From: Candidatus Omnitrophota bacterium
GTDB taxonomy: Bacteria > Omnitrophota > Gorgyraeia > JABMRG01 > JAFGKX01
Assembly: GCA_043797125.1 (NCBI GenBank)
Contig: JAZDPX010000033.1
Coordinates: 34,527 to 98,526 of the forward strand
DNA: 64,000 nucleotides
Direction: 5' to 3'
Part shown: one piece after another, positions 1 through 64,000 of the stretch
Layout: each line of letters opens with the position of its first letter
Position numbering within the stretch: position 1 is the stretch's first letter
Translations under genes and position numbers: made by a program
Notes under the pieces: generated by a model
Told to the model about the DNA's origin: nothing
Database searches by the model: none
What the model saw: only the letters and a program-made list of their open reading frames with translations

Positions 1-595
1 TTATCACGCCTGCCAGTTCGGTTATTTTAAAATATTGTTCCCAATAATGGTTAGTTGACTTTTTATTTAACAGTTTGCGCAGCCATTTTAATTTTTTTAA
101 TAACATAAGCGGCTGTTTTAGTTTGTGAAATATGGAAAGCCTCGGAACAGTTAATATAAAATATCCTCCGCGCTCAAGCACCCTATACGCCTCTTTAATA
201 GCTTTTTGGGGGCCGGCGCTGAAATGTTCTATCACCCCTAATGACAAATAACAACCGAAAGAACCGCTAAGAAACGGCATATTCGCGACATCGCCGCAGA
301 TAACAGGCGTATGCGGTTTATATGTTAATATTTCCGCGAGGGGAGTAAAATTATAATCTAAACCTATCACATCATAATTTAAATCCCTGAAATAGATAAG
401 ATACGCTCCCAGGCCGCATCCGCCTTCTAAAATCTTTTTACCGGTCGGGAAATATTGCCTGAAAACCTCAACCTTTCTCTGAACGCGCGGGTATTTAAAA
501 ATCTCCATTATCTGCGCAACAGCAATATCCTGCCAATTTTTTTCCCATGCCTTTTTTGTTAAGTTGTCCAGATTCTTATCTTCCGAGGCCCTCAT
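1..595 (-). CDS. Class I SAM-dependent methyltransferase, partial (3' end runs off window start)
   Basis: Manual minus-strand translation from ATG at 595..593 gives MRASEDKNLDNLTKKAWEKNWQDIAVAQIMEIFKYPRVQRKVEVFRQYFPTGKKILEGGCGLG..., with a GxGxG SAM-binding motif. The ATG overlaps the TGA stop of the downstream GT4 (ATGA). It is absent from the ORF track because there is no in-window stop. Confidence 0.5.
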   Translation of the reverse strand, partial: MRASEDKNLDNLTKKAWEKNWQDIAVAQIMEIFKYPRVQRKVEVFRQYFPTGKKILEGGCGLGAYLIYFRDLNYDVIGLDYNFTPLAEILTYKPHTPVICGDVANMPFLSGSFGCYLSLGVIEHFSAGPQKAIKEAYRVLERGGYFILTVPRLSIFHKLKQPLMLLKKLKWLRKLLNKKSTNHYWEQYFKITELAGVI

Positions 596-1677
596 AACCC
601 CTCGTATAGCTGGATAGTGCGGGTAGCTGCTTTTTCCCATGAAAACTGCTGCACTTTTTTATACCCGTTTTTTATCGTTTCGCGCCTTAGGTTTTCATTG
701 GTCAAAACCTCAAAAACGGCGTTGGCCATATTTTTTATATTATCAGGCTCGACTAAAATTGCGGCGTCGGAAGCAACCTCCGGTAAAGATGCCCTGTTTG
801 AGCAAACTACGCTTATGCCGCAGGCAAAAGCCTCTAAGACAGTCAAGCCGAAACCCTCATAAAAAGAAGGGTGCAGCAAACAATCTGCCAGATTATAAAT
901 GCCAAAAAGGTCCTCGCTGGGCACCTCGCCTAAAAAACGCGCGCCTGCTGCTTTCACCATATCCTGGATATGCGCCTCTCTCTTATGCGGCCTGCCAACA
1001 ACCACAAAATCATAAGCCTTTATTTTTTCTTTTAAGCTTAAATATACGTCTATTGCGCCCTGCAGGTTCTTATGATGTTTAAGGCTGCCTACATAGAGTA
1101 TAAATCTATCCGGCAGGTTATATTTTTTCTTTATGCCTGAAAGCTCATTTCTATCGGCTATGTTTTTAAAGCAGGGGTCAGCCGCTTCATAAATAACTTT
1201 GATTTTGTCCGGTTTTGCATGTTTAAAAAAGTGCAGTATGTCTTTTTTAGTATTTTCCGAGACCGCTATTGTTGCTGCAGCCCTTTTTATCGAACGAGAC
1301 ATCATCGCGTTTGCATAAATAACGGCTGCTTTTGACGGCGCCGATTCAGGAAAGATTAAATATATCAAATCATGTACTGTTACTATCAGCTTTCCGGGAT
1401 AGAAATAGGGTATATTAAAATGAGGACAATGCAGGATGTCGAGGTTGTATTTAGAAAAAGGGGCGTTTAGTTGTTCTTGTGCGGAATATATGGGTGCGGT
1501 GTAATTTATCAGTATAACGGTCGATAGCCTATGGTCAAGGGTCGATAGTCTTTGTCTATCGCCGAATAGAACAAACTCGTGCTTGGTGTTTAAGGCGAAC
1601 ATGGCGCTTAGCAGATTTTTAATATACCTGCCAATGCCGGGATGAGTTATCATTCTCGCGTCAAAACCTATACGCAT
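592..1677 (-). CDS. Glycosyltransferase family 4 (GT-B, retaining)
   Basis: 361 aa. C-terminal EGFGLTVLEAFACGISVV (E-x7-E GT4 motif). N-terminus MRIGFDARMITHPGIGRY is typical of GT4. Confidence 0.8.
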   Translation of the reverse strand: MRIGFDARMITHPGIGRYIKNLLSAMFALNTKHEFVLFGDRQRLSTLDHRLSTVILINYTAPIYSAQEQLNAPFSKYNLDILHCPHFNIPYFYPGKLIVTVHDLIYLIFPESAPSKAAVIYANAMMSRSIKRAAATIAVSENTKKDILHFFKHAKPDKIKVIYEAADPCFKNIADRNELSGIKKKYNLPDRFILYVGSLKHHKNLQGAIDVYLSLKEKIKAYDFVVVGRPHKREAHIQDMVKAAGARFLGEVPSEDLFGIYNLADCLLHPSFYEGFGLTVLEAFACGISVVCSNRASLPEVASDAAILVEPDNIKNMANAVFEVLTNENLRRETIKNGYKKVQQFSWEKAATRTIQLYEGL

Positions 1678-2855
1678 AACTTCTTTATTGCCTCCATTAC
1701 ATCGTCAACAGTAATTAGATCCATGCAAATATTATTGGGGCATTTTATTTTTTCACATCCTTTGCATGGAATATCTTTTTGAATAACGGTAACTTTTTTG
1801 CCCCGCGGCGCCCATTGCCTGGGGTCATTTGTGCCGCTGTAAAGTATTACGCAAGGGGTACCTACCGAAGATGCTATATGACTTGGCCCGGAATCTACGC
1901 CAACAAAAAGATTTGCCCTTTTAAACAACGCGGCCAATGCGCTAAGCGAGGTTTTGCCTGTGGCATCTATCAAAGAGGCGGACGGGGCAGCCTTCAGGGC
2001 AGCGGACAGCGTCTTTTCCTCTTTTAGGCCAACCATGACAATTTTTGCGTTAAACTGCTCTATTAATTTGATTATAAGGCGAGACCATCTTTGAGGAAGC
2101 CATTTCTTTGAAAGAAAACCCGGGCTCGGATGTATGCATATTACAAAATCATTATCCTGCAATTGATTCTTCGCGTAAAAATCTAGAGCAAATTTTTTAT
2201 CCGCATCCGATATAGAAAATTCTGTTTCGCAGCTGGCGGCGCTGATTCCGATGGCGCCCAAGATATCGAGGTTGCGCTCTATCTGATGTTTACGCGGATT
2301 ATAACCTATTTCCTTGTTCAGAAGAAAACCGCCTCCTGTTATGCCATAGCCTACCCTATACTTTATTCCTGCCAGCCACATTAATAATATGTGCCGCAGG
2401 TCGCCTCTTGGGTCTATTCCTATATCAAAACCTTCCTTTTGCATCTGGGATACGAGCTTAAAAAACTCCTTCAGCTTTACAATCTTTTTTCTCGACCTAA
2501 ACCAGGGCGCGTTATATTTTAAGATTTCATCCACGAAAGGATTACTTGTTACAAGGTCGCTTGCTGCTGCTGATACAAGGACCGCGAGTTTAGAATCAGG
2601 GTATTTTTGTTTGATAGCCCTAAAGATCGGAGTTGTCAAAACAACATCACCTATATGGTCAAGCCTGATGACTAAAATCTTTTTTATTATTTTAGGCCTA
2701 CTGCCCCTAAGCAATCGAAACGGTATGCTAATCACCGTGCCGATTAAATCGAACAAAAAGACAACCGCCTTATAGAGTCTGTTTTTTAGTACGTACATTT
2801 TAAGTGTTAAGTGTAAAGTTATATATCTGAAAATCTTAGCTTGAGCAAGGTCCAA
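1668..2855 (-). CDS. Glycosyltransferase family 9 (ADP-heptose:LPS heptosyltransferase-like)
   Basis: KKILVIRLDHIGDVVLTTPIFRAIKQKYPDSKLAVLV matches the RfaF/RfaC/RfaQ N-terminal signature. The true start may be an internal Met (M20, about 2798). Confidence 0.7.
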   Translation of the reverse strand: MDLAQAKIFRYITLHLTLKMYVLKNRLYKAVVFLFDLIGTVISIPFRLLRGSRPKIIKKILVIRLDHIGDVVLTTPIFRAIKQKYPDSKLAVLVSAAASDLVTSNPFVDEILKYNAPWFRSRKKIVKLKEFFKLVSQMQKEGFDIGIDPRGDLRHILLMWLAGIKYRVGYGITGGGFLLNKEIGYNPRKHQIERNLDILGAIGISAASCETEFSISDADKKFALDFYAKNQLQDNDFVICIHPSPGFLSKKWLPQRWSRLIIKLIEQFNAKIVMVGLKEEKTLSAALKAAPSASLIDATGKTSLSALAALFKRANLFVGVDSGPSHIASSVGTPCVILYSGTNDPRQWAPRGKKVTVIQKDIPCKGCEKIKCPNNICMDLITVDDVMEAIKKLCV

Positions 2856-3508
2856 GCCGCTGTAATTCCATCGGTCCAGGTTATTTTTTTGCCCTGCCCA
2901 TAAGACCTGCCGCTGTAGAAAATCGGCACTTCAAATATCTTGTACCTCTTTTTTAGAAGTTTTACGGTAATTTCCGGTTCTATTTCAAATTTTTCCGATT
3001 TTAAGCTTAGGCCTCTAAGCACTCCTGTCTTGACCAATTTGTAGCAGGTCTCCATATCGGTCAGGCTGGCCTTAAACAACATATTTGTCAAAACAGTCAG
3101 GAATTTATTTACAGCAAAATGGAAGAAAGAAGTTACCATCCATGTTTTAAGGAATCTCGAACCGTAAACAACATCTGCATTGTTTTCTTGAACGCAGTCC
3201 AAAAGCTTTATGTAATCCATGGGGTCATATTCCAAATCCGCATCCTGTATTATTGAATACTCGCCGCAAGCATACCCCAAGGCAGTCCTGACTGCTGCGC
3301 CCTTGCCCATATTTTTATCGTGGTAAAAAACTCTTACATTATCTTTACCGTTTCCGTATCTATCCGTAAGCAGCTGCCTTGTGCCCTCGGTCGAGCAGTC
3401 ATCAACCAGTAAAACCTCCTTATCAACCGGCACATCCTGAATTCTTTTTAGAATGGCTTCTATTGTATTGACCTCGTTATATACAGGCATAAGAACAGAT
3501 AGTTTCAT
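2819..3508 (-). CDS. Glycosyltransferase family 2 (DPM1-like, soluble)
   Basis: LSVLMPVYNE...LLVDDCSTEGT...IIQDADLEYDP contains the GT2 DXD and acceptor motifs. Confidence 0.7.
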   Translation of the reverse strand: MKLSVLMPVYNEVNTIEAILKRIQDVPVDKEVLLVDDCSTEGTRQLLTDRYGNGKDNVRVFYHDKNMGKGAAVRTALGYACGEYSIIQDADLEYDPMDYIKLLDCVQENNADVVYGSRFLKTWMVTSFFHFAVNKFLTVLTNMLFKASLTDMETCYKLVKTGVLRGLSLKSEKFEIEPEITVKLLKKRYKIFEVPIFYSGRSYGQGKKITWTDGITAAWTLLKLRFSDI

Positions 3509-3511
3509 CGT

Positions 3512-4588
3512 TTATTTTTTGTTATTTAAAAGCTTATTATAGACATCCAGATTTTTCTCTGCAGCTTGTTCCCACAAAAAATTCTTTTTAATATGCTCTC
3601 TAAGTTGTGGTCCTTTTTGCTTGTAAAATGCCTTCTCTGTCGCCTTTCTTATATCCTTCGTATCGGATGGGTTAAAATATTCCGCGAAGTCCTTAAAATA
3701 TTCTTTTGTGCAGCCTTTATCGGTAGTCGCAACATTGGCGCCGGCTAAGCCTGCTTCCAGCGCCGCTAAGCCCGGAGTCTCAAACCACCCCTGGGATACA
3801 AAACACCTGCAAGCCGAATACGCGGACTTAAGCAGCAAATCATTATGTTCGATTCTGTCTACAAATAAAACATTCTTATCTGCCAGGGCTTTGCACTCAT
3901 TGTAATAACTTATATAATCTGAAACCGGATTGCCTATGATTACGATTTGCTGTTTAAAACCTTTCATGGCCTTGATAAAATTCAACTGGTTTTTTCTCGG
4001 CTCTATCCTTCCCACGGACAGGATAAAATCTTTTGTTTTATATTTTGCGATAAAGGCTTCCGCGCTTGTATTTTCAAAACCACTGTCAACACAATTGGGT
4101 ATTACATGCATCTTATTCTTATCTATTTTAAAAAGCCTCACCAGCTGCCCGAGTTCAGCTTCTGAATTGGGTATGACCGCGTCCGCCAAAAGCAGCATGG
4201 CTCTTCTGTCCGAAGGAAAATAAGGAAATATCACCTTTGTTAAATGATGTATCGACACCTTTAACTTTTTCTTAAACGCGCCATGCTCATGCAAAGCCCT
4301 TTGGAGCGTTGAGAAAAATACCGGAGTAAGCACAACCGAAACACCTTTATTTTTAGCTGTCTGCATAAGGCCTAAACAATCCTTAACAGCTCCGAATATG
4401 TGAAGTATATCAAAGTTTTCAAGAGTGTCGTTCCATATATCAAAAAGCCTGACATAAACGCCCAATTTTTCCAAATATTCTTTTGTCTTAAGCAGCAGTA
4501 TCTCTCCGCCTCCTAAGTTCTGAAAAGCGGACGGGTATACAAAAAAGGCTACTCTAATCTTATTTGGCATAAATAAATCTGCTCCCAA
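3512..4588 (-). CDS. Glycosyltransferase family 4
   Basis: 358 aa with ETPGLAALEAGLAGANVATTDKG E-x7-E motif and a GT-B architecture. Confidence 0.75.
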   Translation of the reverse strand: MGADLFMPNKIRVAFFVYPSAFQNLGGGEILLLKTKEYLEKLGVYVRLFDIWNDTLENFDILHIFGAVKDCLGLMQTAKNKGVSVVLTPVFFSTLQRALHEHGAFKKKLKVSIHHLTKVIFPYFPSDRRAMLLLADAVIPNSEAELGQLVRLFKIDKNKMHVIPNCVDSGFENTSAEAFIAKYKTKDFILSVGRIEPRKNQLNFIKAMKGFKQQIVIIGNPVSDYISYYNECKALADKNVLFVDRIEHNDLLLKSAYSACRCFVSQGWFETPGLAALEAGLAGANVATTDKGCTKEYFKDFAEYFNPSDTKDIRKATEKAFYKQKGPQLREHIKKNFLWEQAAEKNLDVYNKLLNNKK

Positions 4589-4607
4589 TCACAATTGTAG
4601 GGCAGGC

Positions 4608-5753
4608 TTAAGCCTGCCCTACAATGTTATAATTATCTAACAATATCTTTAACATCTTCTCAGATGCCCTGCCATTACCAAAAGGATTAGTCCAGCCTCT
4701 TTTTTTGTCAAACATTTTTATTGATGCCTTCAATATGCCGCTTTCTGTTGCACCTGCGACTATATTAGCGCCAACCTTTACTGTCTCGGGCCGTTCCGTA
4801 TTATCCCTTAGAGTAACGCATGGTATGTTCAATATACAGGCCTCTTCCTGCACTCCGCCTGAGTCCGTAAGCGCCATAGCGGCTTTTGATTCGAGATATA
4901 GAAATGACAAAAAATCAACCGGCTCTATGATCCTGATGTTATCCTTAACGGATATATTAAACTTTTTCATCTTTGCCATGGTCCTGGGGTGCGCCGGGAA
5001 AATAACCGGCATTTTTAATTTTTCGGCTGTTGCCTCAACGCCTTTTAAAATAGATACAAATCTTGGTTTTAAATCCACGTTCTCTTGCCTGTGCAATGTA
5101 AGCAATATATATCCTGACTCTGCTATGGCCAACGTTTTTAATATGCCTTTTCTTTGCCGGGCCAATTCCAGGTTTTGTTTTATCGCGTCTACGATAGTAT
5201 TTCCTGTTATAAAGATATTAGCCGGAGGCACACCTTCTTTTAACACTATATCTTTCTGAAGGCGCGTCGGTACGAATAAAAAGTCCGAAACATGGTCTAC
5301 CAAAAATCTGTTTATTTCCTCCGGCATTGACCTGTCGTAACTTCTAAGGCCTGCTTCGACATGGGCTACTTTTATTTCAAAATCCGTATAAGCCTTAGTT
5401 GTTGATATCTTCTCAGCGGTAAGAGCGCCTGCAAGCGCCGTATTTGTGTCGCCGTGGACTATTACATAATACGGCATATCCTTAAGAAGTATTCTCTCTA
5501 TTTCTATCAGCATTCTTCCTGTGTGTTCACCTTGCATAAAAGGTGCTTTTGATTTAATGCCCAGTGTATAATCGGGCTCTGGCAGTTTAAGGGCCTTAAA
5601 AAATATCTTATCCATGTTGTAGGAATAGTGCTGCCCGGAATGAATTATCTTGAATGGTATGTTTTTCCTCTGGCATAGTTTTATCACGGGAGCAAGCTTA
5701 ATTATCTCGGGCCTGGTTCCAAGTATAAATGTAATAAAAGTTTTTTTCTTCAT
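4608..5753 (-). CDS. UDP-N-acetylglucosamine 2-epimerase (WecB/NeuC family)
   Basis: ILGTRPEIIKLAPVI, HSGQHY and HVEAGLRS are diagnostic of the UDP-GlcNAc 2-epimerase family. Hydrolysing versus non-hydrolysing activity cannot be decided from sequence. Confidence 0.85.
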   Translation of the reverse strand: MKKKTFITFILGTRPEIIKLAPVIKLCQRKNIPFKIIHSGQHYSYNMDKIFFKALKLPEPDYTLGIKSKAPFMQGEHTGRMLIEIERILLKDMPYYVIVHGDTNTALAGALTAEKISTTKAYTDFEIKVAHVEAGLRSYDRSMPEEINRFLVDHVSDFLFVPTRLQKDIVLKEGVPPANIFITGNTIVDAIKQNLELARQRKGILKTLAIAESGYILLTLHRQENVDLKPRFVSILKGVEATAEKLKMPVIFPAHPRTMAKMKKFNISVKDNIRIIEPVDFLSFLYLESKAAMALTDSGGVQEEACILNIPCVTLRDNTERPETVKVGANIVAGATESGILKASIKMFDKKRGWTNPFGNGRASEKMLKILLDNYNIVGQA

Positions 5754-6898
5754 CAGACTAAATACTCCAATACAATATTTTTATCTGTTTTGCCAGTTGC
5801 AAGGTATAATGCCTGCAAGGCAAACATACTGCACCAGGTGTTTGCGTGCTTCTTATAAGAACCGTCGCTGTCAAAGCCAAAGAAAAATGCGCCGTTTTGC
5901 CCGGGGCCTATATTCTGAAATTCCAATAATCTTGCAAGCAATTTATCCTTATCAAAGCCTGAAACGCAATCTTTATTATTTAAATAATAAAGCCTTAAGG
6001 CCTGGGCTTGAATATCGGCCCTTTGGTGGCTTATCCTATTTTCGCTGCCCTTAATAACGCTTGTCGGGATACCGCCGTCGTGCTCCTGAAGACCAAGAAC
6101 CCAATTAAATGCCTCTTCAAAACAGCTATTATACTTGGCGTCCTTTGTTTTGTGGGTATAGTAGGCCATGCCTTCTAATGTGTAACAAAGGGGGTGAAAA
6201 TGGCTGCTTTCATCAAATGTATTAGTGATAAATCTTGCGTCTTTGTAGCAAGTTTTTATGGAGGCGCTGATTAGATCTTTTGCTATTTTTTTGTAATATT
6301 CGTCTTGCTCGATATCCGCCAATTCACACAAACAAAGCGAAACCTTGCATAAGAAACTCCCTTTTTGTGTAGACCATTTCTTGTCATCTTCATAAACTTT
6401 ATCATTTTTGCCGTCAAAAATAGGATAAAAAAGTTTATTTTCACCCAGCATATTATCTATTAAAAAATTTACTATGTTTTTGGCGGCCTGATAATATTTT
6501 TTGTCTTTCGCAGCCTTATAAAGTTTCAGTAAACCAAAAGCCACCATTGCGCTGTCAAAGGCATATATGTTGGCGCTTTCGAATGAATAATGGCTTACCG
6601 GATATTTGACGTAATCCCTGGTTAAAACGCCGCCGTTCGGGTGCATTGCCTTTTCTATTATCCACTGGGCAGCTATTTTCGCCTTTGATAAATAAAGCGC
6701 TTCCTTTTTAAGTTCGTGCAAGAAACACATCGTGGTAATAGCGTAGCCGGTTATCTCCGGATAAAGGTACGAATAAGTTTTATCTTCTGCGTCGGCCCAG
6801 GCGTAAAAACCGCCGCTTTCCGATTGAATACCTGAGTAAAGCAACCAATCAGTCACATATTGGATTCTCTCTTCTATCTTTATCGCAACCTGCTTCAT
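5753..6898 (-). CDS. Hypothetical protein, possibly (alpha/alpha)6-barrel (AGE/glycoside-hydrolase-like fold)
   Basis: 381 aa, soluble, no clear catalytic motif recognised. Translationally abutted to the 2-epimerase gene (the stop lies next to the WecB start at 5753). Confidence 0.3.
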
Positions 6899-7428
6899 TT
6901 GCGCGGCTTTTCCCGGCTTTGCCCGGCCTTGTTTACATAGCCCTTTAATCTTGCCGGATTTCCAATTACAAGAGCGTAATCAGGCACATCTTTGGTGACA
7001 ACGGCGCCTGCTGCAACCATTGCATACCTTCCGATATTTACATCCGCAAGTATAACCGCCCCGGCGCCAATCGAAGCGCCTTTTTTCACAGCCCACTTTG
7101 GTTTGGTTATGTTGCGTATCTTATTATTTCGAGGATTTTTGTCATTTGTAAAACATACCAAAGGCCCTATAAAACAATCGTCTTCTATCCTTACGCCCCT
7201 ATAAACAAGGGCCTTGTTGTGAATCTTTACATTATTGCCTATGGAAACATTCCTGTCGATAAAGGCGCCGTTGCCTATCATACAGTTTTCTCCGATTGAG
7301 GCGCCGCGCATAACCTGGGCGAAATTCCATATGACAGTGCCCTTGCCAATCCTTGCGGTTTTATCAACAATGGCAGTATTTGAAATCTTGATATCTTTAT
7401 TGGCTATTGCAGATTTTTTCTTGCCCAT
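6895..7428 (-). CDS. Hexapeptide-repeat (left-handed beta-helix) sugar N-acetyltransferase
   Basis: Repeated [LIV]G-x4 hexapeptides ([27 protein letters not shown]). Size and pattern resemble WbbJ/PglD/QdtC-type amino-sugar N-acetyltransferases. Confidence 0.7.
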
Positions 7429-8372
7429 TCTATATTCCTCCTTAAGCCTTCATCTATAAATATCTTCGGCTTCCATCCGAACAACTTCTTTGCCAGCGAA
7501 TAATTACACAAAAGCTTGGGTACCTGCGCTTTCCTTTCAGCCGTATGAACAATCTTTGAACCTGAACCTGAAATTTCTTTTATCTTTTCTGCGATATAGT
7601 TTATGGTTATAGCCTTGCCTGTTCCAAAATTCACGGCCTTTCCAACAGCGTCTTTGTGGCTGCCCATAATCATAAAGGCGTCTATCATATCATCCACATA
7701 GGTGAAATCCCGCGATTGTTCGCCTGTTCCATGAACAGTAAGTGTTTGGCCCTTTAGGGCTAATTCTATAAATTTCGGTATGACATCATAGGTGTGCCTG
7801 GGGCCGTAGGTGTTAAACGGCCTGATGATAGCAACCGGAAGCCTGTAGGTGCTATAATATGAATAGCAGCACCTGTCTGCCGCAACCTTGCTTGCGGCGT
7901 ATGGAGAAGAAGGATAAAGCGGGTGCTGCTCGTCTATAGAGCCGCCGAGAGTCATGCCGTATATCTCGCTGCTGGACGTGCACACTATCCTCTTGACGCC
8001 TTTGGATTCCTTGACAACATGCAGCATGTTAAACGTGCCGGTCACATTTGTTGCCATGACTTCAAAAGGATGGGTAAAAGAATTAGGCACATATGCATCC
8101 GCAGCCAGATGAAATATAATCTGCGGTTTGTTTTTCCTGGCAAGTTCTATTGAATCAGGGCTTGCTATATCGCCTGTAATAATCTCTGTAAAACTTTTCT
8201 CCAGGTGCTTTGTGTTTTTCAGCTTGTACTGCGTAGTCCCTATGGTGGAGTTACCCCTGACATACGCCGAGACTTTAGCGCCTTCAGCCAAAAGCCTTTC
8301 AGCAAGATGCGAACCCATAAAACCGTCGGCGCCTGTTAATAAAACGCGTTTATTTTTCCAGTATCCTCCCAT
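7404..8372 (-). CDS. NAD-dependent sugar epimerase/dehydratase (extended SDR)
   Basis: [14 protein letters not shown] Rossmann motif and [10 protein letters not shown] catalytic YxxxK. The ORF-track start is 8426. The start is refined to M19 (ATG 8372..8370), which is preceded by a GGAGG RBS. Confidence 0.75.
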
Positions 8373-8383
8373 ATCCGTGCCTC

Positions 8384-8434
8384 CAAAATTTGCATAGCAA
8401 ATTTTGTCCCGAACGATGCGAAGCATCGGAGGGA
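8384..8434 (-). promoter_or_regulatory. 23-bp perfect palindrome (10-bp arms, 3-nt spacer) adjacent to a GC-rich stem-loop, between the methyltransferase stop and the epimerase RBS
   Basis: Palindrome caaaatttgc-ata-gcaaattttg at 8384..8406. Hairpin tccc-gaa-cgatgc-gaa-gcatcg-gag-ggga at 8407..8434. It lies about 12 nt upstream of the epimerase ATG (8372) and 15 nt downstream of the 8449 stop. Confidence 0.4.
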
Positions 8435-8448
8435 CTATTTGCTTGCCG

Positions 8449-9063
8449 TCATTTAACCGCCTCTATGCTTATGCGCCTGAAACAGTTGTTAAAATAGCGT
8501 CTTTTTATTTTAAAAGCGGCCCTTTTTAGAAAACCGCACAACTTTGCCCTTGTTCTAACGCCAACATGTTCTTTTCTTAAAACCGGCCTAAAGGGCCTTG
8601 CCAGCTCATAGGGATGCAAAAGGTTTGGTGTGTATATAAAAAATGAGCCGTCCTTTTTAAGCACCCTGTATGACTCTTTGCATAATAAAAAAAATATTTC
8701 GTCGGTTAAATGCTCTGTAATATCAATGGCCAGGATCTTATCAAACACAGAATCCGCAAACGGCATAGATGAACAGTCTGCGTTTAAGGGAAATAAGTTT
8801 TTTATATTGCCCATTTCGCTGACAGCCCTTTTTGCCCTTTGCAGGTTATCAAACGCTATATCAATCGCAAAAACACTGTTTTGCCTAGTGGCTATACTGG
8901 TAAACTTTCCCGTAGCAACGCCTATCTCCATTATTTTTTCGTTGCTCGATAGATTTATAAGCCCGAGAACATTTTGTACCTGGCGCCTTATCCTGGGGGA
9001 ACCCATAACTTTGAAGTCGCTTAAAACCTTCTCGTACATAACCGCTATGTCTGCCAAATTCAC
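8449..9063 (-). CDS. Class I SAM-dependent methyltransferase
   Basis: IMEIGVATGKFTS glycine-rich SAM motif; 204 aa. Confidence 0.6.
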   Translation of the reverse strand: MNLADIAVMYEKVLSDFKVMGSPRIRRQVQNVLGLINLSSNEKIMEIGVATGKFTSIATRQNSVFAIDIAFDNLQRAKRAVSEMGNIKNLFPLNADCSSMPFADSVFDKILAIDITEHLTDEIFFLLCKESYRVLKKDGSFFIYTPNLLHPYELARPFRPVLRKEHVGVRTRAKLCGFLKRAAFKIKRRYFNNCFRRISIEAVK

Positions 9064-9077
9064 CTCGCGCGCCGTCT

Positions 9078-10028
9078 TTAAAAAAACCCGGCTGCTTTGC
9101 CTGTAAACAGATTAAACACCACGTTGTCCGGGATTAAGAAAAATGCCTTTGCCTTTCTTCTTCTGTCCAATATGCGCGGCAGCAAAAGAAGCGCCCTTAA
9201 AAACCCTTGTATGATCTCGAACTTAAACGTCAATACAGCGTATAAAAAACGCGGTATCAAAAACAAAAAATGCTTAAACAGTAAAACAGGGCTCGTAATA
9301 TTTTTCCATGTAAAAATATATACGTTTCTGTGGCTTAATGACAGAAGTTCTCTTTTATCAAAAGCCTTATTAAAACTAATCGTCTCCTTATGAAAAATTA
9401 CGCTCTTTGGCTGGTAATAACATTTGTAGCCTTTCTTCCATGCGCGAAAGCATAGATCCGACTCTTCTATTCTTCCTGGCGAGTATATATCGTCAAAACC
9501 GCCGAGCTCCAGAAATTTACGCCTGTTATATGCCGCCATACCCGATTGAAAAGTGTAACATGGCTCATCTTGCTGCGTCTCGCCAAGCTTGTGCGCGGAT
9601 AATGCCCGGAATACCCCCAGCTTAAACTGCGGCTTAAACCATATGCATTCCAGTTCTTTGCTGTTAAACTTGTAGAACTTCGGGCTCACCATAAATGCCT
9701 GCGGATTTTTAATAAATGTCTCTACTACCGGGTCTACAAAATTTTTATCGGCTTTTATGTCATTGTTTAAAAAAAATAAAATATCCGCGTCAGATTCGCC
9801 GGCAATGTCATTGAAGGAGAACAGCACCCTGTTCTCCTTCATTTCCCTGAAAAAAGCCCCGGGAAAATTATCTCTGACAAATTCCCGGCTTCCATCAGAG
9901 CTTTTATTATCAACGACAAATACTTTTGGCTTATAAATGCTCTTTTGCGAAGCCTCGCAAAGCGACAAAAGACATTCGGATAAAAGCTCTTTGCCATTAT
10001 AGTTTAAGGTGTATAATTCCACTTTCAT
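9078..10028 (-). CDS. Glycosyltransferase family 2
   Basis: LYTLNYNGKELLSECL...VFVVDNKSSDGS N-terminal GT-A motif and downstream DD...ESDLCFR. Confidence 0.6.
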   Translation of the reverse strand: MKVELYTLNYNGKELLSECLLSLCEASQKSIYKPKVFVVDNKSSDGSREFVRDNFPGAFFREMKENRVLFSFNDIAGESDADILFFLNNDIKADKNFVDPVVETFIKNPQAFMVSPKFYKFNSKELECIWFKPQFKLGVFRALSAHKLGETQQDEPCYTFQSGMAAYNRRKFLELGGFDDIYSPGRIEESDLCFRAWKKGYKCYYQPKSVIFHKETISFNKAFDKRELLSLSHRNVYIFTWKNITSPVLLFKHFLFLIPRFLYAVLTFKFEIIQGFLRALLLLPRILDRRRKAKAFFLIPDNVVFNLFTGKAAGFF

Positions 10029-10031
10029 CGC

Positions 10032-11093
10032 CTAAAAACAAAGCTCCCTTTTTAGCAAATCATCATACCTTTTTATTATATTTTCCCACGCAAAGGCCAT
10101 GCTGGCGCCCTTGACATTTCCTTTGTTAAAATTAGAGTTTTCTATCTTATCAATAAACAGGCCTGCGTCGTTATTTTTGACCAAATACCCTGTTTTCGAT
10201 TCCAGCACAGCGTCACTGATGCCGTCAACCGCATTTACGATTGACGGCAGGCCGCAGCTGGCTGCTTCTATTGCGACTATGCCAAAACCCTCCGGGTCGT
10301 TTTTCACGTTTTGGTTTGGCATTACAAAAAGATACGCGCAGTTGTATAACAGGCTAAGCATTGCCTTATCCAGCCGGCCAAGGATATACACTCTTTTTTC
10401 CAGCCTGAGGCTTTGCACAAGCCTTGATATGTTTAATCGTTCCGGGCCGTCGCCGACAACCATATAAACATACCCGCTACTCAAGTTTCTAAAGACATGT
10501 TCTATAAACCAGGATACGCCTTTTCTTTTCACCAGTCTGCCTACCGTAAGCAATATTTTCTTATTATCTAAATCAACCCCCAGCGCAGCCTCAAGCCTGT
10601 TTAAGGCCTTGGCGGGTTCCATGCCAATCGCATATTCGGCCGGGTCCATGCCGTTAGGTATGAAGGCGCACAGGCTTTTGTTTATTCCTCTTTTTGCGCA
10701 CTCCCTCGCGGTGTTATTGCTTACGCATATTACCTTGTTAAACGTTCTTATGAGTCTGGGCACAAGCGCCTGATAAAAATAATTATCAAATGTTATATCA
10801 AGCCCGTGGACAGTAATAAAAACCGGGATGCCGAATATGCGCTTTATAAAAAACCCTATCGGGGCAAGCGCGGCATCGCACAGATACAAACAATCGTAAT
10901 CTTTTTTTGCGGCCAAAAAAACGGCCTTGGAAAAAGCGTATGGCAAAAACCAAAACAATTTCACCTGCCTTCCCCTAAGCAGGATTGTCCTTACCTTGTG
11001 ATAGCGCGAAAGATGGATTATCAGATTTTTACTATATGCCTGCATGCCGCCTATGGCCGGCGGGTACTTTCTTGATATCAACAGTATTCTCAT
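10032..11093 (-). CDS. Glycosyltransferase family 4
   Basis: EGFGIVAIEAASCGLPSIV E-x7-E motif. Confidence 0.8.
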   Translation of the reverse strand: MRILLISRKYPPAIGGMQAYSKNLIIHLSRYHKVRTILLRGRQVKLFWFLPYAFSKAVFLAAKKDYDCLYLCDAALAPIGFFIKRIFGIPVFITVHGLDITFDNYFYQALVPRLIRTFNKVICVSNNTARECAKRGINKSLCAFIPNGMDPAEYAIGMEPAKALNRLEAALGVDLDNKKILLTVGRLVKRKGVSWFIEHVFRNLSSGYVYMVVGDGPERLNISRLVQSLRLEKRVYILGRLDKAMLSLLYNCAYLFVMPNQNVKNDPEGFGIVAIEAASCGLPSIVNAVDGISDAVLESKTGYLVKNNDAGLFIDKIENSNFNKGNVKGASMAFAWENIIKRYDDLLKRELCF

Positions 11094-11106
11094 GATACAA
11101 CAATTT

Positions 11107-11829
11107 CTATTTTTGGCTGTTGTTTTTATCCGTTTTTTTCAGTATAAAAGCAAATTGATAGTCATATCTTAACGGAATAAACATCCATAATATTCTGCAT
11201 ACCATTCTCTTAGCAATGCCGGGAAAATTTGTTTGCTGAAACTTCATGTACCATTTATCGCGATGGATATCAATGATTTCAAAACCGTTTCTGATAAAGG
11301 CGCCCTTCCATTGTTCCAATGATAACAGATTCTCGTTTATATCCTGCTGCTCCGTGCCGTATTTGGCGAAAAGTTTCCAAAAAATAAAATTGGAATTAGG
11401 CACCATTATGCAAAACAGGGCGTTGTTTTTCGCGACCCGCTTCATTTCAAAAAGGCCCTTATCCATATCCAGAAAATGTTCCAAAGACCCCAGGCATGTA
11501 ACATAATCAAAGGTATTATCGCCGAACCTTATGTCTTCCGCCTCGCCGACAGAGATAACCGAATCAGGAGAAATGCCCTTTGCAAGCCTTACGGCCTCTT
11601 CGGAGATATCGATGCCAAAAGTCTCCAGCCCTCTTTTTGATGCCGCGCAAAGCAAAAGCCCTATGCCGCAGGCAACATCTAAAAGCCTTCTGCCTCTTTG
11701 CGACCCCAGATAATCCAAAAATACGGTATATGCTTCGTACGGCCTTTTGTTTCTTACTCCTTCGGAGGCATATTTTTTATTATACCAGCTTCTGACTTCT
11801 TGTCCGGTCGGCGGTTTACGCATTCTCAT
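11107..11829 (-). CDS. Class I SAM-dependent methyltransferase
   Basis: LLDVACGIGLL motif I; 240 aa. Confidence 0.65.
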   Translation of the reverse strand: MRMRKPPTGQEVRSWYNKKYASEGVRNKRPYEAYTVFLDYLGSQRGRRLLDVACGIGLLLCAASKRGLETFGIDISEEAVRLAKGISPDSVISVGEAEDIRFGDNTFDYVTCLGSLEHFLDMDKGLFEMKRVAKNNALFCIMVPNSNFIFWKLFAKYGTEQQDINENLLSLEQWKGAFIRNGFEIIDIHRDKWYMKFQQTNFPGIAKRMVCRILWMFIPLRYDYQFAFILKKTDKNNSQK

Positions 11830-12775
11830 CTCTTATTTTCGATCCGGCCTGGGCCTTAAACTCATTAAAAAACACAAAAGTGAATATTATGCCCAAAAAC
11901 AGCACAACCAGAATGCTTATGGCCCTATCCACTATTGAGGCCAATGCGCCGTTTATGGCGGTAAATCCCATAACAGCGGATGTAATGGTTATAGCTGCCT
12001 CTTTAAAACCTAGATTTGCCGGTGTAATACTCACGAAAACAAAAAGCGAAACTATATTTGCCATAATTAATATTGCGATAAAATCGGGCCGGATACCTAT
12101 GGCCTGGTATGCAAAAAATAACCTTCCGGACAATACAAGCATGGATAAAAGGTTTAGCCCTGATAATATCAGAAGCAGGCTTTTCTGTTTCCTGAAATAA
12201 TTAAGGCCCGAAAATATTTTATTCACAGCTGCGACTTTAAAGCTTTTCCCGGCAAACCATTTCCAGGAAATCATAAAACCGCCGATAAAAATTCCGACGG
12301 AAATAAAAAATAATAATATCTTAAAATTAAAAATACCAGCAAGAAAATACCTAAGACAAATTAGCGCTATGCCGAATACCGCGTTTACCAAAAAAGAAAA
12401 AAAATAAAACCCCATATAGGCGGATAAAAAACTCAAATAGGGAAAATCATATTTGTTTTTCATGTAAAATGCTCTGGCGGTAACTCCTGCCTTTGCAGGC
12501 AATATATAATTACCTATACTGGTGAGGCAGGATAACCCGAACCATTCCTTAAAAGTCAGCCTTACGCCAAAGGCATCTGTAAGTTTTTTTGCGGAAAAGG
12601 CATTGATAATAAGATACAAAAACGTCAAAAATGTTATTGTAATTATATATGACAAAGAAATATGCGAAAGTTTATATAGCTGTTCTTTTCTTGCCATAAT
12701 AAAAGAAACAAATGCCGCAAGTATCGCAAATAATACGAGATAAGAAACCAAATAGGCCTTGTTATTCCGGCGCAT
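11816..12775 (-). CDS. Polytopic membrane protein (flippase-like / LPG-synthase-TM-like, UPF0104)
   Basis: 319 aa with about 8 predicted TM helices and no soluble domain. Confidence 0.4.
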   Translation of the reverse strand: MRRNNKAYLVSYLVLFAILAAFVSFIMARKEQLYKLSHISLSYIITITFLTFLYLIINAFSAKKLTDAFGVRLTFKEWFGLSCLTSIGNYILPAKAGVTARAFYMKNKYDFPYLSFLSAYMGFYFFSFLVNAVFGIALICLRYFLAGIFNFKILLFFISVGIFIGGFMISWKWFAGKSFKVAAVNKIFSGLNYFRKQKSLLLILSGLNLLSMLVLSGRLFFAYQAIGIRPDFIAILIMANIVSLFVFVSITPANLGFKEAAITITSAVMGFTAINGALASIVDRAISILVVLFLGIIFTFVFFNEFKAQAGSKIRDENA

Positions 12776-14333
12776 ATATAGACCGCCTGATTGATATGAC
12801 GCTTATAACCAGAATAACTGCCAAAATTACCATTGCCGATATCACTGCAGATAAAAGCCCCGGGGAAACCGCAGGGACATTCACCCACCATACATCCCAA
12901 ATATCATAATTTTTCATAGACGCGATTACCGGCTTTACAAACCAATAATCTGGGTTATATTCAAAATTCAGAGCCGGATACCCGAATACCCTGCCAACGG
13001 CAGAGGTAAATAAATACCAGCTCCCTCTTATCGGGCTTAATTCGGGTATAAAGTTTATAAAATATTCCTGCAGGCTTAATCCTTCTTTGACAAAAAGCAG
13101 GTATCTGCTAAAACTTATAAACAGGCACGGCAGCTGGACTAAAAACCCCAATGCGGAAAACAGAATCAACATAAGCTTCCTGATAATCGCCCTTGATTGT
13201 TGTATAAATTCTGCTAAAAATATGCACATAAAAGGAATTGTGGGGTATAGATAGCGCGGCCCCCATGAGAATATTGAACCTCTGAGAAATATGTATGCGT
13301 AAAATAAAAAATTTATGATTATAAACGCGAGAATATATAGGGTAAACTTCTTATCTTGTTTTAGCAGGCCCCTTATCCCGAAAAATGCCAGTATCAAGGG
13401 GGCGTTGTAGTAAAAGTACCCTTTCCCCGCGCTCAGCAGATAATAAAACAACCCTTTAAAAAAATTAGGGCCGAATATCAACCCTTTTTGCGTAAATACG
13501 GTTTCTATGCCTGCGCCGGGGTCAACTGCATTGCTTCTTTTCATAAAATAAATAAATAGCGACAGAATAAAACAGCAAGAGACCGGAATAATAACGGCAA
13601 GCCAAAGCTTGACAGCGTGCCTGGCTGATTTAAAATCCGCGCCCTTGTATACTAAATAGAAAAAAATCAGAAAAAGGTATAAAAAGGAATTCATCTTTAT
13701 GAGCAGGCTGTATCCTATCAATGCGCTGCTTAATAACGCGTAACGCGCAAGGGATTCTGATTCATATTTATGCAAAAATAAAAAAGCCGACAGCACAAAA
13801 AGTGTAACCGCAGGCTCTGAAAACCCCGAACGCGTATAGACAAGACTCATTGTGCAGAAGCTATAGCATAAAACCGTTATAACCTTGGTTTTTTTATCAT
13901 AACCAAGCCTTCCTAAAAGCATAAAAAGAATTAACGCTGTTAGCGCGCCGATTGCTGGATTTGCCAGCGAAACACAAAACTGGGTTATGTAATCATGGCC
14001 AATGCCGGAAAACGCCTTGGATATAATATGGCCCAACGCGTAAAGCGGCACAAGCAAAATAGGCATCCCGATGCCATAGGATGAATACCTGTTGCCTGCT
14101 GCGCCGGGTTTTTTACCTGCCTCATATTTCATCTCCTTTATGCCAAAAGGCCTGTCATAAATACTAATATCGCCGTCTAAAACTATGCTTTCGGCTGTAA
14201 GATAATTCTCCAACCCGTCGCCGCCATAATGTCCGTTTGAGAAAAACACAAAAAATGAGAAGAGAAAAATAAAAATATGCATATGCAGTAAAAATTTTCT
14301 TTTTCTTTGCAAAGAAAACAATCCCGGCATCAT
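12762..14333 (-). CDS. GT-C fold membrane glycosyltransferase (ArnT/PMT-like)
   Basis: Large polytopic protein. The ORF-track start is 14498. The start is refined to M56 (ATG 14333..14331), which overlaps the TGA of the upstream CDS as TGATG. Confidence 0.5.
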   Translation of the reverse strand: MMPGLFSLQRKRKFLLHMHIFIFLFSFFVFFSNGHYGGDGLENYLTAESIVLDGDISIYDRPFGIKEMKYEAGKKPGAAGNRYSSYGIGMPILLVPLYALGHIISKAFSGIGHDYITQFCVSLANPAIGALTALILFMLLGRLGYDKKTKVITVLCYSFCTMSLVYTRSGFSEPAVTLFVLSAFLFLHKYESESLARYALLSSALIGYSLLIKMNSFLYLFLIFFYLVYKGADFKSARHAVKLWLAVIIPVSCCFILSLFIYFMKRSNAVDPGAGIETVFTQKGLIFGPNFFKGLFYYLLSAGKGYFYYNAPLILAFFGIRGLLKQDKKFTLYILAFIIINFLFYAYIFLRGSIFSWGPRYLYPTIPFMCIFLAEFIQQSRAIIRKLMLILFSALGFLVQLPCLFISFSRYLLFVKEGLSLQEYFINFIPELSPIRGSWYLFTSAVGRVFGYPALNFEYNPDYWFVKPVIASMKNYDIWDVWWVNVPAVSPGLLSAVISAMVILAVILVISVISIRRSIYAPE

Positions 14334-15019
14334 CAATCCCTTTCTATTTCGTCCTTGTGCGCCTTGTAATAACGCGCAAAAGTAATGTAGGGCTTTATCC
14401 AGCTTAAAGCGCCTGCAATAGCTAAAAACACTAACCCTGCATACAATTTGTTTATTAGCACGAAAAATGTTATAACCCAGTACAACGATATCTCCCATCC
14501 TATATAAATGCCCTTTTTTATCTTTGCTTCAAATGACGGCCCTTTAATAAATTGCTCTTTCGTGTATAATGCAAATGAAGCCAGAAAGCAATGCCCAAGC
14601 GCCGTAAACCCCCATATAAATACTGCGGCGTTATTCTCAACTATATAGGCCCTGTAAGATAGGGATAGGAATATAAAAATAATTTTAATGATGTCAACGA
14701 ATGAATCAAACCACCTGCCGAATTTAGACGAAAGCCCTTTATACCTTGCGTATTGGCCGTCAAGCGTATCAAAAACATATCCTAAGTGCAGAAACAACAA
14801 GCCGAAAATTATGTACGGATAGGCAAAAAACGCAAAAAAACCGCTCCCTATTATTACGATAAACAAAGAGAGTAAGCTTATCTGATTCGCAGTTATGTTT
14901 AAGTGTTTGAAAAATCTATTAAGCAGAAAATTGGAAATAGGCCGGTAGATTAACATGCTAAACAGCTCCTTATGCCCTGCATCCTTTTCTTTATAAGTAA
15001 AATTTTTTGTTTCAGCCAT
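14333..15019 (-). CDS. CDP-alcohol phosphatidyltransferase family protein
   Basis: DTLDGQYARYKGLSSKFGRWFDSFVD matches D-x2-DG-x2-AR-x8-G-x3-D-x3-D. Polytopic. Confidence 0.7.
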   Translation of the reverse strand: MAETKNFTYKEKDAGHKELFSMLIYRPISNFLLNRFFKHLNITANQISLLSLFIVIIGSGFFAFFAYPYIIFGLLFLHLGYVFDTLDGQYARYKGLSSKFGRWFDSFVDIIKIIFIFLSLSYRAYIVENNAAVFIWGFTALGHCFLASFALYTKEQFIKGPSFEAKIKKGIYIGWEISLYWVITFFVLINKLYAGLVFLAIAGALSWIKPYITFARYYKAHKDEIERD

Positions 15020-15047
15020 ATTTATCTCCTACATGTATATTAAGGCA

Positions 15048-15803
15048 TCAATCTTTTCGTAACAGCCATATATATGTCGGGCATAGCCAATACGCGTATT
15101 TCACTATCAATATGGCCAGCCTTTGCTTGAACGACTCAGGCGCAATCATCTCTGTAGCGCAATATTTTTGTGGATCTATAATAATTTTCAATGTATAGTC
15201 TGAAACATTAAATTGAGAGACTAGATTCCTCAGGCCATGTAATGTTAAGTGGTTTTCATAATAGAAGTTCCCTTTTTTTAGTGCCCGCAGATAAAGGTGC
15301 GCTAATGCCTTCGGCATAATTGATAGCAGCGGCAATTTATAGTGCATCTCGATAAATTTTAAACGGTTGGCGGCGGCAAAATAGCAAACACCCTCTGGCT
15401 TAAGCACTCTATATATTTCAGACATAAGTTTAATTGCATCCGGAACATGTTCATACACATGAGCGCAAATAACAATATCAAATGACGCATCTGCAAAGTT
15501 CAGGTTCATCCCGTCGCTAACGCTAAACGCCAAATTATCAGAAGCGCAGTTTTGCCGCGCATGCTTTATTGCCTGCTCGTCTATATCTATTCCTGCAACC
15601 CTGGCAAATTTATCGCTAAGCGCCTTCGATATAATTCCTGCGGAACAGCCTATATCTAAAAGGCTTAATCTTTCAAGGCCTTCGGAATAATAGTCATCGA
15701 GCACAGCAAACATCTTCCTGGCTTTTTGCTGGCGTTTCTGTGTATTATATACTGCGCAGGAATGAGTTTGTGAAAATCCATATTGGTAATTATTGTTTTT
15801 CAT
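15048..15803 (-). CDS. Class I SAM-dependent methyltransferase
   Basis: LLDIGCSAGIIS motif I. The ATG overlaps the upstream TGA as ATGA at 15800..15803. Confidence 0.65.
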   Translation of the reverse strand: MKNNNYQYGFSQTHSCAVYNTQKRQQKARKMFAVLDDYYSEGLERLSLLDIGCSAGIISKALSDKFARVAGIDIDEQAIKHARQNCASDNLAFSVSDGMNLNFADASFDIVICAHVYEHVPDAIKLMSEIYRVLKPEGVCYFAAANRLKFIEMHYKLPLLSIMPKALAHLYLRALKKGNFYYENHLTLHGLRNLVSQFNVSDYTLKIIIDPQKYCATEMIAPESFKQRLAILIVKYAYWLCPTYIWLLRKD

Positions 15804-16738
15804 TTCAAATTCTGCTTCTTCAACCTGTACAATACTTCCTCATTCAGCCTTCTATTAGCAGATATAATATCTCCCAAAAAACCTAACAACATTGTTCCAA
15901 AGCCCATAATAACTAAAATAGCGGCAATAACTAAAGACTGCATATGGCCGCTGCGTCCGACTGTAAAATAAAAATAGAGAAACCTTAGAATAAGTAAAAG
16001 GCCACCGCAGGCAAAGACAGAGCCAACACAAAAAAATGTTTTCAATGGTTCATACATAAGATAAATACGCAATATCGTACTCATCGATCTAACGATATAA
16101 GACGATATGCTCTTTATGAGCCTTGACTCCCTAAGCTTGCTGTTTGTTCTTATATCGACGTGCGATATCGGGATATCCTGCCTTCCTATCTGAATTATGG
16201 ACTCCAATGTGTATGTATACGAAGAAAAGATATTCAGCCTTAGCGCGGCGTCTCTCGAATATGCCCTGAAGCCGCTTGTCGTATCAGGTATATTCGTCCC
16301 TGAGAACTTACGAACCATATAACTTCCGAGCCTCTGCAGCAGTTTTTTCGCAAAAGAAAAGTGTTTTATGGCCTTAATATCCCTGCAGCCAATCACTACC
16401 TCTGCCTTTTTTTCCAACACCGGCCTTACCAGTTTTTCTATGTCCCGGCCGCAGTACTGGTTATCTGCGTCGGTATTAACTATAATATCAGCCCCAAGCT
16501 CCAAAGATTTTTCTATGCCTTTTTTAAACGCCTCTGCCAGGCCCTTCCTTTGAGGCAGGCAAAGGATATGTGTTACCTCGTTCGCCTTAGCTATCGAAGA
16601 GGTTTTATCTATGCTGCCATCATCTATAACCAAAGTTTCAATGCTGTCTATGCCTTCTATTTTTTTAGGCAAATCTTTTAAGGTTATAGGAAGGGTTTGC
16701 GCTTCGTTATAGCAGGGTATCTGGATAATAAGCTTCAT
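15800..16738 (-). CDS. GT2 polyprenyl-phosphate glycosyltransferase (DPM1/ArnC/GtrB-like, C-terminal TM anchor)
   Basis: IQIPCYNEAQTL...LVIDDGSIDKT plus two C-terminal TM helices. Confidence 0.75.
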   Translation of the reverse strand: MKLIIQIPCYNEAQTLPITLKDLPKKIEGIDSIETLVIDDGSIDKTSSIAKANEVTHILCLPQRKGLAEAFKKGIEKSLELGADIIVNTDADNQYCGRDIEKLVRPVLEKKAEVVIGCRDIKAIKHFSFAKKLLQRLGSYMVRKFSGTNIPDTTSGFRAYSRDAALRLNIFSSYTYTLESIIQIGRQDIPISHVDIRTNSKLRESRLIKSISSYIVRSMSTILRIYLMYEPLKTFFCVGSVFACGGLLLILRFLYFYFTVGRSGHMQSLVIAAILVIMGFGTMLLGFLGDIISANRRLNEEVLYRLKKQNLK

Positions 16739-16762
16739 ATCATCTGCTCCTTTTTTGGCGCA

Positions 16763-17503
16763 TCAATCTAACTCTTTTTTAGCGACTATATATGACAACT
16801 TGCATATCCACACAACCGGCATCGCTATGCCGTAAAAAATAACTACCGCAAACACAACACCGCATCGGCAAAATAATTCTGTTATGGTTGCTAATGTTAT
16901 TATATTCATAACGGGCGGAAAAGTGCACAATTTATGCAGCGCAGAAAATAATTTTCGCGCTAAAGAAGGATTTTTTGCCGTGAGCTTATCTGTGTCAAGC
17001 GGCAGATCCCTTTTCCCCGCGAAATATAAAACAGAGTTCCTTAAATCCACCAATAAAATCAAAAGCATAGACGATATCGCGGCTGACGAAGAAAACAAAA
17101 AAACATAACCTATTGCATATTTTCGCCATAAACCGTAACCGATGCCGATAAAAACAAGCGGGTGGATAATATAATGACATATGTTGTCATAGTAAATTCC
17201 TGTAACGGTCGAGGTATTCCTGTAGCGGGCTATCTCACCGTCAACATGGTCTAATATATACCAAAGCTGTAAAAACAGCGCTGCGGTGAACGCGCCTATT
17301 TTTGAACCTTCTGTGAAAAATACGCAGGCTACTATACCTGTAAGCAAAAATATAGATGTCGCGGTATTCGGCGTTAAGTTCATCGCTAAAAATACCCGCG
17401 TTATGTATATAGAAAACCTGCGGGCAACAAATTTACCATACCAGACATCATACTGCTCTCTGGGTTTTTGGCATATGGTTCTAAGCTGGCTGATACTTTC
17501 CAT
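16763..17503 (-). CDS. CDP-alcohol phosphatidyltransferase family protein (second paralog)
   Basis: DHVDGEIARYRNTS...G...D motif. The start is refined to M24 (ATG 17503..17501), which overlaps the TAA of the decarboxylase as TAATG. Confidence 0.7.
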   Translation of the reverse strand: MESISQLRTICQKPREQYDVWYGKFVARRFSIYITRVFLAMNLTPNTATSIFLLTGIVACVFFTEGSKIGAFTAALFLQLWYILDHVDGEIARYRNTSTVTGIYYDNICHYIIHPLVFIGIGYGLWRKYAIGYVFLFSSSAAISSMLLILLVDLRNSVLYFAGKRDLPLDTDKLTAKNPSLARKLFSALHKLCTFPPVMNIITLATITELFCRCGVVFAVVIFYGIAMPVVWICKLSYIVAKKELD

Positions 17504-18645
17504 TATAGCAGCTTCTCCCTGTGCGTTTTTTTGGCGCTTAACCTCATAAACTTTTCTTTTATGGCTTTGCATGTATACTTTTCCGAAATTCTTGGCCTTT
17601 TCTTGTTTTCATTATTAATCAATATATGCACAAAGGCCGCGCCGCGCTTCTTAAGCAAGCCCGGAAAAGCGCTGCGCAACTTGTCCTCTTGCGCAAAACT
17701 ATAAATATTTTTATAACCGGTGGCTTGCGCTATTTTGCAAAAATCGATATTTTGTGAAAGCGCAGGCTGGCCTCCTGTTGACGCGTAAGTACCGTTATCC
17801 AGCACAACATGCATCAGGCTTTTGGATTTCTTATCAGCGACAGACGCCATAGAGCCCAAATGCATCAGGCAGCCTCCGTCTCCGTCTAAAACAATTACCC
17901 TCTTGTCATTATTAACATGCCTTGCTATTCCCAAACCGATTGAATGGGCATGCCCCATAGACCCAAGCATATAAAATGCAGGGTTAAAATCCTCTATGCC
18001 TTTTTTGCTAAGGTTATAAAATGCCTCCCTGCTTATATACCCGTTTGTTGTGACAAAATACGCTTTGTTGTGCCCTGCGCTCATAATAATGTCTATTGCC
18101 TCACTTAGCGGCATTGAATACTTGGATTTTAAAGCAAACTCGCTTTCTTCTTTATCTATTATACCTTTTTTTAAAATTAAGGCTGCCGGTTTATTTGTCT
18201 TCTTTGCCAGCCTGACTATATATTTTACTTCATTTCTGAAATTGTTTTTTGTTAATACAGCGTACGGCACATTCAATGTCTTTAGCATTGTTTTTATCTT
18301 CTTGCCTGTTATATCGTGTTCCGGGGCGTCTTTTGTCCCCGGCTCGCCCCTCCACGAAACTACCAATAAAGCCGGTATATCATATATCTGATTCAAAGAT
18401 GTAAGGCTGTTTATGGTATTACATAACCCTGAATTCTGCATGAGTAAAACAGGCACCTTTTTTGTAATAAGGAAACTGCCGGCTGCCAGACCCATTGCTG
18501 AAGCCTCGCTTACCGGATTTAACACTTCGCAGGCTTTATCCCGCGTAAGCCCGGATATTAACGGCGCCAATATGGAACACGGCACTTCTATATAGGGGCT
18601 GAGGTTATTTTTTTTGAATTCTCTTATTAATTGGTCTGCTTTCAT
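17503..18645 (-). CDS. ppd: Phosphonopyruvate decarboxylase (ThDP-dependent)
   Basis: ThDP-enzyme architecture of about 380 aa. N-terminus MKADQLIREFKKNNLSPYIEVPCSIL is typical of Ppd/sulfopyruvate decarboxylase. It lies immediately downstream of PepM. The ATG 18645..18643 overlaps the PepM TGA (TGATG). Confidence 0.75.
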   Translation of the reverse strand: MKADQLIREFKKNNLSPYIEVPCSILAPLISGLTRDKACEVLNPVSEASAMGLAAGSFLITKKVPVLLMQNSGLCNTINSLTSLNQIYDIPALLVVSWRGEPGTKDAPEHDITGKKIKTMLKTLNVPYAVLTKNNFRNEVKYIVRLAKKTNKPAALILKKGIIDKEESEFALKSKYSMPLSEAIDIIMSAGHNKAYFVTTNGYISREAFYNLSKKGIEDFNPAFYMLGSMGHAHSIGLGIARHVNNDKRVIVLDGDGGCLMHLGSMASVADKKSKSLMHVVLDNGTYASTGGQPALSQNIDFCKIAQATGYKNIYSFAQEDKLRSAFPGLLKKRGAAFVHILINNENKKRPRISEKYTCKAIKEKFMRLSAKKTHREKLL

Positions 18646-20270
18646 CAACTCACCGAAGAGGAAAATATAGCGCACGCCTTTTTATAATCATCGAAGTTGT
18701 GTATTTCCATCCAACCGCTCGTTACCTCATATGCAAGGACCTCATATTTTTTATTGATCAAATGCCCGATTAACTCGGCAAACGAAGCTGTCTGCATAGG
18801 CCTTGACTTCTTATACTCGTCTACCAGCGCCTTCATTCCCTTTTTTGAAAGCATGGCAAGCCCTATAAACTCAAAGTGCGCCTCCTTCTCCGAAATATCA
18901 TTACCGATATTTCGTATAGGATTTTTTCTATTTAAATCCATTGTTCTTAAATTATCAAGGTGCGCTGTTTTAGCGACCACAAGCTCAAGCTGCTTGTTGC
19001 GGATGTGGGTTTTTTTGTATGTACTGTCAACTACCAGTATTATATCATCGTCCTTTTTAAGCAGCCTTTGCAAAAGGTACTGGTCTACAAGTATGTCGGA
19101 ATATAAAATCAAATTCTTGTCGGCAATCTTATCTATGCCTTTCATTATTGAATACATTATGCCCTTACTTCTATAGCTTTTGTTTTCTATGATCCCGGCG
19201 CCTTCAAGCTTTACGTTGGAGCTTTTATATCCCACGACTACGCTTATATCCTGCACCCCTGCGGTATTCAACGTTTCTACGTTCCTTTGCAGCAGCGATT
19301 TTCCGTTTATGTCCAACATCCCTACAGGCCTATCCTCAAGAAGAGGTTTAAGAGAGTTATCCATTTTTGGCCCAGCTGCCGGTATTATGGCTTTAATGCT
19401 TCCTGTATTTGTTTTTAAATACTTTCTTTCATTGCTTTTCATAATATGCATACCTTGCAGCCTGAAGACCTCATCCATTGAAACGATTTTTGAATCAATA
19501 CCTGAAATCCCGTTATCTTTTATATATTTAAGGGCCTGTTTTATGCACTTAATGCCGGCCCTCATTCCGTGGTTGGCATATATTACTACGCTTGCTCCAA
19601 GGTCTCTCATTTGCTTTTCGCTTAAGTCATACATGGTTGGGCATAAAACAAGAGGAGCTCTTTTCTTCCATGCCTTGCAGAAATTGATTATCTCATCCGG
19701 CGTTTTCGATTTTGAATGTATAAATATTCCGTCTGCTCCAGCCTCTATATAAGCCTGCGCCCTTTTTAAAGCCTCGTCCTGGCCCCATCCAGCTATCAGC
19801 GCCTCTACCCTGGCAAATACCATGAAATCATCCGTTGTTTGAGAGTTTTTTGCCGCCATTATCTTGCCGACAAATTCCGCGATAGGCGCAAGTTCCTGCC
19901 TGCCGGGAATAAAACTGTTAACTTTCGGAAATTGTTTATCTTCTATGCAGACAGCGCTAACGCCTGCTGATTCAAATTTTCTTATCATATGCATAACGTT
20001 GTTTGAATTACCAAAACCCGTATCGCAATCCACCATAATAGGTATGGAGGTTGCATTAACCATGCTTTCCGTAGCATACAGCAAATCGCTCATTGTCAAA
20101 ATATTTGCGTCAGGAACAGCATGCGAAGTGGCTATTTCAAAGCCCGACGCCCACACCCCGTCAAAACCTGCCTCCTGGACCAGTTTTGCGGTTAAGCCAT
20201 TGTGCGCCCCTACTATCTTTATAAGCTTTCCTTTGCGAATAAGGTTTTTAAAACTGATTCTTTCTCTCAT
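18645..20270 (-). CDS. pepM: Bifunctional phosphoenolpyruvate phosphomutase / nucleotidyl(cytidylyl)transferase (PepM-PntC/Fom1-like fusion)
   Basis: N-terminal isocitrate-lyase/PEP-mutase fold carries the PepM-specific EDKQFPKVNS (EDKX5NS) motif. C-terminal about 230 aa is an NTP-transferase domain (KAIIPAAGPKMDNSLKPLL...). The start is refined to M12 (ATG 20270). Confidence 0.8.
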   Translation of the reverse strand: MRERISFKNLIRKGKLIKIVGAHNGLTAKLVQEAGFDGVWASGFEIATSHAVPDANILTMSDLLYATESMVNATSIPIMVDCDTGFGNSNNVMHMIRKFESAGVSAVCIEDKQFPKVNSFIPGRQELAPIAEFVGKIMAAKNSQTTDDFMVFARVEALIAGWGQDEALKRAQAYIEAGADGIFIHSKSKTPDEIINFCKAWKKRAPLVLCPTMYDLSEKQMRDLGASVVIYANHGMRAGIKCIKQALKYIKDNGISGIDSKIVSMDEVFRLQGMHIMKSNERKYLKTNTGSIKAIIPAAGPKMDNSLKPLLEDRPVGMLDINGKSLLQRNVETLNTAGVQDISVVVGYKSSNVKLEGAGIIENKSYRSKGIMYSIMKGIDKIADKNLILYSDILVDQYLLQRLLKKDDDIILVVDSTYKKTHIRNKQLELVVAKTAHLDNLRTMDLNRKNPIRNIGNDISEKEAHFEFIGLAMLSKKGMKALVDEYKKSRPMQTASFAELIGHLINKKYEVLAYEVTSGWMEIHNFDDYKKACAIFSSSVS

Positions 20271-20272
20271 TT

Positions 20273-21493
20273 TTACCTCTTTACGCCGGCATTTCTCCAG
20301 CACGCCGGGTCTCCGGCAAAAAATGCGTCCGGATTAAGCCTGGATGGGTCATAGTTGCCTTTTTCGTCAAATGCCGAATCATCGTAGGCCCTGGTGCGGC
20401 AGCCGTAGCAGCGGCCTTCCTTGCTAAGCTGGCAATTCGCGGTTGAACATTTTGAGTTCTCATGCAGCTGAGAATATATATTCCTGAATCTCTTTACCTT
20501 CTCCGACATAACAATATCGGTAAACAAAGTGTCCCTTATGTTTCCCAATGCCCAGAAATCCGGCGCCTCCGAGCAGGGCAGCACAACGCCGTCCGCCCTT
20601 ACATGGACGCCTCCTAAATGCCTTGAGCATGCCTTATTCTCAACCCACGGGCTTTGCGCCTTCCAATGAATGTCAAATTCCTTTCCATCTATATCAGCTA
20701 CCTTTTCAAACAACCTCATAATACTCTCTGAATTCAATGTTCCGCCTGATAATTTTCCGCAAAGCATTACAGATACATTTTTTTTAGCTGTGCCGTGAAC
20801 ATGGACAGGTATGATAAAAGGCCTGAAGTTATGCCTTCTAGACCATCGGAAAACATCACACACATCGTCATAGTTTAAAACAGTAACTACGGTATTAGTT
20901 GAAAGAGGCGGCATATCAGGCCTTCCATACCCTGCCTTTATAAGGTGCGCGAACCCCTGCATCATCTTTTTTGAGCCGCCTTTAATGCCGAGCAACTTAT
21001 CCTGTATGTCTTCATTTAACGAATCTAGTTTGCAGCATAATGAAATACCGTCTTCGGCAAGCCTTTTTGCCTTTTCTTCGTTAATAACAGCTACATCTGT
21101 AAAGCTTACCAGATCAAGAGGCAGGCCTTTCTCTTCAAAAAGAGCCCTTGCATATTCTACCACATGGAAGAAGGCTTCGCCACCTTTACCCTTGAAATCA
21201 GGCGGATTCCAGACTAAAGGCTCCCCGCCCTGCATGTTTATTATCCTTACCCCTAACCCAGCTGCCTGGCTGATAATATCCTTTGCCTCATGCATGGTCA
21301 ATTGATTTGTTCTCTCGGGAGAACCCTCGGCATAACAATAAATACACCGGAAATTGCACTTTTGTGTAACCATGATATCGACCGACAAAAGCACAGCGCC
21401 CTGCGATTTCATACGCTCTATAATATCCCTGCCTAATCCCGCCATTCCCGGATAAAGAGTTATGTTTTCCTTATTTGCTGGTTTTCTCTCCAT
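20273..21493 (-). CDS. Radical SAM enzyme with Cys-rich C-terminal (SPASM/twitch-like) domain
   Basis: CNFRCIYC (Cx3Cx2C), GGEPL, and C-terminal CSTANC...CYGC cysteines. The stop lies 2 nt before the PepM start. Confidence 0.7.
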   Translation of the reverse strand: MERKPANKENITLYPGMAGLGRDIIERMKSQGAVLLSVDIMVTQKCNFRCIYCYAEGSPERTNQLTMHEAKDIISQAAGLGVRIINMQGGEPLVWNPPDFKGKGGEAFFHVVEYARALFEEKGLPLDLVSFTDVAVINEEKAKRLAEDGISLCCKLDSLNEDIQDKLLGIKGGSKKMMQGFAHLIKAGYGRPDMPPLSTNTVVTVLNYDDVCDVFRWSRRHNFRPFIIPVHVHGTAKKNVSVMLCGKLSGGTLNSESIMRLFEKVADIDGKEFDIHWKAQSPWVENKACSRHLGGVHVRADGVVLPCSEAPDFWALGNIRDTLFTDIVMSEKVKRFRNIYSQLHENSKCSTANCQLSKEGRCYGCRTRAYDDSAFDEKGNYDPSRLNPDAFFAGDPACWRNAGVKR

Positions 21494-21511
21494 TTAAGCC
21501 CTCGCGTATTG

Positions 21512-22387
21512 TTATCCGAACGCAGCTATCAGATATATTCCTATAAATATAATAACCGCGCCGGCAAATCTTACCTTAGCGTACTTTTCTTTTAAAAACA
21601 AAATTCCGTACAAAGAACCAAAAACCACGCTTATCTGCCTTAATGCGATAACATATGCAACCTTTGACATGCGAAACGCATAAAGGATTAATATATAAGA
21701 TAGAAATTCCAGCACCGCGGCTAACGCGATGCTGAATTTATCTTTTTTCGTGATATAAAAATAGTTCCTGCGCCTTTCCTTCATAAATAAAAGATACCCT
21801 AAAAACAAAAAACCCGACAAGGCAAAAAAAAGGTAAAAAAACAAAATAGGGTGCATTAACAGAACTCCCTTTTTATCAACGACAGAATAACATGCCGAAG
21901 AAAAGGCGGTTAACCCCGCGAAAAATACAACCTTTTTATTTATATGCCTAAAAGGATCAAGGATTCCTGAAAAGGATATCTTTTTTTGGTTTATAAGATA
22001 TGCCCCCAACATGACAACTATAATTCCCAATATTGCTATCTTTGACGGGACCTCACCTAATAATATAAATGCCATAAGAAGGACAAATACGGGAGAAGAC
22101 CTTATAATCGGATATGACAAAGACATGTCCGCGCCTTCGTAGGTCTTGCACAGGAATATCTGGTAAAAAAAATGAGTGCATGCGGAAACTATTACAAGCA
22201 CCCAGCCTGCGATGCTGACATCTTTTAGCGGATACAAAAACAGAATAAAACAAAACGCCAGCGTATAAAAAAGGTGTATGTTCAGATAAAATATCACCTT
22301 GTCCTCGCTTTTTTTCAGCAGCATATTCCACAGAGGATGGATAACGCTTGATATAATTACCAGCAAGAAACTAATTTCTGTTATCAT
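21512..22387 (-). CDS. EamA/DMT-family transporter (LicB-like)
   Basis: 291 aa with 10 TM helices in two 5-TM repeats. Confidence 0.6.
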   Translation of the reverse strand: MITEISFLLVIISSVIHPLWNMLLKKSEDKVIFYLNIHLFYTLAFCFILFLYPLKDVSIAGWVLVIVSACTHFFYQIFLCKTYEGADMSLSYPIIRSSPVFVLLMAFILLGEVPSKIAILGIIVVMLGAYLINQKKISFSGILDPFRHINKKVVFFAGLTAFSSACYSVVDKKGVLLMHPILFFYLFFALSGFLFLGYLLFMKERRRNYFYITKKDKFSIALAAVLEFLSYILILYAFRMSKVAYVIALRQISVVFGSLYGILFLKEKYAKVRFAGAVIIFIGIYLIAAFG

Positions 22388-23147
22388 GACAACCTATTTT
22401 TTCAATCTCGCTTAATGCCTTTTTATAATCCTCAACAGTGTCTATTTCCCGCCAGCCGCCTTTTACTGTTACGCAGTGAACCGCAATTCCTGAATCCGCC
22501 AGATCCTGAACCATGTCTGTTAAATACGCCTTTTCAAATACCGGAGCCCTCTGAAATGGCTTGCCGTCATAAATAGGCTTTATCTTATTAAAATGGTTTC
22601 TAAAAATAGCCGCTCCCTTTTTTGTGCATTTTATCATGCCGACAAATTCACCGTGAACGGCGTTTTTATCACCAAGGGCCTTGCCGATTTTAAGTACCTT
22701 TTTATCGGAATCCATTATAACATTTTCCGCTTCATCAATCGGGTGGTCTTTTCTGCCTTTATAATAGGCGCGCCAGTCGGTGTCAACCAGAATGGCTATA
22801 TCTTTTTTGCAATTTAACAGCCTTTTCGCGATCTTGGCGTCAAACAATATATCCGAATACGAAGCTATAAACTCATCGTCCATCTCCCGCTGGGCGCAAA
22901 AAAGTGAATGCAGTATATCGTTATGAAGATATCTTTCATTTACATAATATTTGAGCCCCGGATAATCTATCTTTTCTTTTTTATAACCCACTATGACTGA
23001 TATGTCTTTCACGCCGGCGCTCCTGAAAGCCTCAAACTGGGATTGAAGGAGAGTTTTCTTATTAAATTCCAGCAGGCATTTAGGCAGGTCATCGGTTAGC
23101 TCATTCATCCTCTTGCCTCTTCCCGCTGCTATAATAATCGCTTTCAT
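22371..23147 (-). CDS. LicC-like nucleotidyltransferase (phosphocholine/phosphonate cytidylyltransferase family)
   Basis: MKAIIIAAGRGKRMNELTDDLPKCLL N-terminal NTP-transferase signature. It is a paralog of the C-terminal domain of the PepM fusion. Confidence 0.7.
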   Translation of the reverse strand: MKAIIIAAGRGKRMNELTDDLPKCLLEFNKKTLLQSQFEAFRSAGVKDISVIVGYKKEKIDYPGLKYYVNERYLHNDILHSLFCAQREMDDEFIASYSDILFDAKIAKRLLNCKKDIAILVDTDWRAYYKGRKDHPIDEAENVIMDSDKKVLKIGKALGDKNAVHGEFVGMIKCTKKGAAIFRNHFNKIKPIYDGKPFQRAPVFEKAYLTDMVQDLADSGIAVHCVTVKGGWREIDTVEDYKKALSEIEKIGCHDNRN

Positions 23148-24637
23148 GCTTTTGTCCGTTCGCTTGCCTCCTGCTTCATGCTGCTAAGCAAAAGAGGTAT
23201 CAGTTTTCTTTTTTTGTTTATATACACAAGCACCGGGATAGATAAAAACGTTATTGACGCGCATCCTATTATATTGCCAAGGTTTGTTTCCGCCGCGGCA
23301 ATTCTTAACGTGGCCTGCAAGCCTGCAACGCACGCAGCAATGTAAGCCGCGGGAATCATCATTCTTAAAATAAATAATACGGCGTTCTTGGGCGTTTCAA
23401 AATGAATCAACGTATGCGCAAGAGAGGCGATAAAAAGAAAAAAAGACGATATTGCGGTGGCGACTGCCACGCCCTCTATGCCGTGGCCTTTGCGTATCAG
23501 GATGTAATTAAGGATAATATTAAGCGCTATCGTTATAAGAACAACTTTTATTATCCACCTCGTTTTATTAACTGCGACAAGGAAAGCGCGAGTCTGGGGG
23601 CATAACGCCCTGAAAAATACATCCAGTAAAATTATCTGCATGGCGATGATGCCGGGAGTAAACTTTGGCAATACAAACCGTACGAAAACCGGTATCGCGA
23701 AATACGCCATCCCAAGCGCGACAGGCAGTATGCACGAATTTACTTCTGTGGGAACCACTATATATTTTTTCGCGTCCTGGACGTTTTCCCGGCTTCCGTA
23801 CGCCTCCAGCATGCGCGGCTTTACCACCGAGGCTATGGCCGATATCTCATCCATGCTTGTTCTCGCCATAATGCCCAAACTGTAATACCCGGCAAAGGTT
23901 ACACCTATCATTTTCGCTATCATAATCCTGTCCGTTGACCAGAGTATCGTATCAACAATACCGATGCCCATCAATGGCAGGCCAAGCTTCACTAACTCCT
24001 TTGTCCTGTTTAAAGAGAACAGAAAACGCGCTTTATATTTTGTATTGCTGTATATATAAATAATATTAACCAGCGAAAGCGTTATAGTCGCCGCATAGAG
24101 GCCGTTAAGCTTAAACATCCTTACCGCCGTAAAAACCAGAAATATGTTAGCAGCCACGACCACAAACATGGATCTGCTAAGAAGAGAGAAATTTTTGAAC
24201 ACCTTCAACAGGAGCATATAAAACATCTCGACCCGCTGAAATATCACATAAACGGAAAGGGCAACCAGGCCTATGATAAACTCGCGCGGGACGCTGTTTC
24301 TTAACAAGAATACCGAAACAAGAACTGGCAGGCTGATTGCAAGAGAAGTTAAAAACATAAAGGTAAAAGTCGTGTTTTTAATTTCATCAACAGCTTTCGG
24401 GTCTTTTTTACCGACCAAAAAAGGTATTTTATACATTGCCGCCCTGCTAACGCCCAAAAGCGTGTATCCGCAATATTCCAGCGCTACTTTAAACAGGCTC
24501 CATATGCCCGTAAGGTACGGGCCCAGAAACCTGCGCGTGACTATCGCTATCAGCACTTCGACCGCGTTAGAAATATATGTGGCAATAGTTATGCTTGTAA
24601 CATCTCTGAAAACCTGTCTTTTAGCCGAATCGCTCAT
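23144..24637 (-). CDS. Polysaccharide biosynthesis protein / Wzx-like oligosaccharide flippase (MOP superfamily)
   Basis: 497 aa with 12-14 TM helices, typical of O-antigen flippases. Confidence 0.65.
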   Translation of the reverse strand: MSDSAKRQVFRDVTSITIATYISNAVEVLIAIVTRRFLGPYLTGIWSLFKVALEYCGYTLLGVSRAAMYKIPFLVGKKDPKAVDEIKNTTFTFMFLTSLAISLPVLVSVFLLRNSVPREFIIGLVALSVYVIFQRVEMFYMLLLKVFKNFSLLSRSMFVVVAANIFLVFTAVRMFKLNGLYAATITLSLVNIIYIYSNTKYKARFLFSLNRTKELVKLGLPLMGIGIVDTILWSTDRIMIAKMIGVTFAGYYSLGIMARTSMDEISAIASVVKPRMLEAYGSRENVQDAKKYIVVPTEVNSCILPVALGMAYFAIPVFVRFVLPKFTPGIIAMQIILLDVFFRALCPQTRAFLVAVNKTRWIIKVVLITIALNIILNYILIRKGHGIEGVAVATAISSFFLFIASLAHTLIHFETPKNAVLFILRMMIPAAYIAACVAGLQATLRIAAAETNLGNIIGCASITFLSIPVLVYINKKRKLIPLLLSSMKQEASERTKA

Positions 24638-24647
24638 CTATAACCTA

Positions 24648-25460
24648 TTATTGCATAATAAAAAAACTGTCAAGCCTGACATCTATGCCAGCCTCGCTCA
24701 TACGCTTTTTTGCTTTCCGCGTGCTTTGCTCTCTGTAATGGAATATATTCGCCGCCGCCGCGGCAGAAGCGTTGCCTTGTATAATACATTTAGAGAAATC
24801 ATCCCAGTCCCCTGCGCCGCCGCAAGCTATAAGCGGGATCGAAATATTATCCGCGACAGACCTTATAAGATCTATATCGTATCCGCTCATGGTCCCATTT
24901 CTGTCTATGGAGTTAAGCAAAATCTCACCGGCGCCCAGATCCTGCGCTTGTTTTGCCCATTCCGCCGGGTCAAGACCGGCAGAGACCTTTCCCTTTTCGA
25001 TAAATACCTCATATTTACCGGATGGATTTAATTTCGCGTCGATAGAGACTACCACGCACTGGCTGCCGAATATCTTTGACGCCTCTTTGATAAGCTGCGG
25101 GGTTTTCACCGCGGCTGTGTTAATGCAGACCTTATCCGCCCCGCGCTTTAACCTTAAGCGTATATCCTCAACGCTTTTGATGTTTCCGCCTACAGCCAAA
25201 GGCACAAAGCATGACTTGGATAAATAAGTGATTATGCCCGGCAGCGTATCCGGGTTCTCGTGCCTGTAGTCTTTTCTTGCAAAATCATATACGCTATCGG
25301 TGCTAAGGTCCAATAAGATGATTTCATCAACAGCCCATGTATTAAACTGCTCTATCGAGGTAATGGGGTTGCCTATTATCTGGTAGTTGGCAAAGTTTCT
25401 TGTTTTGACCAGGTGTCCCTGCCATAACAGAAGGCACACAATAAGCCTTTTTTTAAGCAT
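24648..25460 (-). CDS. Imidazole glycerol phosphate synthase cyclase subunit homolog (HisF/WbuZ-like)
   Basis: (beta/alpha)8 HisF motifs (ILLDL, ACGGAGDWDDF). Confidence 0.8.
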   Translation of the reverse strand: MLKKRLIVCLLLWQGHLVKTRNFANYQIIGNPITSIEQFNTWAVDEIILLDLSTDSVYDFARKDYRHENPDTLPGIITYLSKSCFVPLAVGGNIKSVEDIRLRLKRGADKVCINTAAVKTPQLIKEASKIFGSQCVVVSIDAKLNPSGKYEVFIEKGKVSAGLDPAEWAKQAQDLGAGEILLNSIDRNGTMSGYDIDLIRSVADNISIPLIACGGAGDWDDFSKCIIQGNASAAAAANIFHYREQSTRKAKKRMSEAGIDVRLDSFFIMQ

Positions 25461-25472
25461 GCGTACGCCCCT

Positions 25473-26099
25473 TTAATTCTGCTCGCATTCGATAAAATTT
25501 TTTATAAGCCGTAATCCCGCCTGCTGGCTTTTTTCCGGATGAAACTGGGTAGCAAAAATATTGCCCTTCTGAACGCTGGAAACAAACTTAACGCCGTAAA
25601 AACATTCGGAACTCACCACATCATCGGGCTCGCAAACGCAGCAATAGCTGTGAACAAAATAAAACGTGGGCTTATCCGGCATATTACGAAACAACGGCTG
25701 CGGCTTTTTCGGCGTTACCACATTCCAGCCGATATGCGGTATCCGTAAATCTGCAACGTTCTCACCCAGCTTTTTAACGGTGGCATTAATCCAGCCCAGC
25801 CCGTTATGTATTCCGTTTTCATGACTTTCTCTGCAAATCAACTGCATTCCTAAACAAATACCTAAAAACGGAACTCCGTTTTTCAAAACCTGCTTATTCA
25901 AAATATCTGCCAAGCCTAATTTTTTAAGATTATTGATTCCTTCTTCAAAGGCCCCTACTCCGGGTAAAATTATGCGTAAGGCCTTACTAAGGGCCTTTGG
26001 ATTATCCGCTGTATACGCGTCAAACCCGAGCGCCTTGACGGCGTTAACCACAGACTGAATATTGCCCATATTATAATCAATTACCGCGACGCTTTGCAT
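25473..26099 (-). CDS. Glutamine amidotransferase class I (HisH/WbuY-like)
   Basis: MQSVAVIDYNMGNIQSV..., catalytic GICLGMQ and a C-terminal HPE triad. Confidence 0.8.
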   Translation of the reverse strand: MQSVAVIDYNMGNIQSVVNAVKALGFDAYTADNPKALSKALRIILPGVGAFEEGINNLKKLGLADILNKQVLKNGVPFLGICLGMQLICRESHENGIHNGLGWINATVKKLGENVADLRIPHIGWNVVTPKKPQPLFRNMPDKPTFYFVHSYCCVCEPDDVVSSECFYGVKFVSSVQKGNIFATQFHPEKSQQAGLRLIKNFIECEQN

Positions 26100-26116
26100 A
26101 ATACGGCCTGTTCACG

Positions 26117-27337
26117 CTACATAAGGACATAATCGCCCTCAAACTTGTCTTTTTCTGACGTAAGGATATAATGCTTATTTTCCTGTATCGGCAACCGGAC
26201 GTTTTCAACGCCGGGATCGTTTTTATGATTTTTGACATGGTCCTGCAAAACCCACTCGCCCCGGCTGTTTTTCTTCCATGCCAGGGGGTCGCGCATGTTT
26301 TCCACGCTATTTACAAATTCTTCCTCTGTAATCTCAAGATATCTTAAAATATTATCGAGATCTTTGGGCCTTTGCCCGTCGTATTTTTCCACCATGGCAA
26401 TGCCTTCCTCTCTGGTCATGCGCCTCTGTCTTATATCCAAAGAGGCGTGGTCGGTCGCTCTTCCGTAGCCGAATTTTAACCACCTTAAATAATCATGGGC
26501 GCCGCCGCAATGGTAACACTCAACATTCTCATATGTATTATAGGTGAGCGATTCGCATGCTGTAATAAATCCATATTTTTCAATCATCAACTCCGTCTGC
26601 TTTTTTGCATTCCAATTTAAAAAATTCCCTATATACAGGCCCCTTATATTTAATTCCTCCAACTCTTCCTCGGAAGGATAAATAGCCCACCTTAAATCGT
26701 CCGCCGTTATACCCTCCTTCTCATCTATTAAATCCTGGTAATCATACCCCCTCATCCCATGCTCTGTTCTGAATTTGCGTGTCATCTCAGCCATATCATG
26801 GTGGGAATACATTCCGCCCAGAAGCAAATGGCCTAGCTCTCCCCAAATCATAAGCGGCACCTTATACTTAACCGCCATTTGAACCGGAAAGGTATATACC
26901 CCGCAATGACAATGCCAGCAAAAATCTCCCATTTTTCTTAAGGCGACTCTCGCAAGCTTTTTAATTATCTTAGGGTTAGGAGTAAATCTTATGTGGTCTA
27001 CGCCGAATTTTTTAACCATATTTGTCAGGTTTTGCATGCCATGCCAAGTGTTAAATTGATGATTAAATGTAACCAAAAGAGGCCTTAAGCCATAGACTTC
27101 CTTAATAATATGTGTCTGAAAATGGCTATCTTTTCCGCCGCTGACTGGGATAATGCAGTCATATTCGCCCTTACCTTTATAAGACATTAATATATCCCGA
27201 AGCTGTTTTTCTTTCTCTTTCCAATTTATCTTATATCTTTCCTCGTCAACCCTGCAACCGCTGCAAACGCCCCTTTCGTCAAAAGTCAATTTTACCGCTG
27301 AACTTTCAGGGTACACACACCTTGTACAATACCTCAT
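26117..27337 (-). CDS. N-acetyl sugar amidotransferase (WbuX-like, PP-loop ATPase)
   Basis: SGGKDS PP-loop and N-terminal Cys4 zinc ribbon (CTRCVYPE...CSGC). The start is refined to ATG 27337 (MRYCTRCV). Confidence 0.7.
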   Translation of the reverse strand: MRYCTRCVYPESSAVKLTFDERGVCSGCRVDEERYKINWKEKEKQLRDILMSYKGKGEYDCIIPVSGGKDSHFQTHIIKEVYGLRPLLVTFNHQFNTWHGMQNLTNMVKKFGVDHIRFTPNPKIIKKLARVALRKMGDFCWHCHCGVYTFPVQMAVKYKVPLMIWGELGHLLLGGMYSHHDMAEMTRKFRTEHGMRGYDYQDLIDEKEGITADDLRWAIYPSEEELEELNIRGLYIGNFLNWNAKKQTELMIEKYGFITACESLTYNTYENVECYHCGGAHDYLRWLKFGYGRATDHASLDIRQRRMTREEGIAMVEKYDGQRPKDLDNILRYLEITEEEFVNSVENMRDPLAWKKNSRGEWVLQDHVKNHKNDPGVENVRLPIQENKHYILTSEKDKFEGDYVLM

Positions 27338-27351
27338 AAAACCCCCTCCTG

Positions 27352-29157
27352 TTATGCTTTGCTTATGGAGAATAATTTCTCGGCCCAAATGTCGGCCCAT
27401 TTTTCGTCCGCTTGCCCATATTTGTCAAGAAACGCGCGGCGGGCCTTTTGTATATCAGCGCCCTGCCACCACTGTCCGGCCTTATCATATATCTCGTTTA
27501 ACTTTAAGGCGGCGGACTTGGGGTCCTGATAAAGCACGCCCGCTTTTTCAAGCATATCAAAATACGCCTTTGCCTTATTCTTAATCCGCCAGGAATTAAA
27601 ATCTATGTAAGATATTAAAGGCACATTCATGGCCAATGCTTCGACAAAAGTCGTAACCGGATAATCTACGATTACAACTTTGGCTTTTCTGATCCAATCA
27701 ACGGCCTTTTTATCTTGCGCCCATTTTATAAAAGGAGCTCTGCTTGCGATAAATTCCTTTATGTTTCTTCCGAAATCTTCTTTAAGCGGCCTATAATAGA
27801 ATTTATCCGATAAAGCAGGCGATATGTTTTCTAAAAACAGGGCCTGGTTTTGGAAATAGGAATTTATTTCTTCCGGGCCGGGATTGCTGCCTATCCTGTG
27901 CGGATACCTTGAGAAGTTAGCGGCTATAAACACCGCGAGATCTTCTTCTTTGCCCTTCAGGCTCAAGGCCTTATCCTTTATTTTAGAAAGGTGCGGGCTT
28001 GGGGCTGGTATTATCTTGCAGGGATATTCCGTATCGTCCCAGCCCCAGCTGAAAAATAAATCTTTGTTACGCAACTCAAAAAGAGCCGTGGGCTGATAAA
28101 GACATGAGCCGTGGTCTCCTCCGTGCTGAACGCCGGCTAATTTGGCGCCTCTTTCTTTCATTTCGGCGGCGTAAATCTTAAAGACATCGTTTAGATACCA
28201 GCCGACGGCTGATATTATGATTTTGGGCACGGGCCTTTTAATGGCAATTGCGCGCTCGCGTATAGACGCGTACCCCTCAAGGCAGTATCTTGGCACGGAA
28301 TACGGCAAAAGTTTCTTCAATAAAACGATAAAAGGATCGTCAGCCCTGCTATTTTTAAGCCTTAGTTTTGAACGAAGTTTTTCGTCGTATGGGTATTGCT
28401 CGTCTCCCCAGAACGGAAAAAATGTATTCATGCTGATAACGGACTTAAGCCTTAGCTCCAGAGAAAAAAGATCCACCAGGCTCATATGATACATATCGAC
28501 CATCGCTATTTCACCATAACCGAAGAACAGTTTTCGCAGCTCCAGCGTAGCGCGTTTAACGTGAGTCTTAAACCTATCTACGGCTATGTGATTGCTTCTG
28601 CTGAGCCTTTTCGCCTTTTCTTTTTTAAAATCTATCCGCTCGTTATCTATGCCTTCGAATAATACTATTTGCGAGATCAGTTGAAGATTGAAATAGTCGT
28701 CCGTTATCTTGTTCGCCATAAAATCAAAGGTGCTTGTCGGAGCAAAAGAATCATCCAAGTCCACCACGTGGGTATAAATCGCGCCTGAGTGCTCGTTTAA
28801 CGTTTTTTGGACCCTTTTATACCTTTCGTGCGCGGCGTTTATGTAATATATAAGCCATGAATTTAATACAACCGACCAATAATCCGCGTTCTTATTAACC
28901 GCATGCACTTCATTTAAGGCTTCTGTAAGGCCGTTAAGTATAACGTCATAGGCGCTTTCGCAATATTTTGCGTTTTCCAGCAAATTAACCGTGGAGTAAT
29001 TTATATCAGAAGGCGGTATTATCCTTTTGCCAGGGCCGTGTTTGTAACCGTTATTAACGCACCATGGCGCCAAAAGAACAATATCCGCAGACTTATCCCA
29101 TATCTCGCTTAAAGCTGTTGTTGCCAAATATTTTCTGGCAGCAGTCACGGTTTTCAT
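27352..29157 (-). CDS. Hypothetical 601-aa protein, possible sugar transferase
   Basis: No recognised motif. Large soluble proteins of this kind commonly flank WbuX-type amidotransferases in O-antigen loci. The C-terminal part resembles a GT-B-like Rossmann domain. Confidence 0.3.
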   Translation of the reverse strand: MKTVTAARKYLATTALSEIWDKSADIVLLAPWCVNNGYKHGPGKRIIPPSDINYSTVNLLENAKYCESAYDVILNGLTEALNEVHAVNKNADYWSVVLNSWLIYYINAAHERYKRVQKTLNEHSGAIYTHVVDLDDSFAPTSTFDFMANKITDDYFNLQLISQIVLFEGIDNERIDFKKEKAKRLSRSNHIAVDRFKTHVKRATLELRKLFFGYGEIAMVDMYHMSLVDLFSLELRLKSVISMNTFFPFWGDEQYPYDEKLRSKLRLKNSRADDPFIVLLKKLLPYSVPRYCLEGYASIRERAIAIKRPVPKIIISAVGWYLNDVFKIYAAEMKERGAKLAGVQHGGDHGSCLYQPTALFELRNKDLFFSWGWDDTEYPCKIIPAPSPHLSKIKDKALSLKGKEEDLAVFIAANFSRYPHRIGSNPGPEEINSYFQNQALFLENISPALSDKFYYRPLKEDFGRNIKEFIASRAPFIKWAQDKKAVDWIRKAKVVIVDYPVTTFVEALAMNVPLISYIDFNSWRIKNKAKAYFDMLEKAGVLYQDPKSAALKLNEIYDKAGQWWQGADIQKARRAFLDKYGQADEKWADIWAEKLFSISKA

Positions 29158-29161
29158 AGCT

Positions 29162-31204
29162 TTACAGGTAACTCGTTTCGTAAAGAAGGTCTCTTTTATT
29201 CATATATTCAACCATTTTTCTTAGGGTCTGATTCATATCAGGGCACTTAAATTGCTCATAGAGCGTGCGCAGTGTCTTTGCCTGATCCGGCGGAAGCGTA
29301 AATTTTAACTTAACGCCATGATTCCTGTACTCGGATAACTGCTTATTATAACCGTCGTGTTTCCATTTTAGAACATCGTGCTTAAACTCCAGGACATTAT
29401 CCGCGTTTAAATTTTCTAAACCTCGGGAAAAATCTATAAAAATATTTTCGCTGAACCTTCGTAAATCCTCAAACTCGCCTGATTCCACGAAAACCGCCGC
29501 TGTTTTGTGTTTGGCCAACATTGCGCCGGCGGTCTTAAACAGATAATCGCCGAAATCCTTCTTGGCTTCGAATAGAAATCTGTACGTGTACCTATAATTT
29601 AATTTGCCAAAGCCGCCCAGGGCAATGGCTTTAAAGTTTTGCGGCTTTGAATAATACTCAAAGAGTTTTTGTTTTGTATCAAACCACTCATTATACATCT
29701 CTTCAATAAAATCCTTAAATATATTACGCACGGAAACAGGCGCTGTATCCTTTTTATCGATAAGAGCAATAATAAAATCAACAGGGTTTATGCCGTTGCA
29801 TTTAAGAAAGTGGGGCAGCTCCAGATAATATTTGTAGCTCCAAAGAAATTGTATTAAAAAATGTATCGGCCTAAAATATAGAATATCCTCTTCTGTCATG
29901 GTGCTTGTATGAAGCACCATCTCTTCCTGTTCAATGGAAACAATATCCGCATATTTACCAAAACCTCCGTCTATCAGCCTGTGCTTTGTCTTAATGTCAA
30001 ATCTTTCTCTCTCTTCCGGAGTATCCAGCTCGCTTCCGCTCAGCATTCTTAGGTTGTAGCACGAAATGCCGGCAGCGCCATAATCAAAAAGCTCCCTTAA
30101 GCCTGCCAGATGCGATTCTTTTGTCTCGCCGGGCAGCCCCAATATCAGCTCAGAATATGTGCAAATACCCTTTTTATTGAAATGGCCCTGAATTTTTTTA
30201 AACGCGTCGATATTTATATTTTGCCTTTTTATATTCTTTGCAACCAGCGGATCCATTGTCTGGAATGAGCTGGTTACGCTTATCATGTCGCTTAAGGTTT
30301 CTGCTATTTTTATCATCCTGTTTGGCGTTGCCTTTGCTCCGCTAGCTGAAATGTGCCGCGGGTATCCATATTTATCTCTGATTACCCTTAAAAATTCGGC
30401 AATCTCGATATCCCTGTTAAGTATGCCGAAATTTGCGTCAGCCACATAAAGGATATCTGTCTTTTTTATCTTTTTTGTAATATATTCAATTTCCTGCTTC
30501 ACCCTTTCAAGCCCGAATGGGAAAATCCTGTTTTGGCTTGCCTTTCCCCACGCGCAATATGTGCATGAATAAGGACAGCCTCTGTTGGTTTCAATTAAAG
30601 GGATTAGGTTGAATTTGAAGAATTCATCCAATATGCCGCTAAGATAAGGGGACGGTATTTGGTCTAAATTTTCTATATATTCGTATTTCTTTGACGCAAC
30701 CACCTCATTGGCGCTTTTGTCATAAAATGAACAATTTTTCACAAAAGCCTTCTTCATCTGTGCTATGCCAGAGGACTCAAAATACCTTTTCAGTAAATTT
30801 ACAAAACCGTTTTCGCCCTGGTCAATTACGCAGAAGTCAAGGCACGGCCTTTCTTCAAAATACCTGAGGCGGTCCTGGCAATCAACAGGATAGTCAGGCC
30901 CTCCGTAAACAGTCAGTATATCCTGCGATATGGATTTAACATGGGAAATAATTCTATTATTAATATCGAGATTCCATGTATAATTACCTAAACCCACTAT
31001 GTGGGGCTTTTTTTTCTCTATGGCTTCGATCAAATCCTTTGGGAATTTAAATAATCTAACTTCTATTTTATCGCCATAAAACTTTTTAGCGTACGAAGCT
31101 ACATATCCTATATTAATAGGGAAGGTATGCGGGCCTTTAGCAGCATAGTTGTGCACCAAGTCCGCAAGGTAAATTATGCATTTTTTTCCTATAACCTTAT
31201 TCAT
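29162..31204 (-). CDS. B12-binding (class B) radical SAM enzyme
   Basis: N-terminal cobalamin-binding-like Rossmann domain followed by RGCPYSCTYCAWG (Cx3Cx2C); 680 aa. Confidence 0.75.
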   Translation of the reverse strand: MNKVIGKKCIIYLADLVHNYAAKGPHTFPINIGYVASYAKKFYGDKIEVRLFKFPKDLIEAIEKKKPHIVGLGNYTWNLDINNRIISHVKSISQDILTVYGGPDYPVDCQDRLRYFEERPCLDFCVIDQGENGFVNLLKRYFESSGIAQMKKAFVKNCSFYDKSANEVVASKKYEYIENLDQIPSPYLSGILDEFFKFNLIPLIETNRGCPYSCTYCAWGKASQNRIFPFGLERVKQEIEYITKKIKKTDILYVADANFGILNRDIEIAEFLRVIRDKYGYPRHISASGAKATPNRMIKIAETLSDMISVTSSFQTMDPLVAKNIKRQNINIDAFKKIQGHFNKKGICTYSELILGLPGETKESHLAGLRELFDYGAAGISCYNLRMLSGSELDTPEERERFDIKTKHRLIDGGFGKYADIVSIEQEEMVLHTSTMTEEDILYFRPIHFLIQFLWSYKYYLELPHFLKCNGINPVDFIIALIDKKDTAPVSVRNIFKDFIEEMYNEWFDTKQKLFEYYSKPQNFKAIALGGFGKLNYRYTYRFLFEAKKDFGDYLFKTAGAMLAKHKTAAVFVESGEFEDLRRFSENIFIDFSRGLENLNADNVLEFKHDVLKWKHDGYNKQLSEYRNHGVKLKFTLPPDQAKTLRTLYEQFKCPDMNQTLRKMVEYMNKRDLLYETSYL

Positions 31205-31207
31205 ACA

Positions 31208-31903
31208 CTATCTTTTTAACAAAGCTTCTGCAAGTTTGAAATCCGTCATATCGTCTATCTCTATTGATCTTTCCTTAGGCATAATATAAGCGTAAGTTTG
31301 CCTGCCATAGTAACTTTTGTGCTTTTTGATATAATCTGCAAAGCCTAAAAATATAGCGCCGTTTAGTTGGAAAAATTTCGGCAAATACTGCGAATTTTTA
31401 CCTCTTACGCTTCTGGGAAGAAAATCTTTCAGGCATCCATCGGGAGGCAAAATATTCATCCACATGGGGTGGTGAAAAGCCTCGCAAATGGATATTATTG
31501 CCTTTGCCTTTTTTTTGAACAAAAATTCAACAGCATCGTCTATGTCTTTGCTCGTCCTAAAGGGACACGGAGGCTGCAATATAACCGCAATATCAAAACA
31601 TATGCCTTTTTTTTCGTAAAACTTCAGGGCGTGAACAACAACATCAAAAAGTGGCACCTCATCACCGGAAAGGTCCCGCGGTCTCATAAACGGGACTTCC
31701 GCATTATACCCGCGGGCGACTTTAGCAATCTTCGGGCTATCAGTGCTTACTATTATTTTGTCCAAATATTTGCTCTTTTTTGCCTGCTCTATGGTCCGAC
31801 CGATCAGGGGCTTACCCAATAAAGGCTTTATATTTTTATAAGGCAGCCTTTTGCTGCCGCCTCTTGCGGGAATCACGGCTAATATGCTTTTGCTCTTATA
31901 CAT
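31208..31903 (-). CDS. CMP-nonulosonic/ulosonic acid synthetase family (NeuA/PseF/KdsB-like cytidylyltransferase)
   Basis: ILAVIPARGGSKRLPYKNIKPLLGKPLIGRTIE...IVSTDS is the NeuA family signature. Confidence 0.7.
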   Translation of the reverse strand: MYKSKSILAVIPARGGSKRLPYKNIKPLLGKPLIGRTIEQAKKSKYLDKIIVSTDSPKIAKVARGYNAEVPFMRPRDLSGDEVPLFDVVVHALKFYEKKGICFDIAVILQPPCPFRTSKDIDDAVEFLFKKKAKAIISICEAFHHPMWMNILPPDGCLKDFLPRSVRGKNSQYLPKFFQLNGAIFLGFADYIKKHKSYYGRQTYAYIMPKERSIEIDDMTDFKLAEALLKR

Positions 31904-31918
31904 AACTTTTACCCCGGT

Positions 31919-33202
31919 TTATTTTTTCCACGCCGGCATATGAGACTTAGGCTGATATTTTTTAATCAGCATGGTCCTTTCTCTTAATAAATCTTCGGCT
32001 GACAAGGCCTTGGTCCTCACCCTTGCTTCGGCCAGCCCTTGGCCGTGAGTATGCGCTCCCAGGCCCTCTCCTAGGAATTGTAAATCAATATCCTTATTCT
32101 GATCCATGGCTTTCCTTATCGCGGTCCCCTTATAAGGATAATAGATCGCGAGCTGGAAATCATCCAGGCCAAAAATATCAATTGATTTTCGGATGAATTC
32201 CTCGGTTTCGGAAATTGTTTTATGGTCCTCGCCGGGCAGGCCCAACATCATGTACGCCTTTACTCCTATACCGTAATTTTTCGCTATTCTGATAAAATCG
32301 TAGTTTTGCTGAACGGAAGTCTTTTTGTTTATAGCGTCAAGTATTTTCTGGCTTCCTGATTCGGCGCCGAAAGCCATTTCGCAGCAACCTGCGTCTTTGA
32401 GGGCCGCGGCTAGCTTATCGTTCATAAATTTTGCGTGGGCGTTGCATCTAAACAGCAGCCCGCTTTCTTTGATAACATCCAGATAGGGTTTTATCATCGC
32501 CAGATTTATCGCAAACATATCGTCGGGAATATAAAAGGCCTCATACCCAAGCGTCTTTATGTCAGCCAATTCCCTAGCAGCCAAATCCACGCTATGCCAC
32601 CTTGTCGTAGACCTTGCGCTCGCGCAGAAGTTGCACGCCAACGGGCAACCCCTGCCGACAATCAATATGGTGGATTTTAATCCGGGCCTAAGCTCGTAGC
32701 GATGCCTTGCCAAAAAGTCTTTTCTTCCGATTCTGTCCGGCTTCGGGATAAGTTCCAGCTCTTTTCTCATCAGGATATCGTCTAAAATCCTGTCTTTAGC
32801 CTCGCCTTTTAGTATCTTCACTATGTCTCTTTCGCCGTCGCCTTTAACCATGTAATCCCAGGTCTCTTTAGCCACGTCATCGGTATAATAAGTGACGTGG
32901 GGGCCTCCGGCTATCATAACCTTTTTGGGCCACACGGACTTTACGCTGTTTAAAATGGCGGTGGCCTCTTTTCTCTGCGGGGTCATTATAGAAACACCGA
33001 TGGCATCAAAGCCCTCGAATCGCCTTAGCCCGGCATCCGTTAAATCGTAATCGTCGTCGATTTCAACCTTCACGTGCGGCAAATCCCTTTTTACTGCTGC
33101 GTCCAGATATAAAACCCCCATAGGCGCGTGGACTCTGGGGTCATCCAAATACGGGCTTTTGCAGGTTAACAGCAATATGCTTTTTAGCGGCTTGGCATTC
33201 AT
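31919..33202 (-). CDS. B12-binding (class B) radical SAM enzyme
   Basis: VGRGCPLACNFCAS cluster after an N-terminal B12-binding-like domain; 427 aa. Confidence 0.75.
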   Translation of the reverse strand: MNAKPLKSILLLTCKSPYLDDPRVHAPMGVLYLDAAVKRDLPHVKVEIDDDYDLTDAGLRRFEGFDAIGVSIMTPQRKEATAILNSVKSVWPKKVMIAGGPHVTYYTDDVAKETWDYMVKGDGERDIVKILKGEAKDRILDDILMRKELELIPKPDRIGRKDFLARHRYELRPGLKSTILIVGRGCPLACNFCASARSTTRWHSVDLAARELADIKTLGYEAFYIPDDMFAINLAMIKPYLDVIKESGLLFRCNAHAKFMNDKLAAALKDAGCCEMAFGAESGSQKILDAINKKTSVQQNYDFIRIAKNYGIGVKAYMMLGLPGEDHKTISETEEFIRKSIDIFGLDDFQLAIYYPYKGTAIRKAMDQNKDIDLQFLGEGLGAHTHGQGLAEARVRTKALSAEDLLRERTMLIKKYQPKSHMPAWKK

Positions 33203-33218
33203 TATATGATTTCCTTTT

Positions 33219-34319
33219 TTAAGAAATCTTATCCCAGGTTATCCCTTCTTCTTCTTTTATATCAACATTTGCTTTTCTTCCGATAAGCATATCAAAAAAT
33301 TTCGGATACAGTCCGTCTCCGGATCTTTTACAGGTAATCATATCTTTTTTAAGAACGGTTCCTTTTAAGATGTTTCGGCTGGCAACGACCTTTCTCCTGC
33401 CATATAAATAAGCCCCTTTTTCTTCGGGCAGCAAAGTCCTGATATACGAACCCAGACAAACTTCCGCTTCTCTTATATTTTTTACCATCTGCTTTAGGTC
33501 TTGCGCATCAACAGATATGGCGTGGTCTGAGGTGCCGGTTAATGTTTTGTCCACTGTATAATGTTTCTCTATTAATTTGGCTCCCAAAGAAGCCGCTATA
33601 GCCGGAATATTAATTCCGAGCGTGTGGTCCGAAAATCCTATCGGATAATCCGGAAATAATTTCTGCAGGCTTCGGATAAAATTCAAATTAGCTATTTTTG
33701 CGCTAGCCGGATAGGCGACTATACAATGCAAAGGAATAAGCCGGTCGTTTCCGGATGATTTCATCGCCTCTATCGCTTCTTCTATCTCCCCGATACTGCA
33801 CATGCCTGCCGAAAAGGCAACGGGCCTGCCTTTCTTGGCCACATATTTTAAAAAAGGTATGTTTGTCAGGTCTGTTGCAGCCAGTTTATACAAAGGGATA
33901 TCGAGTTCCTCCAAAAAATCCGCATTTTCATAATCAAACGGCGTGGAAAAGAATATTATTCCCTTTTTCCTGCAATAGCCGGCTATCTGCCTAAACTCAT
34001 CCTTGGTCAATGATTTTTCCTGCTTGTATTTCTTTAACTGTGAAGTCCCGCCTTTTTTATCAACCCAAAAAAATGGCACTGTCTTTGTTACGAGCTTCTT
34101 TGGGTCATAATGCTGAAATTTGATGGCATCTGCTCTTGCCTTGAGTGCGCCGTCAACCAATTTCTTAGCAAGCTCCAAACTGCCCTCGTGGTTGCAGCCT
34201 GCTTCAGCTACGATAAAAGCAGGGCAACCTTCTCCTATAAATTTATCCGCTACTTTAATTTTTTTCATTTCTAATCTCCAATACGGCATCAATAATTCTG
34301 TCAACGCCTTCACCGTCAA
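33219..34319 (-). CDS. N-acetylneuraminate synthase family (NeuB/PseI/LegI-like) with C-terminal SAF domain
   Basis: FIVAEAGCNHEGSLELAKKLVDGALKARADAIKFQ TIM-barrel signature. The likely true start is M18 (about 34268). Confidence 0.8.
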   Translation of the reverse strand: MTVKALTELLMPYWRLEMKKIKVADKFIGEGCPAFIVAEAGCNHEGSLELAKKLVDGALKARADAIKFQHYDPKKLVTKTVPFFWVDKKGGTSQLKKYKQEKSLTKDEFRQIAGYCRKKGIIFFSTPFDYENADFLEELDIPLYKLAATDLTNIPFLKYVAKKGRPVAFSAGMCSIGEIEEAIEAMKSSGNDRLIPLHCIVAYPASAKIANLNFIRSLQKLFPDYPIGFSDHTLGINIPAIAASLGAKLIEKHYTVDKTLTGTSDHAISVDAQDLKQMVKNIREAEVCLGSYIRTLLPEEKGAYLYGRRKVVASRNILKGTVLKKDMITCKRSGDGLYPKFFDMLIGRKANVDIKEEEGITWDKIS

Positions 34320-35259
34320 CTGTTTTCTGCCCCTTCCTGCTCATTCTCTCTCTCAAAGATTTGTTCAAAATAATATTTTTTATATCTGAGGCTAGTTTTT
34401 CTTCATCGTTAGAAAAATAACCATAAGTGATTACGCTTTTCCACTTTTGAAATTCTTTTAGCCTGCCATATTCTAATTCATTCTGGGCAAAGACCACTCC
34501 GGGCGTGCCTGTGGCTGCCAGCTCGCATATTGTGCGGCCGCCGGAGACAAATGCCAAATCGGAATCCAGCATCAAACTCAGCATGTCGGCGACTTTTCTA
34601 TTTATAATAAATCTCTTTGGGTTTGTCATCCGCCGCAGAAGTTTGTCTATTTTTCTCTCGCTGCCAAAACCCGGGCCTATAACAACATTAACGCGAGAGG
34701 CAAGGCCTAATTTATCCAACACCTTCATCAGTTTTAATGTTAAATTATTAACATCAGAACCGCCGAAAGATACAAGTAAATTTTTTGCGATGTTTTTAAT
34801 CTTCTTTTTCCTTAAATTCTTAAATTTAGAATCAAGGATGGCGTGTCTTGGCCCATACAGGCATTTGACATCCTTAGAATGGTATAATAAATTAATCACA
34901 ATATCTGCTTTCAGGCGGCCTTTGAAATCAGACTTATGCGATACATCTATAACCGCTGCCTTAAATTTGCCCAGCCCGTCAACAAAGTCTTCTTTTAAGT
35001 TTAATAAATCCCGCACCACGATATCCGGCTTGAATTTTTTAATAGTATTTAAAAAATATTTTGTGTCCGTTATATTGACTCTTTCAATATTATATCCGTT
35101 TAAAAGAAACCCTTCTGCGCCGCTGTCGGAATCGTGCGATATCAAAAACTTTATTTTTGGGTTAAATTTTTCTCTAAACCTTTTAGCGAGAATTACGCAA
35201 TCATACAAAGCGCCCATCCCGATATTCTTATTGCCTTCCGTAATAAACAATACCTTCAT
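34255..35259 (-). CDS. PseG/SpsG-family UDP-sugar hydrolase (GT-B-like)
   Basis: The refined N-terminus MKVLFITEGNKNIGMGALYDCVILAKRF parallels the PseG N-terminal consensus. The ORF-track start is 35331. The start is refined to ATG 35259. Confidence 0.55.
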   Translation of the reverse strand: MKVLFITEGNKNIGMGALYDCVILAKRFREKFNPKIKFLISHDSDSGAEGFLLNGYNIERVNITDTKYFLNTIKKFKPDIVVRDLLNLKEDFVDGLGKFKAAVIDVSHKSDFKGRLKADIVINLLYHSKDVKCLYGPRHAILDSKFKNLRKKKIKNIAKNLLVSFGGSDVNNLTLKLMKVLDKLGLASRVNVVIGPGFGSERKIDKLLRRMTNPKRFIINRKVADMLSLMLDSDLAFVSGGRTICELAATGTPGVVFAQNELEYGRLKEFQKWKSVITYGYFSNDEEKLASDIKNIILNKSLRERMSRKGQKTVDGEGVDRIIDAVLEIRNEKN

Positions 35260-35275
35260 GTTTTTCTCGGTAAAA

Positions 35276-35515
35276 TTACTTCTCTGTGCCGTCATGAAGC
35301 CAATATCTGCCTTTATTGTAAACCTTGCCAACCTTATCCTCCAACTCCGGAGAAAGCAGCCTTAAAAGCTCCTTGCCTAAAATTCGATACTGCTTGCCAA
35401 CCTTTGCGGTTCTTATAATTCCGTTCTTTATAAGACGCATTGTTGTGCTTGAACTGACCTTTAGCAGCTGCTGCGCTTCATGGGTTGTGTACACCTCGTT
35501 TGCTTTAATCTCCAC
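35276..35515 (-). CDS. Xis/MerR-type helix-turn-helix DNA-binding protein (HTH_17-like), 79 aa
   Basis: YTTHEAQQLLKVSSSTTMRLIKNGIIRTAKVGKQYRILGKELLRLL fits the excisionase-family HTH pattern. The start lies 1 nt after the upstream stop. Confidence 0.55.
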   Translation of the reverse strand: MEIKANEVYTTHEAQQLLKVSSSTTMRLIKNGIIRTAKVGKQYRILGKELLRLLSPELEDKVGKVYNKGRYWLHDGTEK

Positions 35516-35516
35516 A

Positions 35517-36884
35517 TTAATCTCCTTTTTTGTTTAATAACGCCTCTACTGCCTTTAACAGGCGTTGTGAATACCGCGCGTCGTCATTGTATACGACATG
35601 CTTTATATCATCCTTAATTTTCCTTTCTGCCTTCGGGTCATTCGTAAACTCCACAAGTTTTCTGCAATCGTCAATAAAACTGCCTCTGTCGCTACTGACT
35701 ATAAAATGCATCTTTTTAATATAATTAAACTGTTCCCAGTTGCATCGCCTGCCCATAGAAGAAAAGCTGTCAGAGATATCATCATCAAAACCTATGCCTA
35801 AGCTGGGCTTGCCGTAGATGAACAATTCTACAATAATGGTTGATAACGGCGTAATCATGCAATCAATGCCGTTATATAGGCTGACATAATCCGTCATTTT
35901 CGGCATTACTGTCTTTGGCGTAAGGTTTATGTTCTTCTCTTTGGCATGCATGTACGCCTCTTTAACCGACTCGTCAAATGTCACATTCTTAAACCCAACA
36001 TCGAAAAAGGATTTCTCCTGCGGCCTTTTTTCTCTCCACGGATGCGGCCTGTAAAAAATATGCACGCCGGTTAATCGTTTATCTTCTATCGCGTCGTCCA
36101 AATTTTTGAGTAGGGCTGTCTCATTAAACCTTCTTAGCGAACCGCCAAAAAGTATCACCTTTTTATCAAACGGTAAATTATTTTTCTCTCTGAATTCGGC
36201 TCTAAGGCTTTGAAGCTTGGTCCCATGCAATGAATCAAACAGGCACTGGTATTGAGGCGCACCCAAGACAGCGATACGGCTATTCTTCATTCCTAACATT
36301 TTTCTTGCGTAATATGCGTTCTGTTCTCCCCATACACCCATGTAATCCGGTTTTATGTACAGCAAAAGCTTCGTTGTAACATGATCCCAGCCTGAAGGAA
36401 TTGCCAGGCTTTTTATCTTCAGAATCTTGGCAATTTTTACAAAATCCAGCTCTGCCTTATCTGCCCTTGTGGTGGGCACTATTATCAGCTTAGGTTTTAC
36501 GGCTTCTATCTTCTTACACAACGCAATATCAGGTTTAACTATAAATTCCACCAGGGCTCTTAAAACCTCAAAAATAGGAGGCCATGAAAGTACTATCTTG
36601 ATAATTCTCGCTAATGTCCACGTCGTATTATGAAGCAGGCGGTAGCTGCTGGAATGCCTGGAGACCCTGATTATAAAAGCAGCTCTTACTAAAACCCGAA
36701 GCCTGGCATCTTTATAGGAAAAATCATGGGGTATAACGTTCTTTTTGTTTATCGGGACGCTGACTCTGTTTTTGTCAATAAGATAATACACATTATATTT
36801 TTTCTCAAGCTCATCCAACGCGCCGCTTTTAATAAAATCTCTTATTATTAAATTGCTTACAACATAAAATACAATATTTTCCAT
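35517..36884 (-). CDS. Hypothetical 455-aa soluble protein, possible nonulosonic-acid transferase / GT-B-like
   Basis: No diagnostic motif. Its position between NeuB-module genes suggests a transferase. Confidence 0.3.
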   Translation of the reverse strand: MENIVFYVVSNLIIRDFIKSGALDELEKKYNVYYLIDKNRVSVPINKKNVIPHDFSYKDARLRVLVRAAFIIRVSRHSSSYRLLHNTTWTLARIIKIVLSWPPIFEVLRALVEFIVKPDIALCKKIEAVKPKLIIVPTTRADKAELDFVKIAKILKIKSLAIPSGWDHVTTKLLLYIKPDYMGVWGEQNAYYARKMLGMKNSRIAVLGAPQYQCLFDSLHGTKLQSLRAEFREKNNLPFDKKVILFGGSLRRFNETALLKNLDDAIEDKRLTGVHIFYRPHPWREKRPQEKSFFDVGFKNVTFDESVKEAYMHAKEKNINLTPKTVMPKMTDYVSLYNGIDCMITPLSTIIVELFIYGKPSLGIGFDDDISDSFSSMGRRCNWEQFNYIKKMHFIVSSDRGSFIDDCRKLVEFTNDPKAERKIKDDIKHVVYNDDARYSQRLLKAVEALLNKKGD

Positions 36885-36902
36885 AATATAGCTGTCGCCT
36901 TT

Positions 36903-38297
36903 TTAGTGCCTGACGCCCCTGAAGGTTGCGTCTTTTTCATAATAAAGTTTTCTGTGCGCCTCAATGTGTTTCTTCGCAACATGTTGGAAATGGTCTTTGA
37001 CCAAAATCTGATTAGACTCATATAATATATCGTAGAGTTCGCCCTCTTGTAATTGCGTAAAGTTGCACGCGAACAAATCGGAATTCAGGTGCTTATTTTC
37101 ATAAAAATCCTCACAGTCCTTAATAAGCCCCTTTTTAAGCGCCAGATAATACAAGGGTGAGCCGGGATAGGGCGTAACCGGTTTTAACGTGCGCAGCTCG
37201 CCATAGGTATTGTATTTTCTTAAAAATTCCACGGTCTTTGCCGCAGTCTCCCTGTTATCCCCTACATTTCCAAAAATTACATTAAGCCCGGGGTTAATAC
37301 CGCTTTTTATTGTCGCCTCTATGCCGGTTATAATCTCGTCTGTAGTCTGCATCTTGTTCATTTTATCCAAAACATCCTGGTCTAAAGATTCAATACCATA
37401 ATTTATGTACACGCATCCGGCCCTTTTTAATAATTTTAACAGGTCTAGACGCGCGACGCTTAAGCGTCCGTCAATGTCAAAATGTATGTTGAGCTTTTCT
37501 TTGATAATGCGTTCGGCAAATTCCGAGGCGCGGCGCACAGACGACATTAATAACTCATCGCGAAAACAAATGGCGTTAATGTGGTAATCCTTGATCAGCC
37601 TCTTGCACTCTTCCATCACATTATCTAAAGACCGCATGCGGTAGCCCGGCTCCATGCGGTAACAAAATGCGCACTTATGCGTGCACCCGCGGCTGGTGAT
37701 TACCGGCATTGACCTCTGGCTTCTTCCTACGGGGATGCGTATTTTAGCGACATAGTTTTCTATTGGGAATCTATCCCACGCGGGAAAAGGCACAGAATCC
37801 AAATCCTGAATCGGCTTCTGTCTTTCGGTAGTAACTATCTTGCCTGCAAATGAATATGCTAGCCCCGGGATATCTTGGCAGCTTTTATTATCAGAAAGCT
37901 TCCTGATAAGCGCAAGGAAACTCCTCTCTCCTTCTCCTAATACAATATAGTCTGCCTCAAATTTTTTAATAAAGAATTCCGGTTCCGGGGTAAACATGTA
38001 TCCGCCCAGTATTATCTTTGGCCTTTTTTTAAGCCTGTTTACAGCAGCCATCATGCGTTTGAACTGTTCATACTGCCAGTAACCCGCTATCATGCCTATG
38101 CAGACAGCGTCAAAATCATTAACCTTAAGATACTCAAAAAGCTCTTCATCGCTATGATGATACACATCCATATTTAAAAGGTGTATGTCCGCGTCATTGA
38201 ATCCGTCCTGCCTAAGCACGGAAATGAGATAACCGATGCCTAAAGGAAAATCGTTCAGCGAAGCGTCGTTATCGTAAATAAGAAATACGAGTTTCAT
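36903..38297 (-). CDS. B12-binding (class B) radical SAM enzyme
   Basis: TSRGCTHKCAFCYR cluster after an N-terminal B12-binding-like domain; 464 aa. Confidence 0.75.
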   Translation of the reverse strand: MKLVFLIYDNDASLNDFPLGIGYLISVLRQDGFNDADIHLLNMDVYHHSDEELFEYLKVNDFDAVCIGMIAGYWQYEQFKRMMAAVNRLKKRPKIILGGYMFTPEPEFFIKKFEADYIVLGEGERSFLALIRKLSDNKSCQDIPGLAYSFAGKIVTTERQKPIQDLDSVPFPAWDRFPIENYVAKIRIPVGRSQRSMPVITSRGCTHKCAFCYRMEPGYRMRSLDNVMEECKRLIKDYHINAICFRDELLMSSVRRASEFAERIIKEKLNIHFDIDGRLSVARLDLLKLLKRAGCVYINYGIESLDQDVLDKMNKMQTTDEIITGIEATIKSGINPGLNVIFGNVGDNRETAAKTVEFLRKYNTYGELRTLKPVTPYPGSPLYYLALKKGLIKDCEDFYENKHLNSDLFACNFTQLQEGELYDILYESNQILVKDHFQHVAKKHIEAHRKLYYEKDATFRGVRH

Positions 38298-40233
38298 TAT
38301 TTATGTTTACCTTTTCTAAAATACGCCTTGCAAGCGAGGAATGGTCAAGGGAGTGAAACTCAAGGGCCTCGGCAGGGCTCCCGCACGCCGGGTATCCTTC
38401 GATTGCGAATTTTTCAAATATCTTTATATTCAAATCTTTCAACTTGATAATGGCGTTTAGCAGTTTATCCCCGAGCGCGCCGTAGCCGCTGTGATTATCC
38501 AGCACAAAAACCGCATCATGTTTATTAATAATTTTTTTAAGCCAGCTTTCACTTACAAGGTTAATCCACGGCATGTTCACAACTTCAAGCGAAAAACCTT
38601 TTTTGCGCAGAAGTCCGGCCGCCAATAATGCCTCATGCAGCATAACAGGGCCGTAGGCAAAAATTACAGCGTCGTTTCCCGCCTCTAAGATGCATCCCTC
38701 TCCGGGAACAAGGCTGTAGTTTTCGGGTAAAATAATTTTGCCCGGAGAAGGCGATATCGCCAGCCTGATCATACATGTCTTATCGGTCTTGCTAGCGCAC
38801 CAGTTAAGCGCAAGCCCGGTCTCAAGCGCATTGCAGGGTTCCATTATTACACAATTTGGCAAAGCGCCGAACAGCGAGATGTCTCGCAGGCTTTGATGCG
38901 ACTTGCCCGGGCCCGCCGGGATTAATCCCGCATAGTGGCATACATATATTATTTTTGTCCCTTCGGTCGCGTTTGTATAAATCTGTTCATTTGCCCTTGA
39001 AGACAAAAACACGCCGAAAGAATTTACAATAGGCAAAAACCCGGCAAGCGCCAATCCGCCGGCCATTGAGACCATGTCCTGCTCGGCAATGCCATTTTCA
39101 ATAAATCTCTCGGGAAATTTTAATTCAAATTCGCGCAAGCCGCAATCTTGGGCTAAATCCGCGTCTAAAACAACGATATCCTGCCTTGAGTTTCCTAAAT
39201 CAACCAGGGCCTCGCTATAAGCATTTACCACTTTTTCAGCCGAGTCTTTGAACCTTTTTTTATTTTTCTGGTTTTCCTGCGCAACTTCAAGCGCTGCTTC
39301 GCCCAAAGCGTATTTAGTAAATGCGCTGTCTATCCTGTTGATAATTTCATTAAAGGCAAGTTCGTAGCTATCATCATCCGGAGCGCCTGAATGCCATTTA
39401 TACACGCCGTTTCCGTTTTTTAGAGCGGCAGGCCCTTCCATAAACGAAACCCCCTTGCCCTTAACTGTATCAGCTATTATGATTTTTGGTTTTTTCTTTA
39501 CGCTGCCTAGTTTTGCCAACGCTTCATTCATCTTCACAAAATCGTGCCCGTCACAGGCTTGAACATGCCAACCAAATGCCCTGAATTTTTCCTCCAGGTT
39601 AGACAGGCTGATTATCTGCTGCGTTAATTTGTCTGTTTGTATCTTATTAAAATCCACGATAACAGTAACGTTGGTTATGCCTTGGTGAGCTGTAGTCTGC
39701 AGAGACTCCCATATCTGGCCTTCCTGCAGTTCGCCGTCTCCGGTTAAGACAAAGACCCTGCCTTTATTCTTGTTTAATTTTTTAGCGAATGCCATGCCTT
39801 TTGCCTTTGAGATTCCCATCCCAAGGGAGCCGGCATTGGCCTCTATGCCCGGAATTTTTACATCCGGATGCCCGTCTAATCCGCCAAGGCGCCTGAGGTT
39901 GAGCAGTTTGTCATAATCAATTATCCCTGCCGCAAAAAATACGCAATAAAGACCCGGGCAATCATGGCCTTTAGAGGAAAAGAAAATATCCCTGTCCGGA
40001 TTATTCAGGCCGGAGCTTAAAGTATTCATATGGCAAAAATACAGCATAATAAATATATCCATCGAGCTAAAGCTTGAGCCAAGATGCCCTGAACCTGCTT
40101 TTTTAACGCAGCTCAACGCGTTAAGCCTGCACATATCGCTTAGGATTTTGAGCTTTTCAAATTTCTCTATGCCGGAATTGCGTACGCGCTCAAATTCTTT
40201 ATATGGTATGAATTTTATTTTTATAGTGGCCAT
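38269..40233 (-). CDS. Transketolase, single-chain (N- plus C-terminal halves fused)
   Basis: GSGHLGSSFSSMDIF and GDGELQEG ThDP motifs, plus C-terminal pyrimidine-binding and TKC domains; 654 aa. Confidence 0.8.
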   Translation of the reverse strand: MATIKIKFIPYKEFERVRNSGIEKFEKLKILSDMCRLNALSCVKKAGSGHLGSSFSSMDIFIMLYFCHMNTLSSGLNNPDRDIFFSSKGHDCPGLYCVFFAAGIIDYDKLLNLRRLGGLDGHPDVKIPGIEANAGSLGMGISKAKGMAFAKKLNKNKGRVFVLTGDGELQEGQIWESLQTTAHQGITNVTVIVDFNKIQTDKLTQQIISLSNLEEKFRAFGWHVQACDGHDFVKMNEALAKLGSVKKKPKIIIADTVKGKGVSFMEGPAALKNGNGVYKWHSGAPDDDSYELAFNEIINRIDSAFTKYALGEAALEVAQENQKNKKRFKDSAEKVVNAYSEALVDLGNSRQDIVVLDADLAQDCGLREFELKFPERFIENGIAEQDMVSMAGGLALAGFLPIVNSFGVFLSSRANEQIYTNATEGTKIIYVCHYAGLIPAGPGKSHQSLRDISLFGALPNCVIMEPCNALETGLALNWCASKTDKTCMIRLAISPSPGKIILPENYSLVPGEGCILEAGNDAVIFAYGPVMLHEALLAAGLLRKKGFSLEVVNMPWINLVSESWLKKIINKHDAVFVLDNHSGYGALGDKLLNAIIKLKDLNIKIFEKFAIEGYPACGSPAEALEFHSLDHSSLARRILEKVNINNETRISYLR

Positions 40234-40978
40234 ATGGTTTATAGTTAACGACTGGCAGAACCGCCTTCTTATGCTTAATCATGTGCTCTGCCATGTGCCA
40301 ATCTTCTTCATAATCAAGTGAAAAGCCTTCCGCGCCCTCCGTAAAAAACGGGGTTATTATCTTCCCCTCGCGGGAATTGTACAAACGCACTACTTTAGTC
40401 CAGGCGATCTCCAGGGAGCTGTTTTGCACATAAACCTTTGGCAGCGCCTGATATTGCCCTGCATGCCATGCGACCTTAAGGTGAGACTGATCGAGAAGCG
40501 GCTTCATAAATTTCCCCTTTACAACCCACATCTTCCCAGGGTGCTGGTGGCATAATTCAACCGCGCGCAATGAATGCGCATTTTTTATGCCTATAAACTG
40601 CTGCCATGCGCGCCGGATAGTGGCTGCGCTGCGAAACGGGCTGCTTGAGCGAAGGATGCTGAAACAATCGTAACCGCAGCCTGCCTTTGATAAGGCGTGC
40701 CTTAGCCATTCAATGTCAGGCGAGACAGAAGTTGCAAACTTCTTCGGCCTTAAGAAAGGCGCTTCGGCCCCGTAATATAACGCCACCTGGCGTATTTCCT
40801 CGGAATCCGTGGAAACTATAATTTTGTCAAAAATACCGCTTGCAGAAGCTGCTGCTATCGTGTATGCGATTAAAGGGTGGCCTGCCAGCGGTTTTATGTT
40901 TTTGCGCAAAATACGAATTGAGCCGGAACGCGCAGGGATTAAAGCCAATACTTTATATTTTTTTTGCCTGGATTTCAT
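40199..40978 (-). CDS. CMP-nonulosonic/ulosonic acid synthetase family cytidylyltransferase (second paralog)
   Basis: VLALIPARSGSIRILRKNIKPLAGHPLIAYTI...IVSTDS. Confidence 0.75.
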   Translation of the reverse strand: MKSRQKKYKVLALIPARSGSIRILRKNIKPLAGHPLIAYTIAAASASGIFDKIIVSTDSEEIRQVALYYGAEAPFLRPKKFATSVSPDIEWLRHALSKAGCGYDCFSILRSSSPFRSAATIRRAWQQFIGIKNAHSLRAVELCHQHPGKMWVVKGKFMKPLLDQSHLKVAWHAGQYQALPKVYVQNSSLEIAWTKVVRLYNSREGKIITPFFTEGAEGFSLDYEEDWHMAEHMIKHKKAVLPVVNYKPYGHYKNKIHTI

Positions 40979-41885
40979 TTATTATTCTTTCAATAGTCGG
41001 GCACCTTAAGTTATGGCGCGAACCTATTCTCACGATTGAGCCGGCTACGGCATCAAGTTCCGACGGGTTACCTAAAGCTATATCGCGCTGCGTAGATGTT
41101 GTTACGTCAAAAGGTATTGAATCTATTTTAGCCATCGCATCATCTGTGTTTACCGTTGCGCCTTCGGCAGAGGCAACTGCAACTGCCTCCTGCACGCACT
41201 GCAGCAATTGTTTACGCCAGGCCTTCTGTGACCTGACCTGGCCGACTGTCTTTTTGCTTGCTGCGGTTGTGCATGCCATGGCGCCAAGCCGCACTAGCTT
41301 TTCCCAAAGCACGTCAGCTTCCGTCTTAAGCACTTCTGTTTTAACGCCGATATATGAAAGGAGTTTTGCGGCTTCATTTATGCGTTTTCTCGCCAAATTA
41401 TCCCGGGAAGCCATTTTTATCATCGCAGATGCGGTGGTATGAATAATATGACTGGCAGATACCCTTTTAACCTCGATGCTGCCTATGCTTGCCGCAATAA
41501 CATGTTTGCCGTAGCGAGACCTAAGCAGCTGCATGTGTTCTATGCCATTCAGCAACGGAATTATCACGGCATTGCTTATAAACTTCGGTTTGACCCTTGC
41601 CAAAGCCTGCTTAAGCGATATCGCCTTTGTTGTGATAAAGAGCATATCCGGTTTAAAATTGAGCCGAGTAATAACTTTGGGCCTTGCTGTAAAGTTTCCG
41701 AAAAAAGAGCTCTCCAGCCTTATGCCTTCTTTTGAAATTATCTTTTTGGCGCTTTCTCTTGCAATGCATACAACATCGATACCGTTATGCCAAAAAAGCG
41801 CGGCCAAAAAACCGCCGATTGCGCCCGGCCCAAGAATAGCTACTCTTTTATTCTTAATATTATTTTTTAGGCCACGGGTGCTCAC
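40953..41885 (-). CDS. 2-dehydropantoate 2-reductase family (PanE/ApbA-like NAD(P)H oxidoreductase)
   Basis: VAILGPGAIGGFLAALF N-terminal Rossmann motif; 310 aa. Confidence 0.6.
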   Translation of the reverse strand: MSTRGLKNNIKNKRVAILGPGAIGGFLAALFWHNGIDVVCIARESAKKIISKEGIRLESSFFGNFTARPKVITRLNFKPDMLFITTKAISLKQALARVKPKFISNAVIIPLLNGIEHMQLLRSRYGKHVIAASIGSIEVKRVSASHIIHTTASAMIKMASRDNLARKRINEAAKLLSYIGVKTEVLKTEADVLWEKLVRLGAMACTTAASKKTVGQVRSQKAWRKQLLQCVQEAVAVASAEGATVNTDDAMAKIDSIPFDVTTSTQRDIALGNPSELDAVAGSIVRIGSRHNLRCPTIERIINEIQAKKI

Positions 41886-43038
41886 GCATCACCTTTTCGT
41901 TTAAATCCAAACCCCAGCCGGGTTTATCGCTAAGAAACAGGGAGCCGTTCTTTATTTCAGGGACAGAGCTAACAAGCTCATCTTTCCATGGAACATCATC
42001 AACATCCACTTCAAGAATTTTGACATTAGGAATTGAAGCGCAAAAATGCGCGCTAATCATAGTCGAAAGATGGCTGTAATAATTGTGCGGCGCCGTATTC
42101 ATTTCATAGATCTCAGCCATATCAGCTATTTTTTTCGATTGCGAAAAACCGTTCCAAATCACATCTATCATTGCCACATCCATGGCATGAAGGTCAAAAA
42201 ACGGGCGAAAGCCCCTATTTGTATATAAATTCTCGCCAGAGCAGATAGGCACCCTTGCGGAATTCTTAACCTGCAATAACGCGTCCGGGTCATATGTATC
42301 TATCTCAAGCCACATAAGATTAAAGGGCTCCATTGCCTTTGCTATAAGAATGTTGCCCTCGGTTTTAAAATTGAAATTCAGATCAAGGCATATGCCGATA
42401 TCTTCACCTGCTGCTTTTCGGAATGTCTTGATAAGCGATTCTAAATTTTTTATCATGCTCTTTGTAACATCCTGGTCAGTGGTCCCGTATCCGCCGCCGA
42501 ATCCCTGCATCATGACCTCAGGCTTGTCGCCCAGGATGACAACGTTTGTCTTTAAAGCCTTAAAGCCTCTCTTTACGACCTCTTTACCTAACATGGCAAC
42601 ATCATCAAGCGTGCGCAAAGGCTTTTCCCCGACCATGTGCGCTGCCCTGGCGCGCGTAGTACCGCAATGAGACCAGTAAACGGGTATTTCTTTACGCAAA
42701 GGCCCGCCGAAAAGTTCATACACAGGAACGCCCAGCGCTTTTGCCTTTATATCAAGTGCGGCGTTTTCTATGCCGCCTATAGCCTTTTGTATTATGCTAC
42801 CCGGGCTCTGACGGGTCTGCCTATACATATCCCAGTAAAGTTTCTCCGTAGCGCGCGGATCCTGGCCAATAAGCAGACTTTCTAAGTCCTTAACAACGCC
42901 GCCGATACCCCTTGGAGAGCCATGGGAATCCGTGCACTCGCTGTAGCCGGTAATTCCATTGTCTGTTGTTATTTTAATAAATATCCATGGCCGCCAACCT
43001 GCGTCGCAATATAAGGTCTCAACTTTTTTTATTTTCAT
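41860..43038 (-). CDS. Enolase-superfamily (mandelate racemase/muconate lactonizing) sugar-acid dehydratase-like
   Basis: KIKKVETLYCDAGWRPWIFIKITTDNGITGYSE N-terminal capping domain plus barrel domain; 392 aa. Confidence 0.7.
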   Translation of the reverse strand: MKIKKVETLYCDAGWRPWIFIKITTDNGITGYSECTDSHGSPRGIGGVVKDLESLLIGQDPRATEKLYWDMYRQTRQSPGSIIQKAIGGIENAALDIKAKALGVPVYELFGGPLRKEIPVYWSHCGTTRARAAHMVGEKPLRTLDDVAMLGKEVVKRGFKALKTNVVILGDKPEVMMQGFGGGYGTTDQDVTKSMIKNLESLIKTFRKAAGEDIGICLDLNFNFKTEGNILIAKAMEPFNLMWLEIDTYDPDALLQVKNSARVPICSGENLYTNRGFRPFFDLHAMDVAMIDVIWNGFSQSKKIADMAEIYEMNTAPHNYYSHLSTMISAHFCASIPNVKILEVDVDDVPWKDELVSSVPEIKNGSLFLSDKPGWGLDLNEKVMREHPWPKK

Positions 43039-43041
43039 GTT

Positions 43042-44532
43042 TTATTCCTTTTTTTCAAACTGGACATTCTGGATCTTCGCGCTGTAATCTACATAGAGAG
43101 TTTTGACCTCGGTAAATGCCTCGATAGCTGACCAGCCTGCTTCCCGAAAACCTAACCCTGAATTCTTAATTCCCCCGAACGGCATGTGCGGCTCAGACCC
43201 AAAGGTGGGCGCATTTATGTAACAAACGCCGGCTTCTGCGTCATCAAAGAAGGAAAACGCCTTGTTCACGTCTTGAGTAAAAAGCGAGGCAGAAAGCCCG
43301 TATAAAGAATCGTTGTGTATTTTAACGGCATCTTCGTATGAAGATGCCTTAAATAAAACTAATACAGGGCCGAATACTTCTTCTCTTGCAATTTCCATAT
43401 CCGGCGTTACGTTTTCTATAATAGTGGGTTCTATATAATAACCTTTATCATACACGCCGCCTTTAAGCTTGTTTCCTCCCGTCACTATCTTTGCGCCTTT
43501 ATTTTTGGCGCGCTCAATAAACCCTAACGCTCTATCCAGCTGCTTCTTGCTGATTAACGGCGTTATATCTGATGAATCGTCAGAGCCCGGCCCTATTTTC
43601 TGTTTTTTGGTCTTGCTGCATAAGCTTTTCTTAAATTTAGCATATATATCCTTATGTATAATGGCGCGGCCCGTAGATGTGCACCTTTGGCCTGATATAG
43701 AAAACGCTCCGCAGATTATCCCGTCTACCGCAAGGCCTATATCAGCGTCATCCATCACTATTACGGCGTTTTTTCCGCCAAGCTCCAAGGAAACCTTGGC
43801 TAATCTTGCTGCGCAGTTTTTACCTATTATTTTGCCGACTGCGCTGGAACCGGTAAAAGAAACCATGGAAACATCGGGATGCAAAGTTAAGGCCTCCCCG
43901 GCTTCCTGGCCAAAACCATGAATAAGATTCAAAACGCCTTTCGGCAGGCCTGCCTCTTCTAATATTTCCGCAAAATGCACTGCTGTCTGCGGCGTGTTTT
44001 CTTCGGATTTCAAAACCACTGTATTGCCGCATAAAAGCGCGGGAAGGGTTTTCCAGCACGCAATTGCCATCGGAAAATTCCAGGAGGTTATTATTCCCAC
44101 AACCCCGACAGGATATCTTTTGGTCATGGTGAATCTTTTTTTAAGGCCGGAATGAGAAGTCCTCCCGTATAATCTTCTTCCCTCGCCGGCTGCAAAATAT
44201 GCCATGTCAATTCCCGATTGAACGTCTCCCATGGCGCCTTTAACAGTCTTACCGTTTTCCCTTGAAATAATCTGCGCAAGTTCTTTTTTGCGTGAAGCCA
44301 TGATGCTTCCGGCTTCATACAGAATGTTGGCCCTTTCAGCAGGCGGAATATTTTTCCAAAAACTAAATGCCGCAAGCGCCGCGCAAACAGCATTATCCAC
44401 ATCTTTTTTTTCCGAGCGGGGGAAAACCCCTATTGCCTCGTTTATATCGGACGGATTCATTTTGGTGAATGTCTCGCCGGAAACCGAATCCACCCACTTG
44501 CCGTTAATATAATTCTTAAAAGTTTTAGTCAT
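43042..44532 (-). CDS. NAD(P)-dependent aldehyde dehydrogenase
   Basis: ELGGKNAVIV and the catalytic Cys in GQRCTSTGR; 496 aa. Confidence 0.8.
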   Translation of the reverse strand: MTKTFKNYINGKWVDSVSGETFTKMNPSDINEAIGVFPRSEKKDVDNAVCAALAAFSFWKNIPPAERANILYEAGSIMASRKKELAQIISRENGKTVKGAMGDVQSGIDMAYFAAGEGRRLYGRTSHSGLKKRFTMTKRYPVGVVGIITSWNFPMAIACWKTLPALLCGNTVVLKSEENTPQTAVHFAEILEEAGLPKGVLNLIHGFGQEAGEALTLHPDVSMVSFTGSSAVGKIIGKNCAARLAKVSLELGGKNAVIVMDDADIGLAVDGIICGAFSISGQRCTSTGRAIIHKDIYAKFKKSLCSKTKKQKIGPGSDDSSDITPLISKKQLDRALGFIERAKNKGAKIVTGGNKLKGGVYDKGYYIEPTIIENVTPDMEIAREEVFGPVLVLFKASSYEDAVKIHNDSLYGLSASLFTQDVNKAFSFFDDAEAGVCYINAPTFGSEPHMPFGGIKNSGLGFREAGWSAIEAFTEVKTLYVDYSAKIQNVQFEKKE

Positions 44533-44552
44533 ATAAACCTCTCCTGCCGCAA

Positions 44553-45374
44553 TTACCAGCAGCTATATCCGCCGTCAATAACCAGGTTAGACCCTGTCAT
44601 ATAGGAAGACGCGTCTGACGCTAAAAATACTACTGCCCCGTTGTATTCATCTTCCCTGGCCATTCTTGCCATGGGCAGCTTTTTAGTGTAATTTTTCAGG
44701 AATCTTGTATCCTGATTATTGAAAACTCCGGCAAATGTTAAGGTGTTCACGCGCACATTAAAATCCGCCCAGTATGCGGCCAGATACCGGGTTAAATTAA
44801 GCACGCCTGATTTAGATACGCTATAAGCTACGGGCTTGTAGAATGCCCTCCCCTTTTTCCTTCTGTATTCATATATCCTCTGGTCAGGAGAAAGTAGTCC
44901 GTATATAGAAGAGATATTTATAACGGATCCTCTTTTTAATTTCGCCATCTCTTTGCCTATAATTTGGGAGCACAAAAATACGCCTTTTAAGTTGGCGTCC
45001 ATCACCTTGTCCCATGAAGATTCAGGATATTCTTCAAAAGGGCCGTTTTCTTCATAAGGGGCATCCGGCGCAGAATCTATGGCTGCGTTATTAATAAGAA
45101 TATCGGGGCTGCCAAAACTGCTTTTGGTCTTCTCTAAGGCGCCCTTTATCGAGTCCGGCTTTGTTACGTCGGCGTAAAAACATTTTATTTTGCCATTATC
45201 TATATATTTTTTTATTACGCCCGGGATATTTTTTGTTTTTATATCAAATATAGCAACCTTTGCCTGCCTTTGAGCCAAGACAAGAGAAAACTGGACGCCA
45301 AGCTGCCCCAAGCCTCCTGTCACCACAGCTATTTTTCCTTTAAGAGAAAATATATCTTTTTTATTTTGTGGCAT
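44553..45374 (-). CDS. Short-chain dehydrogenase/reductase
   Basis: GKIAVVTGGLGQLG and NNAA motifs; 273 aa. Confidence 0.75.
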   Translation of the reverse strand: MPQNKKDIFSLKGKIAVVTGGLGQLGVQFSLVLAQRQAKVAIFDIKTKNIPGVIKKYIDNGKIKCFYADVTKPDSIKGALEKTKSSFGSPDILINNAAIDSAPDAPYEENGPFEEYPESSWDKVMDANLKGVFLCSQIIGKEMAKLKRGSVINISSIYGLLSPDQRIYEYRRKKGRAFYKPVAYSVSKSGVLNLTRYLAAYWADFNVRVNTLTFAGVFNNQDTRFLKNYTKKLPMARMAREDEYNGAVVFLASDASSYMTGSNLVIDGGYSCW

Positions 45375-45376
45375 GC

Positions 45377-45889
45377 TTACCGCCTTTTTTCAGATTTCAC
45401 ATTATAAATAAGGTCGCACAGTTCCCTGACAGCCCCGCTGCCGCCGTTTCTTTCTGTTTTAACCAGGACAATCTTATCAAGTTCCGGATGGCAATCGGAA
45501 ACTGCCGTTGGCAGGCCGACGCTTTTCAAACACTCTATATCGTTTATATCGTTTCCCAAAAAGGCGGTTTCCTTCAAGCTTATTGAGCATTCCTTTGCTA
45601 CTTTTAATAGCGCCTTTAGTTTGTCCGGACAATTGTGCACGCAGGGGATTTTGAGCTTTTCGCTTCTTTTTATAACCAGCGGGTTCGGTTCGCTGGATAT
45701 TATACAGGTTTTAATTCCAAGGTTTCTTATTCTTTCAAGCCCTATGCCGTCACTTCTATTGCAGGCTACCGATTCTTTGCCTTCTTCGTTTATAAAGACA
45801 CGGTTATCTGTAAACACACCATCAAAATCAAATGCTATTAATTTTATCGAAAGAACCTTTTGTTTTAAGGAGGAATTTAATTTCATCAT
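45377..45889 (-). CDS. HAD-superfamily KdsC-family sugar-acid phosphate phosphatase (Kdo-8-P / Kdn-9-P phosphatase-like)
   Basis: LIAFDFDGVFTDN DxD motif and the KdsC-type 170-aa capless architecture. Confidence 0.75.
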   Translation of the reverse strand: MMKLNSSLKQKVLSIKLIAFDFDGVFTDNRVFINEEGKESVACNRSDGIGLERIRNLGIKTCIISSEPNPLVIKRSEKLKIPCVHNCPDKLKALLKVAKECSISLKETAFLGNDINDIECLKSVGLPTAVSDCHPELDKIVLVKTERNGGSGAVRELCDLIYNVKSEKRR

Positions 45890-46923
45890 TCTAAATCCTC
45901 TAAGCTAAGCACGTAGTCTTCGGGCAAATCCTTAATTGTTTTACGGCCTATTATTTCACCGGCTTTAAAAGGAGGTATTCCGCCGCCCGGGCTTTTAAAG
46001 AGAATGTCGTCAGCTTTGATAACAGAGTTTCTTCCAAGAGAGCGCCTGGTCACTATGCTTTTGGCCATTTTCATCATAGGGTCTTTTTCGGTATCGAAAA
46101 TCCTCTTTACCGGGCTTCCCAGAGAAGCGTTGACCCTTCTTAAATCCCTGATTACTTTTCTCATGCCTGCCGGTTCGAGCGAAAATTTATGGTCGGTTCC
46201 CTTCATTGTGCGGTTGAGGGTAAAATGCTTTTCGATTATTCTGGCGCCCAACAAATAGGCTATTATCGGCGCTAATATGCCGGTATCATGGCCTGAATAT
46301 CCGATAATTGCTTCCGGAAACTCTTTCTTGTATGTTGCTACTACATTTAAGTCTAATTCATCGTACTCGGCAGGATACGCTGTGGTGCACTGCATTACGC
46401 AAACCTGGTCATTGTGCTTTCTGATGGTTTCATATGCCCGCCTTACATCATCCAGGGTGCTTGAACCTGTCGAAAATATTACTGGCTTTTTAGTTTTCGC
46501 TATCTCTTCAATAAGCGGTATGGTCCGTATATCAGCTGACGCTATTTTATGTAAGGGCACGCCCAGGCGTTCCAGAAAATCCAAGCTCTGAAAATCAAAA
46601 GCTGTCGCAAAAAAAATAAGCCCGAGCGCTTCGGCATATTTTTTTAATTCAATATATTCATCCAGCCCGAATTCCAAAAATTCCCTGTGTTCGCCATATG
46701 TTGAGCCGAAACTGTTCTCGTTGTCATATGGCTTTGCATACATGCTTTTGATGTACAGGTTCTTTACGTCTCTTTTCTGCAATTTAACCGCATTGACCCC
46801 GCAGGCGGCAGCCTCTTTCATCAGGCTTTTTGCAACATCAACACTTCCCTGGTGATTGTGGCCTATCTCTGCTATAACAAAGCACTCGGAATTAACATCT
46901 ATTATATAATCTTTGATTTTCAT
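45886..46923 (-). CDS. N-acetylneuraminate synthase family (NeuB-like, second paralog) with SAF domain
   Basis: CFVIAEIGHNHQGSVDVAKSLMKEAAACGVNAVKLQ. A strong AAGGGG RBS lies 6 nt upstream of the ATG. Confidence 0.8.
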   Translation of the reverse strand: MKIKDYIIDVNSECFVIAEIGHNHQGSVDVAKSLMKEAAACGVNAVKLQKRDVKNLYIKSMYAKPYDNENSFGSTYGEHREFLEFGLDEYIELKKYAEALGLIFFATAFDFQSLDFLERLGVPLHKIASADIRTIPLIEEIAKTKKPVIFSTGSSTLDDVRRAYETIRKHNDQVCVMQCTTAYPAEYDELDLNVVATYKKEFPEAIIGYSGHDTGILAPIIAYLLGARIIEKHFTLNRTMKGTDHKFSLEPAGMRKVIRDLRRVNASLGSPVKRIFDTEKDPMMKMAKSIVTRRSLGRNSVIKADDILFKSPGGGIPPFKAGEIIGRKTIKDLPEDYVLSLEDLE

Positions 46924-46972
46924 GTTTACCCCTTTACAATTAAAGTCCTTTTTACCTATTAATTAGATAGTA

Positions 46973-46998
46973 TTATACATATAGAGCTAAATGTCAAT
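46973..46998 (-). promoter_or_regulatory. Candidate sigma70-like promoter (TTGACA-N14-TGTATAAT) in the only >100-bp intergenic gap
   Basis: Minus-strand TTGACA at 46998..46993 and TATAAT at 46978..46973 with an adjacent TG. It lies about 50 nt upstream of the NeuB-like ATG at 46923. The spacer is short at 14 nt. Confidence 0.3.
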
Positions 46999-47017
46999 AG
47001 AAATCTTTGCTTATCAG

Positions 47018-47037
47018 TAGTAGTCATTAGTAGTCAT
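47018..47037. repeat. Perfect 10-bp direct repeat x2 (tagtagtcat) immediately upstream of the candidate -35
   Basis: tagtagtcat tagtagtcat read directly. The 10-bp period is one helical turn. Confidence 0.6.
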
Positions 47038-47087
47038 TGGTGGCTGGCAAAAGATGAAATTTGCTGTTGTTTTGGTAAATTTAAAGG

Positions 47088-47870
47088 TTAATCAGAATTG
47101 CATATCTTTTTCCTTGCCAGGACAAATAAGTCTGATCCAAAACCAGTAAAACCGAATATTCTTGTTAAAAAAAGGTCGAAACTATTGAAACATTTTTGTT
47201 TTCTTAGTTTTAGTTCCTTAAGATTGAATGGGTTGCGAACAAAAGATATTATATAGCACGCTAGCGCAATGGGTTTTATCACGCAGCGGGTAAATGTGCT
47301 TGAAATATTTATGCAAATTTCAAATCCTTCATCTTCTATTAATTCGGCGAATGTCTTTTTTGAAAAAAAGCGTATGTGGCCTAAATTGCTTCCGTAGGTA
47401 ATTTTTGTTCTAACGCCAAAAGGGTATAAAAATCTTGTCCGCAAGTCATACATATTAGGCACAGCCGCGATAAAATACCCTCTGGGCTTTAACACTCTCA
47501 TAATCTCAGATACGGTTTCGCTAGGATCCATAATGTGCTCTAGCGCCTGACAACAAGTCACAACATCAAATTTTGAATCCTCATAAGGCAGGCCTGCGTC
47601 AGCTGCTATCAGCTGCGCCTTAATTCCCTTTGCAATACATCTTTCAATTTTTTCCTTATGAATGTCTACGCCGTATACCTTATTTTCTTTAGAGAGAAAC
47701 GACCCTAAAAGCCCTTCTCCGCATCCGACATCGAGGATATCGAGATTTTTTCCTATCTTACTTATTTTATCCAGGATTATTCTAAAGGAAACTTCGGCGT
47801 AGTATGTATCCATCGTAGCCGGAGGGGCTTCAATGGTTGAGTCGTAATAATGTTTTTTATTCATAATCAA
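47088..47870 (-). CDS. Class I SAM-dependent methyltransferase
   Basis: ILDVGCGEGLLGSFL motif I. The ATG overlaps the upstream stop (47867..47870). Confidence 0.65.
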   Translation of the reverse strand: MIMNKKHYYDSTIEAPPATMDTYYAEVSFRIILDKISKIGKNLDILDVGCGEGLLGSFLSKENKVYGVDIHKEKIERCIAKGIKAQLIAADAGLPYEDSKFDVVTCCQALEHIMDPSETVSEIMRVLKPRGYFIAAVPNMYDLRTRFLYPFGVRTKITYGSNLGHIRFFSKKTFAELIEDEGFEICINISSTFTRCVIKPIALACYIISFVRNPFNLKELKLRKQKCFNSFDLFLTRIFGFTGFGSDLFVLARKKICNSD

Positions 47871-50311
47871 ACATGAAACTGCTTAAGAGCAAATATTATT
47901 GAAATAAAGGCTGCGCAATAACAAAAAAAACCAATCCAGTATGTCACAGATATGCTCAAGCTCAAGGCTATTACAATAGCCAGCACAGAAGCAAAAACAG
48001 AAGTAGCGCCGTTAATTCCCCATAGCCACGGAGTTAATGAGCTGGATTTTTTAGAGGCCATTTTCATGCCAATGGGGAAAGGCATGCCCATAAAAAATCC
48101 CAATAAAAACAGTATCACAGTCACTATGAGTATGCGCACCGGTGTAATTGCCCCTTGGAATTTGTTAATTACATAAGGCGTAAGCAGCCCAAATAAACAA
48201 AGCGCGCCCGCGAGCAGCAGCATTCTTGCAATTATTGATTTTTTTACACTGCTATAACTGCTTTCGGCCTTCCAGCTGGTTGAATAACTTCCAAGGCCGC
48301 TTGATAAAAGCAAGGCAAATAGCACGACTGATAAGCTATAAGTTGGGTGGCCCAGGAAGACAATAAATCTCTGCATTTGAGAAATTTCTATGAGCATAAA
48401 ACCAAAACCTATTGACGCAAAGTATATAAATAAGGGCAAGACCCCGCTTAGAGCCGATTTTTTGGCTGTCAAAATTAACGGCACAATAATGCAAAGCAGC
48501 ACAAGCGCAGTCACTACAATAAGCAGGCTTCCCAGCACAAATACAGCCTTCATATTAAAGCTCTGCGAGCCCTGTTCCCATAACCCTTTTTTGAATATAT
48601 CGCGCAGGCGAAGCATGTGGAAGAAAAAGGGGCTGTTATCCGTCGGAGGAGCGATATTTATAGGAAACTCCGAAAAAAATCTGCCAAGGTCTTTTTGCGA
48701 ACAAATAGTCTTAAAATTTGAATCTATGGCAAATCTCGGGCTAAGGACCAGTTCAAACCCCATGTCTTTAATGACGTTTTCAATCAAATCTACATCCTTC
48801 TCTGAAAAAGGCTGCCTGCTTACAAGCATTGTTCCTACACCATCAGGCGCATCTGCCTTATCACCCAACATAATCCTTGCTATAATTATATGTTTCTGTA
48901 CATCTTCCACGCCAAGGCCTCTTAAGGCGGCAACGGCTAGTGAGGTTAACCTGTAAACCTCTCCCGGGTTTTCTCTAAAATACCATCTGGAAAATGTCAG
49001 TATCCCTCTGTCCGTAAGGTGTTTTAGGAAAATCTTCCATGCCTCAACCGTGTAGAGGGAATTTTCGCTTAAAATAAAAGCGCCTGCCGTGGTAGCTGCC
49101 CATGTATCAATAAGGGAGACCTGTATAATATCAAACCTGTCATTTGACCTGCTGATATAGCTTCTTGCTTCATCAGCGACAAAAGACACATTTGGGATTT
49201 TATCCAGATGCCCTGTAAAATCTGCGAATCTTTCATTAACTGCATTGACTATATCATAATTAATCTCCACGCCTACCACGGATTCCTGTTCAAACACCAG
49301 GGCAGACAATATATCTCTTCCCCCGCCGGAACCTATAACCAGGACTTTCGCCTTGTCTCTGGCATAATGCGCCAGATTAACAATATCATGCTTAAGGTAT
49401 TCCAGCTTGGAAAGATCCTTGTCAAAATATGTAAGCATGGTCGCGGCAGTAGTATCTATATGAAGTTCTAATTGCCTTATTTTTGTATCTTGCGTATATT
49501 TCGGGCTGGGGCCTGTTATCAGGGCTTTTGTTAGCTCCTTGGGCTTACCTCCGACGGTTATTCGCGAAAAAGAATTCCATTTCTCGTATATAGGCGTACG
49601 CTCTGGCGCGCCTTTAACCCATTGCAAGCGCAGTAAAGGCCTCTGTTTGTTCACGAGGCCTGTATTAATTACTATAAAAGAAGCTATCAACAAGGCCATG
49701 CCGACAGTTATCCGGATCATCCTTTTTGTGCCTGCCTCAGCAGCAAAAAAAGCCGCTCCTATAACAGCAAAAAAAGCTGTTACAAATACTGCCGTGGGGC
49801 CGTCTGTGTACCTTAAAGCGTATATCAGCAATACGCAGCCGCAAGCTGCCCCGGCGAGGTCAGCGGCATATAGCCTGCTTACCTGCTTTGGGAATTTGGT
49901 TAAAGCCAGGCAAATGCATATCCCGCTGAATACAAAAGGAACCGCAATTACAACATACGTCAAGCCAATGGTGTACAAGCTGACAATGGATATGGCCCTG
50001 GACAGATTACCAGGAAACGGAATACTTAAATGCGTCATAAAGCTGAAAATAATGCAGATTGCGAAAAGCAAGGAAGCTGCGCAAAGATGTTGCTTTACCT
50101 TTTCCGGCGAAAAGTATCCGGAATTCAAATACACTAAAATAGCGCCCGCCGTCATACCGAACATTGCAACAGATATGGCTACAAATGCAAAATGATACCA
50201 CATTGTTACGCTGAAAATCCGGGTAAGAAGAATTTCGTACATCAAAGTAGCCAGCGCCACCATAAACAGGCCTATATAAGATTTACCTTTAACCGCTAGA
50301 TCAACAGCCAT
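47867..50311 (-). CDS. Polytopic membrane protein with embedded spermidine-synthase-like (aminopropyltransferase fold) domain
   Basis: About 8 N-terminal and about 6 C-terminal TM helices flank VLVIGSGGGRDILSAL...VGVEINYDIV...FDIIQVSLID, which matches spermidine synthase motifs; 814 aa. Confidence 0.6.
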   Translation of the reverse strand: MAVDLAVKGKSYIGLFMVALATLMYEILLTRIFSVTMWYHFAFVAISVAMFGMTAGAILVYLNSGYFSPEKVKQHLCAASLLFAICIIFSFMTHLSIPFPGNLSRAISIVSLYTIGLTYVVIAVPFVFSGICICLALTKFPKQVSRLYAADLAGAACGCVLLIYALRYTDGPTAVFVTAFFAVIGAAFFAAEAGTKRMIRITVGMALLIASFIVINTGLVNKQRPLLRLQWVKGAPERTPIYEKWNSFSRITVGGKPKELTKALITGPSPKYTQDTKIRQLELHIDTTAATMLTYFDKDLSKLEYLKHDIVNLAHYARDKAKVLVIGSGGGRDILSALVFEQESVVGVEINYDIVNAVNERFADFTGHLDKIPNVSFVADEARSYISRSNDRFDIIQVSLIDTWAATTAGAFILSENSLYTVEAWKIFLKHLTDRGILTFSRWYFRENPGEVYRLTSLAVAALRGLGVEDVQKHIIIARIMLGDKADAPDGVGTMLVSRQPFSEKDVDLIENVIKDMGFELVLSPRFAIDSNFKTICSQKDLGRFFSEFPINIAPPTDNSPFFFHMLRLRDIFKKGLWEQGSQSFNMKAVFVLGSLLIVVTALVLLCIIVPLILTAKKSALSGVLPLFIYFASIGFGFMLIEISQMQRFIVFLGHPTYSLSVVLFALLLSSGLGSYSTSWKAESSYSSVKKSIIARMLLLAGALCLFGLLTPYVINKFQGAITPVRILIVTVILFLLGFFMGMPFPIGMKMASKKSSSLTPWLWGINGATSVFASVLAIVIALSLSISVTYWIGFFCYCAAFISIIFALKQFHV

Positions 50312-50329
50312 ATGCTTTGCCCCTTCGCT

Positions 50330-51376
50330 TTAGTTGAAGGAATCGTTAAAATTTAATCTATTTATCTGTTCTGCCAAATAATCATTGAGTATCAGCATCC
50401 CCTTTTTGTTTAAATGCGCCGTTTGGCCGTAAAACTCGTCGCTATTAAGCTTGCCTTGGGGGTGCAGAATAATCATATTAGAATATTTTTCTTTGCATGA
50501 ATTTATATAATGTTTATACTCTTTCAGAAAAGCAAAATATTTATCCTTATCGCCCTGGCCGGGAGGGGAAGTCGGTATTAAATAAATAACCTTCATGTTG
50601 TTTTTTAGGGCGGTATCTAAAATGCTTTCTAAATTCTGCTTAAAAAAGGGGCTTATCGGCCGCAAGGGTTCTTCTATAACGCCACCACCTTTATAAATAC
50701 CCTCTTCTACGGTTGCATCGTACCCCTTATCCTTGTAAACGGATGCGATTACATTATTGAGCCTCTGCCTGCTTGGAATATTTTTTATTATGGCAATCGG
50801 CTCGGCAAAAAAGCGCTTAAGTATACCCTGGTGTTTTAACGACGGCACAAACATCTTCAAGACAGAAGCAACCCCGAACATCTTAGCAAAGGAGGTTACG
50901 TTTCCCTGCTTGAATTCGTAAAGATAAAAAATTTTGGTAGTCGCGATATCCTTCTTGGTCCAGCTTAGGCCTATCTGCGGTATATAACCGATTATAAGCA
51001 GTTTTGGCTTTTTTTTGCATGCTTTCATATAATTGTTAAAAAGACAATAAGCCGCAAAGCTGGTCTGCCACGCGTATGTTGAAAAATTCCAGCAGGATTT
51101 TTGAGTTTTTTCATAAATAAGATTAGGATTTACCCCCGTGCTGTTGTAACAATCGCCTAATACGATAATATCAAAATCGTTTCTTCTATTTTGCGAAAAT
51201 TTATTCTTAATATTCATTCTTAAGCCTTCCATAGCGTGCGAGGAAGCGTAAAAATAATCGTCAAAAATAATATTAAAGCCCTCAAAGGCAAACGCCAGCA
51301 AAATGAAAATCAGAAAGCCTTTGGGTAATTTTTTAAAATTGGAAATAAATAAATTCTTTTCCACCTTCAACTCCAA
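50330..51376 (-). CDS. Putative extracytoplasmic partner of MBOAT (DltD/AlgJ/AlgX-like, SGNH-like)
   Basis: N-terminal TM anchor plus a soluble domain of about 300 aa. It is encoded immediately downstream of, and overlapping, the MBOAT gene, as for algI-algJ and dltB-dltD. Confidence 0.35.
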   Translation of the reverse strand: MELKVEKNLFISNFKKLPKGFLIFILLAFAFEGFNIIFDDYFYASSHAMEGLRMNIKNKFSQNRRNDFDIIVLGDCYNSTGVNPNLIYEKTQKSCWNFSTYAWQTSFAAYCLFNNYMKACKKKPKLLIIGYIPQIGLSWTKKDIATTKIFYLYEFKQGNVTSFAKMFGVASVLKMFVPSLKHQGILKRFFAEPIAIIKNIPSRQRLNNVIASVYKDKGYDATVEEGIYKGGGVIEEPLRPISPFFKQNLESILDTALKNNMKVIYLIPTSPPGQGDKDKYFAFLKEYKHYINSCKEKYSNMIILHPQGKLNSDEFYGQTAHLNKKGMLILNDYLAEQINRLNFNDSFN

Positions 51377-52763
51377 ACATTAATAATAAATAAAAGATAA
51401 CAAAATAGAATACGCCCTTAAACAGGCTGTTGTCCTTTAGGACAACCAACAGGTCATTTTTATAATATTGCCGCAGCTGGACTATTAATAAAATACAAAT
51501 AAAGAACATGATCCTTGAGGCGTTATTTTTTAAATCCGCATCAAGTGAAAAATCAAATTGATAAAACAGGCTGCGCCCCATCTGAAACAGCTGCGGTATA
51601 GAGCGAACCCTAAAAATCAGCCACCCCAGGCATGTTATATGAAAAAACAAAATAACTCTTACCCAAAACCATATTTTCGCTAAAAGAGAATTCCTGATAT
51701 CTTTAATTGCGCTTAAAAACGGCTTAAGCAGTTTATATATAATCAGTAGCAACCCTTGATACGCTCCCCACAACACAAAGAGCCATGTAGCCCCGTGCCA
51801 TAAGCCGCCTAAAAGCATGGTTATGCCTAAATTTCTATATGTATTAAAGTTCCCATTTTTATTTCCGCCAAGCGGGATATATAAATAATCACGCAGCCAG
51901 CTCGATAAACTAATATGCCATCGTTTCCAAAAATCACTTGGATTAGTTGCAAAATACGGTAAATTAAAATTTACCATTATATCAAACCCCATGCACTTGC
52001 CTAGCCCTCTGGCTATGTTTGAATAGCCGGCAAAATCCCCGTATATCTGAAAAGCAAAAGCATACAACGCTATCAAGACTCCTATGCTACTGTACGGCCC
52101 GCCTGAAGCAAATAGAGGGTCCGCGATTTTAGCTAAATTATCCGCAACGAACACCTTCAGAAACAGGCCCCAAAAAATCAAATAGCAACCTTCGTAGAAT
52201 TTTTCCAATGTGAGTTGCCTGGGTTTTAAAACTTGCGGCAAAAGATGATTTGCCCTTTCAATCGGCCCGGCTACAAGCTGGGGAAAGTACGTGACAAATA
52301 AAGCATAATCCAGAAAGTTTTTAGCCGGGGTGAGCTGTTTTCTGTATACGTCAAAAGCGTAGCTCATTGCCTGAAAGGTATAAAATGATATCCCTACCGG
52401 CAGGATAATGTGCAGGAAATTTGCTTTTATTGAAAATCCAAAAACATGAAGCAGGCTCTGAAGGCTTTCTGTAAAGAAATTAAAATATTTAAAAAAACCA
52501 AGTATGCCCAGATTTACGATAAAATTCAGCACTAATATTTTTTTTCGCGCTCTTGCGTCCGATGATTCATAAATATATCTGGCGCAGAAAAAATCCGTAG
52601 TAATGGAAACAAACATTAAAAGCAAAAACCGCCAGTCCCACGCGCCGTAGAATATGCAGCTTCCAACAAGAAGCATGCGGTTCTGCCACTTATGATCAAG
52701 GACGAGGTAAAGCGTATAAACGATTACAAAAAATATCGCAAATTCTAAGGTATTGAAAAGCAT
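51333..52763 (-). CDS. MBOAT-family membrane O-acyltransferase (AlgI/DltB/PatA-like)
   Basis: N-terminus MLFNTLEFAIFF and the conserved WHISLSSWLRDYLYIPLGG histidine motif; 476 aa. Confidence 0.8.
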   Translation of the reverse strand: MLFNTLEFAIFFVIVYTLYLVLDHKWQNRMLLVGSCIFYGAWDWRFLLLMFVSITTDFFCARYIYESSDARARKKILVLNFIVNLGILGFFKYFNFFTESLQSLLHVFGFSIKANFLHIILPVGISFYTFQAMSYAFDVYRKQLTPAKNFLDYALFVTYFPQLVAGPIERANHLLPQVLKPRQLTLEKFYEGCYLIFWGLFLKVFVADNLAKIADPLFASGGPYSSIGVLIALYAFAFQIYGDFAGYSNIARGLGKCMGFDIMVNFNLPYFATNPSDFWKRWHISLSSWLRDYLYIPLGGNKNGNFNTYRNLGITMLLGGLWHGATWLFVLWGAYQGLLLIIYKLLKPFLSAIKDIRNSLLAKIWFWVRVILFFHITCLGWLIFRVRSIPQLFQMGRSLFYQFDFSLDADLKNNASRIMFFICILLIVQLRQYYKNDLLVVLKDNSLFKGVFYFVIFYLLLMFGVEGGKEFIYFQF

Positions 52764-52802
52764 AACAGCCCCTTAGCTATAGCTCTTTATCAGCAGCTCT
52801 AA

Positions 52803-54485
52803 TTAAATTCTTCTCCGGGATAGCTTTTGGTTTCCTAAAATCATATATATATATATTGAATAACCGGCTCTGGCAACAGGCGTAACATTGGCAGCCCATT
52901 GCACAGTATCTATATATCTTGTGCTTATAGCGTATACGGTTTTCTCCGGGCGCGCTAATTCACCTTCGCTGGTATCTTCATAATTTATGCCATAAGAATG
53001 CGGATCTGCAACGCCAAAATAATATAGCTTTATGTTTTCTATATTATTTTCTTTAAGATACTTCGCAAGCGCAGGCAGGTCCTGCCCCCAATCTATGTTC
53101 GAATCTCCAAGAAATTTATACCCGTTTTTAGGGCCGCCTATAAATTCGTTGAAATAGCTTAAATAATTCGGCCAGATACAAAGACAGGAAAAAACGTGCC
53201 ACGCCATCAAAAAAATTACCGGTATTTTCGTAATTTTATTAAACAGCGGCTTCACGTTCTTTGCGCATATTACAAAAAATAACGGGTACAGCGGCAAGAT
53301 ATACCTGATGCCAAGCTGCAGCCTGCTGAATGACGCTGCCAAAAAAAAGATTATGATTATTATGAAAAGAAACCTCTCTTTTCTTGTGATGCCCTGCCTT
53401 ATTGCCGTAAAGGCTCCGGCGCAGAAAAAAATAATTACAGGAATCGTGGTTTTTATTAAAAACGCGACTATAAAATAAAAAATATTGCCGTGGGTTAACT
53501 CCTGCCCCAAAAAGTATGTACCATGCCCTTGATATACATGCCCGAACACGCCCAAAACGCCAAGCAGGTGCGCCCCTGACGGGAAGGGCATATTAAGCAG
53601 AAAATTATCCAACCAGCTATTGGGCCTCTGTGCCAGGAAAGGAAAAATTTTTCCAACTACACTATGGGCTACGCTTATCTTCTCTTCTAGCCTCATAGCA
53701 TCCTTTAGTATCGGGCTGCAATCAAAAGCATAACCGGCCCAGAGAACTACTACGGATACGGTAAACATGATAAGCAGTTTAGATATGGCGCGTTTTATAT
53801 TTGCCTTTTCAATAACCGGCGGTTCAAGAACAAAAATCAGCACAAAGACCGGATATAACAGAATTGCCGTGTACTTGGAAAGCTGCGCTAATCCTAAGCT
53901 AATACCTGCAAAGATGATATTTTTAAAACTCATGTTTTTTAGAAAAAACCAGAACGTGCAAACTGATAAAAGCATAAAACATGTTGCCGTCATATCGGTC
54001 GTTGCCAAGCTTGTATGGGCTAATATGTTTGGCGAAAAAGCATATAGGAATAAGCCAAATAAGGCAGCCTTCTCATCGTAAAGGGCCTTTATCCATATAA
54101 ATAACATTAAACCGCATAACAGGCCTACGGCAATAATTGCCAGCCTGCTTAAAAATATCATCATGTGCGGCTGGTTATTATATTTATAAAAAAAGTCCCT
54201 GCCGAATTGCGCCCTGTCAGGCCTTCTCCATTGTGCCTTATCATCCGGCATGTTAAGCTTCATGAACAACTTAAGCGGAAGCGCCACTAAATATCTTGAT
54301 AACGGCGGATGGGATGTATCCATCTTAAAATCCCGTTTAGATAAAAGGACATATCCTACTGGGACATGATGCGCGATCTCATCGCACGTCGGCGACTCCC
54401 TGTCAGGCCAGATGCTGGTTATTGCCAAGCCGGCAAACACAACAAGCAAAAGAAAAGCAATTCCATAAGTGACAGCCTTATTCAT
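52803..54485 (-). CDS. GT-C fold membrane glycosyltransferase (GT39/GT83, ArnT/PMT-like)
   Basis: First extracytoplasmic loop has CDEIAHH (DE motif). Polytopic. The ORF-track start is 54539. The start is refined to M19 (ATG 54485). Confidence 0.55.
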   Translation of the reverse strand: MNKAVTYGIAFLLLVVFAGLAITSIWPDRESPTCDEIAHHVPVGYVLLSKRDFKMDTSHPPLSRYLVALPLKLFMKLNMPDDKAQWRRPDRAQFGRDFFYKYNNQPHMMIFLSRLAIIAVGLLCGLMLFIWIKALYDEKAALFGLFLYAFSPNILAHTSLATTDMTATCFMLLSVCTFWFFLKNMSFKNIIFAGISLGLAQLSKYTAILLYPVFVLIFVLEPPVIEKANIKRAISKLLIMFTVSVVVLWAGYAFDCSPILKDAMRLEEKISVAHSVVGKIFPFLAQRPNSWLDNFLLNMPFPSGAHLLGVLGVFGHVYQGHGTYFLGQELTHGNIFYFIVAFLIKTTIPVIIFFCAGAFTAIRQGITRKERFLFIIIIIFFLAASFSRLQLGIRYILPLYPLFFVICAKNVKPLFNKITKIPVIFLMAWHVFSCLCIWPNYLSYFNEFIGGPKNGYKFLGDSNIDWGQDLPALAKYLKENNIENIKLYYFGVADPHSYGINYEDTSEGELARPEKTVYAISTRYIDTVQWAANVTPVARAGYSIYIYMILGNQKLSRRRI

Positions 54486-54492
54486 GAAATAT

Positions 54493-56760
54493 TTATGCCC
54501 AATCCTTTCTGAGCTCATATAACGAGTATAAAAATACAAAAAAAACCGTAACTGCGCCTACAACAATTAAAAAATTCAAATAATGGGGGTTATATTCAAA
54601 AAATATTTTATTCGCTCCCGGCCTGACGCGTACAGCCTGCAGGGTTTCCATATACTTTTGTATCCTGACGGCCTTTCCATTAACATAGGCATTCCACCCG
54701 GGGTAAAAGGTTTCTGAAAAAACAAGAAAACCTTCGCGCTTAGAATCGATAAAAACTTCCGCCTTTCCGGATGAGTATTGATTAATATTTACGTTAATAT
54801 GATCCGTCTTGTTTTTGCCGAGGTCATCAGTAAAAAAGAACCTCGGCTCATAATTATTGACCCGGTAAAGATGGGCTCTGCCTTCCTGCATTACAAATTT
54901 TAAGGAATCCAAATCTAATTTAACCGTTGAAACAATATATTTTACGTTTAAGCGCCTGAGTAAATCAAGTTTGCCGTTTAATGCGTCTTTTTTGGGCGCG
55001 ACTATGCCTAATGAATCATCAACAACGCCGATATCCTTTACTTTTGAAAAATATGCTTTATTAATCAAAGGCGAATACATTGAAATGCTGTCTAATCCGT
55101 AAAATGCGTTTAGGCTCGGGCGCAGCCACAAAGGCATGGATTTAAACTCGCCGAACGGGCATATCCTGAAAAGCTCCTTATCGTTTTGTAAATATTCAAC
55201 GATCTTTGTTTCCGCGGGCAGCACATAATTAAAATCGGCAAAATCAGCCCTAAGCCTTTTGCTGGAAATGTTAAAAATAAACAATTCCGCGCAAATTAAT
55301 AATAGACATACGTATTTAAACCTGTAAACATTCTTTGCGTATTTAAATAACCTATACAACACCAAAAAGGCGCATAAAAGCATGACAAGCGCCGTCAACG
55401 TATGCGGGTTTTGCAAAGAAAATCTTTCAAGGACCTGCGCATACACATGTCTTACCTTATCAAGATACAGCTCCATACTATACCTGTGAAAGGGCTCACC
55501 GTAAATATGCCTTATAACGTAAGACGAGGCCAATTGCAGTATTTTTTGGCCAAAAAATCCGATAATCAACTTGGCGGCCAAAAAAAGAATCAACACGCCG
55601 GATAATAAATTTAAATAAATGCGGAAAGGGAGATTGTCCGCTTTTCTTGTTTGTGAAAAAAATTCTGTAAAGCCGATACCCGATAATACGGAGAGCGAAA
55701 AAATTCCAAAATAAAGCAGCCTGGCAGGAACGCGGAAAGAATAAAAGTTAAATAGCTTTATAATAAGAATATAGGCGGGGTTATATTTTCCGAAAGCAAG
55801 GAAAACGGAAAGCAATAAAACAAAAAGAAGGGATTTTATTTTAGCATCTTGTCTTTTTATGCCGGCAGCGTAAAAAGCAAAAAACAAAGGGATTATTCCT
55901 ACAAAAAGCATATAGCCTTTCGAAAAAACAAGGCCCACATAAGGTAAAAACGCGCCAATAAGTGATAGCGGTGAAAATGAGCCCCAAAGGGCGAAGCCCG
56001 GGCCGTTGCCGGCCCTTGGCGAATACATTGAAAGCCGCCATGTTGAAACAGCCTGCGGCACACTAATTAACACTACGATGAGCAAAATAACGGCTAATTC
56101 AAGAATAACAGGCAATGCTTTTCTCTTTTCGAAAAAGCTTCTGTGTAAAAAATAAATAGCGCAAAACAGCAAAGAATAAAAGGACATCTGCATAGAACCG
56201 GCGAGAAACTGAATGCCCATTATGGCGGCGGCTATCAATAAATAGGCTTTCTTGTCTTCCTCAAAATATTTCTCGAATAAAAATAGAATCAGCGGAAACC
56301 ACGCCAGGCAAATAACTGCCGGCATGCTGATTAGAAAACCGGCGTAAATACTGCCGAAACAAATGCACAGAGCTGAAATTAAGCCTCCCAGCATACAGGC
56401 CTTAAGTTTTCTGGCATAAAAATATGTAAAAACACCGGATAATACAAAATGCAAGAGGAATGAATAGTTATAGGCTATCTTAAATGGCAAAAAGAAATAA
56501 AAAAGGATATGCATCGGATATAAAGCGCCTATCTGGCCCTCTGCAAATAAAGGAAACCCGCATTGCACGTACCTGGTCCATAAAGGCAGATGCAGCGCTT
56601 TTACGCTGTTTGCGTAAATGTTGAGCCATGGAAAAAATTGCTGCAGATAATCAGCCCTTATTAAGCCTGCTTTTAAAATCACCGCGTCAAAAAACACATA
56701 AATTATAATACTTGCGAATATCAGGAAAAAAAGGATATGCTCTTTTATTTTCATATTCAT
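54493..56760 (-). CDS. Large polytopic membrane protein (YfhO-like / GT-C-like)
   Basis: 755 aa with more than 12 TM helices plus a C-terminal soluble domain. Confidence 0.4.
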   Translation of the reverse strand: MNMKIKEHILFFLIFASIIIYVFFDAVILKAGLIRADYLQQFFPWLNIYANSVKALHLPLWTRYVQCGFPLFAEGQIGALYPMHILFYFFLPFKIAYNYSFLLHFVLSGVFTYFYARKLKACMLGGLISALCICFGSIYAGFLISMPAVICLAWFPLILFLFEKYFEEDKKAYLLIAAAIMGIQFLAGSMQMSFYSLLFCAIYFLHRSFFEKRKALPVILELAVILLIVVLISVPQAVSTWRLSMYSPRAGNGPGFALWGSFSPLSLIGAFLPYVGLVFSKGYMLFVGIIPLFFAFYAAGIKRQDAKIKSLLFVLLLSVFLAFGKYNPAYILIIKLFNFYSFRVPARLLYFGIFSLSVLSGIGFTEFFSQTRKADNLPFRIYLNLLSGVLILFLAAKLIIGFFGQKILQLASSYVIRHIYGEPFHRYSMELYLDKVRHVYAQVLERFSLQNPHTLTALVMLLCAFLVLYRLFKYAKNVYRFKYVCLLLICAELFIFNISSKRLRADFADFNYVLPAETKIVEYLQNDKELFRICPFGEFKSMPLWLRPSLNAFYGLDSISMYSPLINKAYFSKVKDIGVVDDSLGIVAPKKDALNGKLDLLRRLNVKYIVSTVKLDLDSLKFVMQEGRAHLYRVNNYEPRFFFTDDLGKNKTDHINVNINQYSSGKAEVFIDSKREGFLVFSETFYPGWNAYVNGKAVRIQKYMETLQAVRVRPGANKIFFEYNPHYLNFLIVVGAVTVFFVFLYSLYELRKDWA

Positions 56761-56928
56761 CTGGATTCTACTTCATAAATGGTCAAGCAGGGCCCCATAA
56801 GCTTGCGCGCAAATAGCTCGTCTGTCGTGACGGGCAAAGCCGTTGTGTCCGTGCTGTCGTAACGAAATCTGATTCCTCCGTCGTAATAGGGGCTAAATTC
56901 CTTAACAATTACCGCATGGTTTTTCAAC

Positions 56929-58476
56929 TTATTCAAAAAAAAAATCATTTTTTACATCCTGGCCTTTGCTGTTAATCACTATATACTTAATGTCGAGCTT
57001 CTTTATCAAATCAAAATCATATAAAACTGCGGGCACCGTAGAGAAAAACTGCCCCTGTTTCTGGGCCTTCCCCGATAAAAAGAAAATGTTGTATGTTTTT
57101 GCATCTTGCATCCGGATAGCCTTTTCCAAAAATTCGAGCTTTTTTGTCTTGGCGCTTTTTAGCTCCCGTTGCATTTCTAAGGCGCCGCGTTTCTGCTCGA
57201 TCTGTTCTCGCGTCTGGCTTATTGGCGGCCTAAAAAAGGTATGATCAACTGCAATTTTTGTATAAGCGGGAATGTTTTTCTGGATCCAATCCATGCAGAG
57301 AACCCTTGTATCTGTCCCGGAAAAAAGTATATCCGCTTTTACAGATTTTATAACGCCTGGCGCAATTATAACTGCCGCAAAAAATATAACTACAAATTTT
57401 TGCATGCGGCTTCTGGCTTTGGGCATCAACACCTTAAACACTAAAAAGGCCGCTGACATAACAATAAAAGGCACAAGAGGCAAAACATACCTGGAATACC
57501 TCTGGCTTCTTATTGCCAGATGCAGGTAAAAAAGAACCGGGAAAGACAAGAAAAAGACAGCCCCGCCTTTTTTCTTTCTTATCAGGATAAAAACCGCGCC
57601 CAGCAAACCGGATGCTAAAAGCGCTATGCCTAAGCCTTCAAACAACGAATATTGCAAATGATGCAACCAGCCGATATAAGAATTTCTGATTCTTCCGGTA
57701 ACGCTTTCTATAAAAAAGCCGCTATCTAAGACCGAAAACGGGTTTGTCGCAATAAAGGCGGCTACTGCGGCAAAGATTCCTGCCCATAGCCTCTTATCTG
57801 CAATTATCTTCTTTTTATGCCTGTTACCATCAAAAACAATTTTGCAATGCGCTATAAATAAGCTTCCCAGCAATAACGCGGCATTGTACTTTATGCTTGC
57901 TGCCAATCCGATAAGTGCGCCTGAAAATACATAGTTGGAAAAAAGCGGCGCATCCATCATTCTGCATAACAAAAGATATGTCAAAAGAATAAAAAACACC
58001 ATCCAGTTATCGGTATAAGCGTAGTGGGCGTTTACAACGCATAAAAAAGCAGCCCCTACGCATAAAGCCGTGTAAAATGCCCCTTCTTTTCCGAACAGCC
58101 TTACGTATACCAGGTACGATAACCATATCGATATTGTCCCTGGAATTAAAGCCAAAACAACTCTTGCAATCAGATAAAATAGTGAGGGGTCAACAAAAAA
58201 CCTTATTGCAAAATCGTCTGTAGATAAAAAAAACCCGAAGGCCTTGCCTGTTAAAAAAAAGATGCCGTAACAAATAAACAACAGATATGAACAAAGCGGG
58301 GGGATTATAAAAAAATGAGGGTTAAAATCACCCCCGCCGTAAGCTAATGCATGGTTTACAACAATTGGTTCATCCTGATGGAACTGATGGGGCAGCCCAA
58401 AACCTATGCCCCAGAGCCTTAAGGCAAAACCAAAAAAAATTATTATCAGCAAAATATATTTTTTATGGAATTTCAT
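56929..58476 (-). CDS. GT-C fold membrane glycosyltransferase (GT39/GT83, ArnT/PMT-like)
   Basis: GIGFGLPHQFHQDEPIVVNHAL is the canonical loop-1 DE motif. The ATG directly follows the upstream TAA (TAAATG). Confidence 0.6.
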   Translation of the reverse strand: MKFHKKYILLIIIFFGFALRLWGIGFGLPHQFHQDEPIVVNHALAYGGGDFNPHFFIIPPLCSYLLFICYGIFFLTGKAFGFFLSTDDFAIRFFVDPSLFYLIARVVLALIPGTISIWLSYLVYVRLFGKEGAFYTALCVGAAFLCVVNAHYAYTDNWMVFFILLTYLLLCRMMDAPLFSNYVFSGALIGLAASIKYNAALLLGSLFIAHCKIVFDGNRHKKKIIADKRLWAGIFAAVAAFIATNPFSVLDSGFFIESVTGRIRNSYIGWLHHLQYSLFEGLGIALLASGLLGAVFILIRKKKGGAVFFLSFPVLFYLHLAIRSQRYSRYVLPLVPFIVMSAAFLVFKVLMPKARSRMQKFVVIFFAAVIIAPGVIKSVKADILFSGTDTRVLCMDWIQKNIPAYTKIAVDHTFFRPPISQTREQIEQKRGALEMQRELKSAKTKKLEFLEKAIRMQDAKTYNIFFLSGKAQKQGQFFSTVPAVLYDFDLIKKLDIKYIVINSKGQDVKNDFFFE

Positions 58477-59187
58477 TTAATCCCTATGCAGTTTTTTAAT
58501 CTTTATCAGATCAATAAACATGCTGACTGAACTTGCAACTGCCCTTACCTTGCTTTGAGGCGAATTATTCCACACAACCCCCGCCTCTTTAACCTTATAA
58601 CCTTTTAACTTTGCCAGGTACAATAACTCAACATCAAAACAAAAACTGTCTATTTTAAGAAGCAATGCGAGCCTTCTGGCAGCGTCCCCTTTGAAGAGTT
58701 TAAAACCGCACTGCGTATCATTAAATTCCTCAAGAAGAAATAATTTAACAAAGGCGTTAAATACCTTTCCCATCCTTTCCCTATACCATGGCTGATGAAT
58801 CCTAACGTCTGAGTCTATAGCGCTGCGCGAACCGATAACAATATCATAGCCTTCGGACATGACGCCAAGGAGCTTGTCTAATTCTTCAATAGGCGTAGAC
58901 AGGTCTGCGTCGGTAAACAAGACATACTCCCCTTTTGTTGCTAAAATCCCTCTTTTGACAGAAAAGCCCTTGCCTACATTTATCCAGTTTTTTATTACGC
59001 AAAGATTCCCTTCCGTAAATAACGAACTTCCCTGAGCTTCAACAACGGTTTTGTCCGCGCTGCCATCATCCACAACAATGACTTCATAATCAAAGCCTTT
59101 GGCGCGCAAAAAATCGTATATATTGGATAGGGTCGCCTTTATGCGCTTTTCTTCGTTATATGCGGGTATTACGATTGATAAGTACAT
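58477..59187 (-). CDS. GT2 polyprenyl-phosphate sugar synthase (ArnC/DPM1-like)
   Basis: LSIVIPAYNEEKRI...VIVVDDGSADKT. It is paired with the downstream GT-C, as in arnC-arnT. Confidence 0.75.
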   Translation of the reverse strand: MYLSIVIPAYNEEKRIKATLSNIYDFLRAKGFDYEVIVVDDGSADKTVVEAQGSSLFTEGNLCVIKNWINVGKGFSVKRGILATKGEYVLFTDADLSTPIEELDKLLGVMSEGYDIVIGSRSAIDSDVRIHQPWYRERMGKVFNAFVKLFLLEEFNDTQCGFKLFKGDAARRLALLLKIDSFCFDVELLYLAKLKGYKVKEAGVVWNNSPQSKVRAVASSVSMFIDLIKIKKLHRD

Positions 59188-59188
59188 G

Positions 59189-59216
59189 GTTCATTGTTCA
59201 TTGTTCATGGTTCGTT
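59189..59216. repeat. Heptanucleotide tandem repeat x4 (gttcatt/gttcatg/gttcgtt) spanning the stop and start of adjacent GT genes
   Basis: gttcatt gttcatt gttcatg gttcgtt read directly. The upstream gene's TGA (59200..59198) lies inside the repeat. Each unit carries an ATG on the coding strand. Confidence 0.6.
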
Positions 59217-60154
59217 GATTGTAACTGCTTGCGTCTTTTATTCCTGTAAAGATACAGCGCCTTTATGAAACCTCTTATTAGCCCCCAGCCGTAAGAAAAG
59301 TGTATGACAAAAAATATCAAAGGAAAGACAATCGCCCCTGCCGGGCTTTTATTTTTTGCGGATTCTACGATACCGCCGAAAATTATAAAGGCCAGATAGC
59401 ACAGCGCCGGGACAGCAGCAGGCTTATACAATACGAGTAACATCGGCAAAAAACTCATGTATATGGAAAAAAGCGCCACCAAAATAAATTCGAGCTCTAT
59501 GTGCGGCTTTTCCTGCACAATTATTTCTTTTTGCGGCCTTGTTATGCCGTATTTAAATATCTGCCTTGCAAATGACCATAAGTCTTTTCTTCGTTTATGG
59601 TATATGACCACATCTGAAGATTTCGCTATCTTAAAACCAGCTGCCTGCGCCCTTGAAAAAAACTCTCTTTCCTCTGCGGGGTATAAAAAGGGGTGAAAAT
59701 ATCCTATTTTCTCAAAAACCTCCCTTTTTACAAAACAATTGGCGCTTGTAATATCAAATTCCGTGGCATTAAAATTTATATCGCCCCTTTTATAACGATT
59801 GCTGATCTTAAAAGTCCCGAAGCCTGATGCCAATGCTATGCCTGAAAGCTTTGCAAAAAATTCATCTGTCTTTGGCGTAAGCTGCGGCCCGCCAAGAATA
59901 TCATAACCATGATAGGCCTTAAAAAAATTATCCGCCTTATCCAAGAGGTCTTTTTCAAAAATTGCCTCGTCGTCCAGCAGCAGCATGATTTCGCCTTTTG
60001 ACCTCTTAATGGCCTTGTTTCTGTTCTTTGACGGATTTTTGCCTTCCTCTATTATAACCTCAAAGGCGCCTTTAGGATAATCAAGCCTGGCAATGGAATC
60101 TTTCACCTCAACTTTTCTTCCCGGGCCTACCGGTATTATCAATGAGTATCTCAT
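59198..60154 (-). CDS. GT2-like glycosyltransferase with C-terminal TM helices
   Basis: YSLIIPVG N-terminal GT-A start and LLLDDE. Two or three C-terminal TM segments. Confidence 0.5.
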   Translation of the reverse strand: MRYSLIIPVGPGRKVEVKDSIARLDYPKGAFEVIIEEGKNPSKNRNKAIKRSKGEIMLLLDDEAIFEKDLLDKADNFFKAYHGYDILGGPQLTPKTDEFFAKLSGIALASGFGTFKISNRYKRGDINFNATEFDITSANCFVKREVFEKIGYFHPFLYPAEEREFFSRAQAAGFKIAKSSDVVIYHKRRKDLWSFARQIFKYGITRPQKEIIVQEKPHIELEFILVALFSIYMSFLPMLLVLYKPAAVPALCYLAFIIFGGIVESAKNKSPAGAIVFPLIFFVIHFSYGWGLIRGFIKALYLYRNKRRKQLQSTNHEQ

Positions 60155-61542
60155 TTGAATTTTATCTTATATAGGGCGATCCTATCAGAGACGCTTATCG
60201 GGGCGTAGTCAAAATTATACGTCAAAGATGTTTCTTCAAGAAACCGAGGCTGCATTACGCAATAGGCATCGTGAATGCCTTCGTTAACAATTCTATCGTA
60301 CGATTGCCTGCTGAGAATTTCGGCAAAATCGCAGTAGAATGTCTCGCAATAACTTATGCCGTATAAATACACCTTCTCGCCTTTTAAGTGCAGCTTTCTT
60401 GCGTAACCCGAGACCTCTTTAACCTCAGGATTGAAATCCAGTTTGAATGCCCACGATATCGGAACCTGAATAACCATGCCAATTAATATAACGGCTAAAA
60501 GAATCCTAAAGGCCATGCCTTTAAAAAATCTTTCCACAAACAGGGCTGATGAAAGCGCAAGCGCCGGGTAAATAGGCATTATATACCAATGCAGTTTTGT
60601 TTTTACTGCCGTATACAATACGTATGTTGCCGTTATCCAGCAGCATAATAAAAGAGCTTTTTTATCTTTGTGCCTTATTGCCTGCCATAAAACATAAAAT
60701 ACGGATAAATACATAAGGATAGACCATGGTTTATTTTTATTAAAAATTGCCTTCTGGTAAAAATTCAGGCCTCCTGTATGCTCCTGAATACCGTGCGCCG
60801 CCCTTTGAAATATATGGAGCCCGAAATATTCTTTTATAGCCTGCGGCCCGATATAAATATACTGAAGCAAATGCCAGCCGAATATAATCGCAAAACCAAC
60901 TAATATCCCTGCGATAAAATGCTTTTTGAATAAATAACGCCAATTGCCGGAAACGATGCAATACAGAAAAATTATTATAGGCCCAAGAAATGCGGCAAAG
61001 CCCTTCATGAGATACGCCAGGCCCAATACAGCGCCGGAATAAAACAGGTATTTATGATTATTCTCGCCCTTCCAGAAAAAATAAATCATTAATAAGATAA
61101 AAAAGGCCATAGCGACATCCATGGTGCCTGCCTTGCTAAAATGCTCAAAATGAGGCGTTGCCAAAAGTAAAAGCGGCGCGATAATGGCGGATCTGGCGGC
61201 GCCGAACATCTTAATAAAAATATATACAAGCATTATTGCGGCAATTCCGAAAAGCCCGGAAGTCAAGCGCGTAGAAAACTCGGTTCTGCCAAATATCTTA
61301 TAAAAACATGTTGTCGCCCACATGTACAGCGGCGGTTTATCAAACCAGGGGTCATTAATATAATGAAGCTTGACCCAGTTACCGCCATTGAGCATGTTCG
61401 TGGATATATTTGCGTATATTGCCTCATCCCACGTGGATAAACTGCCTGTGCCTATATTCCCAAGGATATATATCGAGGCAAATATTAACAATAACCAGAA
61501 CACTTTATCTTTAAAAATAGATTCTTTCATTATATCGACCAT
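60151..61542 (-). CDS. GT-C fold membrane glycosyltransferase (GT83/GT39, ArnT/PMT-like)
   Basis: GTGSLSTWDEAIYAN loop-1 DE motif. Polytopic. Confidence 0.6.
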   Translation of the reverse strand: MVDIMKESIFKDKVFWLLLIFASIYILGNIGTGSLSTWDEAIYANISTNMLNGGNWVKLHYINDPWFDKPPLYMWATTCFYKIFGRTEFSTRLTSGLFGIAAIMLVYIFIKMFGAARSAIIAPLLLLATPHFEHFSKAGTMDVAMAFFILLMIYFFWKGENNHKYLFYSGAVLGLAYLMKGFAAFLGPIIIFLYCIVSGNWRYLFKKHFIAGILVGFAIIFGWHLLQYIYIGPQAIKEYFGLHIFQRAAHGIQEHTGGLNFYQKAIFNKNKPWSILMYLSVFYVLWQAIRHKDKKALLLCCWITATYVLYTAVKTKLHWYIMPIYPALALSSALFVERFFKGMAFRILLAVILIGMVIQVPISWAFKLDFNPEVKEVSGYARKLHLKGEKVYLYGISYCETFYCDFAEILSRQSYDRIVNEGIHDAYCVMQPRFLEETSLTYNFDYAPISVSDRIALYKIKFK

Positions 61543-61568
61543 CGACCATCGACTATCGACTATCGACT
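61534..61568. repeat. Heptanucleotide tandem repeat x5 (atcgacc x2, atcgact x3) containing the upstream stop codon and the downstream start codon
   Basis: Read directly. The TAG of 61553..61780 (61555..61553) and the ATG of 60151..61542 both lie inside the repeat. A second ATG sits 7 nt upstream in the +1 frame. Confidence 0.65.
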
Positions 61569-61780
61569 ATTTTAATGCTTCTATGTTTATTCAATATCCG
61601 CTGTATGTAACCTTTTTTTTCAAGCGCAAGAAGTTTGTCAACCGCAGATTTATATGAAACTATCCCGCAAGACTCTTGAATCTCGCGTATATAAGGAGCC
61701 TTGTTGTTCTGCGCCATATAGCGCTTGATAAAATCATACACGGCCTTTTGTTTTTTTGTAAGCTTTGCCAATTCCATCAT
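61553..61780 (-). CDS. LexA-type winged-helix DNA-binding domain protein (no peptidase domain), 75 aa
   Basis: LTKKQKAVYDFIKRYMAQNNKAPYIREIQESCGIVSYKSAVDKLLALEKKGYI aligns position by position with the LexA N-terminal DNA-binding domain. Confidence 0.55.
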   Translation of the reverse strand: MMELAKLTKKQKAVYDFIKRYMAQNNKAPYIREIQESCGIVSYKSAVDKLLALEKKGYIQRILNKHRSIKIVDSR

Positions 61781-62898
61781 GCCAGCCCTCTTTTCTTTAA
61801 TTCTTCCATTGCGTCGGATATTTTATCTTCGCAACTCTGCTGCCTGACCCAATTGATCAAATCGTTCATTCCTTCTTCAAAACTAACCGACGGGGTAAAC
61901 TTCAGCATCTTTTTGATTTTGGTTATATCCGCGAAACAATGCCTGATATCGCCCTGCCTGAATTTATTCTTTATCTCTGGAAGCAGCCCCTTGGAGGGAT
62001 TGATCTTTCTAATAAGTATCTTGGCTATCTCTAATATGTTGATGCTTTTGCCGGTTCCAACATTGAAAACATTGTAATCCGCCCGCTCTTTTGTCATGGC
62101 TAAAACGTTCGCTTTTAATATATCTTTTATATGAATAAAATCCCTGCTTTGCAATCCGTCTTCAAATATAATGGGTTTATTGCCATTTAAAATGCGCGCG
62201 GAAAATATCGCGCACACACCGGTATACGGATTGGACAGCGCCTGCCTTGGCCCGTAAACATTAAAATACCTCAAAGCAACAACAGGTATCTTGTACGCGT
62301 TGCCTATTGCTAAAAACATCTCTTCATGATCCCTCTTGCCTATTGCGTATATGGATGTCGGGGAAAGCGTCTTTGCCTCATCCGTAGCTACAGCCTTCGC
62401 TTTTGTCCCGCATAGAGGACAGAGCATTTCCCATTTTTTTTGCTTAAGCTGTTTTTGCGGCCTTAACTGCGGGTATATATTTGAGCATTTTTTACAGTTG
62501 TATTTACCTTCGCCATAGATAGACATGGATGAGGCAACTATCATTTTCTTGATATTGTGCTTTTCATTAGCCAGTACATCCAACATGGTTGCAGCCCCAA
62601 GCGAATTGCCCTGCGTATACCTTGCAATTTCATACATAGACTGGCCTACCCCGACAAGCGCTGCCTGATGAAATAATATATCCACGCCCTTAATCGCCTT
62701 TTTGAATGCGTCTCTATCCAGAATATCCGCATTAATAAATTCGGCATCCCTGTTTAAATATCCGGGCGCAAGTCTGGCCACGCCGTGCACCTGCGGCTGC
62801 AGGTTGTCATATATTTTAACGCTATGGCCCTGGTTTACAAGTTCATCAACCAAATGAGAGCCTATGAAGCCTGCGCCGCCCGTAACGAGTATTTTCAT
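61777..62898 (-). CDS. NAD-dependent sugar epimerase (extended SDR) with Cys4 zinc-ribbon insertion
   Basis: ILVTGGAGFIGSHLVDEL and the YAIGK catalytic region. The insertion CKKCSNIY...LCPLCG is present. A strong AGGAG RBS lies upstream. Confidence 0.75.
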   Translation of the reverse strand: MKILVTGGAGFIGSHLVDELVNQGHSVKIYDNLQPQVHGVARLAPGYLNRDAEFINADILDRDAFKKAIKGVDILFHQAALVGVGQSMYEIARYTQGNSLGAATMLDVLANEKHNIKKMIVASSMSIYGEGKYNCKKCSNIYPQLRPQKQLKQKKWEMLCPLCGTKAKAVATDEAKTLSPTSIYAIGKRDHEEMFLAIGNAYKIPVVALRYFNVYGPRQALSNPYTGVCAIFSARILNGNKPIIFEDGLQSRDFIHIKDILKANVLAMTKERADYNVFNVGTGKSINILEIAKILIRKINPSKGLLPEIKNKFRQGDIRHCFADITKIKKMLKFTPSVSFEEGMNDLINWVRQQSCEDKISDAMEELKKRGLA

Positions 62899-62912
62899 AA
62901 AAACTCCTAACT

Positions 62913-62985
62913 GGTTAATTGGTTAATTGGTTAATTGGTTAATTGGTTAATTAACCACTCACCACTCACCACTCACCAATTAACC
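62913..62985. repeat. Composite tandem repeat filling the intergenic space: (ggttaatt)x5 - aacc - (actcacc)x3 - aattaacc (inverted copy)
   Basis: Read directly. ggttaattaacc is palindromic. The terminal aattaacc contains the TAA of the upstream epimerase gene. Confidence 0.65.
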
Positions 62986-63999
62986 AAATATCTCTTTGTT
63001 TTCCTGCACCCAGCTAATAAGCCTAGTGATGCCCTCTTGTTTGGAAACCTTCGGTTTCCAACCCAATATATTTTGCGCTTTTGTTATATCACTGACGAAT
63101 ATTTTCTGATCCCCGGGGCGCCAAGGGGCATAATCTATTACCAGTTTTTTGTTCAACTTCTCCTCAAGCATAGATACCAGCTCAAGCAAAGATAACTGAT
63201 TAGCTACTGCGCCGCCTATATTAAATGCCATGCCTTTGACTCTATCGATGTTTTTACAGCTAAGATTAAAAGCCTCGATAAGATCGTCGATAAAGAGGAT
63301 ATCGCGAACCTGCTTGCCGTCTCCGTAAATAGTCAGCGGCCTATTCAACGCTGCGCAAATCGCAAAATGCGCGACCCAGCCCTGGTCCTCGTGACCCATC
63401 TGCCGCGGGCCATAGATACAGGACTGGCGCATCGTAACTGTATTTAAACCGTATATCCTGGCATAATCAACCATATACTGGTCTGCGCTCCCCTTTGAGC
63501 AACCGTACGGCGAATGGAAATCCAACTGCCTCGTCTCGGGAATACCGTTCTTTAAATCAGCGTATTGATATCTGCCATCCCTTTCCATAATCCTTAAATC
63601 CGTCATTTCTCCGTATACCTTATTTGTAGACGCATATATTATTACCGGGTTTATTTTAAGCTCGCGCACAACCTCTAATAAATTAAACGTGCCTATCGCA
63701 TTAATTTCAAAATCCTCTCGCGGTTCTGACACAGAGGTTGTCACAGCGACCTGAGCTGCCATATGATAAATAATATCCAACTTCTTATGCGCTGCTATGG
63801 CGCCTTTTAGCCCCTTATAGTTAACTATGTCCTGCTTGATAAACTCAGGTCTTCCCTGTTGTTTTAACCACTTCAAATTTTTTTCAGAACCCGGCCTTGA
63901 AAGGTTATCAATCACAATCACGCCATCGCCTTGTTTAATATGATGGTTTGCGATATTGCAGCCTATAAAACCTGCGCCTCCTGTAATGAGCACTTTCAT
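62980..63999 (-). CDS. NAD-dependent sugar epimerase, CDP-paratose 2-epimerase (RfbE)-like extended SDR
   Basis: MKVLITGGAGFIGCNIANH...VIVIDNLSRPGSEKNL...YHMAAQVAVTTS...EINAIGTFNLLE...YASTNKVYG closely parallels the RfbE family. It is a complete gene and its ATG lies at the window end. Confidence 0.6.
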   Translation of the reverse strand: MKVLITGGAGFIGCNIANHHIKQGDGVIVIDNLSRPGSEKNLKWLKQQGRPEFIKQDIVNYKGLKGAIAAHKKLDIIYHMAAQVAVTTSVSEPREDFEINAIGTFNLLEVVRELKINPVIIYASTNKVYGEMTDLRIMERDGRYQYADLKNGIPETRQLDFHSPYGCSKGSADQYMVDYARIYGLNTVTMRQSCIYGPRQMGHEDQGWVAHFAICAALNRPLTIYGDGKQVRDILFIDDLIEAFNLSCKNIDRVKGMAFNIGGAVANQLSLLELVSMLEEKLNKKLVIDYAPWRPGDQKIFVSDITKAQNILGWKPKVSKQEGITRLISWVQENKEIFG

Positions 64000-64000
64000 G

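What the first reader, a model, noticed from the sequence alone, without database searches (positions are those of the whole stretch)
14333..23147. Translationally coupled phosphonate module (PepM-cytidylyltransferase fusion, Ppd, radical SAM) lacking the canonical third enzyme
What is present: the PepM domain carries the phosphonate-specific EDKX5NS motif (EDKQFPKVNS). It is fused to a C-terminal cytidylyltransferase domain, as in Fom1 or PntC-type fusions. A ThDP decarboxylase (Ppd) follows directly. What is absent: the usual next enzyme is 2-AEP transaminase, the Fe-alcohol dehydrogenase that makes 2-HEP, or phosphonoacetaldehyde dehydrogenase. No ORF of 300 aa or more in the window fits any of these. 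What sits in its place: a SPASM-type radical SAM enzyme is encoded immediately upstream, ending 2 nt before the PepM start. Coupling: downstream, the genes are chained by 1- or 4-nt stop/start overlaps in the order PepM, Ppd (TGATG), CDP-alcohol phosphatidyltransferase (TAATG), GT2, methyltransferase (ATGA), second CDP-alcohol phosphatidyltransferase, GT-C (TGATG). Interpretation: this suggests a new phosphonate headgroup, or a new route to one, that is activated as a CMP conjugate and transferred onto lipid or glycan.
Basis: partly seen in the sequence, partly recalled or inferred. Interest (0 to 1): 0.85.

Follow-up and report, generated by a model that had tools for sequence, protein, structure and literature searches.

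The report
Phosphonate surface-decoration operon with dedicated radical SAM
A bacterial operon makes a carbon-phosphorus (phosphonate) group for the cell surface, but instead of the usual third pathway enzyme it carries an uncharacterised iron-sulfur radical enzyme that always sits beside phosphonate genes, which points to an undescribed step or product.

Summary
On the minus strand, 23147-12762 encodes a LicC-like nucleotidyltransferase (NTP2), an EamA transporter, a SPASM radical SAM enzyme (rSAM), PEP mutase (EDKQFPKVNS) fused to a C-terminal PF12804 nucleotidyltransferase, phosphonopyruvate decarboxylase (Ppd), two CDP-alcohol phosphotransferases, a GT2, a methyltransferase and a GT-C. The stop/start junctions are as reported.

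All 55 coding-strand ORFs of at least 150 aa were scanned. None is a class-V aminotransferase or an Fe-ADH. The single aldehyde dehydrogenase lies 20 kb away, best matches ketoglutarate-semialdehyde dehydrogenase, and sits in a sugar-acid block.

The PepM-nucleotidyltransferase fusion, the second nucleotidyltransferase and the CDP-alcohol transferases are all known features. The new element is the rSAM:
- It belongs to a tight family. One full-length representative scores 768 bits among 1.84 billion cluster representatives; the next full-length relative scores 285.
- In 27 loci from at least four phyla it lies next to PepM and/or Ppd, across three different PepM architectures.
- AEPT is present in one of those loci and Fe-ADH in none.
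- No locus with adequate flanks lacks PepM.
- A close PepM fusion relative without the rSAM has an Fe-ADH directly after Ppd.

The rSAM is therefore probably an oxygen-independent branch-point or tailoring enzyme acting on phosphonoacetaldehyde or its CMP conjugate. Its chemistry is unknown. I rate this a new variant of a known kind, of moderately high interest.

The parts
23144..24637 (-). Wzx-type polysaccharide flippase. Its stop overlaps the NTP2 start (ATGA). It marks the upstream boundary of the coupled chain.
   Evidence: Polysacc_synt_3 / Polysacc_synt; junction
22371..23147 (-). NTP2: a stand-alone LicC/PntC-like nucleotidyltransferase, probably a cytidylyltransferase. Part of the conserved core.
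   Evidence: NTP_transf_3 at 54 bits. PDB LicC 1jyk E 6e-17, and Tde1415 PntC 6pd1 E 4e-6. Homologs lie next to the rSAM in most related loci.
21512..22387 (-). EamA/DMT membrane transporter. Part of the conserved core in the PepM~PF12804 type of locus.
   Evidence: EamA at 90 bits. TIGR03340 phn_DUF6 at 146 bits, below its cut-off of 288. Conserved at 52-70% identity immediately upstream of the rSAM in L002, L003, L009, L010, L088, L089, L091, L093, L095-L103 and L105.
20273..21493 (-). SPASM-type radical SAM enzyme. It belongs to an uncharacterised family dedicated to pepM-ppd and is the candidate branch-point or tailoring enzyme.
   Evidence: Radical_SAM plus SPASM. CX3CX2C (C46/C50/C53) and 7 invariant C-terminal Cys. 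AF2 model pLDDT 86.5; the best fold match is anSME, TM 0.62-0.68 at 19% identity. No NCBIfam model comes near its cut-off. The family is one 50%-identity cluster. Neighbourhoods.
18645..20270 (-). PEP mutase (residues ~1-300) fused to a C-terminal PF12804 nucleotidyltransferase (PntC-type).
   Evidence: PEP_mutase at 206 bits and NTP_transf_3 at 40 bits. TIGR02320 at 313.1 bits, just under its 319.55 cut-off. EDKQFPKVNS motif. PDB 5unc PEP phosphomutase E 2e-95, and LicC hit on the C-terminal domain.
17503..18645 (-). Phosphonopyruvate decarboxylase (Ppd). Its start overlaps the PepM stop (TGATG).
   Evidence: TIGR03297 at 325.7 bits, above the 312.5 cut-off; junction
16763..17503 (-). CDP-alcohol phosphotransferase-family membrane protein 1, with a variant motif DxxDGxxAR-x8-GxxxDxxxH. 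Its start overlaps the Ppd stop (TAATG).
   Evidence: CDP-OH_P_transf at 29.2 bits, above the 22-bit gathering score. Homologs carry the same variant motif in L003, L089 and L100.
15800..16738 (-). GT2 of the polyprenyl-phosphate glycosyltransferase type (AglJ/ArnC/PpgS-like).
   Evidence: Glycos_transf_2 at 79 bits. AglJ, ArnC and PpgS models hit weakly, all below cut-off.
15048..15803 (-). Class I SAM-dependent methyltransferase, with a 4-nt ATGA overlap with the GT2.
   Evidence: Methyltransf_11 at 93 bits; junction
14333..15019 (-). CDP-alcohol phosphotransferase-family membrane protein 2, with the canonical DxxDGxxAR..GxxxDxxxD motif.
   Evidence: CDP-OH_P_transf at 49 bits; sequence
12762..14333 (-). 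GT-C fold glycosyltransferase (PMT_2/ArnT-like). Its probable start at M56 overlaps the PT2 stop (TGATG).
   Evidence: PMT_2 at 34 bits; junction and Met positions
11816..12775 (-). LPG_synthase_TM (flippase-like) membrane protein overlapping the GT-C stop. It is a likely accessory of the GT2/GT-C pair.
   Evidence: PF03706 at 64 bits; junction

Best explanation
This is a phosphonyl-tailoring (Pnt-type) cell-surface decoration operon of an anaerobic Candidatus Omnitrophota bacterium.

Proposed steps, each marked by its basis:
1. PEP is converted to phosphonopyruvate by the PepM domain, and then to phosphonoacetaldehyde (PnAA) by Ppd. Both assignments rest on family membership.
2. The canonical next enzyme (AEP transaminase, Fe-ADH or PhnY) is absent. 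A dedicated SPASM radical SAM enzyme takes its place and processes the PnAA-derived two-carbon phosphonate. This is an inference from conserved gene neighbourhood.
3. The substrate is most likely a CMP conjugate made by the fused PntC domain or by the adjacent NTP2. This is an inference by analogy with Fom1/Fom3.
4. The chemistry is probably oxygen-independent H-atom abstraction followed by electron removal through the two auxiliary Fe-S clusters. That would be an oxidative functionalisation or C-C/C-H rearrangement of the kind aerobes perform with non-haem-iron oxygenases. The actual product is unknown. This step is speculative.
5. The CMP-phosphonate then donates its phosphonyl group to a membrane-bound acceptor hydroxyl through the CDP-alcohol phosphotransferase-family proteins, releasing CMP.
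6. The GT2 (polyprenyl-phosphate glycosyltransferase type), the flippase-like proteins and the GT-C deliver the decorated unit to a surface glycan or lipid. The methyltransferase adds a methyl group. These steps are inferred from domain families.
For: Domain assignments and motifs.

Absence of AEPT and Fe-ADH from all 55 coding ORFs. The only Aldedh is KGSADH-like and 20 kb away.

The rSAM family is discrete:
- About 80 clusters are 54-77% identical, then identity drops to 35% or less.
- In 1.84 billion 50%-identity representatives there is one full-length hit at 768 bits. The next full-length one scores 285.

Neighbourhood evidence:
- Counting the window, 27 loci carry PepM and/or Ppd beside the rSAM.
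- They come from Omnitrophota, 'Deltaproteobacteria', Chloroflexi/Dehalococcoidia and Phycisphaerae MAGs.
- PepM appears in three architectures: PepM~PF12804, PF01467~PepM, and stand-alone PepM in L094.
- rSAM identity can stay high while PepM identity is low. In L094 the values are 71% and 39%.
- A minimal locus, L002, is just EamA-rSAM-PepM~NTase-Ppd among housekeeping genes.
- AEPT occurs only in L001/L112, and Fe-ADH in none.
- The PepM~NTase relative L092, which lacks the rSAM, has an Fe-ADH directly after Ppd.
- An NTase gene is almost always next to the rSAM.

Precedent: Fom3 needs the CMP moiety of HEP-CMP (PMC9088020).

Fold: SPASM architecture, nearest anSME, with all seven SPASM cysteines invariant.

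Literature: ppm clusters with Ppd but none of the seven known branch-point enzymes are recognised as unexplored (PMC8942020).
Against: - There is no biochemical evidence, and no sequence feature identifies the rSAM's substrate or product.
- L001 has both the rSAM and an Aminotran_5. A 32%-identical phage-borne relative sits beside an Fe-ADH. The rSAM could therefore act after an aminotransferase or reductase step supplied from elsewhere.
- Only 64 kb of the 174-kb contig, and none of the rest of the genome, could be inspected. Both attempts to fetch flanks failed.
- An oxidative role for PnAA (to phosphonoacetate) would not need a radical enzyme, because NAD-dependent aldehyde dehydrogenases work anaerobically.
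- The fold similarity to anSME is only at superfamily level (19% identity).
Confidence: 0.55

Rival explanations
1. Ordinary AEP (or HEP) pathway. PnAA is transaminated or reduced by an enzyme encoded elsewhere in the genome. The rSAM is a late, oxygen-independent tailoring enzyme acting on AEP/HEP or their CMP conjugates. For example, it could be the anaerobic counterpart of the alpha-ketoglutarate/Fe(II) oxygenase of the Burkholderiales CDP-OH clusters, which is predicted to make 1-hydroxy-AEP.
For: Apart from AEPT and the oxygenase, the architecture matches the published seven-gene Burkholderiales_CDP-OH core of Ppm~PntC, Ppd, a second PntC and phospholipid-type transferases (PMC8942020). 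L001 combines the rSAM with an Aminotran_5. The distant phage-like relative sits next to an Fe-ADH. Characterised PntCs prefer AEP (PMC6697681).
Against: Of the 27 loci with PepM and/or Ppd beside the rSAM, one has an AEPT and none has an Fe-ADH. This includes seven loci with precomputed Pfam calls over +/-10 kb. Canonical clusters normally keep AEPT or the ADH next to Ppd, as L092 does.
Confidence: 0.22
2. The rSAM does not touch the phosphonate. It modifies another pathway component instead. This could be a sugar or nucleotide acceptor (as BtrN, DesII and BlsE do), or a protein residue of one of the transferases (anSME-like maturation).
For: The best structural matches are the peptide/protein-modifying SPASM enzymes anSME, CteB, SkfB and SuiB, followed by the nucleotide- or sugar-acting viperin, DesII, MoaA and BlsE. 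The window is a large glycan-biosynthesis locus.
Against: The minimal locus L002 has no sugar genes, no sulfatase-type target and no precursor peptide. The only partners conserved across the three PepM architectures are PepM, Ppd and an NTase. No sulfatase-family ORF exists in the window.
Confidence: 0.15
3. The adjacency of the rSAM and the phosphonate genes is inherited by chance within one lineage and has no functional meaning.
For: None beyond the lack of biochemical data.
Against: The linkage persists across at least four phyla, three PepM domain architectures and several gene orders. The rSAM and PepM identities are uncoupled. In the window there is a 2-nt spacer between the rSAM stop and the PepM start.
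Confidence: 0.02

Closest known systems
Phosphonyl-tailoring (Pnt) pathways, in particular the 'Burkholderiales_CDP-OH' gene-cluster group (Rice et al. 2019, PMC6697681; Li & Horsman 2022, PMC8942020)
   Same: Ppm carrying EDKX5NS and fused to a PF12804 cytidylyltransferase, Ppd, a second PntC-like NTase, and CDP-alcohol-type phospholipid transferases. The logic is the same: CMP activation followed by transfer to the cell surface.
   Different: There is no AEPT and no alpha-ketoglutarate/Fe(II) oxygenase. A SPASM rSAM and an EamA transporter are present instead. The host is an anaerobic candidate phylum. The transferases are embedded in a GT2/GT-C glycan-modification module.
Streptomyces fosfomycin early steps: Fom1 (CyTase-PepM), Fom2 (Ppd), FomC (Fe-ADH), Fom3 (B12 radical SAM acting on HEP-CMP)
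   Same: A PepM fused to a cytidylyltransferase, a Ppd, and a radical SAM enzyme in the same pathway. It sets the precedent that a radical SAM enzyme needs the CMP handle (PMC9088020).
   Different: The Fom1 CyTase is N-terminal PF01467, whereas here it is C-terminal PF12804. FomC is absent. The rSAM here has no B12-binding domain and carries a SPASM domain. The three B12 rSAMs in the window lie 9-18 kb away. The output is a surface decoration, not an antibiotic.
SPASM radical SAM dehydrogenases/maturases (anSME, and by chemistry BtrN)
   Same: A partial TIM-barrel rSAM core with CX3CX2C plus a C-terminal seven-Cys SPASM domain. The best fold match is anSME, TM 0.62-0.68.
   Different: Identity is only 18-19%, and no anSME or other NCBIfam model comes near its cut-off. 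There is no sulfatase or peptide substrate gene. The family has its own invariant motifs (LCCK, PVHVHG, ENKACSRH) and an exclusive pepM-ppd context.
Unclassified 'post-Ppd other' ppm clusters, for example Campylobacter GCF 385 with ppm-ppd flanked by radical SAM and adenylylsulfate kinase genes (PMC8942020)
   Same: A Ppm-Ppd core without any of the seven known branch-point enzymes, and a radical SAM neighbour. An APS-kinase-like gene recurs in seven related loci here: L088, L091, L094, L099, L102, L103 and L114.
   Different: Whether the Campylobacter rSAM belongs to this family could not be tested. No Campylobacter protein appeared among the named hits. The window itself has no APS kinase.
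IPCT/DIPPS-type cytidylyltransferase plus CDP-alcohol phosphotransferase pairs
   Same: An NTase and a CDP-OH_P_transf membrane protein working in tandem. Both kinds of domain here give weak hits to the bifunctional IPCT/DIPPS model.
   Different: Scores are far below the cut-off (22-45 bits against 580). The domains are on separate proteins. The donor is presumably a CMP-phosphonate, not CDP-inositol.

Membership tests
PEP mutase (Ppm/PepM) | Isocitrate-lyase/PEP-mutase fold with the Ppm-specific EDKX5NS motif | tested here: met
   PF13714 at 206 bits. EDKQFPKVNS at residue 110. PDB 5unc E 2e-95.
PEP mutase (Ppm/PepM) | Score above the NCBIfam equivalog cut-off (TIGR02320) | tested here: inconclusive
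   313.1 bits against a cut-off of 319.55. The rival PPH model TIGR02321 scores 293.6 against 374.4.
PEP mutase (Ppm/PepM) | Coupled to an enzyme that pulls the unfavourable equilibrium (Ppd adjacent) | tested here: met
   Ppd starts 1 nt inside the PepM stop.
Phosphonopyruvate decarboxylase (Ppd) | ThDP enzyme scoring above the TIGR03297 equivalog cut-off | tested here: met
   325.7 bits against 312.5. TPP_enzyme_N and TPP_enzyme_C are both present.
PntC (phosphonyl-tailoring cytidylyltransferase, LicC-like PF12804) | PF12804 domain fused to, or within a few genes of, Ppm | tested here: met
   The fused domain scores 40.4 bits against a 27-bit gathering score. NTP2 scores 54 bits and hits LicC 1jyk at E 6e-17.
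PntC (phosphonyl-tailoring cytidylyltransferase, LicC-like PF12804) | CTP-dependent activation of a phosphonate (AEP for the characterised members) | not testable with these tools
   Mapping the amine-binding Glu104/Glu196 of Tde-PntC onto these sequences was inconclusive.
Fom1-type fusion | N-terminal PF01467 CyTase domain preceding PepM | tested here: not met
   The window protein has a C-terminal PF12804 domain. Relatives L001, L005 and L090 do have PF01467~PepM together with the same rSAM family.
Canonical AEP / HEP / PnAc branch | AEPT (class V aminotransferase), Fe-ADH (PhpC/FomC type) or PhnY encoded with Ppm-Ppd | tested here: not met
   None in the window. The Aldedh at 43042-44532 is KGSADH-like. 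One of the 27 related loci has an AEPT and none has an Fe-ADH.
Radical SAM / SPASM subfamily | CX3CX2C cluster motif plus the seven-Cys SPASM motif for two auxiliary clusters | tested here: met
   C46/C50/C53. C289-x12-G-x4-C307, C349, C354, C362, C365 and C398 are invariant in 44 members.
Anaerobic sulfatase-maturating enzyme (anSME) | Family-level sequence match and a co-occurring sulfatase substrate | tested here: not met
   There is only fold-level similarity at 18-19% identity. The PDB sequence hit has E 5.6e-5 over the SPASM part alone. No sulfatase ORF is in the window or in L002.
AhbD / NirJ / MoaA (best NCBIfam hits) | Score above the equivalog cut-off | tested here: not met
   72, 64 and 63 bits against cut-offs of 500, 500 and 284.
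CDP-alcohol phosphatidyltransferase family | PF01066 match and the motif DxxDGxxAR...GxxxDxxxD | tested here: met
   PT2 (14333-15019) scores 49 bits and has the canonical motif.
CDP-alcohol phosphatidyltransferase family | The same motif in PT1 (16763-17503) | tested here: inconclusive
   PT1 scores 29.2 bits, above the gathering score, but the last Asp is replaced by His. The replacement is conserved in the L003 and L089 homologs.

The most novel reading that the evidence does not exclude
The SPASM radical SAM family defines an eighth early branch point of phosphonate biosynthesis, one that does not need oxygen. It would act directly on phosphonoacetaldehyde or CMP-phosphonoacetaldehyde and yield a phosphonate head group not yet described on any cell surface.

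The most far-reaching sub-case is a radical C-C cleavage or C1 functionalisation that gives anaerobes their own route to one-carbon or hydroxylated phosphonates (methyl-, hydroxymethyl- or 1-hydroxy-phosphonates). Such products are known so far only from O2-dependent enzymes (MPnS, HEPD, PhnY*). I give that sub-case alone at most 0.1.
Probability: 0.4. Interest if true: 0.85.

Novelty: new variant of a known kind. Interest (0 to 1): 0.62.

Why it matters
Phosphonates are a sizeable pool of organic phosphorus and a source of antibiotics. All known pathways diverge at seven enzymes that act on phosphonopyruvate or phosphonoacetaldehyde. Clusters with none of these seven are regarded as the place to look for new chemistry (PMC8942020).

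This work identifies a compact, widely distributed candidate for a new branch point, restricted to anaerobes. It has a minimal four-gene cassette (L002) that could be expressed directly.

If the rSAM acts on the phosphonate, it would:
- add a new reaction type (radical, oxygen-independent) to early phosphonate biosynthesis;
- probably reveal a new surface phosphonate in uncultured anaerobic phyla;
- bear on where phosphonates in anoxic sediments and groundwater come from.

Tried and rejected
- tRNA scan of the window found none.
- Four literature searches for a SPASM or radical SAM enzyme in phosphonate biosynthesis found nothing. The only near match is a one-line mention of Campylobacter ppm-ppd flanked by a radical SAM gene (PMC8942020). 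No supplementary files were held that would let me check that family.
- NCBIfam scans of the rSAM and of seven distant relatives gave only generic AhbD/NirJ/PqqE/MoaA similarity far below cut-offs, so no functional transfer is possible.
- A PDB sequence search gave weak viperin-like, SkfB, anSME and MoaA hits. The viperin and MoaA hits made me consider a nucleotide-bound substrate, but the similarity is generic to the rSAM core.
- I considered the Aldedh at 43042-44532 as a PhnY substitute and rejected it. It is KGSADH/GucD-like and sits in a dehydratase/SDR/ketopantoate-reductase block.
- I considered an anSME-like role and rejected it, because no sulfatase target exists.
- I looked for a second conserved unknown partner in the PF01467~PepM type of locus and found none.
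- tblastn of the phage-like relative against annotated phage genomes gave nothing useful.
- Two attempts to fetch sequence beyond the window start by exact-protein look-up failed.
- Mapping the Tde-PntC amine-binding residues onto the two NTases was inconclusive.
- I first favoured a methylphosphonate-forming beta-scission of the PnAA hydrate radical. I downgraded it because the bond beta to a C2 radical is C1-P, not C1-C2. Only an acyl-radical decarbonylation would give that outcome.

Full report
**What is in the sequence**

The whole 64-kb window is one co-directional, minus-strand glycan-biosynthesis locus with no tRNA genes. The exact rSAM and PepM proteins are on record from a Candidatus Omnitrophota MAG, on a contig of 174,146 bp.

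Between 23147 and 12762 the genes run as follows:

| Coordinates | Gene | Evidence |
|---|---|---|
| 22371-23147 | Stand-alone LicC-like nucleotidyltransferase (NTP2) | |
| 21512-22387 | EamA/DMT transporter | |
| 20273-21493 | Radical SAM enzyme with a SPASM domain | |
| 18645-20270 | PepM fused to a C-terminal PF12804 nucleotidyltransferase | |
| 17503-18645 | Ppd, TIGR03297 at 325.7 bits against a 312.5 cut-off | |
| 16763-17503 | CDP-alcohol phosphotransferase-family protein 1 | |
| 15800-16738 | GT2 of the polyprenyl-phosphate type | |
| 15048-15803 | Class I methyltransferase | |
| 14333-15019 | CDP-alcohol phosphotransferase-family protein 2 | |
| 12762-14333 | PMT_2 GT-C glycosyltransferase | |

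The Ppm-specific motif reads EDKQFPKVNS. The coupling also extends upstream, through an ATGA overlap between a Wzx-type flippase and NTP2.

**The claimed absence**

I scanned all 55 minus-strand ORFs of at least 150 aa against Pfam and read the partial ORF at the window start, which is a methyltransferase. There is no class-V aminotransferase and no Fe-ADH.

Its best NCBIfam matches are alpha-ketoglutaric-semialdehyde and 2,5-dioxovalerate dehydrogenases. It sits between a sugar-acid dehydratase, a ketopantoate-reductase-like protein and an SDR, 20 kb upstream. It is not a good PhnY candidate. The absence therefore holds within the window. I could not read the rest of the contig.

**What is already known**

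About 60% of Ppm enzymes are fused to a nucleotidyltransferase. PF12804 is the most common partner (33%), and N-terminal PF01467, as in Fom1, is the second (PMC6697681).

A large 'Burkholderiales_CDP-OH' group has Ppm~PntC, Ppd, AEPT, an alpha-ketoglutarate/Fe(II) oxygenase, a second PntC and two phospholipid-type genes (PMC8942020).

The fusion, the second NTase and the CDP-alcohol transferases here are therefore ordinary. The fusion is PntC-type, not Fom1-type. More than 3,800 homologs of the fusion protein exist.

**What is not ordinary: the radical SAM enzyme**

*The protein itself.*
- It has CX3CX2C (C46/C50/C53) and seven invariant C-terminal cysteines in the SPASM pattern.
- The AlphaFold model is confident (pLDDT 86.5, pTM 0.88).
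- Its best structural neighbours are anSME (TM 0.62-0.68, 18-19% identity), CteB, SkfB and SuiB, followed by viperin, DesII, MoaA and BlsE.
- No curated family model comes near its cut-off. The best is AhbD at 72 bits against 500.

*How discrete the family is.*
- Among 5.8 billion proteins, the homologs form a block of about 80 clusters at 54-77% identity, then identity drops to 35% or less.
- A profile search of 1.84 billion 50%-identity representatives returns one full-length member at 768 bits and two fragments. The next full-length protein scores 285 bits.

*Neighbourhoods.* I fetched loci through exact-protein look-ups, one scan of species-representative genomes and one scan of metagenome contigs. 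I then screened them by tblastn with the window's proteins, an AEPT and two Fe-ADHs taken from pepM contexts.
- Counting the window, 27 loci with an rSAM at least 55% identical have PepM and/or Ppd beside it.
- The other 14 loci in that identity range (L010, L095, L096, L098, L099, L102, L106, L115, L117-L122) are too short, or are cut exactly on the side where PepM-Ppd lies in their closest relatives. For example, compare L103 with L099 and L102.
- No locus has adequate flanks and lacks PepM.

*Breadth of the association.*
- It spans MAGs labelled Omnitrophota, Deltaproteobacteria, Chloroflexi/Dehalococcoidia and Phycisphaerae.
- It covers three PepM architectures: PepM~PF12804; PF01467~PepM in L001, L005 and L090; and a stand-alone PepM in L094.
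- It covers several gene orders.
- rSAM identity can be high while PepM identity is low. In L094 the values are 71% and 39%. This argues for functional rather than merely inherited linkage.
- The minimal case, L002/L008, is EamA-rSAM-PepM~NTase-Ppd surrounded by housekeeping genes.

*Controls.*
- The 28 bacterial genome loci with 28-33% identical relatives (L011-L038) have no PepM or Ppd.
- The exception is a pair of phage-like marine contigs, L006 and L007. There a 32%-identical rSAM precedes Fe-ADH, PepM, a split Ppd, CTP_transf_3 and NeuB.

**Is it the 'third enzyme'?**

An AEPT is present in only one of the family loci (L001/L112), and an Fe-ADH in none. Seven of these loci have precomputed Pfam calls over +/-10 kb, and they show no Aminotran_5 and no Fe-ADH.

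A PepM~PF12804 relative of similar identity that lacks the rSAM (L092) has an Fe-ADH immediately after Ppd.

A nucleotidyltransferase gene, either NTP2 or a small PF01467 protein, is almost always next to the rSAM. Fom3, the one radical SAM enzyme characterised in early phosphonate biosynthesis, requires the CMP moiety of HEP-CMP (PMC9088020).

The most economical reading is that the rSAM processes the PnAA-derived phosphonate, probably as a CMP conjugate. It would occupy the pathway position that AEPT, the ADH or oxygenases hold elsewhere.

What it makes cannot be deduced. The two complete auxiliary clusters and the anSME-like fold suggest H-abstraction followed by electron removal. Simple oxidation of PnAA to phosphonoacetate would not justify a radical enzyme. 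A replacement for O2-dependent tailoring chemistry in these anaerobes is plausible but untested.

**Downstream logic (inferred from families only)**

CMP-phosphonate would be the donor for the two CDP-alcohol phosphotransferase-family membrane proteins.
- The first has a conserved variant motif in which the last Asp is replaced by His. Its homologs recur in L003, L089 and L100 together with a methyltransferase, a GT2 and a GT-C.
- The second has the canonical motif.

The GT2 resembles polyprenyl-phosphate glycosyltransferases (AglJ/ArnC/PpgS, all below cut-off). Together with the GT-C and the flippase-like proteins, it forms the usual three-part system for adding a lipid-linked unit to a surface polymer.

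Related loci often add NUDIX and cytidylate-kinase genes, which fits CMP turnover. Others carry an APS-kinase-like gene. This recalls the Campylobacter ppm-ppd clusters flanked by radical SAM and adenylylsulfate kinase genes noted in PMC8942020.

**Rivals**

1. An ordinary AEP/HEP pathway whose third enzyme is unlinked, with the rSAM acting as a late tailoring enzyme. L001 and the phage-like loci keep this alive. I give it about 0.2.
2. The rSAM modifies a sugar, nucleotide or protein partner. The minimal L002 cassette and the lack of any target gene argue against it. I give it about 0.15.
3. Chance adjacency is effectively excluded.

**Verdict**

The phosphonate core is conventional, and its nucleotidyl and CDP-alcohol logic has been published. 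The tightly coupled SPASM rSAM, however, is a real, conserved and, as far as the searchable literature shows, undescribed partner of Ppm-Ppd in clusters that lack every known branch-point enzyme.

It is a new variant of a known kind of system and a well-defined experimental lead.

Noticed in passing
window 16763-17503; L003 16121-17002; L089 16083-16961: The first CDP-alcohol phosphotransferase-family protein carries DxxDGxxAR-x8-GxxxDxxxH. The last Asp of the family signature, the proposed catalytic base, is replaced by His, and the change is conserved in homologs from other rSAM-pepM loci. The second copy (14333-15019) is canonical.
   Followed up: partly
L088 13973-14569; L091 12869-14653; L094 13750-15318; also L099, L102, L103, L114: An APS-kinase-like gene recurs beside the rSAM/PepM/Ppd core. 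In L091 it is fused to a sulfotransferase domain. In L094 it is fused to a second Radical_SAM+SPASM enzyme. It could be a 3'-kinase for a CMP conjugate or part of genuine sulfation. It is absent from the window.
   Followed up: partly
L006 10001-16528 and L007 2145-8672: Two phage-like marine contigs carry RecA, Toprim, a UvrD helicase, endonuclease VII and peptide deformylase. They also carry a 32%-identical SPASM rSAM followed by Fe-ADH, PepM, a split Ppd, CTP_transf_3 and NeuB, which looks like a virus-borne phosphonate module.
   Followed up: partly
window 27352-31204 and L091 14676-18112: A LIC12162-family transferase is paired with a B12-binding radical SAM enzyme in the window (KedN5-like C-methyltransferase, 219 bits, below its cut-off). 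The same pair lies directly after the phosphonate core in the Phycisphaerae locus L091.
   Followed up: no
window 29162-31204, 31919-33202, 36903-38297: The same locus holds three cobalamin-binding radical SAM enzymes. Related rSAM-pepM loci also carry them (L001, L003, L005, L088, L091). None is adjacent to PepM in the window.
   Followed up: no
window 38269-46923: This block encodes a transketolase-like protein, a CMP-sugar synthetase (CTP_transf_3), a ketopantoate-reductase-like protein, an enolase-superfamily sugar-acid dehydratase, a KGSADH-like aldehyde dehydrogenase, an SDR, a HAD phosphatase and NeuB. It looks like a route to an unusual acidic or nonulosonic sugar.
   Followed up: partly
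window 24648-27400: A WbuX-type N-acetyl sugar amidotransferase (TIGR03573, 383 bits) sits with HisH- and HisF-like subunits. This is the known trio for acetamidino sugar formation.
   Followed up: no
window 47867-50311 and 50330-51376: An 814-aa ORF has only a weak spermine-synthase-like/methyltransferase match, and a 348-aa ORF has no Pfam match at all. Both lie next to an MBOAT acyltransferase (51333-52763).
   Followed up: no
window 52803-61542: Three further PMT_2 GT-C proteins and a YfhO-like protein, together with two GT2 genes, point to several parallel lipid-linked surface-modification systems in this organism.
   Followed up: no
L092 8676-13831: A PepM~PF12804 relative without the rSAM has a sulfatase/phosphodiesterase-family gene immediately upstream of PepM and an Fe-ADH immediately after Ppd. 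This is a canonical HEP-type cluster and serves as a useful comparator.
   Followed up: partly

Follow-up and report, generated by a model that had tools for sequence, protein, structure and literature searches.

Neighborhoods of pepM that include a CDP-alcohol phosphotransferase (CDP-OH) gene have been classed as Group 1, "phosphonolipid" or "Burkholderiales_CDP-OH", clusters (Yu et al. 2013, as cited in PMC8942020) and are also present in Nostoc (PMC5987646); no characterized product is known from Group 1 clusters. We examined a Group 1 example, Mycetohabitans rhizoxinica pBRH01 (L100), alongside the 64-kb stretch of DNA from an uncultured Omnitrophota bacterium analyzed here (the window), which encodes two CDP-OH enzymes, A and B. 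Common to both are a PepM that carries a fused LicC/PntC-like cytidylyltransferase, a further PntC encoded on its own, Ppd, an LPG_synthase_TM/HpnL-like protein and a CDP-alcohol phosphotransferase with six TM helices and ~230 residues. Unlike Group 1, however, the window lacks both an AEP transaminase and a 2OG oxygenase, and in their place encodes an EamA protein along with a radical SAM/SPASM enzyme; one of its two CDP-OH enzymes has a His at the fourth Asp; and the entire gene set, with its ArnC-like GT2/GT-C block, sits inside a 64-kb glycan locus. The Mycetohabitans CDP-OH enzyme has a canonical motif and is equidistant from A and B. Judged by its genes, the window thus appears to hold a new variant of a cluster type that had already been predicted.

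Three-component extracytoplasmic glycosylation systems (ArnC/ArnE-F/ArnT, GtrB/GtrA/GtrC and CsbB/GtcA/YfhO) share with the window an ArnC-matching GT2 with C-terminal TM segments, a candidate lipid flippase and a GT-C (PMT_2), encoded in one operon, and the likeness to the Arn pathway extends to formyltransferase, deacetylase and DegT genes in loci related to the window. The flippase candidate of the window is, however, MprF/HpnL-like rather than GtrA or ArnEF, and, to our knowledge, no other system has CDP-alcohol phosphotransferases together with a methyltransferase inserted between GT2 and GT-C. With the Lic pathway (LicB/LicC/LicD) and PntC-dependent phosphonyl tailoring (Rice et al. 2019, PMC6697681), the window has in common LicC/PntC-type CTP activation and a predicted head-group transfer to the cell surface; a DMT-family membrane protein is found in both the Lic pathway (LicB) and the window (EamA). 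Unlike the Lic pathway, the window uses a CDP-alcohol phosphotransferase instead of LicD, has no kinase and would provide a phosphonate as the head group.

A 13-gene operon inside a glycan locus

The four core genes, encoding A, a methyltransferase, a GT2 and B, are real genes that form the middle of a 13-gene run, which is one translationally coupled operon (Table 1). Stop and start codons overlap at the Ppd/B, GT2/methyltransferase, A/GT-C, GT-C/LPG_synthase_TM and LPG_synthase_TM/second methyltransferase junctions, and 24 nt separate B from GT2. The ATG of B, in an ORF that reaches 17572, overlaps the Ppd stop codon at 17503, the ATG of the core methyltransferase overlaps the GT2 stop codon, and the TGA of A shares one base with the GT-C ATG at 14333. 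Pfam matches and coordinates confirm the initial annotation in that two CDP-alcohol transferases flank a polyprenyl-phosphate GT2 and a methyltransferase, and both cytidylyltransferases it listed, one fused to PepM and one LicC-like, proved real in profile and PDB matches.

Table 1. Genes of the operon, listed from first to last (bits, Pfam or NCBIfam score; the PF01066 cut-off is 22 bits)
Feature	Positions	Strand	Profile match and remarks
LicC/PntC-like free-standing nucleotidyltransferase	22371..23147	-	NTP_transf_3 54 bits
EamA/DMT-family membrane transporter	21512..22387	-	PF00892 90 bits
Radical SAM/SPASM enzyme	20273..21493	-	Pfam Radical_SAM + SPASM
PepM fused to LicC-like nucleotidyltransferase domain	18645..20303	-	PEP_mutase 206 bits + NTP_transf_3
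Ppd, phosphonopyruvate decarboxylase	17503..18675	-	TIGR03297 325.7 bits (cut-off 312.5)
B, six-TM AF2299-like CDP-alcohol phosphotransferase, His for fourth Asp	16763..17503	-	246 aa, PF01066 29.2 bits
ArnC/DPMS-like polyprenyl-phosphate GT2	15800..16738	-	PF00535 79 bits
Class I SAM-dependent methyltransferase	15048..15803	-	Methyltransf_11 93 bits
A, six-TM AF2299-like CDP-alcohol phosphotransferase	14333..15019	-	228 aa, PF01066 49.1 bits
GT-C (PMT_2/ArnT-like) membrane glycosyltransferase	12762..14333	-	PMT_2 34 bits (cut-off 26.1); coupled to A
MprF/HpnL-like "flippase-like" protein (LPG_synthase_TM)	11816..12775	-	PF03706 64 bits; TIGR00374 43.4 (cut-off 43.2)
Second SAM methyltransferase	11107..11829	-	Methyltransf_11 65 bits
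GT4 glycosyltransferase, a recurrent companion of the block	10032..11093	-	Glycos_transf_1 101 bits

In the PDB, the free-standing nucleotidyltransferase matched LicC best (1jyk, E 6e-17), with PntC (6pd1) at E 4e-6, while the PepM fusion matched 5unc (E 2e-95) and bears EDKQFPKVNS (EDKxxxxxNS) at residues 121-130. The radical SAM/SPASM enzyme belongs to a tight, uncharacterized family that is always beside PepM-Ppd: about 80 orthologs are 54-77% identical to it before identity falls to 32%, and its gene adjoins those for PepM and Ppd in L003, L012, L016, L101, L102 and L103, accompanied by the EamA gene in L003, L012, L016 and L102.

The GT2 aligns over its full length to ArnC structures (E 5e-13) and also to DPMS, with C-terminal TM segments at 231-262 and 263-295; among Omnitrophota and Planctomycetia, loci bearing A and/or B encode orthologs of it with 62-74% identity. 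For the core methyltransferase, no NCBIfam equivalog was found. The suggestion that it could N-methylate an aminophosphonate gains no support from the 64-kb window, in which no aminotransferase of any class was detected, or from its nearest relatives (52-58% identity), which lie in two loci, L010 and L013, that lack PepM across 10 kb.

Enzyme class of A and B

By profile, AF2299 is nearest to both B (E 9e-23) and A (E 3e-19), followed by PIP and DIPP synthases. Fold searches with AF2 models (pLDDT 85.5 for A and 93.8 for B) likewise ranked AF2299 first (TMq 0.75 and 0.65, respectively) and PIP synthases second. The AF2299/IPCT-DIPPS enzymes of Archaeoglobus fulgidus resemble A and B in their six-TM core, the signature in TM2/TM3 and the PNxxT/S cytosine motif, kept as P(D/N)xx(T/S) in both A and B, and their donors are soluble CDP-glycerol or CDP-inositol. 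AF2299 and DIPPS have no lipid substrates and possess hydrophilic donor pockets; that of AF2299 fits the glycerol of its CDP-glycerol donor (Clarke et al. 2015). A and B differ from these enzymes in sharing only 16-22% identity with them and in lacking a fused cytoplasmic domain; the NTP_transf_3-type cytidylyltransferase partner, fused in the archaeal proteins, is encoded adjacent to B-type genes. In addition, B has a His where the archaeal enzymes have an Asp as the proposed catalytic base, and the context is glycan assembly rather than compatible-solute synthesis.

The eukaryotic CPT/EPT/CEPT1 enzymes of the Kennedy pathway belong to the same superfamily and follow the same reaction type, with a CDP-/CMP-activated head-group donor. 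However, they have ten TM helices and a G2ExxD3HxxD4 catalytic dyad, whereas A and B have six, without the 3-4 extra helices typical of lipid-acceptor CPT/EPT and without the Glu/His dyad, and match CPT/EPT/CEPT1 PDB profiles only at E 1e-5 to 1e-2. Neither did A and B group with PgsA or reach the cut-off of an inositol-phosphate transferase family, the outcome that the initial annotation had named as speaking against its proposal: A reached 23.8 bits against the PgsA family (cut-off 109), B gave no match to the PgsA family profile, and against the CDP-diacylglycerol-using inositol-phosphate transferases the two enzymes scored 58 and 47 bits with a cut-off of 180. Their best NCBIfam matches, archaetidylinositol-phosphate and PIP synthases, are below cut-off. 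By profile and six-TM topology, A and B look like neither PgsA nor a 10-TM CPT/EPT.

The full motif originally ascribed to both proteins is canonical in A (DTLDGQYAR-x8-GRWFDSFVD), where it is unchanged in all 22 orthologs, but not in B (DHVDGEIAR-x8-GIYYDNICH), in which His replaces the fourth Asp. In the B-family alignment A1, conservation of this His reaches at least 90%, and of 66 loci with a readable motif of standard spacing (78 loci examined), 47 have it; in L041, L050 and L061 the residues at this site are more divergent still. The His at the base position of B, or the residues in these three loci, could reflect altered chemistry or a loss of activity. The proposed paralogy of A and B holds at the level of a common superfamily but not as a recent event, as BLASTP aligned them at 29% identity over only 90 residues. 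Their family profiles (hhalign) share 21% identity over 192 columns, and each protein has its own ortholog set, with 33 database relatives for A and 65 for B; each is identical to an NCBI entry from a Candidatus Omnitrophota MAG.

Genomic contexts of A- and B-type genes

Contexts were compared in MAGs across 10 kb on either side. Of 78 loci, 35 have a LicC-like NTP transferase gene no more than 3 kb from the B-type gene, and in 14 it is the direct upstream neighbor; in L012 and L015 a cytidylate kinase gene is directly upstream of B. Across several phyla, B-type genes adjoin LicC-like cytidylyltransferases, cytidylate kinase and PepM-Ppd. The B-linked head-group cassettes are interchangeable: upstream of B we found PepM-Ppd-rSAM in the window, L003, L012 and L016, PepM-Ppd-AEPT in L041, PepM-Ppd-Fe-ADH in L015, L050 and L061, and a GpsA-like G3P dehydrogenase with an NTP transferase in the Patescibacteria locus L023. 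Downstream follow a GT4 or GT2, a methyltransferase, LPG_synthase_TM and a GT-C (PMT_2 or YfhO), a glycan gene set seen in L006, L010, L012, L013, L016, L041 and L085. L101 pairs the rSAM/PepM/Ppd module with LicD-family transferases, which are known to place head groups on glycans, so that CDP-OH and LicD occupy the same slot.

A is wedged between the ArnC-like GT2 and the GT-C/LPG_synthase_TM pair in L003, L004, L098 and L099, whether or not PepM is present, and in L001 one extra GT2 and a formyltransferase/deacetylase gene interrupt the block. GT-C orthologs (45-53% identity) follow A in the first four loci and lie two genes downstream of it in L001, while L085 has an ortholog at 45% and no A. 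The LPG_synthase_TM gene comes after GT-C in L001, L003, L004, L085 and L098; in the Mycetohabitans cluster, it is downstream of CDP-OH, with one 2OG oxygenase gene between them. Orthologs of the second methyltransferase (59-65% identity) occur in L003 and L098, and relatives of the GT4 (43-53%) in L003, L098 and L023. In L015 and L050 the gene immediately after the B-type gene encodes a GT4, and in L041 a GT4 gene comes after the LPG_synthase_TM gene next to B. These contexts give no support to a one-to-one pairing of two CDP-X donors with two transferases, as a single CDP-OH gene accompanies two NTP transferases in L012, L016, L041, L050, L061 and the Burkholderiales-type Mycetohabitans cluster, and A occurs with no NTP transferase alongside in L004 and L098.

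Proposed decoration of a lipid-linked sugar and rival readings

The likeliest role of A and B is to add small head groups containing phosphorus to a sugar carried on a lipid, ahead of its export. From the gene identities, motifs, folds and synteny, we infer a possible order of steps. The GT2, by homology to ArnC and DPMS, would load a sugar on polyprenyl phosphate at the cytoplasmic face. B, with His instead of Asp as its putative catalytic base, would then move a CMP-activated head group onto a hydroxyl of the lipid-linked sugar or a precursor, releasing CMP; here, the head group would be a phosphonate made from PEP by PepM, Ppd and the radical SAM enzyme and cytidylylated by the LicC-like enzymes. 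A may add a second phospho-substituent from a CDP-alcohol with no adjacent biosynthesis gene, and the methyltransferase may cap a hydroxyl or other group. Finally, the MprF/HpnL-like protein would flip the decorated lipid, and the GT-C would pass its sugar, now decorated, to an acceptor outside the cytoplasm, for example LPS or some other glycan. The stop/start overlaps, the AF2299-like class of both enzymes, the gene contexts of A and B and the LicD parallel in L101 all speak for decoration, and of the two routes initially offered, the synteny favors a polyprenyl-linked glycan with phosphono-decoration over a phosphonolipid route of the CPT/EPT kind. Nevertheless, we hold the complete scheme, in which the sugar is decorated, flipped and handed on by the GT-C, at somewhat less than an even chance. 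We know of no enzyme of the CDP-alcohol phosphotransferase family with a lipid-linked sugar acceptor, and MprF-type domains are known as flippases of phospholipids, not of polyprenyl sugars. Moreover, the window set has neither an alcohol dehydrogenase nor a transaminase that would define the phosphonate.

Instead, B and/or A might transfer a CMP-activated phosphonate to diacylglycerol, ceramide or a lyso-lipid, with the MprF/HpnL-like protein flipping the product outward and GT2 and GT-C being separate neighbors or glycosylating that lipid. This is how the literature reads CDP-OH-type pepM clusters (Burkholderiales CDP-OH), as predicted phosphonolipid makers, and the Mycetohabitans cluster fits it better, because its CDP-OH, LPG_synthase-like protein and two PntCs come with no glycosyltransferase. 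LPG_synthase_TM also directly follows B in L041; PF03706 is named from the membrane region of lysyl-phosphatidylglycerol synthase, and NCBIfam TIGR00374 is termed "flippase-like". MprF flips aminoacylated phosphatidylglycerol, and in eukaryotes CDP-AP enzymes combine CMP-AEP and diacylglycerol into phosphonolipids. We nonetheless rate this phosphonolipid route, the main rival, as somewhat less likely than decoration, given that A and B lack the additional helices and the dyad of diacylglycerol-accepting CPT/EPT, that the structures nearest to them do not process lipids, and that A is locked, translationally coupled, between ArnC-like GT2 and GT-C even where phosphonate genes are missing. In addition, the Omnitrophota LPG_synthase_TM gene is coupled to GT-C rather than CDP-OH, the swappable cassettes in Wzx-type glycan loci resemble serotype-style glycan decoration, and no bacterial phosphonolipid from a CDP-OH-type pepM cluster is known to have been characterized.

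The combination of CDP-OH, GT4, polyprenyl-phosphate GT2, GT-C and flippase also mirrors the logic of mycobacterial PIM/LM, so that A and/or B could join CDP-diacylglycerol to a soluble polyol or polyol-phosphate, yielding a special phospholipid to which the GT4 adds sugar in the cytoplasm and, once the lipid has been flipped, the GT-C adds more from the polyprenyl-phosphate sugar made by the GT2. The leading NCBIfam matches and second-best fold matches of A and B agree with such a phosphatidyl anchor, and A without a dedicated NTP transferase (L004 and L098) is compatible with a housekeeping CDP-diacylglycerol donor. The inositol-phosphate family scores far below cut-off make it improbable, however, as do the lead of AF2299 over PIPS by about ten orders of magnitude in E-value, the recurrence of B with soluble LicC-like cytidylyltransferases and cytidylate kinase, which points to a soluble CDP-X donor, and a window in which no inositol-phosphate synthase or other polyol-phosphate gene was seen. 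Very improbable, in our estimate, is a DIPP-synthase-like role in which the donor of B is a CMP-phosphonate or CDP-alcohol and its acceptor a soluble alcohol or a sugar phosphate, giving a small cytoplasmic or exported phosphodiester or phosphonate ester, its place in a glycan operon being incidental. AF2299 and IPCT-DIPPS do use soluble substrates only, the NTP transferase/B gene pair resembles a split IPCT-DIPPS, and L102, an island of EamA, rSAM, PepM-NTP and Ppd without a transferase, suggests a diffusible phosphonate in some lineages. Yet in many phyla the glycan loci that house B-type genes also encode Wzx, GT2, GT4 and GT-C, and in the window B is coupled to Ppd and closely followed by GT2, while A is coupled to GT-C.

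Two CDP-alcohol phosphotransferases in a surface-glycan locus

The window (64 kb) has a GC content of about 41%, and all its credible genes are on the minus strand. Pfam scans of every ORF from 100 aa upward revealed one very large surface-glycan locus. The locus encodes GT2, GT4 and GT9 glycosyltransferases, a Wzx flippase, sugar epimerases and dehydratases, two NeuB proteins and two CMP-nonulosonate synthetases, together with five GT-C-type proteins (four PMT_2, one YfhO) and an MBOAT protein (Table). The occurrence of five GT-C-type genes and an MBOAT gene in one locus implies several distinct extracytoplasmic modification steps.

The four genes at the centre of the initial annotation, two PF01066 CDP-alcohol phosphotransferase genes (A and B) bracketing a GT2 gene and a class I methyltransferase gene, are real. 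The 246-aa form of B, with its ATG at 17503, corresponds to the NCBI annotation, and A and B match, at 100% identity, proteins encoded on a 174-kb contig of a Candidatus Omnitrophota MAG. Gene packing is operon-like: the stop codon of the phosphonate gene ppd overlaps the B start, the GT2 and methyltransferase genes overlap by 4 nt, the last base of the A TGA is the first base of the ATG of the downstream GT-C gene at 14333, and 14-nt overlaps occur where GT-C meets the gene for an MprF/HpnL-like membrane protein (LPG_synthase_TM) and where the latter meets a second methyltransferase gene (MT2). As GT-C starts at 14333, its product comprises 523 aa rather than the 578 aa of the maximal ORF.

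Over residues 2–293, the GT2 protein matches ArnC structures at E 5e-13 and DPMS at E 3e-10, and two TM segments lie at residues 231–295. GT-C, in the same operon, scores 34 bits against PMT_2 (cut-off 26.1) and has multiple TM segments; it found no sequence match in the PDB. The block contains no GtrA or ArnEF-type flippase gene, and its only flippase candidates are LPG_synthase_TM (TIGR00374 "flippase-like", 43.4 vs 43.2 bits) and an EamA protein. The apparent insertion of CDP-alcohol phosphotransferases in a three-component glycosylation block is a notable feature of the locus, as are the conserved Asp-to-His exchange at the proposed catalytic base and the radical SAM-SPASM partner of PepM and Ppd.

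Table. Positions of features in the window (minus strand) and in comparison loci around relatives of B
Locus	Feature	Position	Remark
Window	MT2	11107-11829	second methyltransferase
Window	LPG_synthase_TM	11816-12775	MprF/HpnL-like membrane protein
Window	GT-C	12762-14333	PMT_2
Window	A	14333-15019	CDP-alcohol phosphotransferase
Window	Methyltransferase	15048-15803	class I
Window	GT2	15800-16738	ArnC-like
Window	B	16763-17503	CDP-alcohol phosphotransferase
Window	Ppd	17503-18675	
Window	PepM-NTP	18645-20303	PEP mutase fused to LicC-like domain
Window	rSAM-SPASM	20273-21493	
Window	EamA	21512-22387	
Window	Free NTP transferase	22371-23147	LicC/PntC-like
Window	Large ORFs, no Pfam match	26117-27400, 27352-29157, 47867-50311, 50330-51376	348-814 aa
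Window	B12-binding radical SAM enzymes	29162-31204, 31919-33202, 36903-38297	interleaved with NeuB and CMP-synthetase genes
Window	Transketolase-like protein	38269-40233	adjoins B12-radical SAM/NeuB region
Window	MBOAT	51333-52763	
Window	Other GT-C-type genes	52803-54539, 54493-56760, 56929-58476, 60151-61542	PMT_2 or YfhO
L012	Cytidylate kinase beside B-type gene	8693-9993	PepM locus
L015	Cytidylate kinase beside B-type gene	9244-10017	PepM locus
L023/L025	B module	6809-17226	Patescibacteria
L041	B-type protein, diverged D3/D4	5648-6457	PepM locus
L050	B-type protein, diverged D3/D4	9998-10870	PepM locus
L061	B-type protein, diverged D3/D4	9986-10792	PepM locus

Family placement and signature motif of A and B

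We placed A and B by HMM, profile and fold rankings. Both belong to PF01066 (A, 49.1 bits; B, 29.2 bits; gathering cut-off, 22). The view of A and B as recent paralogs had to be abandoned, as BLASTP aligns them over 90 residues at 29% identity and their ortholog sets are distinct, with differing synteny. An alignment of the two family profiles covers 192 columns at 21% (probability 99.6%), and A and B are two subfamilies of one clade. AF2 models exhibited the six-TM CDP-AP fold for both proteins (pLDDT: B, 93.8; A, 85.5), with AF2299 as the top Foldseek match (TMq 0.65 and 0.75, respectively; probability 1.0), followed by PIPS and DIPPS. AF2299 also ranked first in PDB profile searches (E 9e-23 for B and 3e-19 for A), ahead of all PIPS structures. 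It was followed by IPCT-DIPPS (3e-11) and then PIP synthases (~1e-9) with the B profile, and by PIP synthases (~5e-9) and, far lower, IPCT-DIPPS (1.5e-4) with the A profile; CHPT1/CEPT1 (E 1e-5 to 2e-2), PssA and PgsA were far behind for both. Both proteins retain the cytosine-binding motif P(D/N)xx(T/S) where TM1 begins: B has P45-N46-T-A-T49, with a nearly invariant T49, and A has A44-N45-Q-I-S48, with an invariant N45 and the family consensus PNQIS.

By HMM, profile and fold, neither A nor B groups firmly with PgsA or with inositol-phosphate transferases that use CDP-diacylglycerol. The PgsA model TIGR00560 gave 23.8 bits for A (cut-off 109) and no hit for B, and the PgsA structure 7drj matched the A profile at E 0.3 and was absent from the B results; fold TMq values for PgsA were 0.37–0.44. 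The best NCBIfam match of both proteins was archaetidylinositol-phosphate synthase, with at most 58.3 bits for A and 46.7 bits for B against a cut-off of 180 (NF045883/NF040950 equivalogs, 170–180), and no NCBIfam equivalog was reached; A and B are under every cut-off for PgsA, PssA, PIPS and AIPS. The proposed likeness to CPT/EPT did not stand either. A (228 aa) and B (246 aa) have six TM segments compared to the roughly ten expected (ten in CHPT1), and both lack the G2ExxD3HxxD4 motif with its catalytic Glu/His pair, bearing Arg (A) or Ile (B) at G2+1 and Ser (A) or Asn (B) at D3+1. Lipids are not substrates of AF2299 and DIPPS, whose donor pocket is small and hydrophilic, whereas lipid-acceptor enzymes such as CPT/EPT possess three or four extra helices (Clarke et al. 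2015, PMC4634129). The predicted architecture of A and B thus argues against a plain CPT/EPT-like reaction on diacylglycerol.

The eight-residue CDP-AP signature, D1xxD2G1xxAR...G2xxxD3xxxD4, has been called absolutely conserved, with D4 probably acting as the catalytic base, and a D93N exchange in MtPIPS almost abolishes activity (Clarke et al. 2015, PMC4634129). Both proteins had been credited with the full motif, which holds for A (8/8; DTLDGQYAR-x8-GRWFDSFVD) but not for B (7/8; DHVDGEIAR-x8-GIYYDNICH), in which His110 occupies D4. When 41 B relatives were aligned, this His proved nearly invariant, with a conservation of at least 90%, and in the profile alignment it matches D4 of AF2299. 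Of 78 genome loci examined, 66 allowed the motif to be read with standard spacing, and 47 of these have the His, as do the insertion-bearing relatives in L012, L015 and L016. The sequence record therefore indicates that His at D4 is no sequencing oddity. In the AF2 model of B, one helix bears G102, D106 and H110, and we infer that His110 could serve as the base, by analogy to His133 of CHPT1, a proposed base at a different position. B-type proteins from PepM loci of UBA9089, Dehalococcoidales and ANME-1 (L041, L050 and L061) diverge further at D3/D4 (e.g. GLFLEHTSA, GAYISRLLGHH), so that the catalytic arrangement is not uniform within the B-type subfamily. Tandem CDP-OH pairs were observed in nine actinomycetotal loci, including Bifidobacterium (L055, L057, L063, L064, L067, L071, L075, L078 and L080); the copy with canonical D4 comes first and the His copy second, the same D/H combination as in A and B, and L078 contains a TagF-like and a GT2 gene nearby. 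As CDP-APs are dimers, a heterodimer of a D/H pair is conceivable.

Genomic neighborhoods and candidate acceptors

A is rare, with 33 relatives, essentially all Omnitrophota-like, in 5.8 billion sequences; a metagenome scan for further A loci returned only eight short contigs, which added no information. A lies between the ArnC-like GT2 gene and GT-C in L003, L004, L098 and L099. An additional GT2 gene and a formyltransferase/deacetylase gene are located between A and GT-C in L001, and L097 stops inside the gene after A. LPG_synthase_TM follows GT-C in all these loci except L097, and conservation within the block is highest for GT2 (62–74% identity). The A block is kept beside differing cassettes, i.e. 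a phosphonate cassette (window, L003), an ATP-sulfurylase-like cassette (L004, L097, L098, L099) or neither (L001), and in L004 and L098 no NTP transferase gene is found near A. These arrangements indicate that A is coupled to glycosylation machinery, not to a donor-making gene.

In the four Omnitrophota-like metagenome contigs with the ATP-sulfurylase-like cassette, a PUA_2 plus ATP-sulfurylase gene occupies the PepM-Ppd slot, accompanied by a ~180-aa ORF that Pfam does not recognize and, in some cases, by a PHP-like gene, directly upstream of an A-type or B-type CDP-OH gene. These loci suggest interchangeable anion-activation cassettes, possibly for sulfate.

For B, a search of 185,579 species genomes yielded 126 relatives; 80 loci were kept, and the 78 with a B-type ORF were analyzed. 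Hosts include Omnitrophota, Scalindua and Planctomycetia, Anaerolineae, Dehalococcoidia, Patescibacteria, DPANN and ANME archaea, Bifidobacterium and Streptomyces, among others. Of the 78 loci, 41 have a LicC-like NTP transferase gene no more than 10 kb from the B-type gene; in 35 the distance is at most 3 kb, and in 14 the two are direct neighbors on one strand, with the NTP transferase gene upstream. Upstream of the NTP transferase/B pair lies a variable head-group cassette: PepM-NTP, Ppd and AEP transaminase in L041; PepM-NTP, Ppd and Fe-ADH, a route to hydroxyethylphosphonate, in L015, L050 and L061; EamA, rSAM-SPASM, PepM-NTP and Ppd in the window, L003, L012 and L016; a GpsA-like glycerol-3-phosphate dehydrogenase, a route to CDP-glycerol, in L023; and HAD, 2-hydroxyacid dehydrogenase, SDR and DHQS-like genes in L085 (Ca. 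Orphnella), whose B relative shows 52% identity. Two PepM loci, L012 and L015, contain a cytidylate kinase gene directly upstream of the B-type gene, and L012 also a NUDIX hydrolase gene; the kinase would fit a CMP-releasing reaction with local recycling of the CMP. Genes for a GT4 or ArnC-like GT2, methyltransferases, LPG_synthase_TM and a GT-C (PMT_2 or YfhO) lie beside B-type genes, downstream or, in L023, on the opposite strand. In L023/L025, Wzx, the GpsA-like NAD-dependent dehydrogenase and a LicC-like NTP transferase precede B, and PMT_2 GT-C, GT2, GT4 and ArnC-like GT2 genes are encoded on the opposite strand, implying a CDP-glycerol-dependent version of the B module in CPR.

These neighborhoods bear on further parts of the initial annotation, which is confirmed in part as to what was observed and supported in part as to how it was interpreted. 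A pairing of one donor with each transferase is contradicted by the many loci with two NTP transferases and a single transferase, and by A occurring without a nearby NTP transferase. Aminophosphonate N-methylation by the intervening methyltransferase likewise finds no support, as the window lacks a transaminase and orthologs of the methyltransferase occur in PepM-less loci.

Roughly one in two microbial phosphonate gene clusters is believed to serve in cell-surface tailoring, and the gap in the field after CTP activation concerns both the enzyme that transfers the phosphonate and its acceptor (PMC6697681, PMC8942020). The operon and its relatives supply concrete candidates, small six-TM CDP-APs, many with His at the proposed catalytic Asp, and separate a subfamily tied to glycosylation machinery (A) from one tied to interchangeable head-group cassettes (B). 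Within the literature library searched, we found no characterized CDP-OH enzyme acting on glycans or phosphonates. Synteny suggests a polyprenyl-phosphate sugar of an ArnC/ArnT-like route as candidate acceptor. We tentatively propose a model, possible though short of an even chance, that gives each gene of the block a role. GT2 would produce a polyprenyl-P-sugar, which B, with a CMP-activated phosphonate as putative donor, and A would esterify; the methyltransferase would modify the decorated lipid-linked sugar, the MprF/HpnL-like protein would flip it and GT-C would hand the decorated sugar over outside the cell. A LicD-like, glycan-directed role of the CDP-OH enzymes is supported by L101, in which a LicD-family transferase holds their slot. 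The wider proposal that AF2299-like six-TM CDP-APs, the His-D4 subfamily included, move CMP-phosphonates, elsewhere CDP-glycerol or other head groups, onto polyprenyl-P-sugars for flipping by MprF/HpnL-like proteins and delivery outside by GT-C is rather doubtful.

Phosphonolipid synthesis is the default reading in the literature and is favored by the function of MprF-type flippases and by the lack of a glycosyltransferase in the related Burkholderiales core. It fits poorly with the six-TM architecture of A and B, their affinity to AF2299 and the strict GT2/A/GT-C coupling, and we consider it unlikely, if still a serious contender. A PIM-like phosphatidyl anchor is improbable, and a soluble DIPP-like product even more so. 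If head groups are transferred to polyprenyl-linked sugars, the operon would represent an undescribed cassette-based decoration of surface glycans, and rSAM-SPASM would define a new, oxygen-independent early phosphonate branch. If a phosphonolipid is made, as predicted for Burkholderia, the value would be smaller, namely a new phylum and gene combination for a predicted cluster type.

That cluster type, the "Burkholderiales_CDP-OH" gene cluster families, equals the Group 1 phosphonolipids of Yu et al. and has a seven-gene core of Ppm-PntC, a second PntC, Ppd, AEPT, a 2OG oxygenase and two phospholipid-type genes; its product has never been characterized (Li and Horsman, PMC8942020). The phospholipid-type genes of the Mycetohabitans rhizoxinica pBRH01 example encode a 231-aa CDP-alcohol phosphatidyltransferase, with canonical D4 and equidistant from the A and B profiles, and an LPG_synthase-domain membrane protein, named hpnL in the Nostoc literature. 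Five of the seven core genes are also found in the window, in one operon (Ppm-PntC fusion, second PntC, Ppd, CDP-OH and LPG_synthase/HpnL-like). AEPT and the 2OG-Fe(II) oxygenase, whose joint predicted product is 1-hydroxy-AEP, were not found in any ORF of 100 aa or more across the 64 kb; rSAM-SPASM, EamA and a second CDP-OH enzyme are additional, and the whole set is joined into an ArnC/ArnT-like block. The window cluster is thus a variant of a bioinformatically predicted, experimentally uncharacterized cluster type.

The radical SAM-SPASM partner of PepM-Ppd and other genes of the locus

PepM is a true PEP mutase, with the EDKxxxxxNS motif present as EDKQFPKVNS at residues 121–130 and PDB 5unc matched at E 2e-95, although its TIGR02320 score of 313 bits is slightly below the cut-off of 319.55; Ppd is above its equivalog cut-off. 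An iterated PepM HMM was discarded because it drifted onto NTP domains through the PepM-NTP fusion. Neither Fe-ADH, across the whole window, nor an aminotransferase of any Pfam class, in ORFs of at least 100 aa, was found, and AEP transaminase and Fe-ADH are also absent from the closest relatives, L003, L012 and L016, so that neither AEP nor HEP is predicted as the product in the window.

The rSAM-SPASM protein belongs to a tight family of ~80 orthologs at 54–77% identity, with the next relatives at 32%, and its gene adjoins PepM and Ppd in all contexts examined (window, L003, L012, L016, L101, L102 and L103). The three genes occur with two LicD transferases and AEPT in L101, as a free-standing island of EamA, rSAM, PepM-NTP and Ppd in L102 (Deltaproteobacterium), and with a canonical six-TM CDP-OH enzyme in L103. 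This tightly conserved partner of PepM-Ppd may define an unstudied phosphonate in anaerobes, and the family may represent a new, possibly oxygen-independent early branch of phosphonate biosynthesis.

Elsewhere in the locus, four large operon ORFs had no Pfam counterpart at E-value thresholds of 1e-3 to 1e-4. In view of the two NeuB and two CMP-nonulosonate synthetase genes, the lack of an aminotransferase suggests that the nonulosonic/ulosonic acids may be non-aminated (KDN- or Kdo-like), or that amination genes lie elsewhere. The set of three B12-binding radical SAM enzymes and a transketolase-like protein suggests unusual C-methylation or tailoring of nonulosonate-type sugars.

What the first reader, a model, noticed from the sequence alone, without database searches (positions are those of the whole stretch)
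20273..21493. Non-B12 radical SAM with Cys-rich C-terminal domain directly coupled to pepM
The radical SAM enzymes known from phosphonate pathways (Fom3, PhpK) are B12-binding class B. This one instead has an N-terminal CNFRCIYC cluster and a C-terminal Cys cluster (CSTANC...CYGC...C). It occupies the first position of the coupled pepM operon. Its substrate is unknown. One candidate is the CMP-phosphonate made by the fused cytidylyltransferase.
Basis: inference. Interest (0 to 1): 0.7.

Follow-up and report, generated by a model that had tools for sequence, protein, structure and literature searches.

The report
Radical SAM enzyme tied to phosphonate synthesis
This gene encodes an uncharacterised oxygen-independent iron-sulfur "radical SAM" enzyme that, in many uncultured anaerobic bacteria and archaea, sits beside the genes that make carbon-phosphorus compounds, so it probably performs an undescribed step in building a phosphonate decoration for the cell surface.

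Summary
ORF 20273-21493 (-) encodes a 406-aa radical SAM protein with a CX3CX2C motif and a 7-Cys SPASM domain, and no B12 domain. Its stop codon lies 2 nt before the likely start of a PepM-cytidylyltransferase fusion, which is followed by phosphonopyruvate decarboxylase.

The window comes from a Candidatus Omnitrophota MAG. The protein belongs to a tight family (at least 54% identity, about 80 clusters) that no NCBIfam model names. I collected 52 loci of this family. All 18 loci with at least 3 kb on both sides carry PepM and Ppd within 7.2 kb. The 19 loci without PepM are all truncated.

A stand-alone LicC/PntC-like cytidylyltransferase is equally conserved next to the enzyme. A sister family (about 32% identity) shares about 20 specific residues. 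It sits in PepM-Ppd-Fe-ADH clusters that carry MpnS/HEPD-like oxygenases. In one sister protein the enzyme is fused to that cytidylyltransferase.

No aminotransferase or Fe-ADH occurs in the 64-kb window. No aminotransferase occurs in nearly all relatives, and no Fe-ADH in any.

Best reading: this is a dedicated phosphonate-tailoring radical SAM enzyme, probably acting on a CMP-linked product of phosphonoacetaldehyde. The reaction is unknown. I found no description of the family in the literature. It is a new variant of a known kind.

The parts
20273..21493 (-). Radical SAM / SPASM enzyme (406 aa). C46/C50/C53 bind the SAM cluster, the GGEP motif is at 89-92, and the SPASM cysteines are C289, C307, C349, C354, C362, C365 and C398. 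C153-C154 are also invariant.
18645..20303 (-). PEP mutase (EDKQFPKVNS motif) fused to a C-terminal LicC/PntC-like cytidylyltransferase (NTP_transf_3). The likely true start is ATG 20270.
17503..18675 (-). Phosphonopyruvate decarboxylase (Ppd).
   Evidence: TIGR03297, 325.7 bits, above the cutoff.
21512..22387 (-). EamA/DMT-family membrane transporter. It is immediately upstream of the radical SAM gene in the bacterial-type loci and is related to the TIGR03340 'phosphonate-associated' family, but scores below its cutoff.
22371..23147 (-). Stand-alone LicC/PntC-like cytidylyltransferase ('NTPtr'). It is the conserved partner of the radical SAM enzyme, and its orthologue is fused to the sister radical SAM enzyme in P0335.
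16763..17572 (-). CDP-alcohol phosphatidyltransferase-family membrane transferase (a). It is the likely installer of the CMP-activated head group.
14333..15019 (-). CDP-alcohol phosphatidyltransferase-family membrane transferase (b).
15800..16738 (-). GT2 polyprenyl-phosphate glycosyltransferase-like protein (AglJ/ArnC-like). It is conserved in 7 loci.
15048..15803 (-). Class I SAM methyltransferase.
12762..14498 (-). GT-C (PMT_2/ArnT-like) membrane glycosyltransferase.
11816..12775 (-). LPG_synthase_TM-family membrane protein. It is syntenic in L001 and L011.

Best explanation
The gene encodes a three-cluster radical SAM/SPASM enzyme that is a dedicated, oxygen-independent tailoring enzyme of a phosphonate pathway.

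Shown by the evidence:
- PepM converts PEP to phosphonopyruvate and Ppd decarboxylates it to phosphonoacetaldehyde (PnAA).
- Two LicC/PntC-type cytidylyltransferases are encoded. One is fused to PepM. The other is the constant neighbour of the radical SAM gene.
- CDP-alcohol-type phosphotransferases, a GT2, a GT-C and an EamA transporter are encoded around them.

Inferred:
- The radical SAM enzyme works as a pair with the stand-alone cytidylyltransferase on a PnAA-derived C2 phosphonate. The substrate is most likely the CMP ester, following the logic of Fom1-CyTase and Fom3 in fosfomycin biosynthesis.
- Reductive cleavage of SAM gives the 5'-deoxyadenosyl radical, which abstracts a hydrogen atom from C1 or C2 of the phosphonate side chain.
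- The two auxiliary [4Fe-4S] clusters remove or return one electron, and C153 (with C154) is a possible hydrogen-atom donor.
- The result is a modified phosphonate head group, which the CDP-alcohol transferases then attach to a surface glycolipid or glycan.

The exact chemical outcome is not determined. It could be oxidation, dehydration, rearrangement or C-C cleavage.
For: Superfamily membership is established. Pfam finds Radical_SAM and SPASM. All 12 cysteines and the GGEP motif are invariant in 23 sequences. The AlphaFold model (pLDDT 78, pTM 0.81) matches SkfB, anSME, CteB and SuiB, and then the nucleotide-using viperin and MoaA. The profile search against PDB gives SkfB 2e-9, a viperin-like enzyme 1e-7, MoaA 3.5e-7, anSME 1.3e-6 and BtrN 4.9e-6.

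The pathway link is strong. PepM and Ppd lie within 7.2 kb in 18/18 fully flanked loci, and PepM is seen in 33/52 loci overall. No untruncated locus is an exception, and the loci span five phyla including archaea. In L002 the co-directional run is only EamA-rSAM-PepM~CT-Ppd, with opposite-strand genes on both sides. In L005 and L009 the run ends at Ppd, next to an opposite-strand gene; the end of the L006 run is not resolved.

The cytidylyltransferase link is also strong. The stand-alone cytidylyltransferase lies 15-173 nt from the radical SAM gene, or is separated from it only by EamA. In archaeal-type loci it is a non-homologous PF01467 protein in the same position. P0335 is a fusion of NTP_transferase and the radical SAM enzyme, and its N-terminal domain is 44% identical to window 22371-23147 but only 24% identical to the PepM-fused cytidylyltransferase.

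The sister family points the same way. It shares family-specific residues, many of them basic: L13xPGM17, C153, D157, H231, N286-K287, R291, H297, R299, S308-E309, T367-R368. These are conserved in 74 plus 115 sequences and absent from the outgroup. Its members lie in PepM clusters in 5 of 6 contexts.

No known enzyme that acts on PnAA is nearby. No PLP aminotransferase or Fe-ADH was found among the ORFs of at least 150 aa in the whole 64-kb window. Fe-ADH is absent from all 52 tight-family loci, and Aminotran_5 occurs in only one distinct locus.

There is precedent. The PepM-fused CyTase of Fom1 makes CMP-HEP (Rice et al. 2019, PMC6697681, read). That CMP-HEP is the substrate of the radical SAM enzyme Fom3 is from established knowledge.
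Against: No biochemical data exist for any member, and all members come from uncultured organisms. Whether cytidylylation comes before or after the radical step is not resolved. The role of two cytidylyltransferases per cluster is unexplained.

Association with the accessory enzymes is inconsistent. Tight-family clusters have neither Fe-ADH nor, with one exception, an aminotransferase, yet the sister family always has Fe-ADH. So the two families may not share a substrate.

Both window cytidylyltransferases have Y-S-D where Tde-PntC has E104-S-D and LicC has D-A-D. Their substrate is therefore not necessarily the AEP of characterised PntC enzymes.

One sister-family context, a marine Rhodospirillaceae contig, has no PepM within 8 kb. 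Relatives at about 30% identity sit in aryl-polyene-like lipid clusters, so the wider clade is not restricted to phosphonates.
Confidence: 0.5

Rival explanations
1. The enzyme is the branch-point enzyme itself. It acts on free phosphonoacetaldehyde in place of the missing transaminase or alcohol dehydrogenase. One candidate reaction is an anSME/BtrN-type two-electron oxidation of the aldehyde hydrate to phosphonoacetate. The neighbouring cytidylyltransferase then activates the product.
For: PepM and Ppd are the only recognisable phosphonate enzymes in L002. Fe-ADH is absent from all 52 tight-family loci, and an aminotransferase occurs in only one. No aminotransferase or Fe-ADH is present in the 64-kb window. 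The SPASM domain aligns best with the dehydrogenases anSME and BtrN. Li and Horsman (PMC8942020) single out Ppm-Ppd neighbourhoods without a known branch enzyme as the main source of undiscovered chemistry.
Against: L023/L045 carries an Aminotran_5 in the same cluster, and its close relative L044 lacks it, so the two functions are not mutually exclusive. The sister family shares the specific residues yet always co-occurs with Fe-ADH and mostly with MpnS/HEPD-like enzymes. An NAD-dependent aldehyde dehydrogenase would suffice for this oxidation without oxygen. Housekeeping transaminases or dehydrogenases elsewhere in the genomes cannot be excluded.
Confidence: 0.25
2. The enzyme is the oxygen-independent counterpart of the non-haem-iron oxygenases HEPD, MpnS and HppE. 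It would initiate the same kind of hydrogen abstraction on a C2 phosphonate and give, for example, methylphosphonate or another C1/C2-modified product in anoxic organisms.
For: The sister family lies beside MpnS (E 1e-158 and 1e-166 against 6B9S) or HEPD/HppE-like genes in 4 contexts. This recalls paired aerobic and anaerobic isoenzymes such as HemF and HemN (established knowledge). The tight family occurs in anaerobic lineages whose clusters otherwise resemble MpnS clusters but lack both the oxygenase and the ADH.
Against: This rests purely on context. No radical SAM precedent exists for the required C-C cleavage. A carbon-centred radical at C2 of PnAA hydrate or HEP does not fragment the C1-C2 bond by simple beta-scission. 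Co-occurrence with MpnS can equally mean a different, additional step.
Confidence: 0.1
3. The enzyme does not touch the phosphonate. It modifies a sugar nucleotide, the glycan or the lipid acceptor of the surface polymer, and merely travels with the phosphonate genes.
For: The window is one long surface-glycan locus containing GT1/GT2/GT9/GT-C genes, NeuB in two copies, WbuX/HisH/HisF, a flippase and MBOAT. Relatives at about 30% identity sit in lipid-type clusters. The stand-alone cytidylyltransferase also resembles sugar-1-phosphate nucleotidyltransferases over its N-terminal 100 residues.
Against: The run in L002, and the downstream end of the runs in L005 and L009, contain no glycan or lipid genes. 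The constant partners are PepM, Ppd and a cytidylyltransferase, while the glycosyltransferases vary (GT2 in 7 of 16 loci and CDP-OH in 6 of 16).
Confidence: 0.1
4. The enzyme is a RiPP maturase, like most characterised SPASM proteins.
For: The best structural and sequence matches are peptide maturases: SkfB, CteB and SuiB.
Against: Only about 35 residues precede the CX3CX2C motif, so there is no room for an RRE/PqqD domain. No conserved small ORF lies next to the gene, since the intergenic gaps are 2 and 18 nt. The conserved neighbours are all small-molecule enzymes.
Confidence: 0.01

Closest known systems
Fom3 with Fom1-CyTase (fosfomycin biosynthesis, Streptomyces)
   Same: A radical SAM enzyme works in a PepM/Ppd pathway in which PepM is fused to a cytidylyltransferase. 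The CMP ester of a C2 phosphonate is the radical SAM substrate. In both cases the cytidylyl group serves as a handle (PMC6697681; established knowledge).
   Different: Fom3 is a class-B, cobalamin-dependent methyltransferase. The window protein has no B12 domain and has a SPASM domain instead. No Fe-ADH (FomC equivalent) is present. The reaction is unknown.
anSME and BtrN (SPASM/twitch radical SAM dehydrogenases)
   Same: These give the best alignments of the C-terminal domain. The 'DG-V-PC' motif and the Cys-rich block align with anSME Cys276 and Cys317-330. The fold match has TM 0.60-0.62. BtrN acts on a small molecule.
   Different: Identity is only 18-20%. The cysteine spacing is Cx4Cx7Cx2C rather than CX2CX5CX3C. 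The upstream eighth cysteine of anSME (Cys255) has no counterpart, so auxiliary cluster I may have an open or non-Cys ligand. The substrates are unrelated.
Viperin and MoaA (nucleotide-using radical SAM enzymes)
   Same: The core domain matches both by sequence profile (a viperin-like enzyme at 1e-7, MoaA at 3.5e-7) and by fold. They act on CTP and GTP, which fits a proposed CMP-linked substrate.
   Different: NCBIfam scores are far below the cutoffs (viperin 42.8 against 180; MoaA 62.8 against 284). Viperin has no auxiliary cluster and MoaA has one. The similarity is generic to the radical SAM core.
HEPD / MpnS / HppE (O2-dependent non-haem-iron enzymes acting on HEP or HPP)
   Same: They occupy the same pathway position, tailoring a C2 phosphonate after Ppd. 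They are physically adjacent to the sister radical SAM family.
   Different: The fold (cupin) and cofactor are unrelated and require O2. They are absent from all 52 tight-family loci.
Campylobacter 'GCF 385' Ppm-Ppd neighbourhoods flanked by radical SAM and adenylylsulfate kinase genes (Li and Horsman 2022)
   Same: This is the only literature mention I found of a radical SAM gene beside ppm-ppd without a known branch enzyme. The sister-family locus L067 shows the same arrangement of APS kinase, radical SAM and cytidylyltransferase.
   Different: It is only listed as unclassified and was never analysed. I could not retrieve the Campylobacter sequence, so its membership of either family is untested.

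Membership tests
Radical SAM superfamily | CX3CX2C motif binding the SAM-cleaving [4Fe-4S] cluster | tested here: met
   C46-x3-C50-x2-C53 is invariant in 23/23 sequences and in all 74 tight, 115 sister and 47 outgroup sequences.
Radical SAM superfamily | Pfam PF04055 above its gathering score, plus the GGE SAM-binding motif and a partial TIM-barrel fold | tested here: met
   55.5 bits against 29.5. G89-G90-E91-P92 are invariant. The AlphaFold model matches radical SAM structures with Foldseek probability 1.00.
SPASM subfamily | PF13186 hit and the seven-cysteine motif CX9-15GX4C ... CX2CX5CX3C ... C | tested here: inconclusive
   PF13186 scores 35.9 bits against 21.5. Seven invariant cysteines and G302-x4-C307 are present, but the spacings are C289-x17-C307 and C349-x4-C354-x7-C362-x2-C365 ... 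C398, which differ from the canonical pattern.
SPASM subfamily | Two auxiliary [4Fe-4S] clusters actually bound | not testable with these tools
   This needs Fe/S analysis, EPR or Moessbauer spectroscopy, or a crystal structure.
Class B (cobalamin-dependent) radical SAM methyltransferases (Fom3, PhpK) | N-terminal B12-binding domain (PF02310) | tested here: not met
   No PF02310 hit at E up to 0.01, and only about 40 residues precede the cluster motif. Three other genes in the window do have the domain.
RiPP-maturing SPASM enzymes | RRE/PqqD-like leader-binding domain and an adjacent precursor peptide gene | tested here: not met
   There is no N-terminal domain. The gaps to the neighbouring genes are 2 and 18 nt. 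The conserved neighbours are PepM, Ppd, a cytidylyltransferase and EamA.
Named NCBIfam equivalogs (AhbD, NirJ, MoaA, viperin, PqqE, ArsS and others) | Score at or above the curated cutoff | tested here: not met
   The best hit is AhbD at 72.2 bits against a cutoff of 500. All 25 listed hits are far below their cutoffs.
Phosphonate biosynthetic gene cluster (PepM-dependent) | PepM with the EDKxxxxxNS motif, coupled to Ppd | tested here: met
   EDKQFPKVNS is present in the ORF 18645-20303. PEP_mutase scores 8e-61. TIGR02320 scores 313 bits, just under its cutoff of 319.6. Ppd (TIGR03297) scores above its cutoff.
Phosphonyl-tailoring (Pnt) pathway of Rice et al. 2019 | A PntC cytidylyltransferase specific for 2-AEP together with an AEP transaminase | tested here: inconclusive
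   Both cytidylyltransferases are LicC/PntC-like (1JYK at 6e-17 and 3e-7; 6PD1 at 4e-6). No AEPT is present in the window. The amine-binding Glu/Asp is replaced by Tyr. Substrate specificity cannot be tested here.

The most novel reading that the evidence does not exclude
The family, together with its sister family in MpnS/HEPD clusters, is the oxygen-independent radical counterpart of the HEPD/MpnS/HppE oxygenases. It would convert phosphonoacetaldehyde or its CMP ester directly, with no transaminase or dehydrogenase, into a C1/C2-remodelled phosphonate such as methylphosphonate. This would give anoxic sediments, groundwater and candidate-phylum bacteria and archaea their own route to such phosphonates.
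Probability: 0.1. Interest if true: 0.9.

Novelty: new variant of a known kind. Interest (0 to 1): 0.65.

Why it matters
All characterised radical SAM enzymes of phosphonate metabolism are either cobalamin-dependent methyltransferases (Fom3, PhpK) or the catabolic PhnJ. This would be a third type.

It is a SPASM enzyme that is a constant partner of PepM, Ppd and a cytidylyltransferase in at least five phyla of mostly anaerobic, uncultured organisms. Its sister family sits inside methylphosphonate-synthase clusters. Together they point to an undescribed step of phosphonate biosynthesis and probably to an undescribed phosphonate head group on cell surfaces.

Most of these clusters lack every known enzyme that acts on phosphonoacetaldehyde. 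The enzyme is therefore a concrete candidate for part of the roughly one-eighth of Ppm neighbourhoods that Li and Horsman could not classify.

The hypothesis is directly testable: the co-directional run in L002 is only four genes. A positive result would bear on where reduced-phosphorus compounds come from in anoxic environments.

Tried and rejected
- **Curated families.** No NCBIfam model comes near its cutoff. The PDB sequence and fold searches gave only generic SPASM, twitch and viperin matches (TM at most 0.62), so they give no functional transfer.
- **An overlooked AEP transaminase or alcohol dehydrogenase.** Candidates of about 370 aa after Ppd in L001, L004 and L016 turned out to be an unknown protein, UDP-GlcNAc 2-epimerase, a GDSL lipase and GT1 enzymes. 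tblastn with Aminotran_5, DegT-type, Fe-ADH and MpnS queries against the window and all loci was negative, except for Aminotran_5 in L023/L045, DegT-type hits in L010 and L031, and the sister loci. A Pfam scan of the remaining window ORFs of at least 150 aa found none.
- **The one aldehyde dehydrogenase in the window (43042-44532).** It is like alpha-ketoglutaric-semialdehyde dehydrogenase, sits in a sugar-acid block 21 kb away, and is not conserved in relatives. I rejected it as a PhnY-type partner.
- **B12 radical SAM neighbours as Fom3 or PhpK orthologues.** All score below the cutoffs. The best are the 'Sden_1168 P-methyltransferase' model at 309-373 bits against 575 in L023 and L031, and the KedN5-like model at 219 against 700 in the window.
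- **Promoter and terminator scan.** No signal defines an operon start.
- **Literature.** Seven full-text searches found no characterisation of this family. Metcalf 2012 was not held in the library.
- **Model coordinates.** They are not exposed to scripts, so I could not analyse the pocket or the distances between cysteines and clusters.
- **RiPP maturase reading.** Rejected for lack of an RRE domain or a precursor gene.
Full report
**1. What is in the sequence**

The ORF at 20273..21493 on the minus strand encodes 406 aa. A GAGGG ribosome-binding site lies 8 nt before its ATG, and the upstream EamA gene ends 18 nt before it. Pfam finds Radical_SAM (residues 41-216, 55.5 bits against a cutoff of 29.5) and SPASM (residues 289-354, 35.9 against 21.5), and no B12-binding domain.

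The TAA stop (20275-20273) is followed after two bases by ATG 20270. An AAGAGG Shine-Dalgarno sequence lies inside the last radical SAM codons. That ATG is the likely start of the next gene; the mechanically longest ORF starts at GTG 20303.

The next gene is a PEP mutase (PF13714, 8e-61; EDKQFPKVNS motif) fused to an NTP_transf_3 cytidylyltransferase. Phosphonopyruvate decarboxylase follows it (TIGR03297, 325.7 bits, above its cutoff). Further downstream lie two CDP-alcohol phosphatidyltransferase-family proteins, a GT2, a methyltransferase, a GT-C and an LPG_synthase_TM protein. Upstream lie an EamA transporter, a second stand-alone cytidylyltransferase and a flippase.

Every ORF of at least 150 aa that I take to be a gene is on the minus strand, and the gaps are tiny. 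The radical SAM gene is therefore translationally coupled to pepM but is not demonstrably the first gene of a transcription unit. Promoter-like matches are at chance level, and no terminator-like match marks a gene boundary here.

The rest of the 64-kb window is a surface-glycan locus. It contains:
- two NeuB genes with CTP_transf_3 genes;
- WbuX, HisH and HisF;
- GT1, GT2, GT9 and GT-C genes, and MBOAT;
- three B12-binding radical SAM genes.

**2. What family it belongs to**

The exact protein is annotated only as 'radical SAM protein' in a Candidatus Omnitrophota MAG (P0001). About 80 clusters at 90% identity share at least 54% identity with it. Identity then drops abruptly to 33% or less. 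In a library clustered at 50% identity the whole family collapses into one full-length representative.

No NCBIfam model comes near its cutoff. The best is AhbD at 72 bits against 500, followed by NirJ2, MoaA, a pseudo-SAM/SPASM family, AhbC and further SPASM maturases, with viperin lower in the list.

An alignment of 23 members shows the following as invariant:
- C46/C50/C53 and the GGEP motif;
- a C153-C154 pair;
- seven C-terminal cysteines (C289, C307, C349, C354, C362, C365, C398).

By alignment to anSME, the 'DG-V-PC307' motif corresponds to Cys276, and the Cys-rich block to Cys317-330. The spacing (Cx4Cx7Cx2C) differs from the canonical SPASM pattern. anSME's eighth ligand (Cys255) has no counterpart, so one auxiliary cluster may have an open or non-cysteine ligand.

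An AlphaFold model built on the alignment (pLDDT 77.8, pTM 0.81) matches SkfB, anSME, CteB and SuiB, and then viperin, MoaA, BlsE and DesII, at TM 0.5-0.62. This is generic radical SAM/SPASM similarity, not a functional assignment. Only about 35 residues precede the cluster motif, so there is no RRE domain.

**3. Is the pepM adjacency conserved?**

Pattern scans of one genome per species and of JGI metagenomes, plus exact-protein look-ups, gave 52 loci of the tight family including the window. I mapped the window's proteins onto them. The results are:
- PepM is present in 33 loci.
- All 18 loci with at least 3 kb on both sides have PepM and Ppd within 7.2 kb.
- Each of the 19 loci without PepM is truncated within 2.4 kb on at least one side.

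The carriers are labelled Omnitrophota, Chloroflexi/Dehalococcoidia, Planctomycetes, Deltaproteobacteria and Thermoplasmatota. Three gene orders occur:
- [CT]-EamA-rSAM-PepM~CT-Ppd;
- PepM~CT-Ppd-CT-EamA-rSAM;
- archaeal-type orders with a PF01467 cytidylyltransferase fused to PepM.

In L002 the co-directional run is only EamA-rSAM-PepM~CT-Ppd, with opposite-strand genes on both sides. In L005 and L009 the run ends at Ppd, next to an opposite-strand gene. A group at 40% identity (L016) is also directly upstream of PepM~CT-Ppd.

Relatives at about 30% identity (P0084, P0091) sit in aryl-polyene-like lipid clusters with ketosynthases, ACP, an acyltransferase and an ApeP-like domain, and no pepM. 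The phosphonate link is therefore specific to this clade.

**4. The second constant partner is a cytidylyltransferase**

Besides the PepM-fused cytidylyltransferase, a stand-alone one lies next to the radical SAM gene. In bacterial-type loci it is separated only by EamA. In the others it is 15-173 nt away. In archaeal-type loci it is a 138-aa PF01467 protein rather than the PF12804 protein, which is a non-homologous replacement in the same position.

Both window cytidylyltransferases are LicC/PntC-like (1JYK at 6e-17 and 3e-7; 6PD1 at 4e-6). Both have Y-S-D where Tde-PntC has E104-S-D and LicC has D-A-D. That is the acidic residue that contacts the amine of AEP or choline (PMC6697681). This is weak evidence that the substrate is not simply AEP.

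**5. A sister family**

A profile search of 1.84 billion representatives, followed by a word-indexed search, found a larger family of 465-520 aa at 31-33% identity. It occurs in Woesearchaeota, Patescibacteria, Acidobacteria, marine Alpha- and Gammaproteobacteria, Deltaproteobacteria, Armatimonadota and Omnitrophica.

Seventy-four tight-family and 115 sister sequences share residues that 47 outgroup sequences lack: L13xPGM17, D39, C153, D157, N200, P229, H231, N286-K287, R291, H297, R299, S308-E309-x-P311 and T367-R368. Many are basic, as expected for an anionic phosphonate or nucleotide substrate.

Five of six long sister-family contexts contain PepM, all with Fe-ADH, and four of the five show Ppd. 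Four contain an MpnS/HEPD/HppE-family gene:
- L063/64 and L066 match N. maritimus MpnS (6B9S) at E 1e-158 and 1e-166.
- L067 has a 451-aa homologue and L070 a half-size one.

L067 has an APS-kinase gene next to the radical SAM gene. This is the arrangement Li and Horsman noted, without analysis, for Campylobacter (PMC8942020).

P0335 (722 aa) is a fusion of a cytidylyltransferase and the sister radical SAM enzyme, and is preceded by Fe-ADH. Its N-terminal domain is 44% identical to the window's stand-alone cytidylyltransferase but only 24% identical to the PepM-fused one.

One marine Rhodospirillaceae context has no PepM within 8 kb.

**6. What is missing**

The known enzymes that act on phosphonoacetaldehyde are absent:
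- Fe-ADH in 0 of 52 tight-family loci.
- MpnS in 0 of 52.
- Aminotran_5 in only one distinct locus (L023, which is the same as L045). Its close relative L044 lacks exactly that gene.

The ORFs of at least 150 aa in the window include no PLP aminotransferase and no Fe-ADH. The single aldehyde dehydrogenase (43042-44532) is GucD-like, lies 21 kb away in a sugar-acid block, and is not conserved in relatives.

B12 radical SAM genes recur near the SPASM gene (L001, L004, L008, L023, L024, L025, L029, L031, L044, L047). None reaches a curated cutoff. NUDIX and CMP-kinase genes follow the stand-alone cytidylyltransferase in L008, L010 and L025.

**7. Most likely mechanism**

Shown by the evidence:
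- PepM and Ppd make phosphonoacetaldehyde.
- Two cytidylyltransferases and two CDP-alcohol-type transferases are encoded.
- The radical SAM enzyme is genetically locked to PepM, Ppd and the stand-alone cytidylyltransferase.

Inferred:
- The enzyme acts on a PnAA-derived C2 phosphonate, most likely as its CMP ester. The grounds are the fusion in P0335, the non-homologous cytidylyltransferase replacement, and the precedent of Fom1-CyTase and Fom3.
- The 5'-deoxyadenosyl radical abstracts a hydrogen atom from C1 or C2.
- The auxiliary clusters shuttle an electron, and C153 (with C154) may donate a hydrogen atom.
- The tailored CMP-phosphonate is then transferred to a glycolipid or glycan.

I put about 0.9 on 'dedicated phosphonate-pathway enzyme' and about 0.5 on the CMP-ester tailoring model.

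The rivals are:
- a branch-point enzyme acting on free PnAA, for example oxidising the hydrate to phosphonoacetate (0.25);
- an O2-independent analogue of HEPD/MpnS/HppE (0.1);
- an enzyme acting on a sugar or lipid acceptor (0.1);
- a RiPP maturase (0.01).

The differing accessory enzymes (none, AEPT, or ADH with an oxygenase) argue that the radical SAM step does not simply substitute for one of them. The complete absence of ADH from tight-family clusters keeps rival 1 alive.

**8. Comparison with what is known, and novelty**

The protein is a member of the radical SAM superfamily and, with atypical cysteine spacing, of the SPASM subgroup. It is not a class-B enzyme, a RiPP maturase or any named equivalog. 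In function it most resembles the Fom1/Fom3 logic, but with a different enzyme class.

Seven full-text searches found no description of this family. The only trace is one sentence on Campylobacter neighbourhoods.

I rate it a new variant of a known kind: a new phosphonate-dedicated SPASM clade with unknown chemistry. Interest is 0.65. The association is robust and the hypothesis is testable, but the reaction remains unknown and all carriers are uncultured.

Noticed in passing
window 29162-31204, 31919-33202, 36903-38297 (all on the minus strand): Three B12-binding (class B) radical SAM genes lie 8-17 kb upstream, inside a NeuB/CTP_transf_3 nonulosonic-acid block. The first is KedN5-like (219 bits against a cutoff of 700). 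B12 radical SAM genes also recur beside the SPASM gene in relatives. The L023 and L031 copies approach the 'Sden_1168 P-methyltransferase' model (309-373 bits against 575).
   Followed up: partly
window 20268-20303: The PepM fusion probably starts at ATG 20270, 2 nt after the radical SAM stop codon and with an AAGAGG Shine-Dalgarno sequence. The GTG 20303 of the longest ORF is probably not the real start.
   Followed up: yes
L063/L064 9733-11100, L066 6148-7509, L067 12286-13641, L070 8317-9015: The sister radical SAM family (about 32% identity) lies next to methylphosphonate synthase (E 1e-158 and 1e-166 against PDB 6B9S) or HEPD/HppE-like genes, in PepM-Ppd-Fe-ADH clusters of Woesearchaeota, Gammaproteobacteria and others. 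I found no description of this component of MpnS clusters.
   Followed up: partly
L065 783-2951 (protein P0335): This is a natural fusion of a LicC/PntC-like cytidylyltransferase with the sister radical SAM/SPASM enzyme, preceded by an Fe-ADH gene. The cytidylyltransferase domain is 44% identical to window 22371-23147.
   Followed up: yes
window 22371-23147 (residues 97-99) and the CT domain of 18645-20303: Both cytidylyltransferases carry Tyr-Ser-Asp where AEP-specific Tde-PntC has Glu104-Ser-Asp and LicC has Asp-Ala-Asp. One of the two acidic residues that contact the substrate amine is therefore missing.
   Followed up: partly
L019-L022: Relatives at about 30% identity, some fused to an ApeP-like domain (PF22817), sit in aryl-polyene-like lipid clusters with ketosynthases, ACP, an acyltransferase, an AMP-binding enzyme and B12 radical SAM genes.
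   Followed up: no
L008 14602-16037, L010 14760-16060, L025 12875-14124: NUDIX hydrolase and cytidylate kinase genes directly follow the stand-alone cytidylyltransferase in one subgroup. This suggests hydrolysis of a CMP-linked intermediate and recycling of CMP.
   Followed up: no
L067 9450-9971 (also L068 and L069): An APS-kinase homologue lies immediately upstream of the sister radical SAM gene. This recalls the 3'-phosphorylation of the cytidine diphosphoramidate donor in Campylobacter MeOPN synthesis, and the Campylobacter ppm-ppd neighbourhoods listed by Li and Horsman.
   Followed up: no
L070 11502-14319: An FrhB/FdhB-like iron-sulfur flavoprotein, a methyltransferase and a second, smaller radical SAM/SPASM gene (336 aa) follow the sister radical SAM gene.
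   Followed up: no
window 38269-46923: A second sugar-acid block contains transketolase, CTP_transf_3, a ketopantoate-reductase-like protein, a galactonate-dehydratase-like enolase, a GucD-like aldehyde dehydrogenase, an SDR, a HAD and a second NeuB. It probably makes an unusual CMP-activated ulosonic acid. A split transketolase also appears in the sister-family locus L067.
   Followed up: partly
window 35517-36884, 47867-50311, 50330-51376: Three sizeable ORFs (455, 814 and 348 aa) have no Pfam hit at E up to 1e-5. The 455-aa ORF also has no NCBIfam hit at 1e-10.
   Followed up: no
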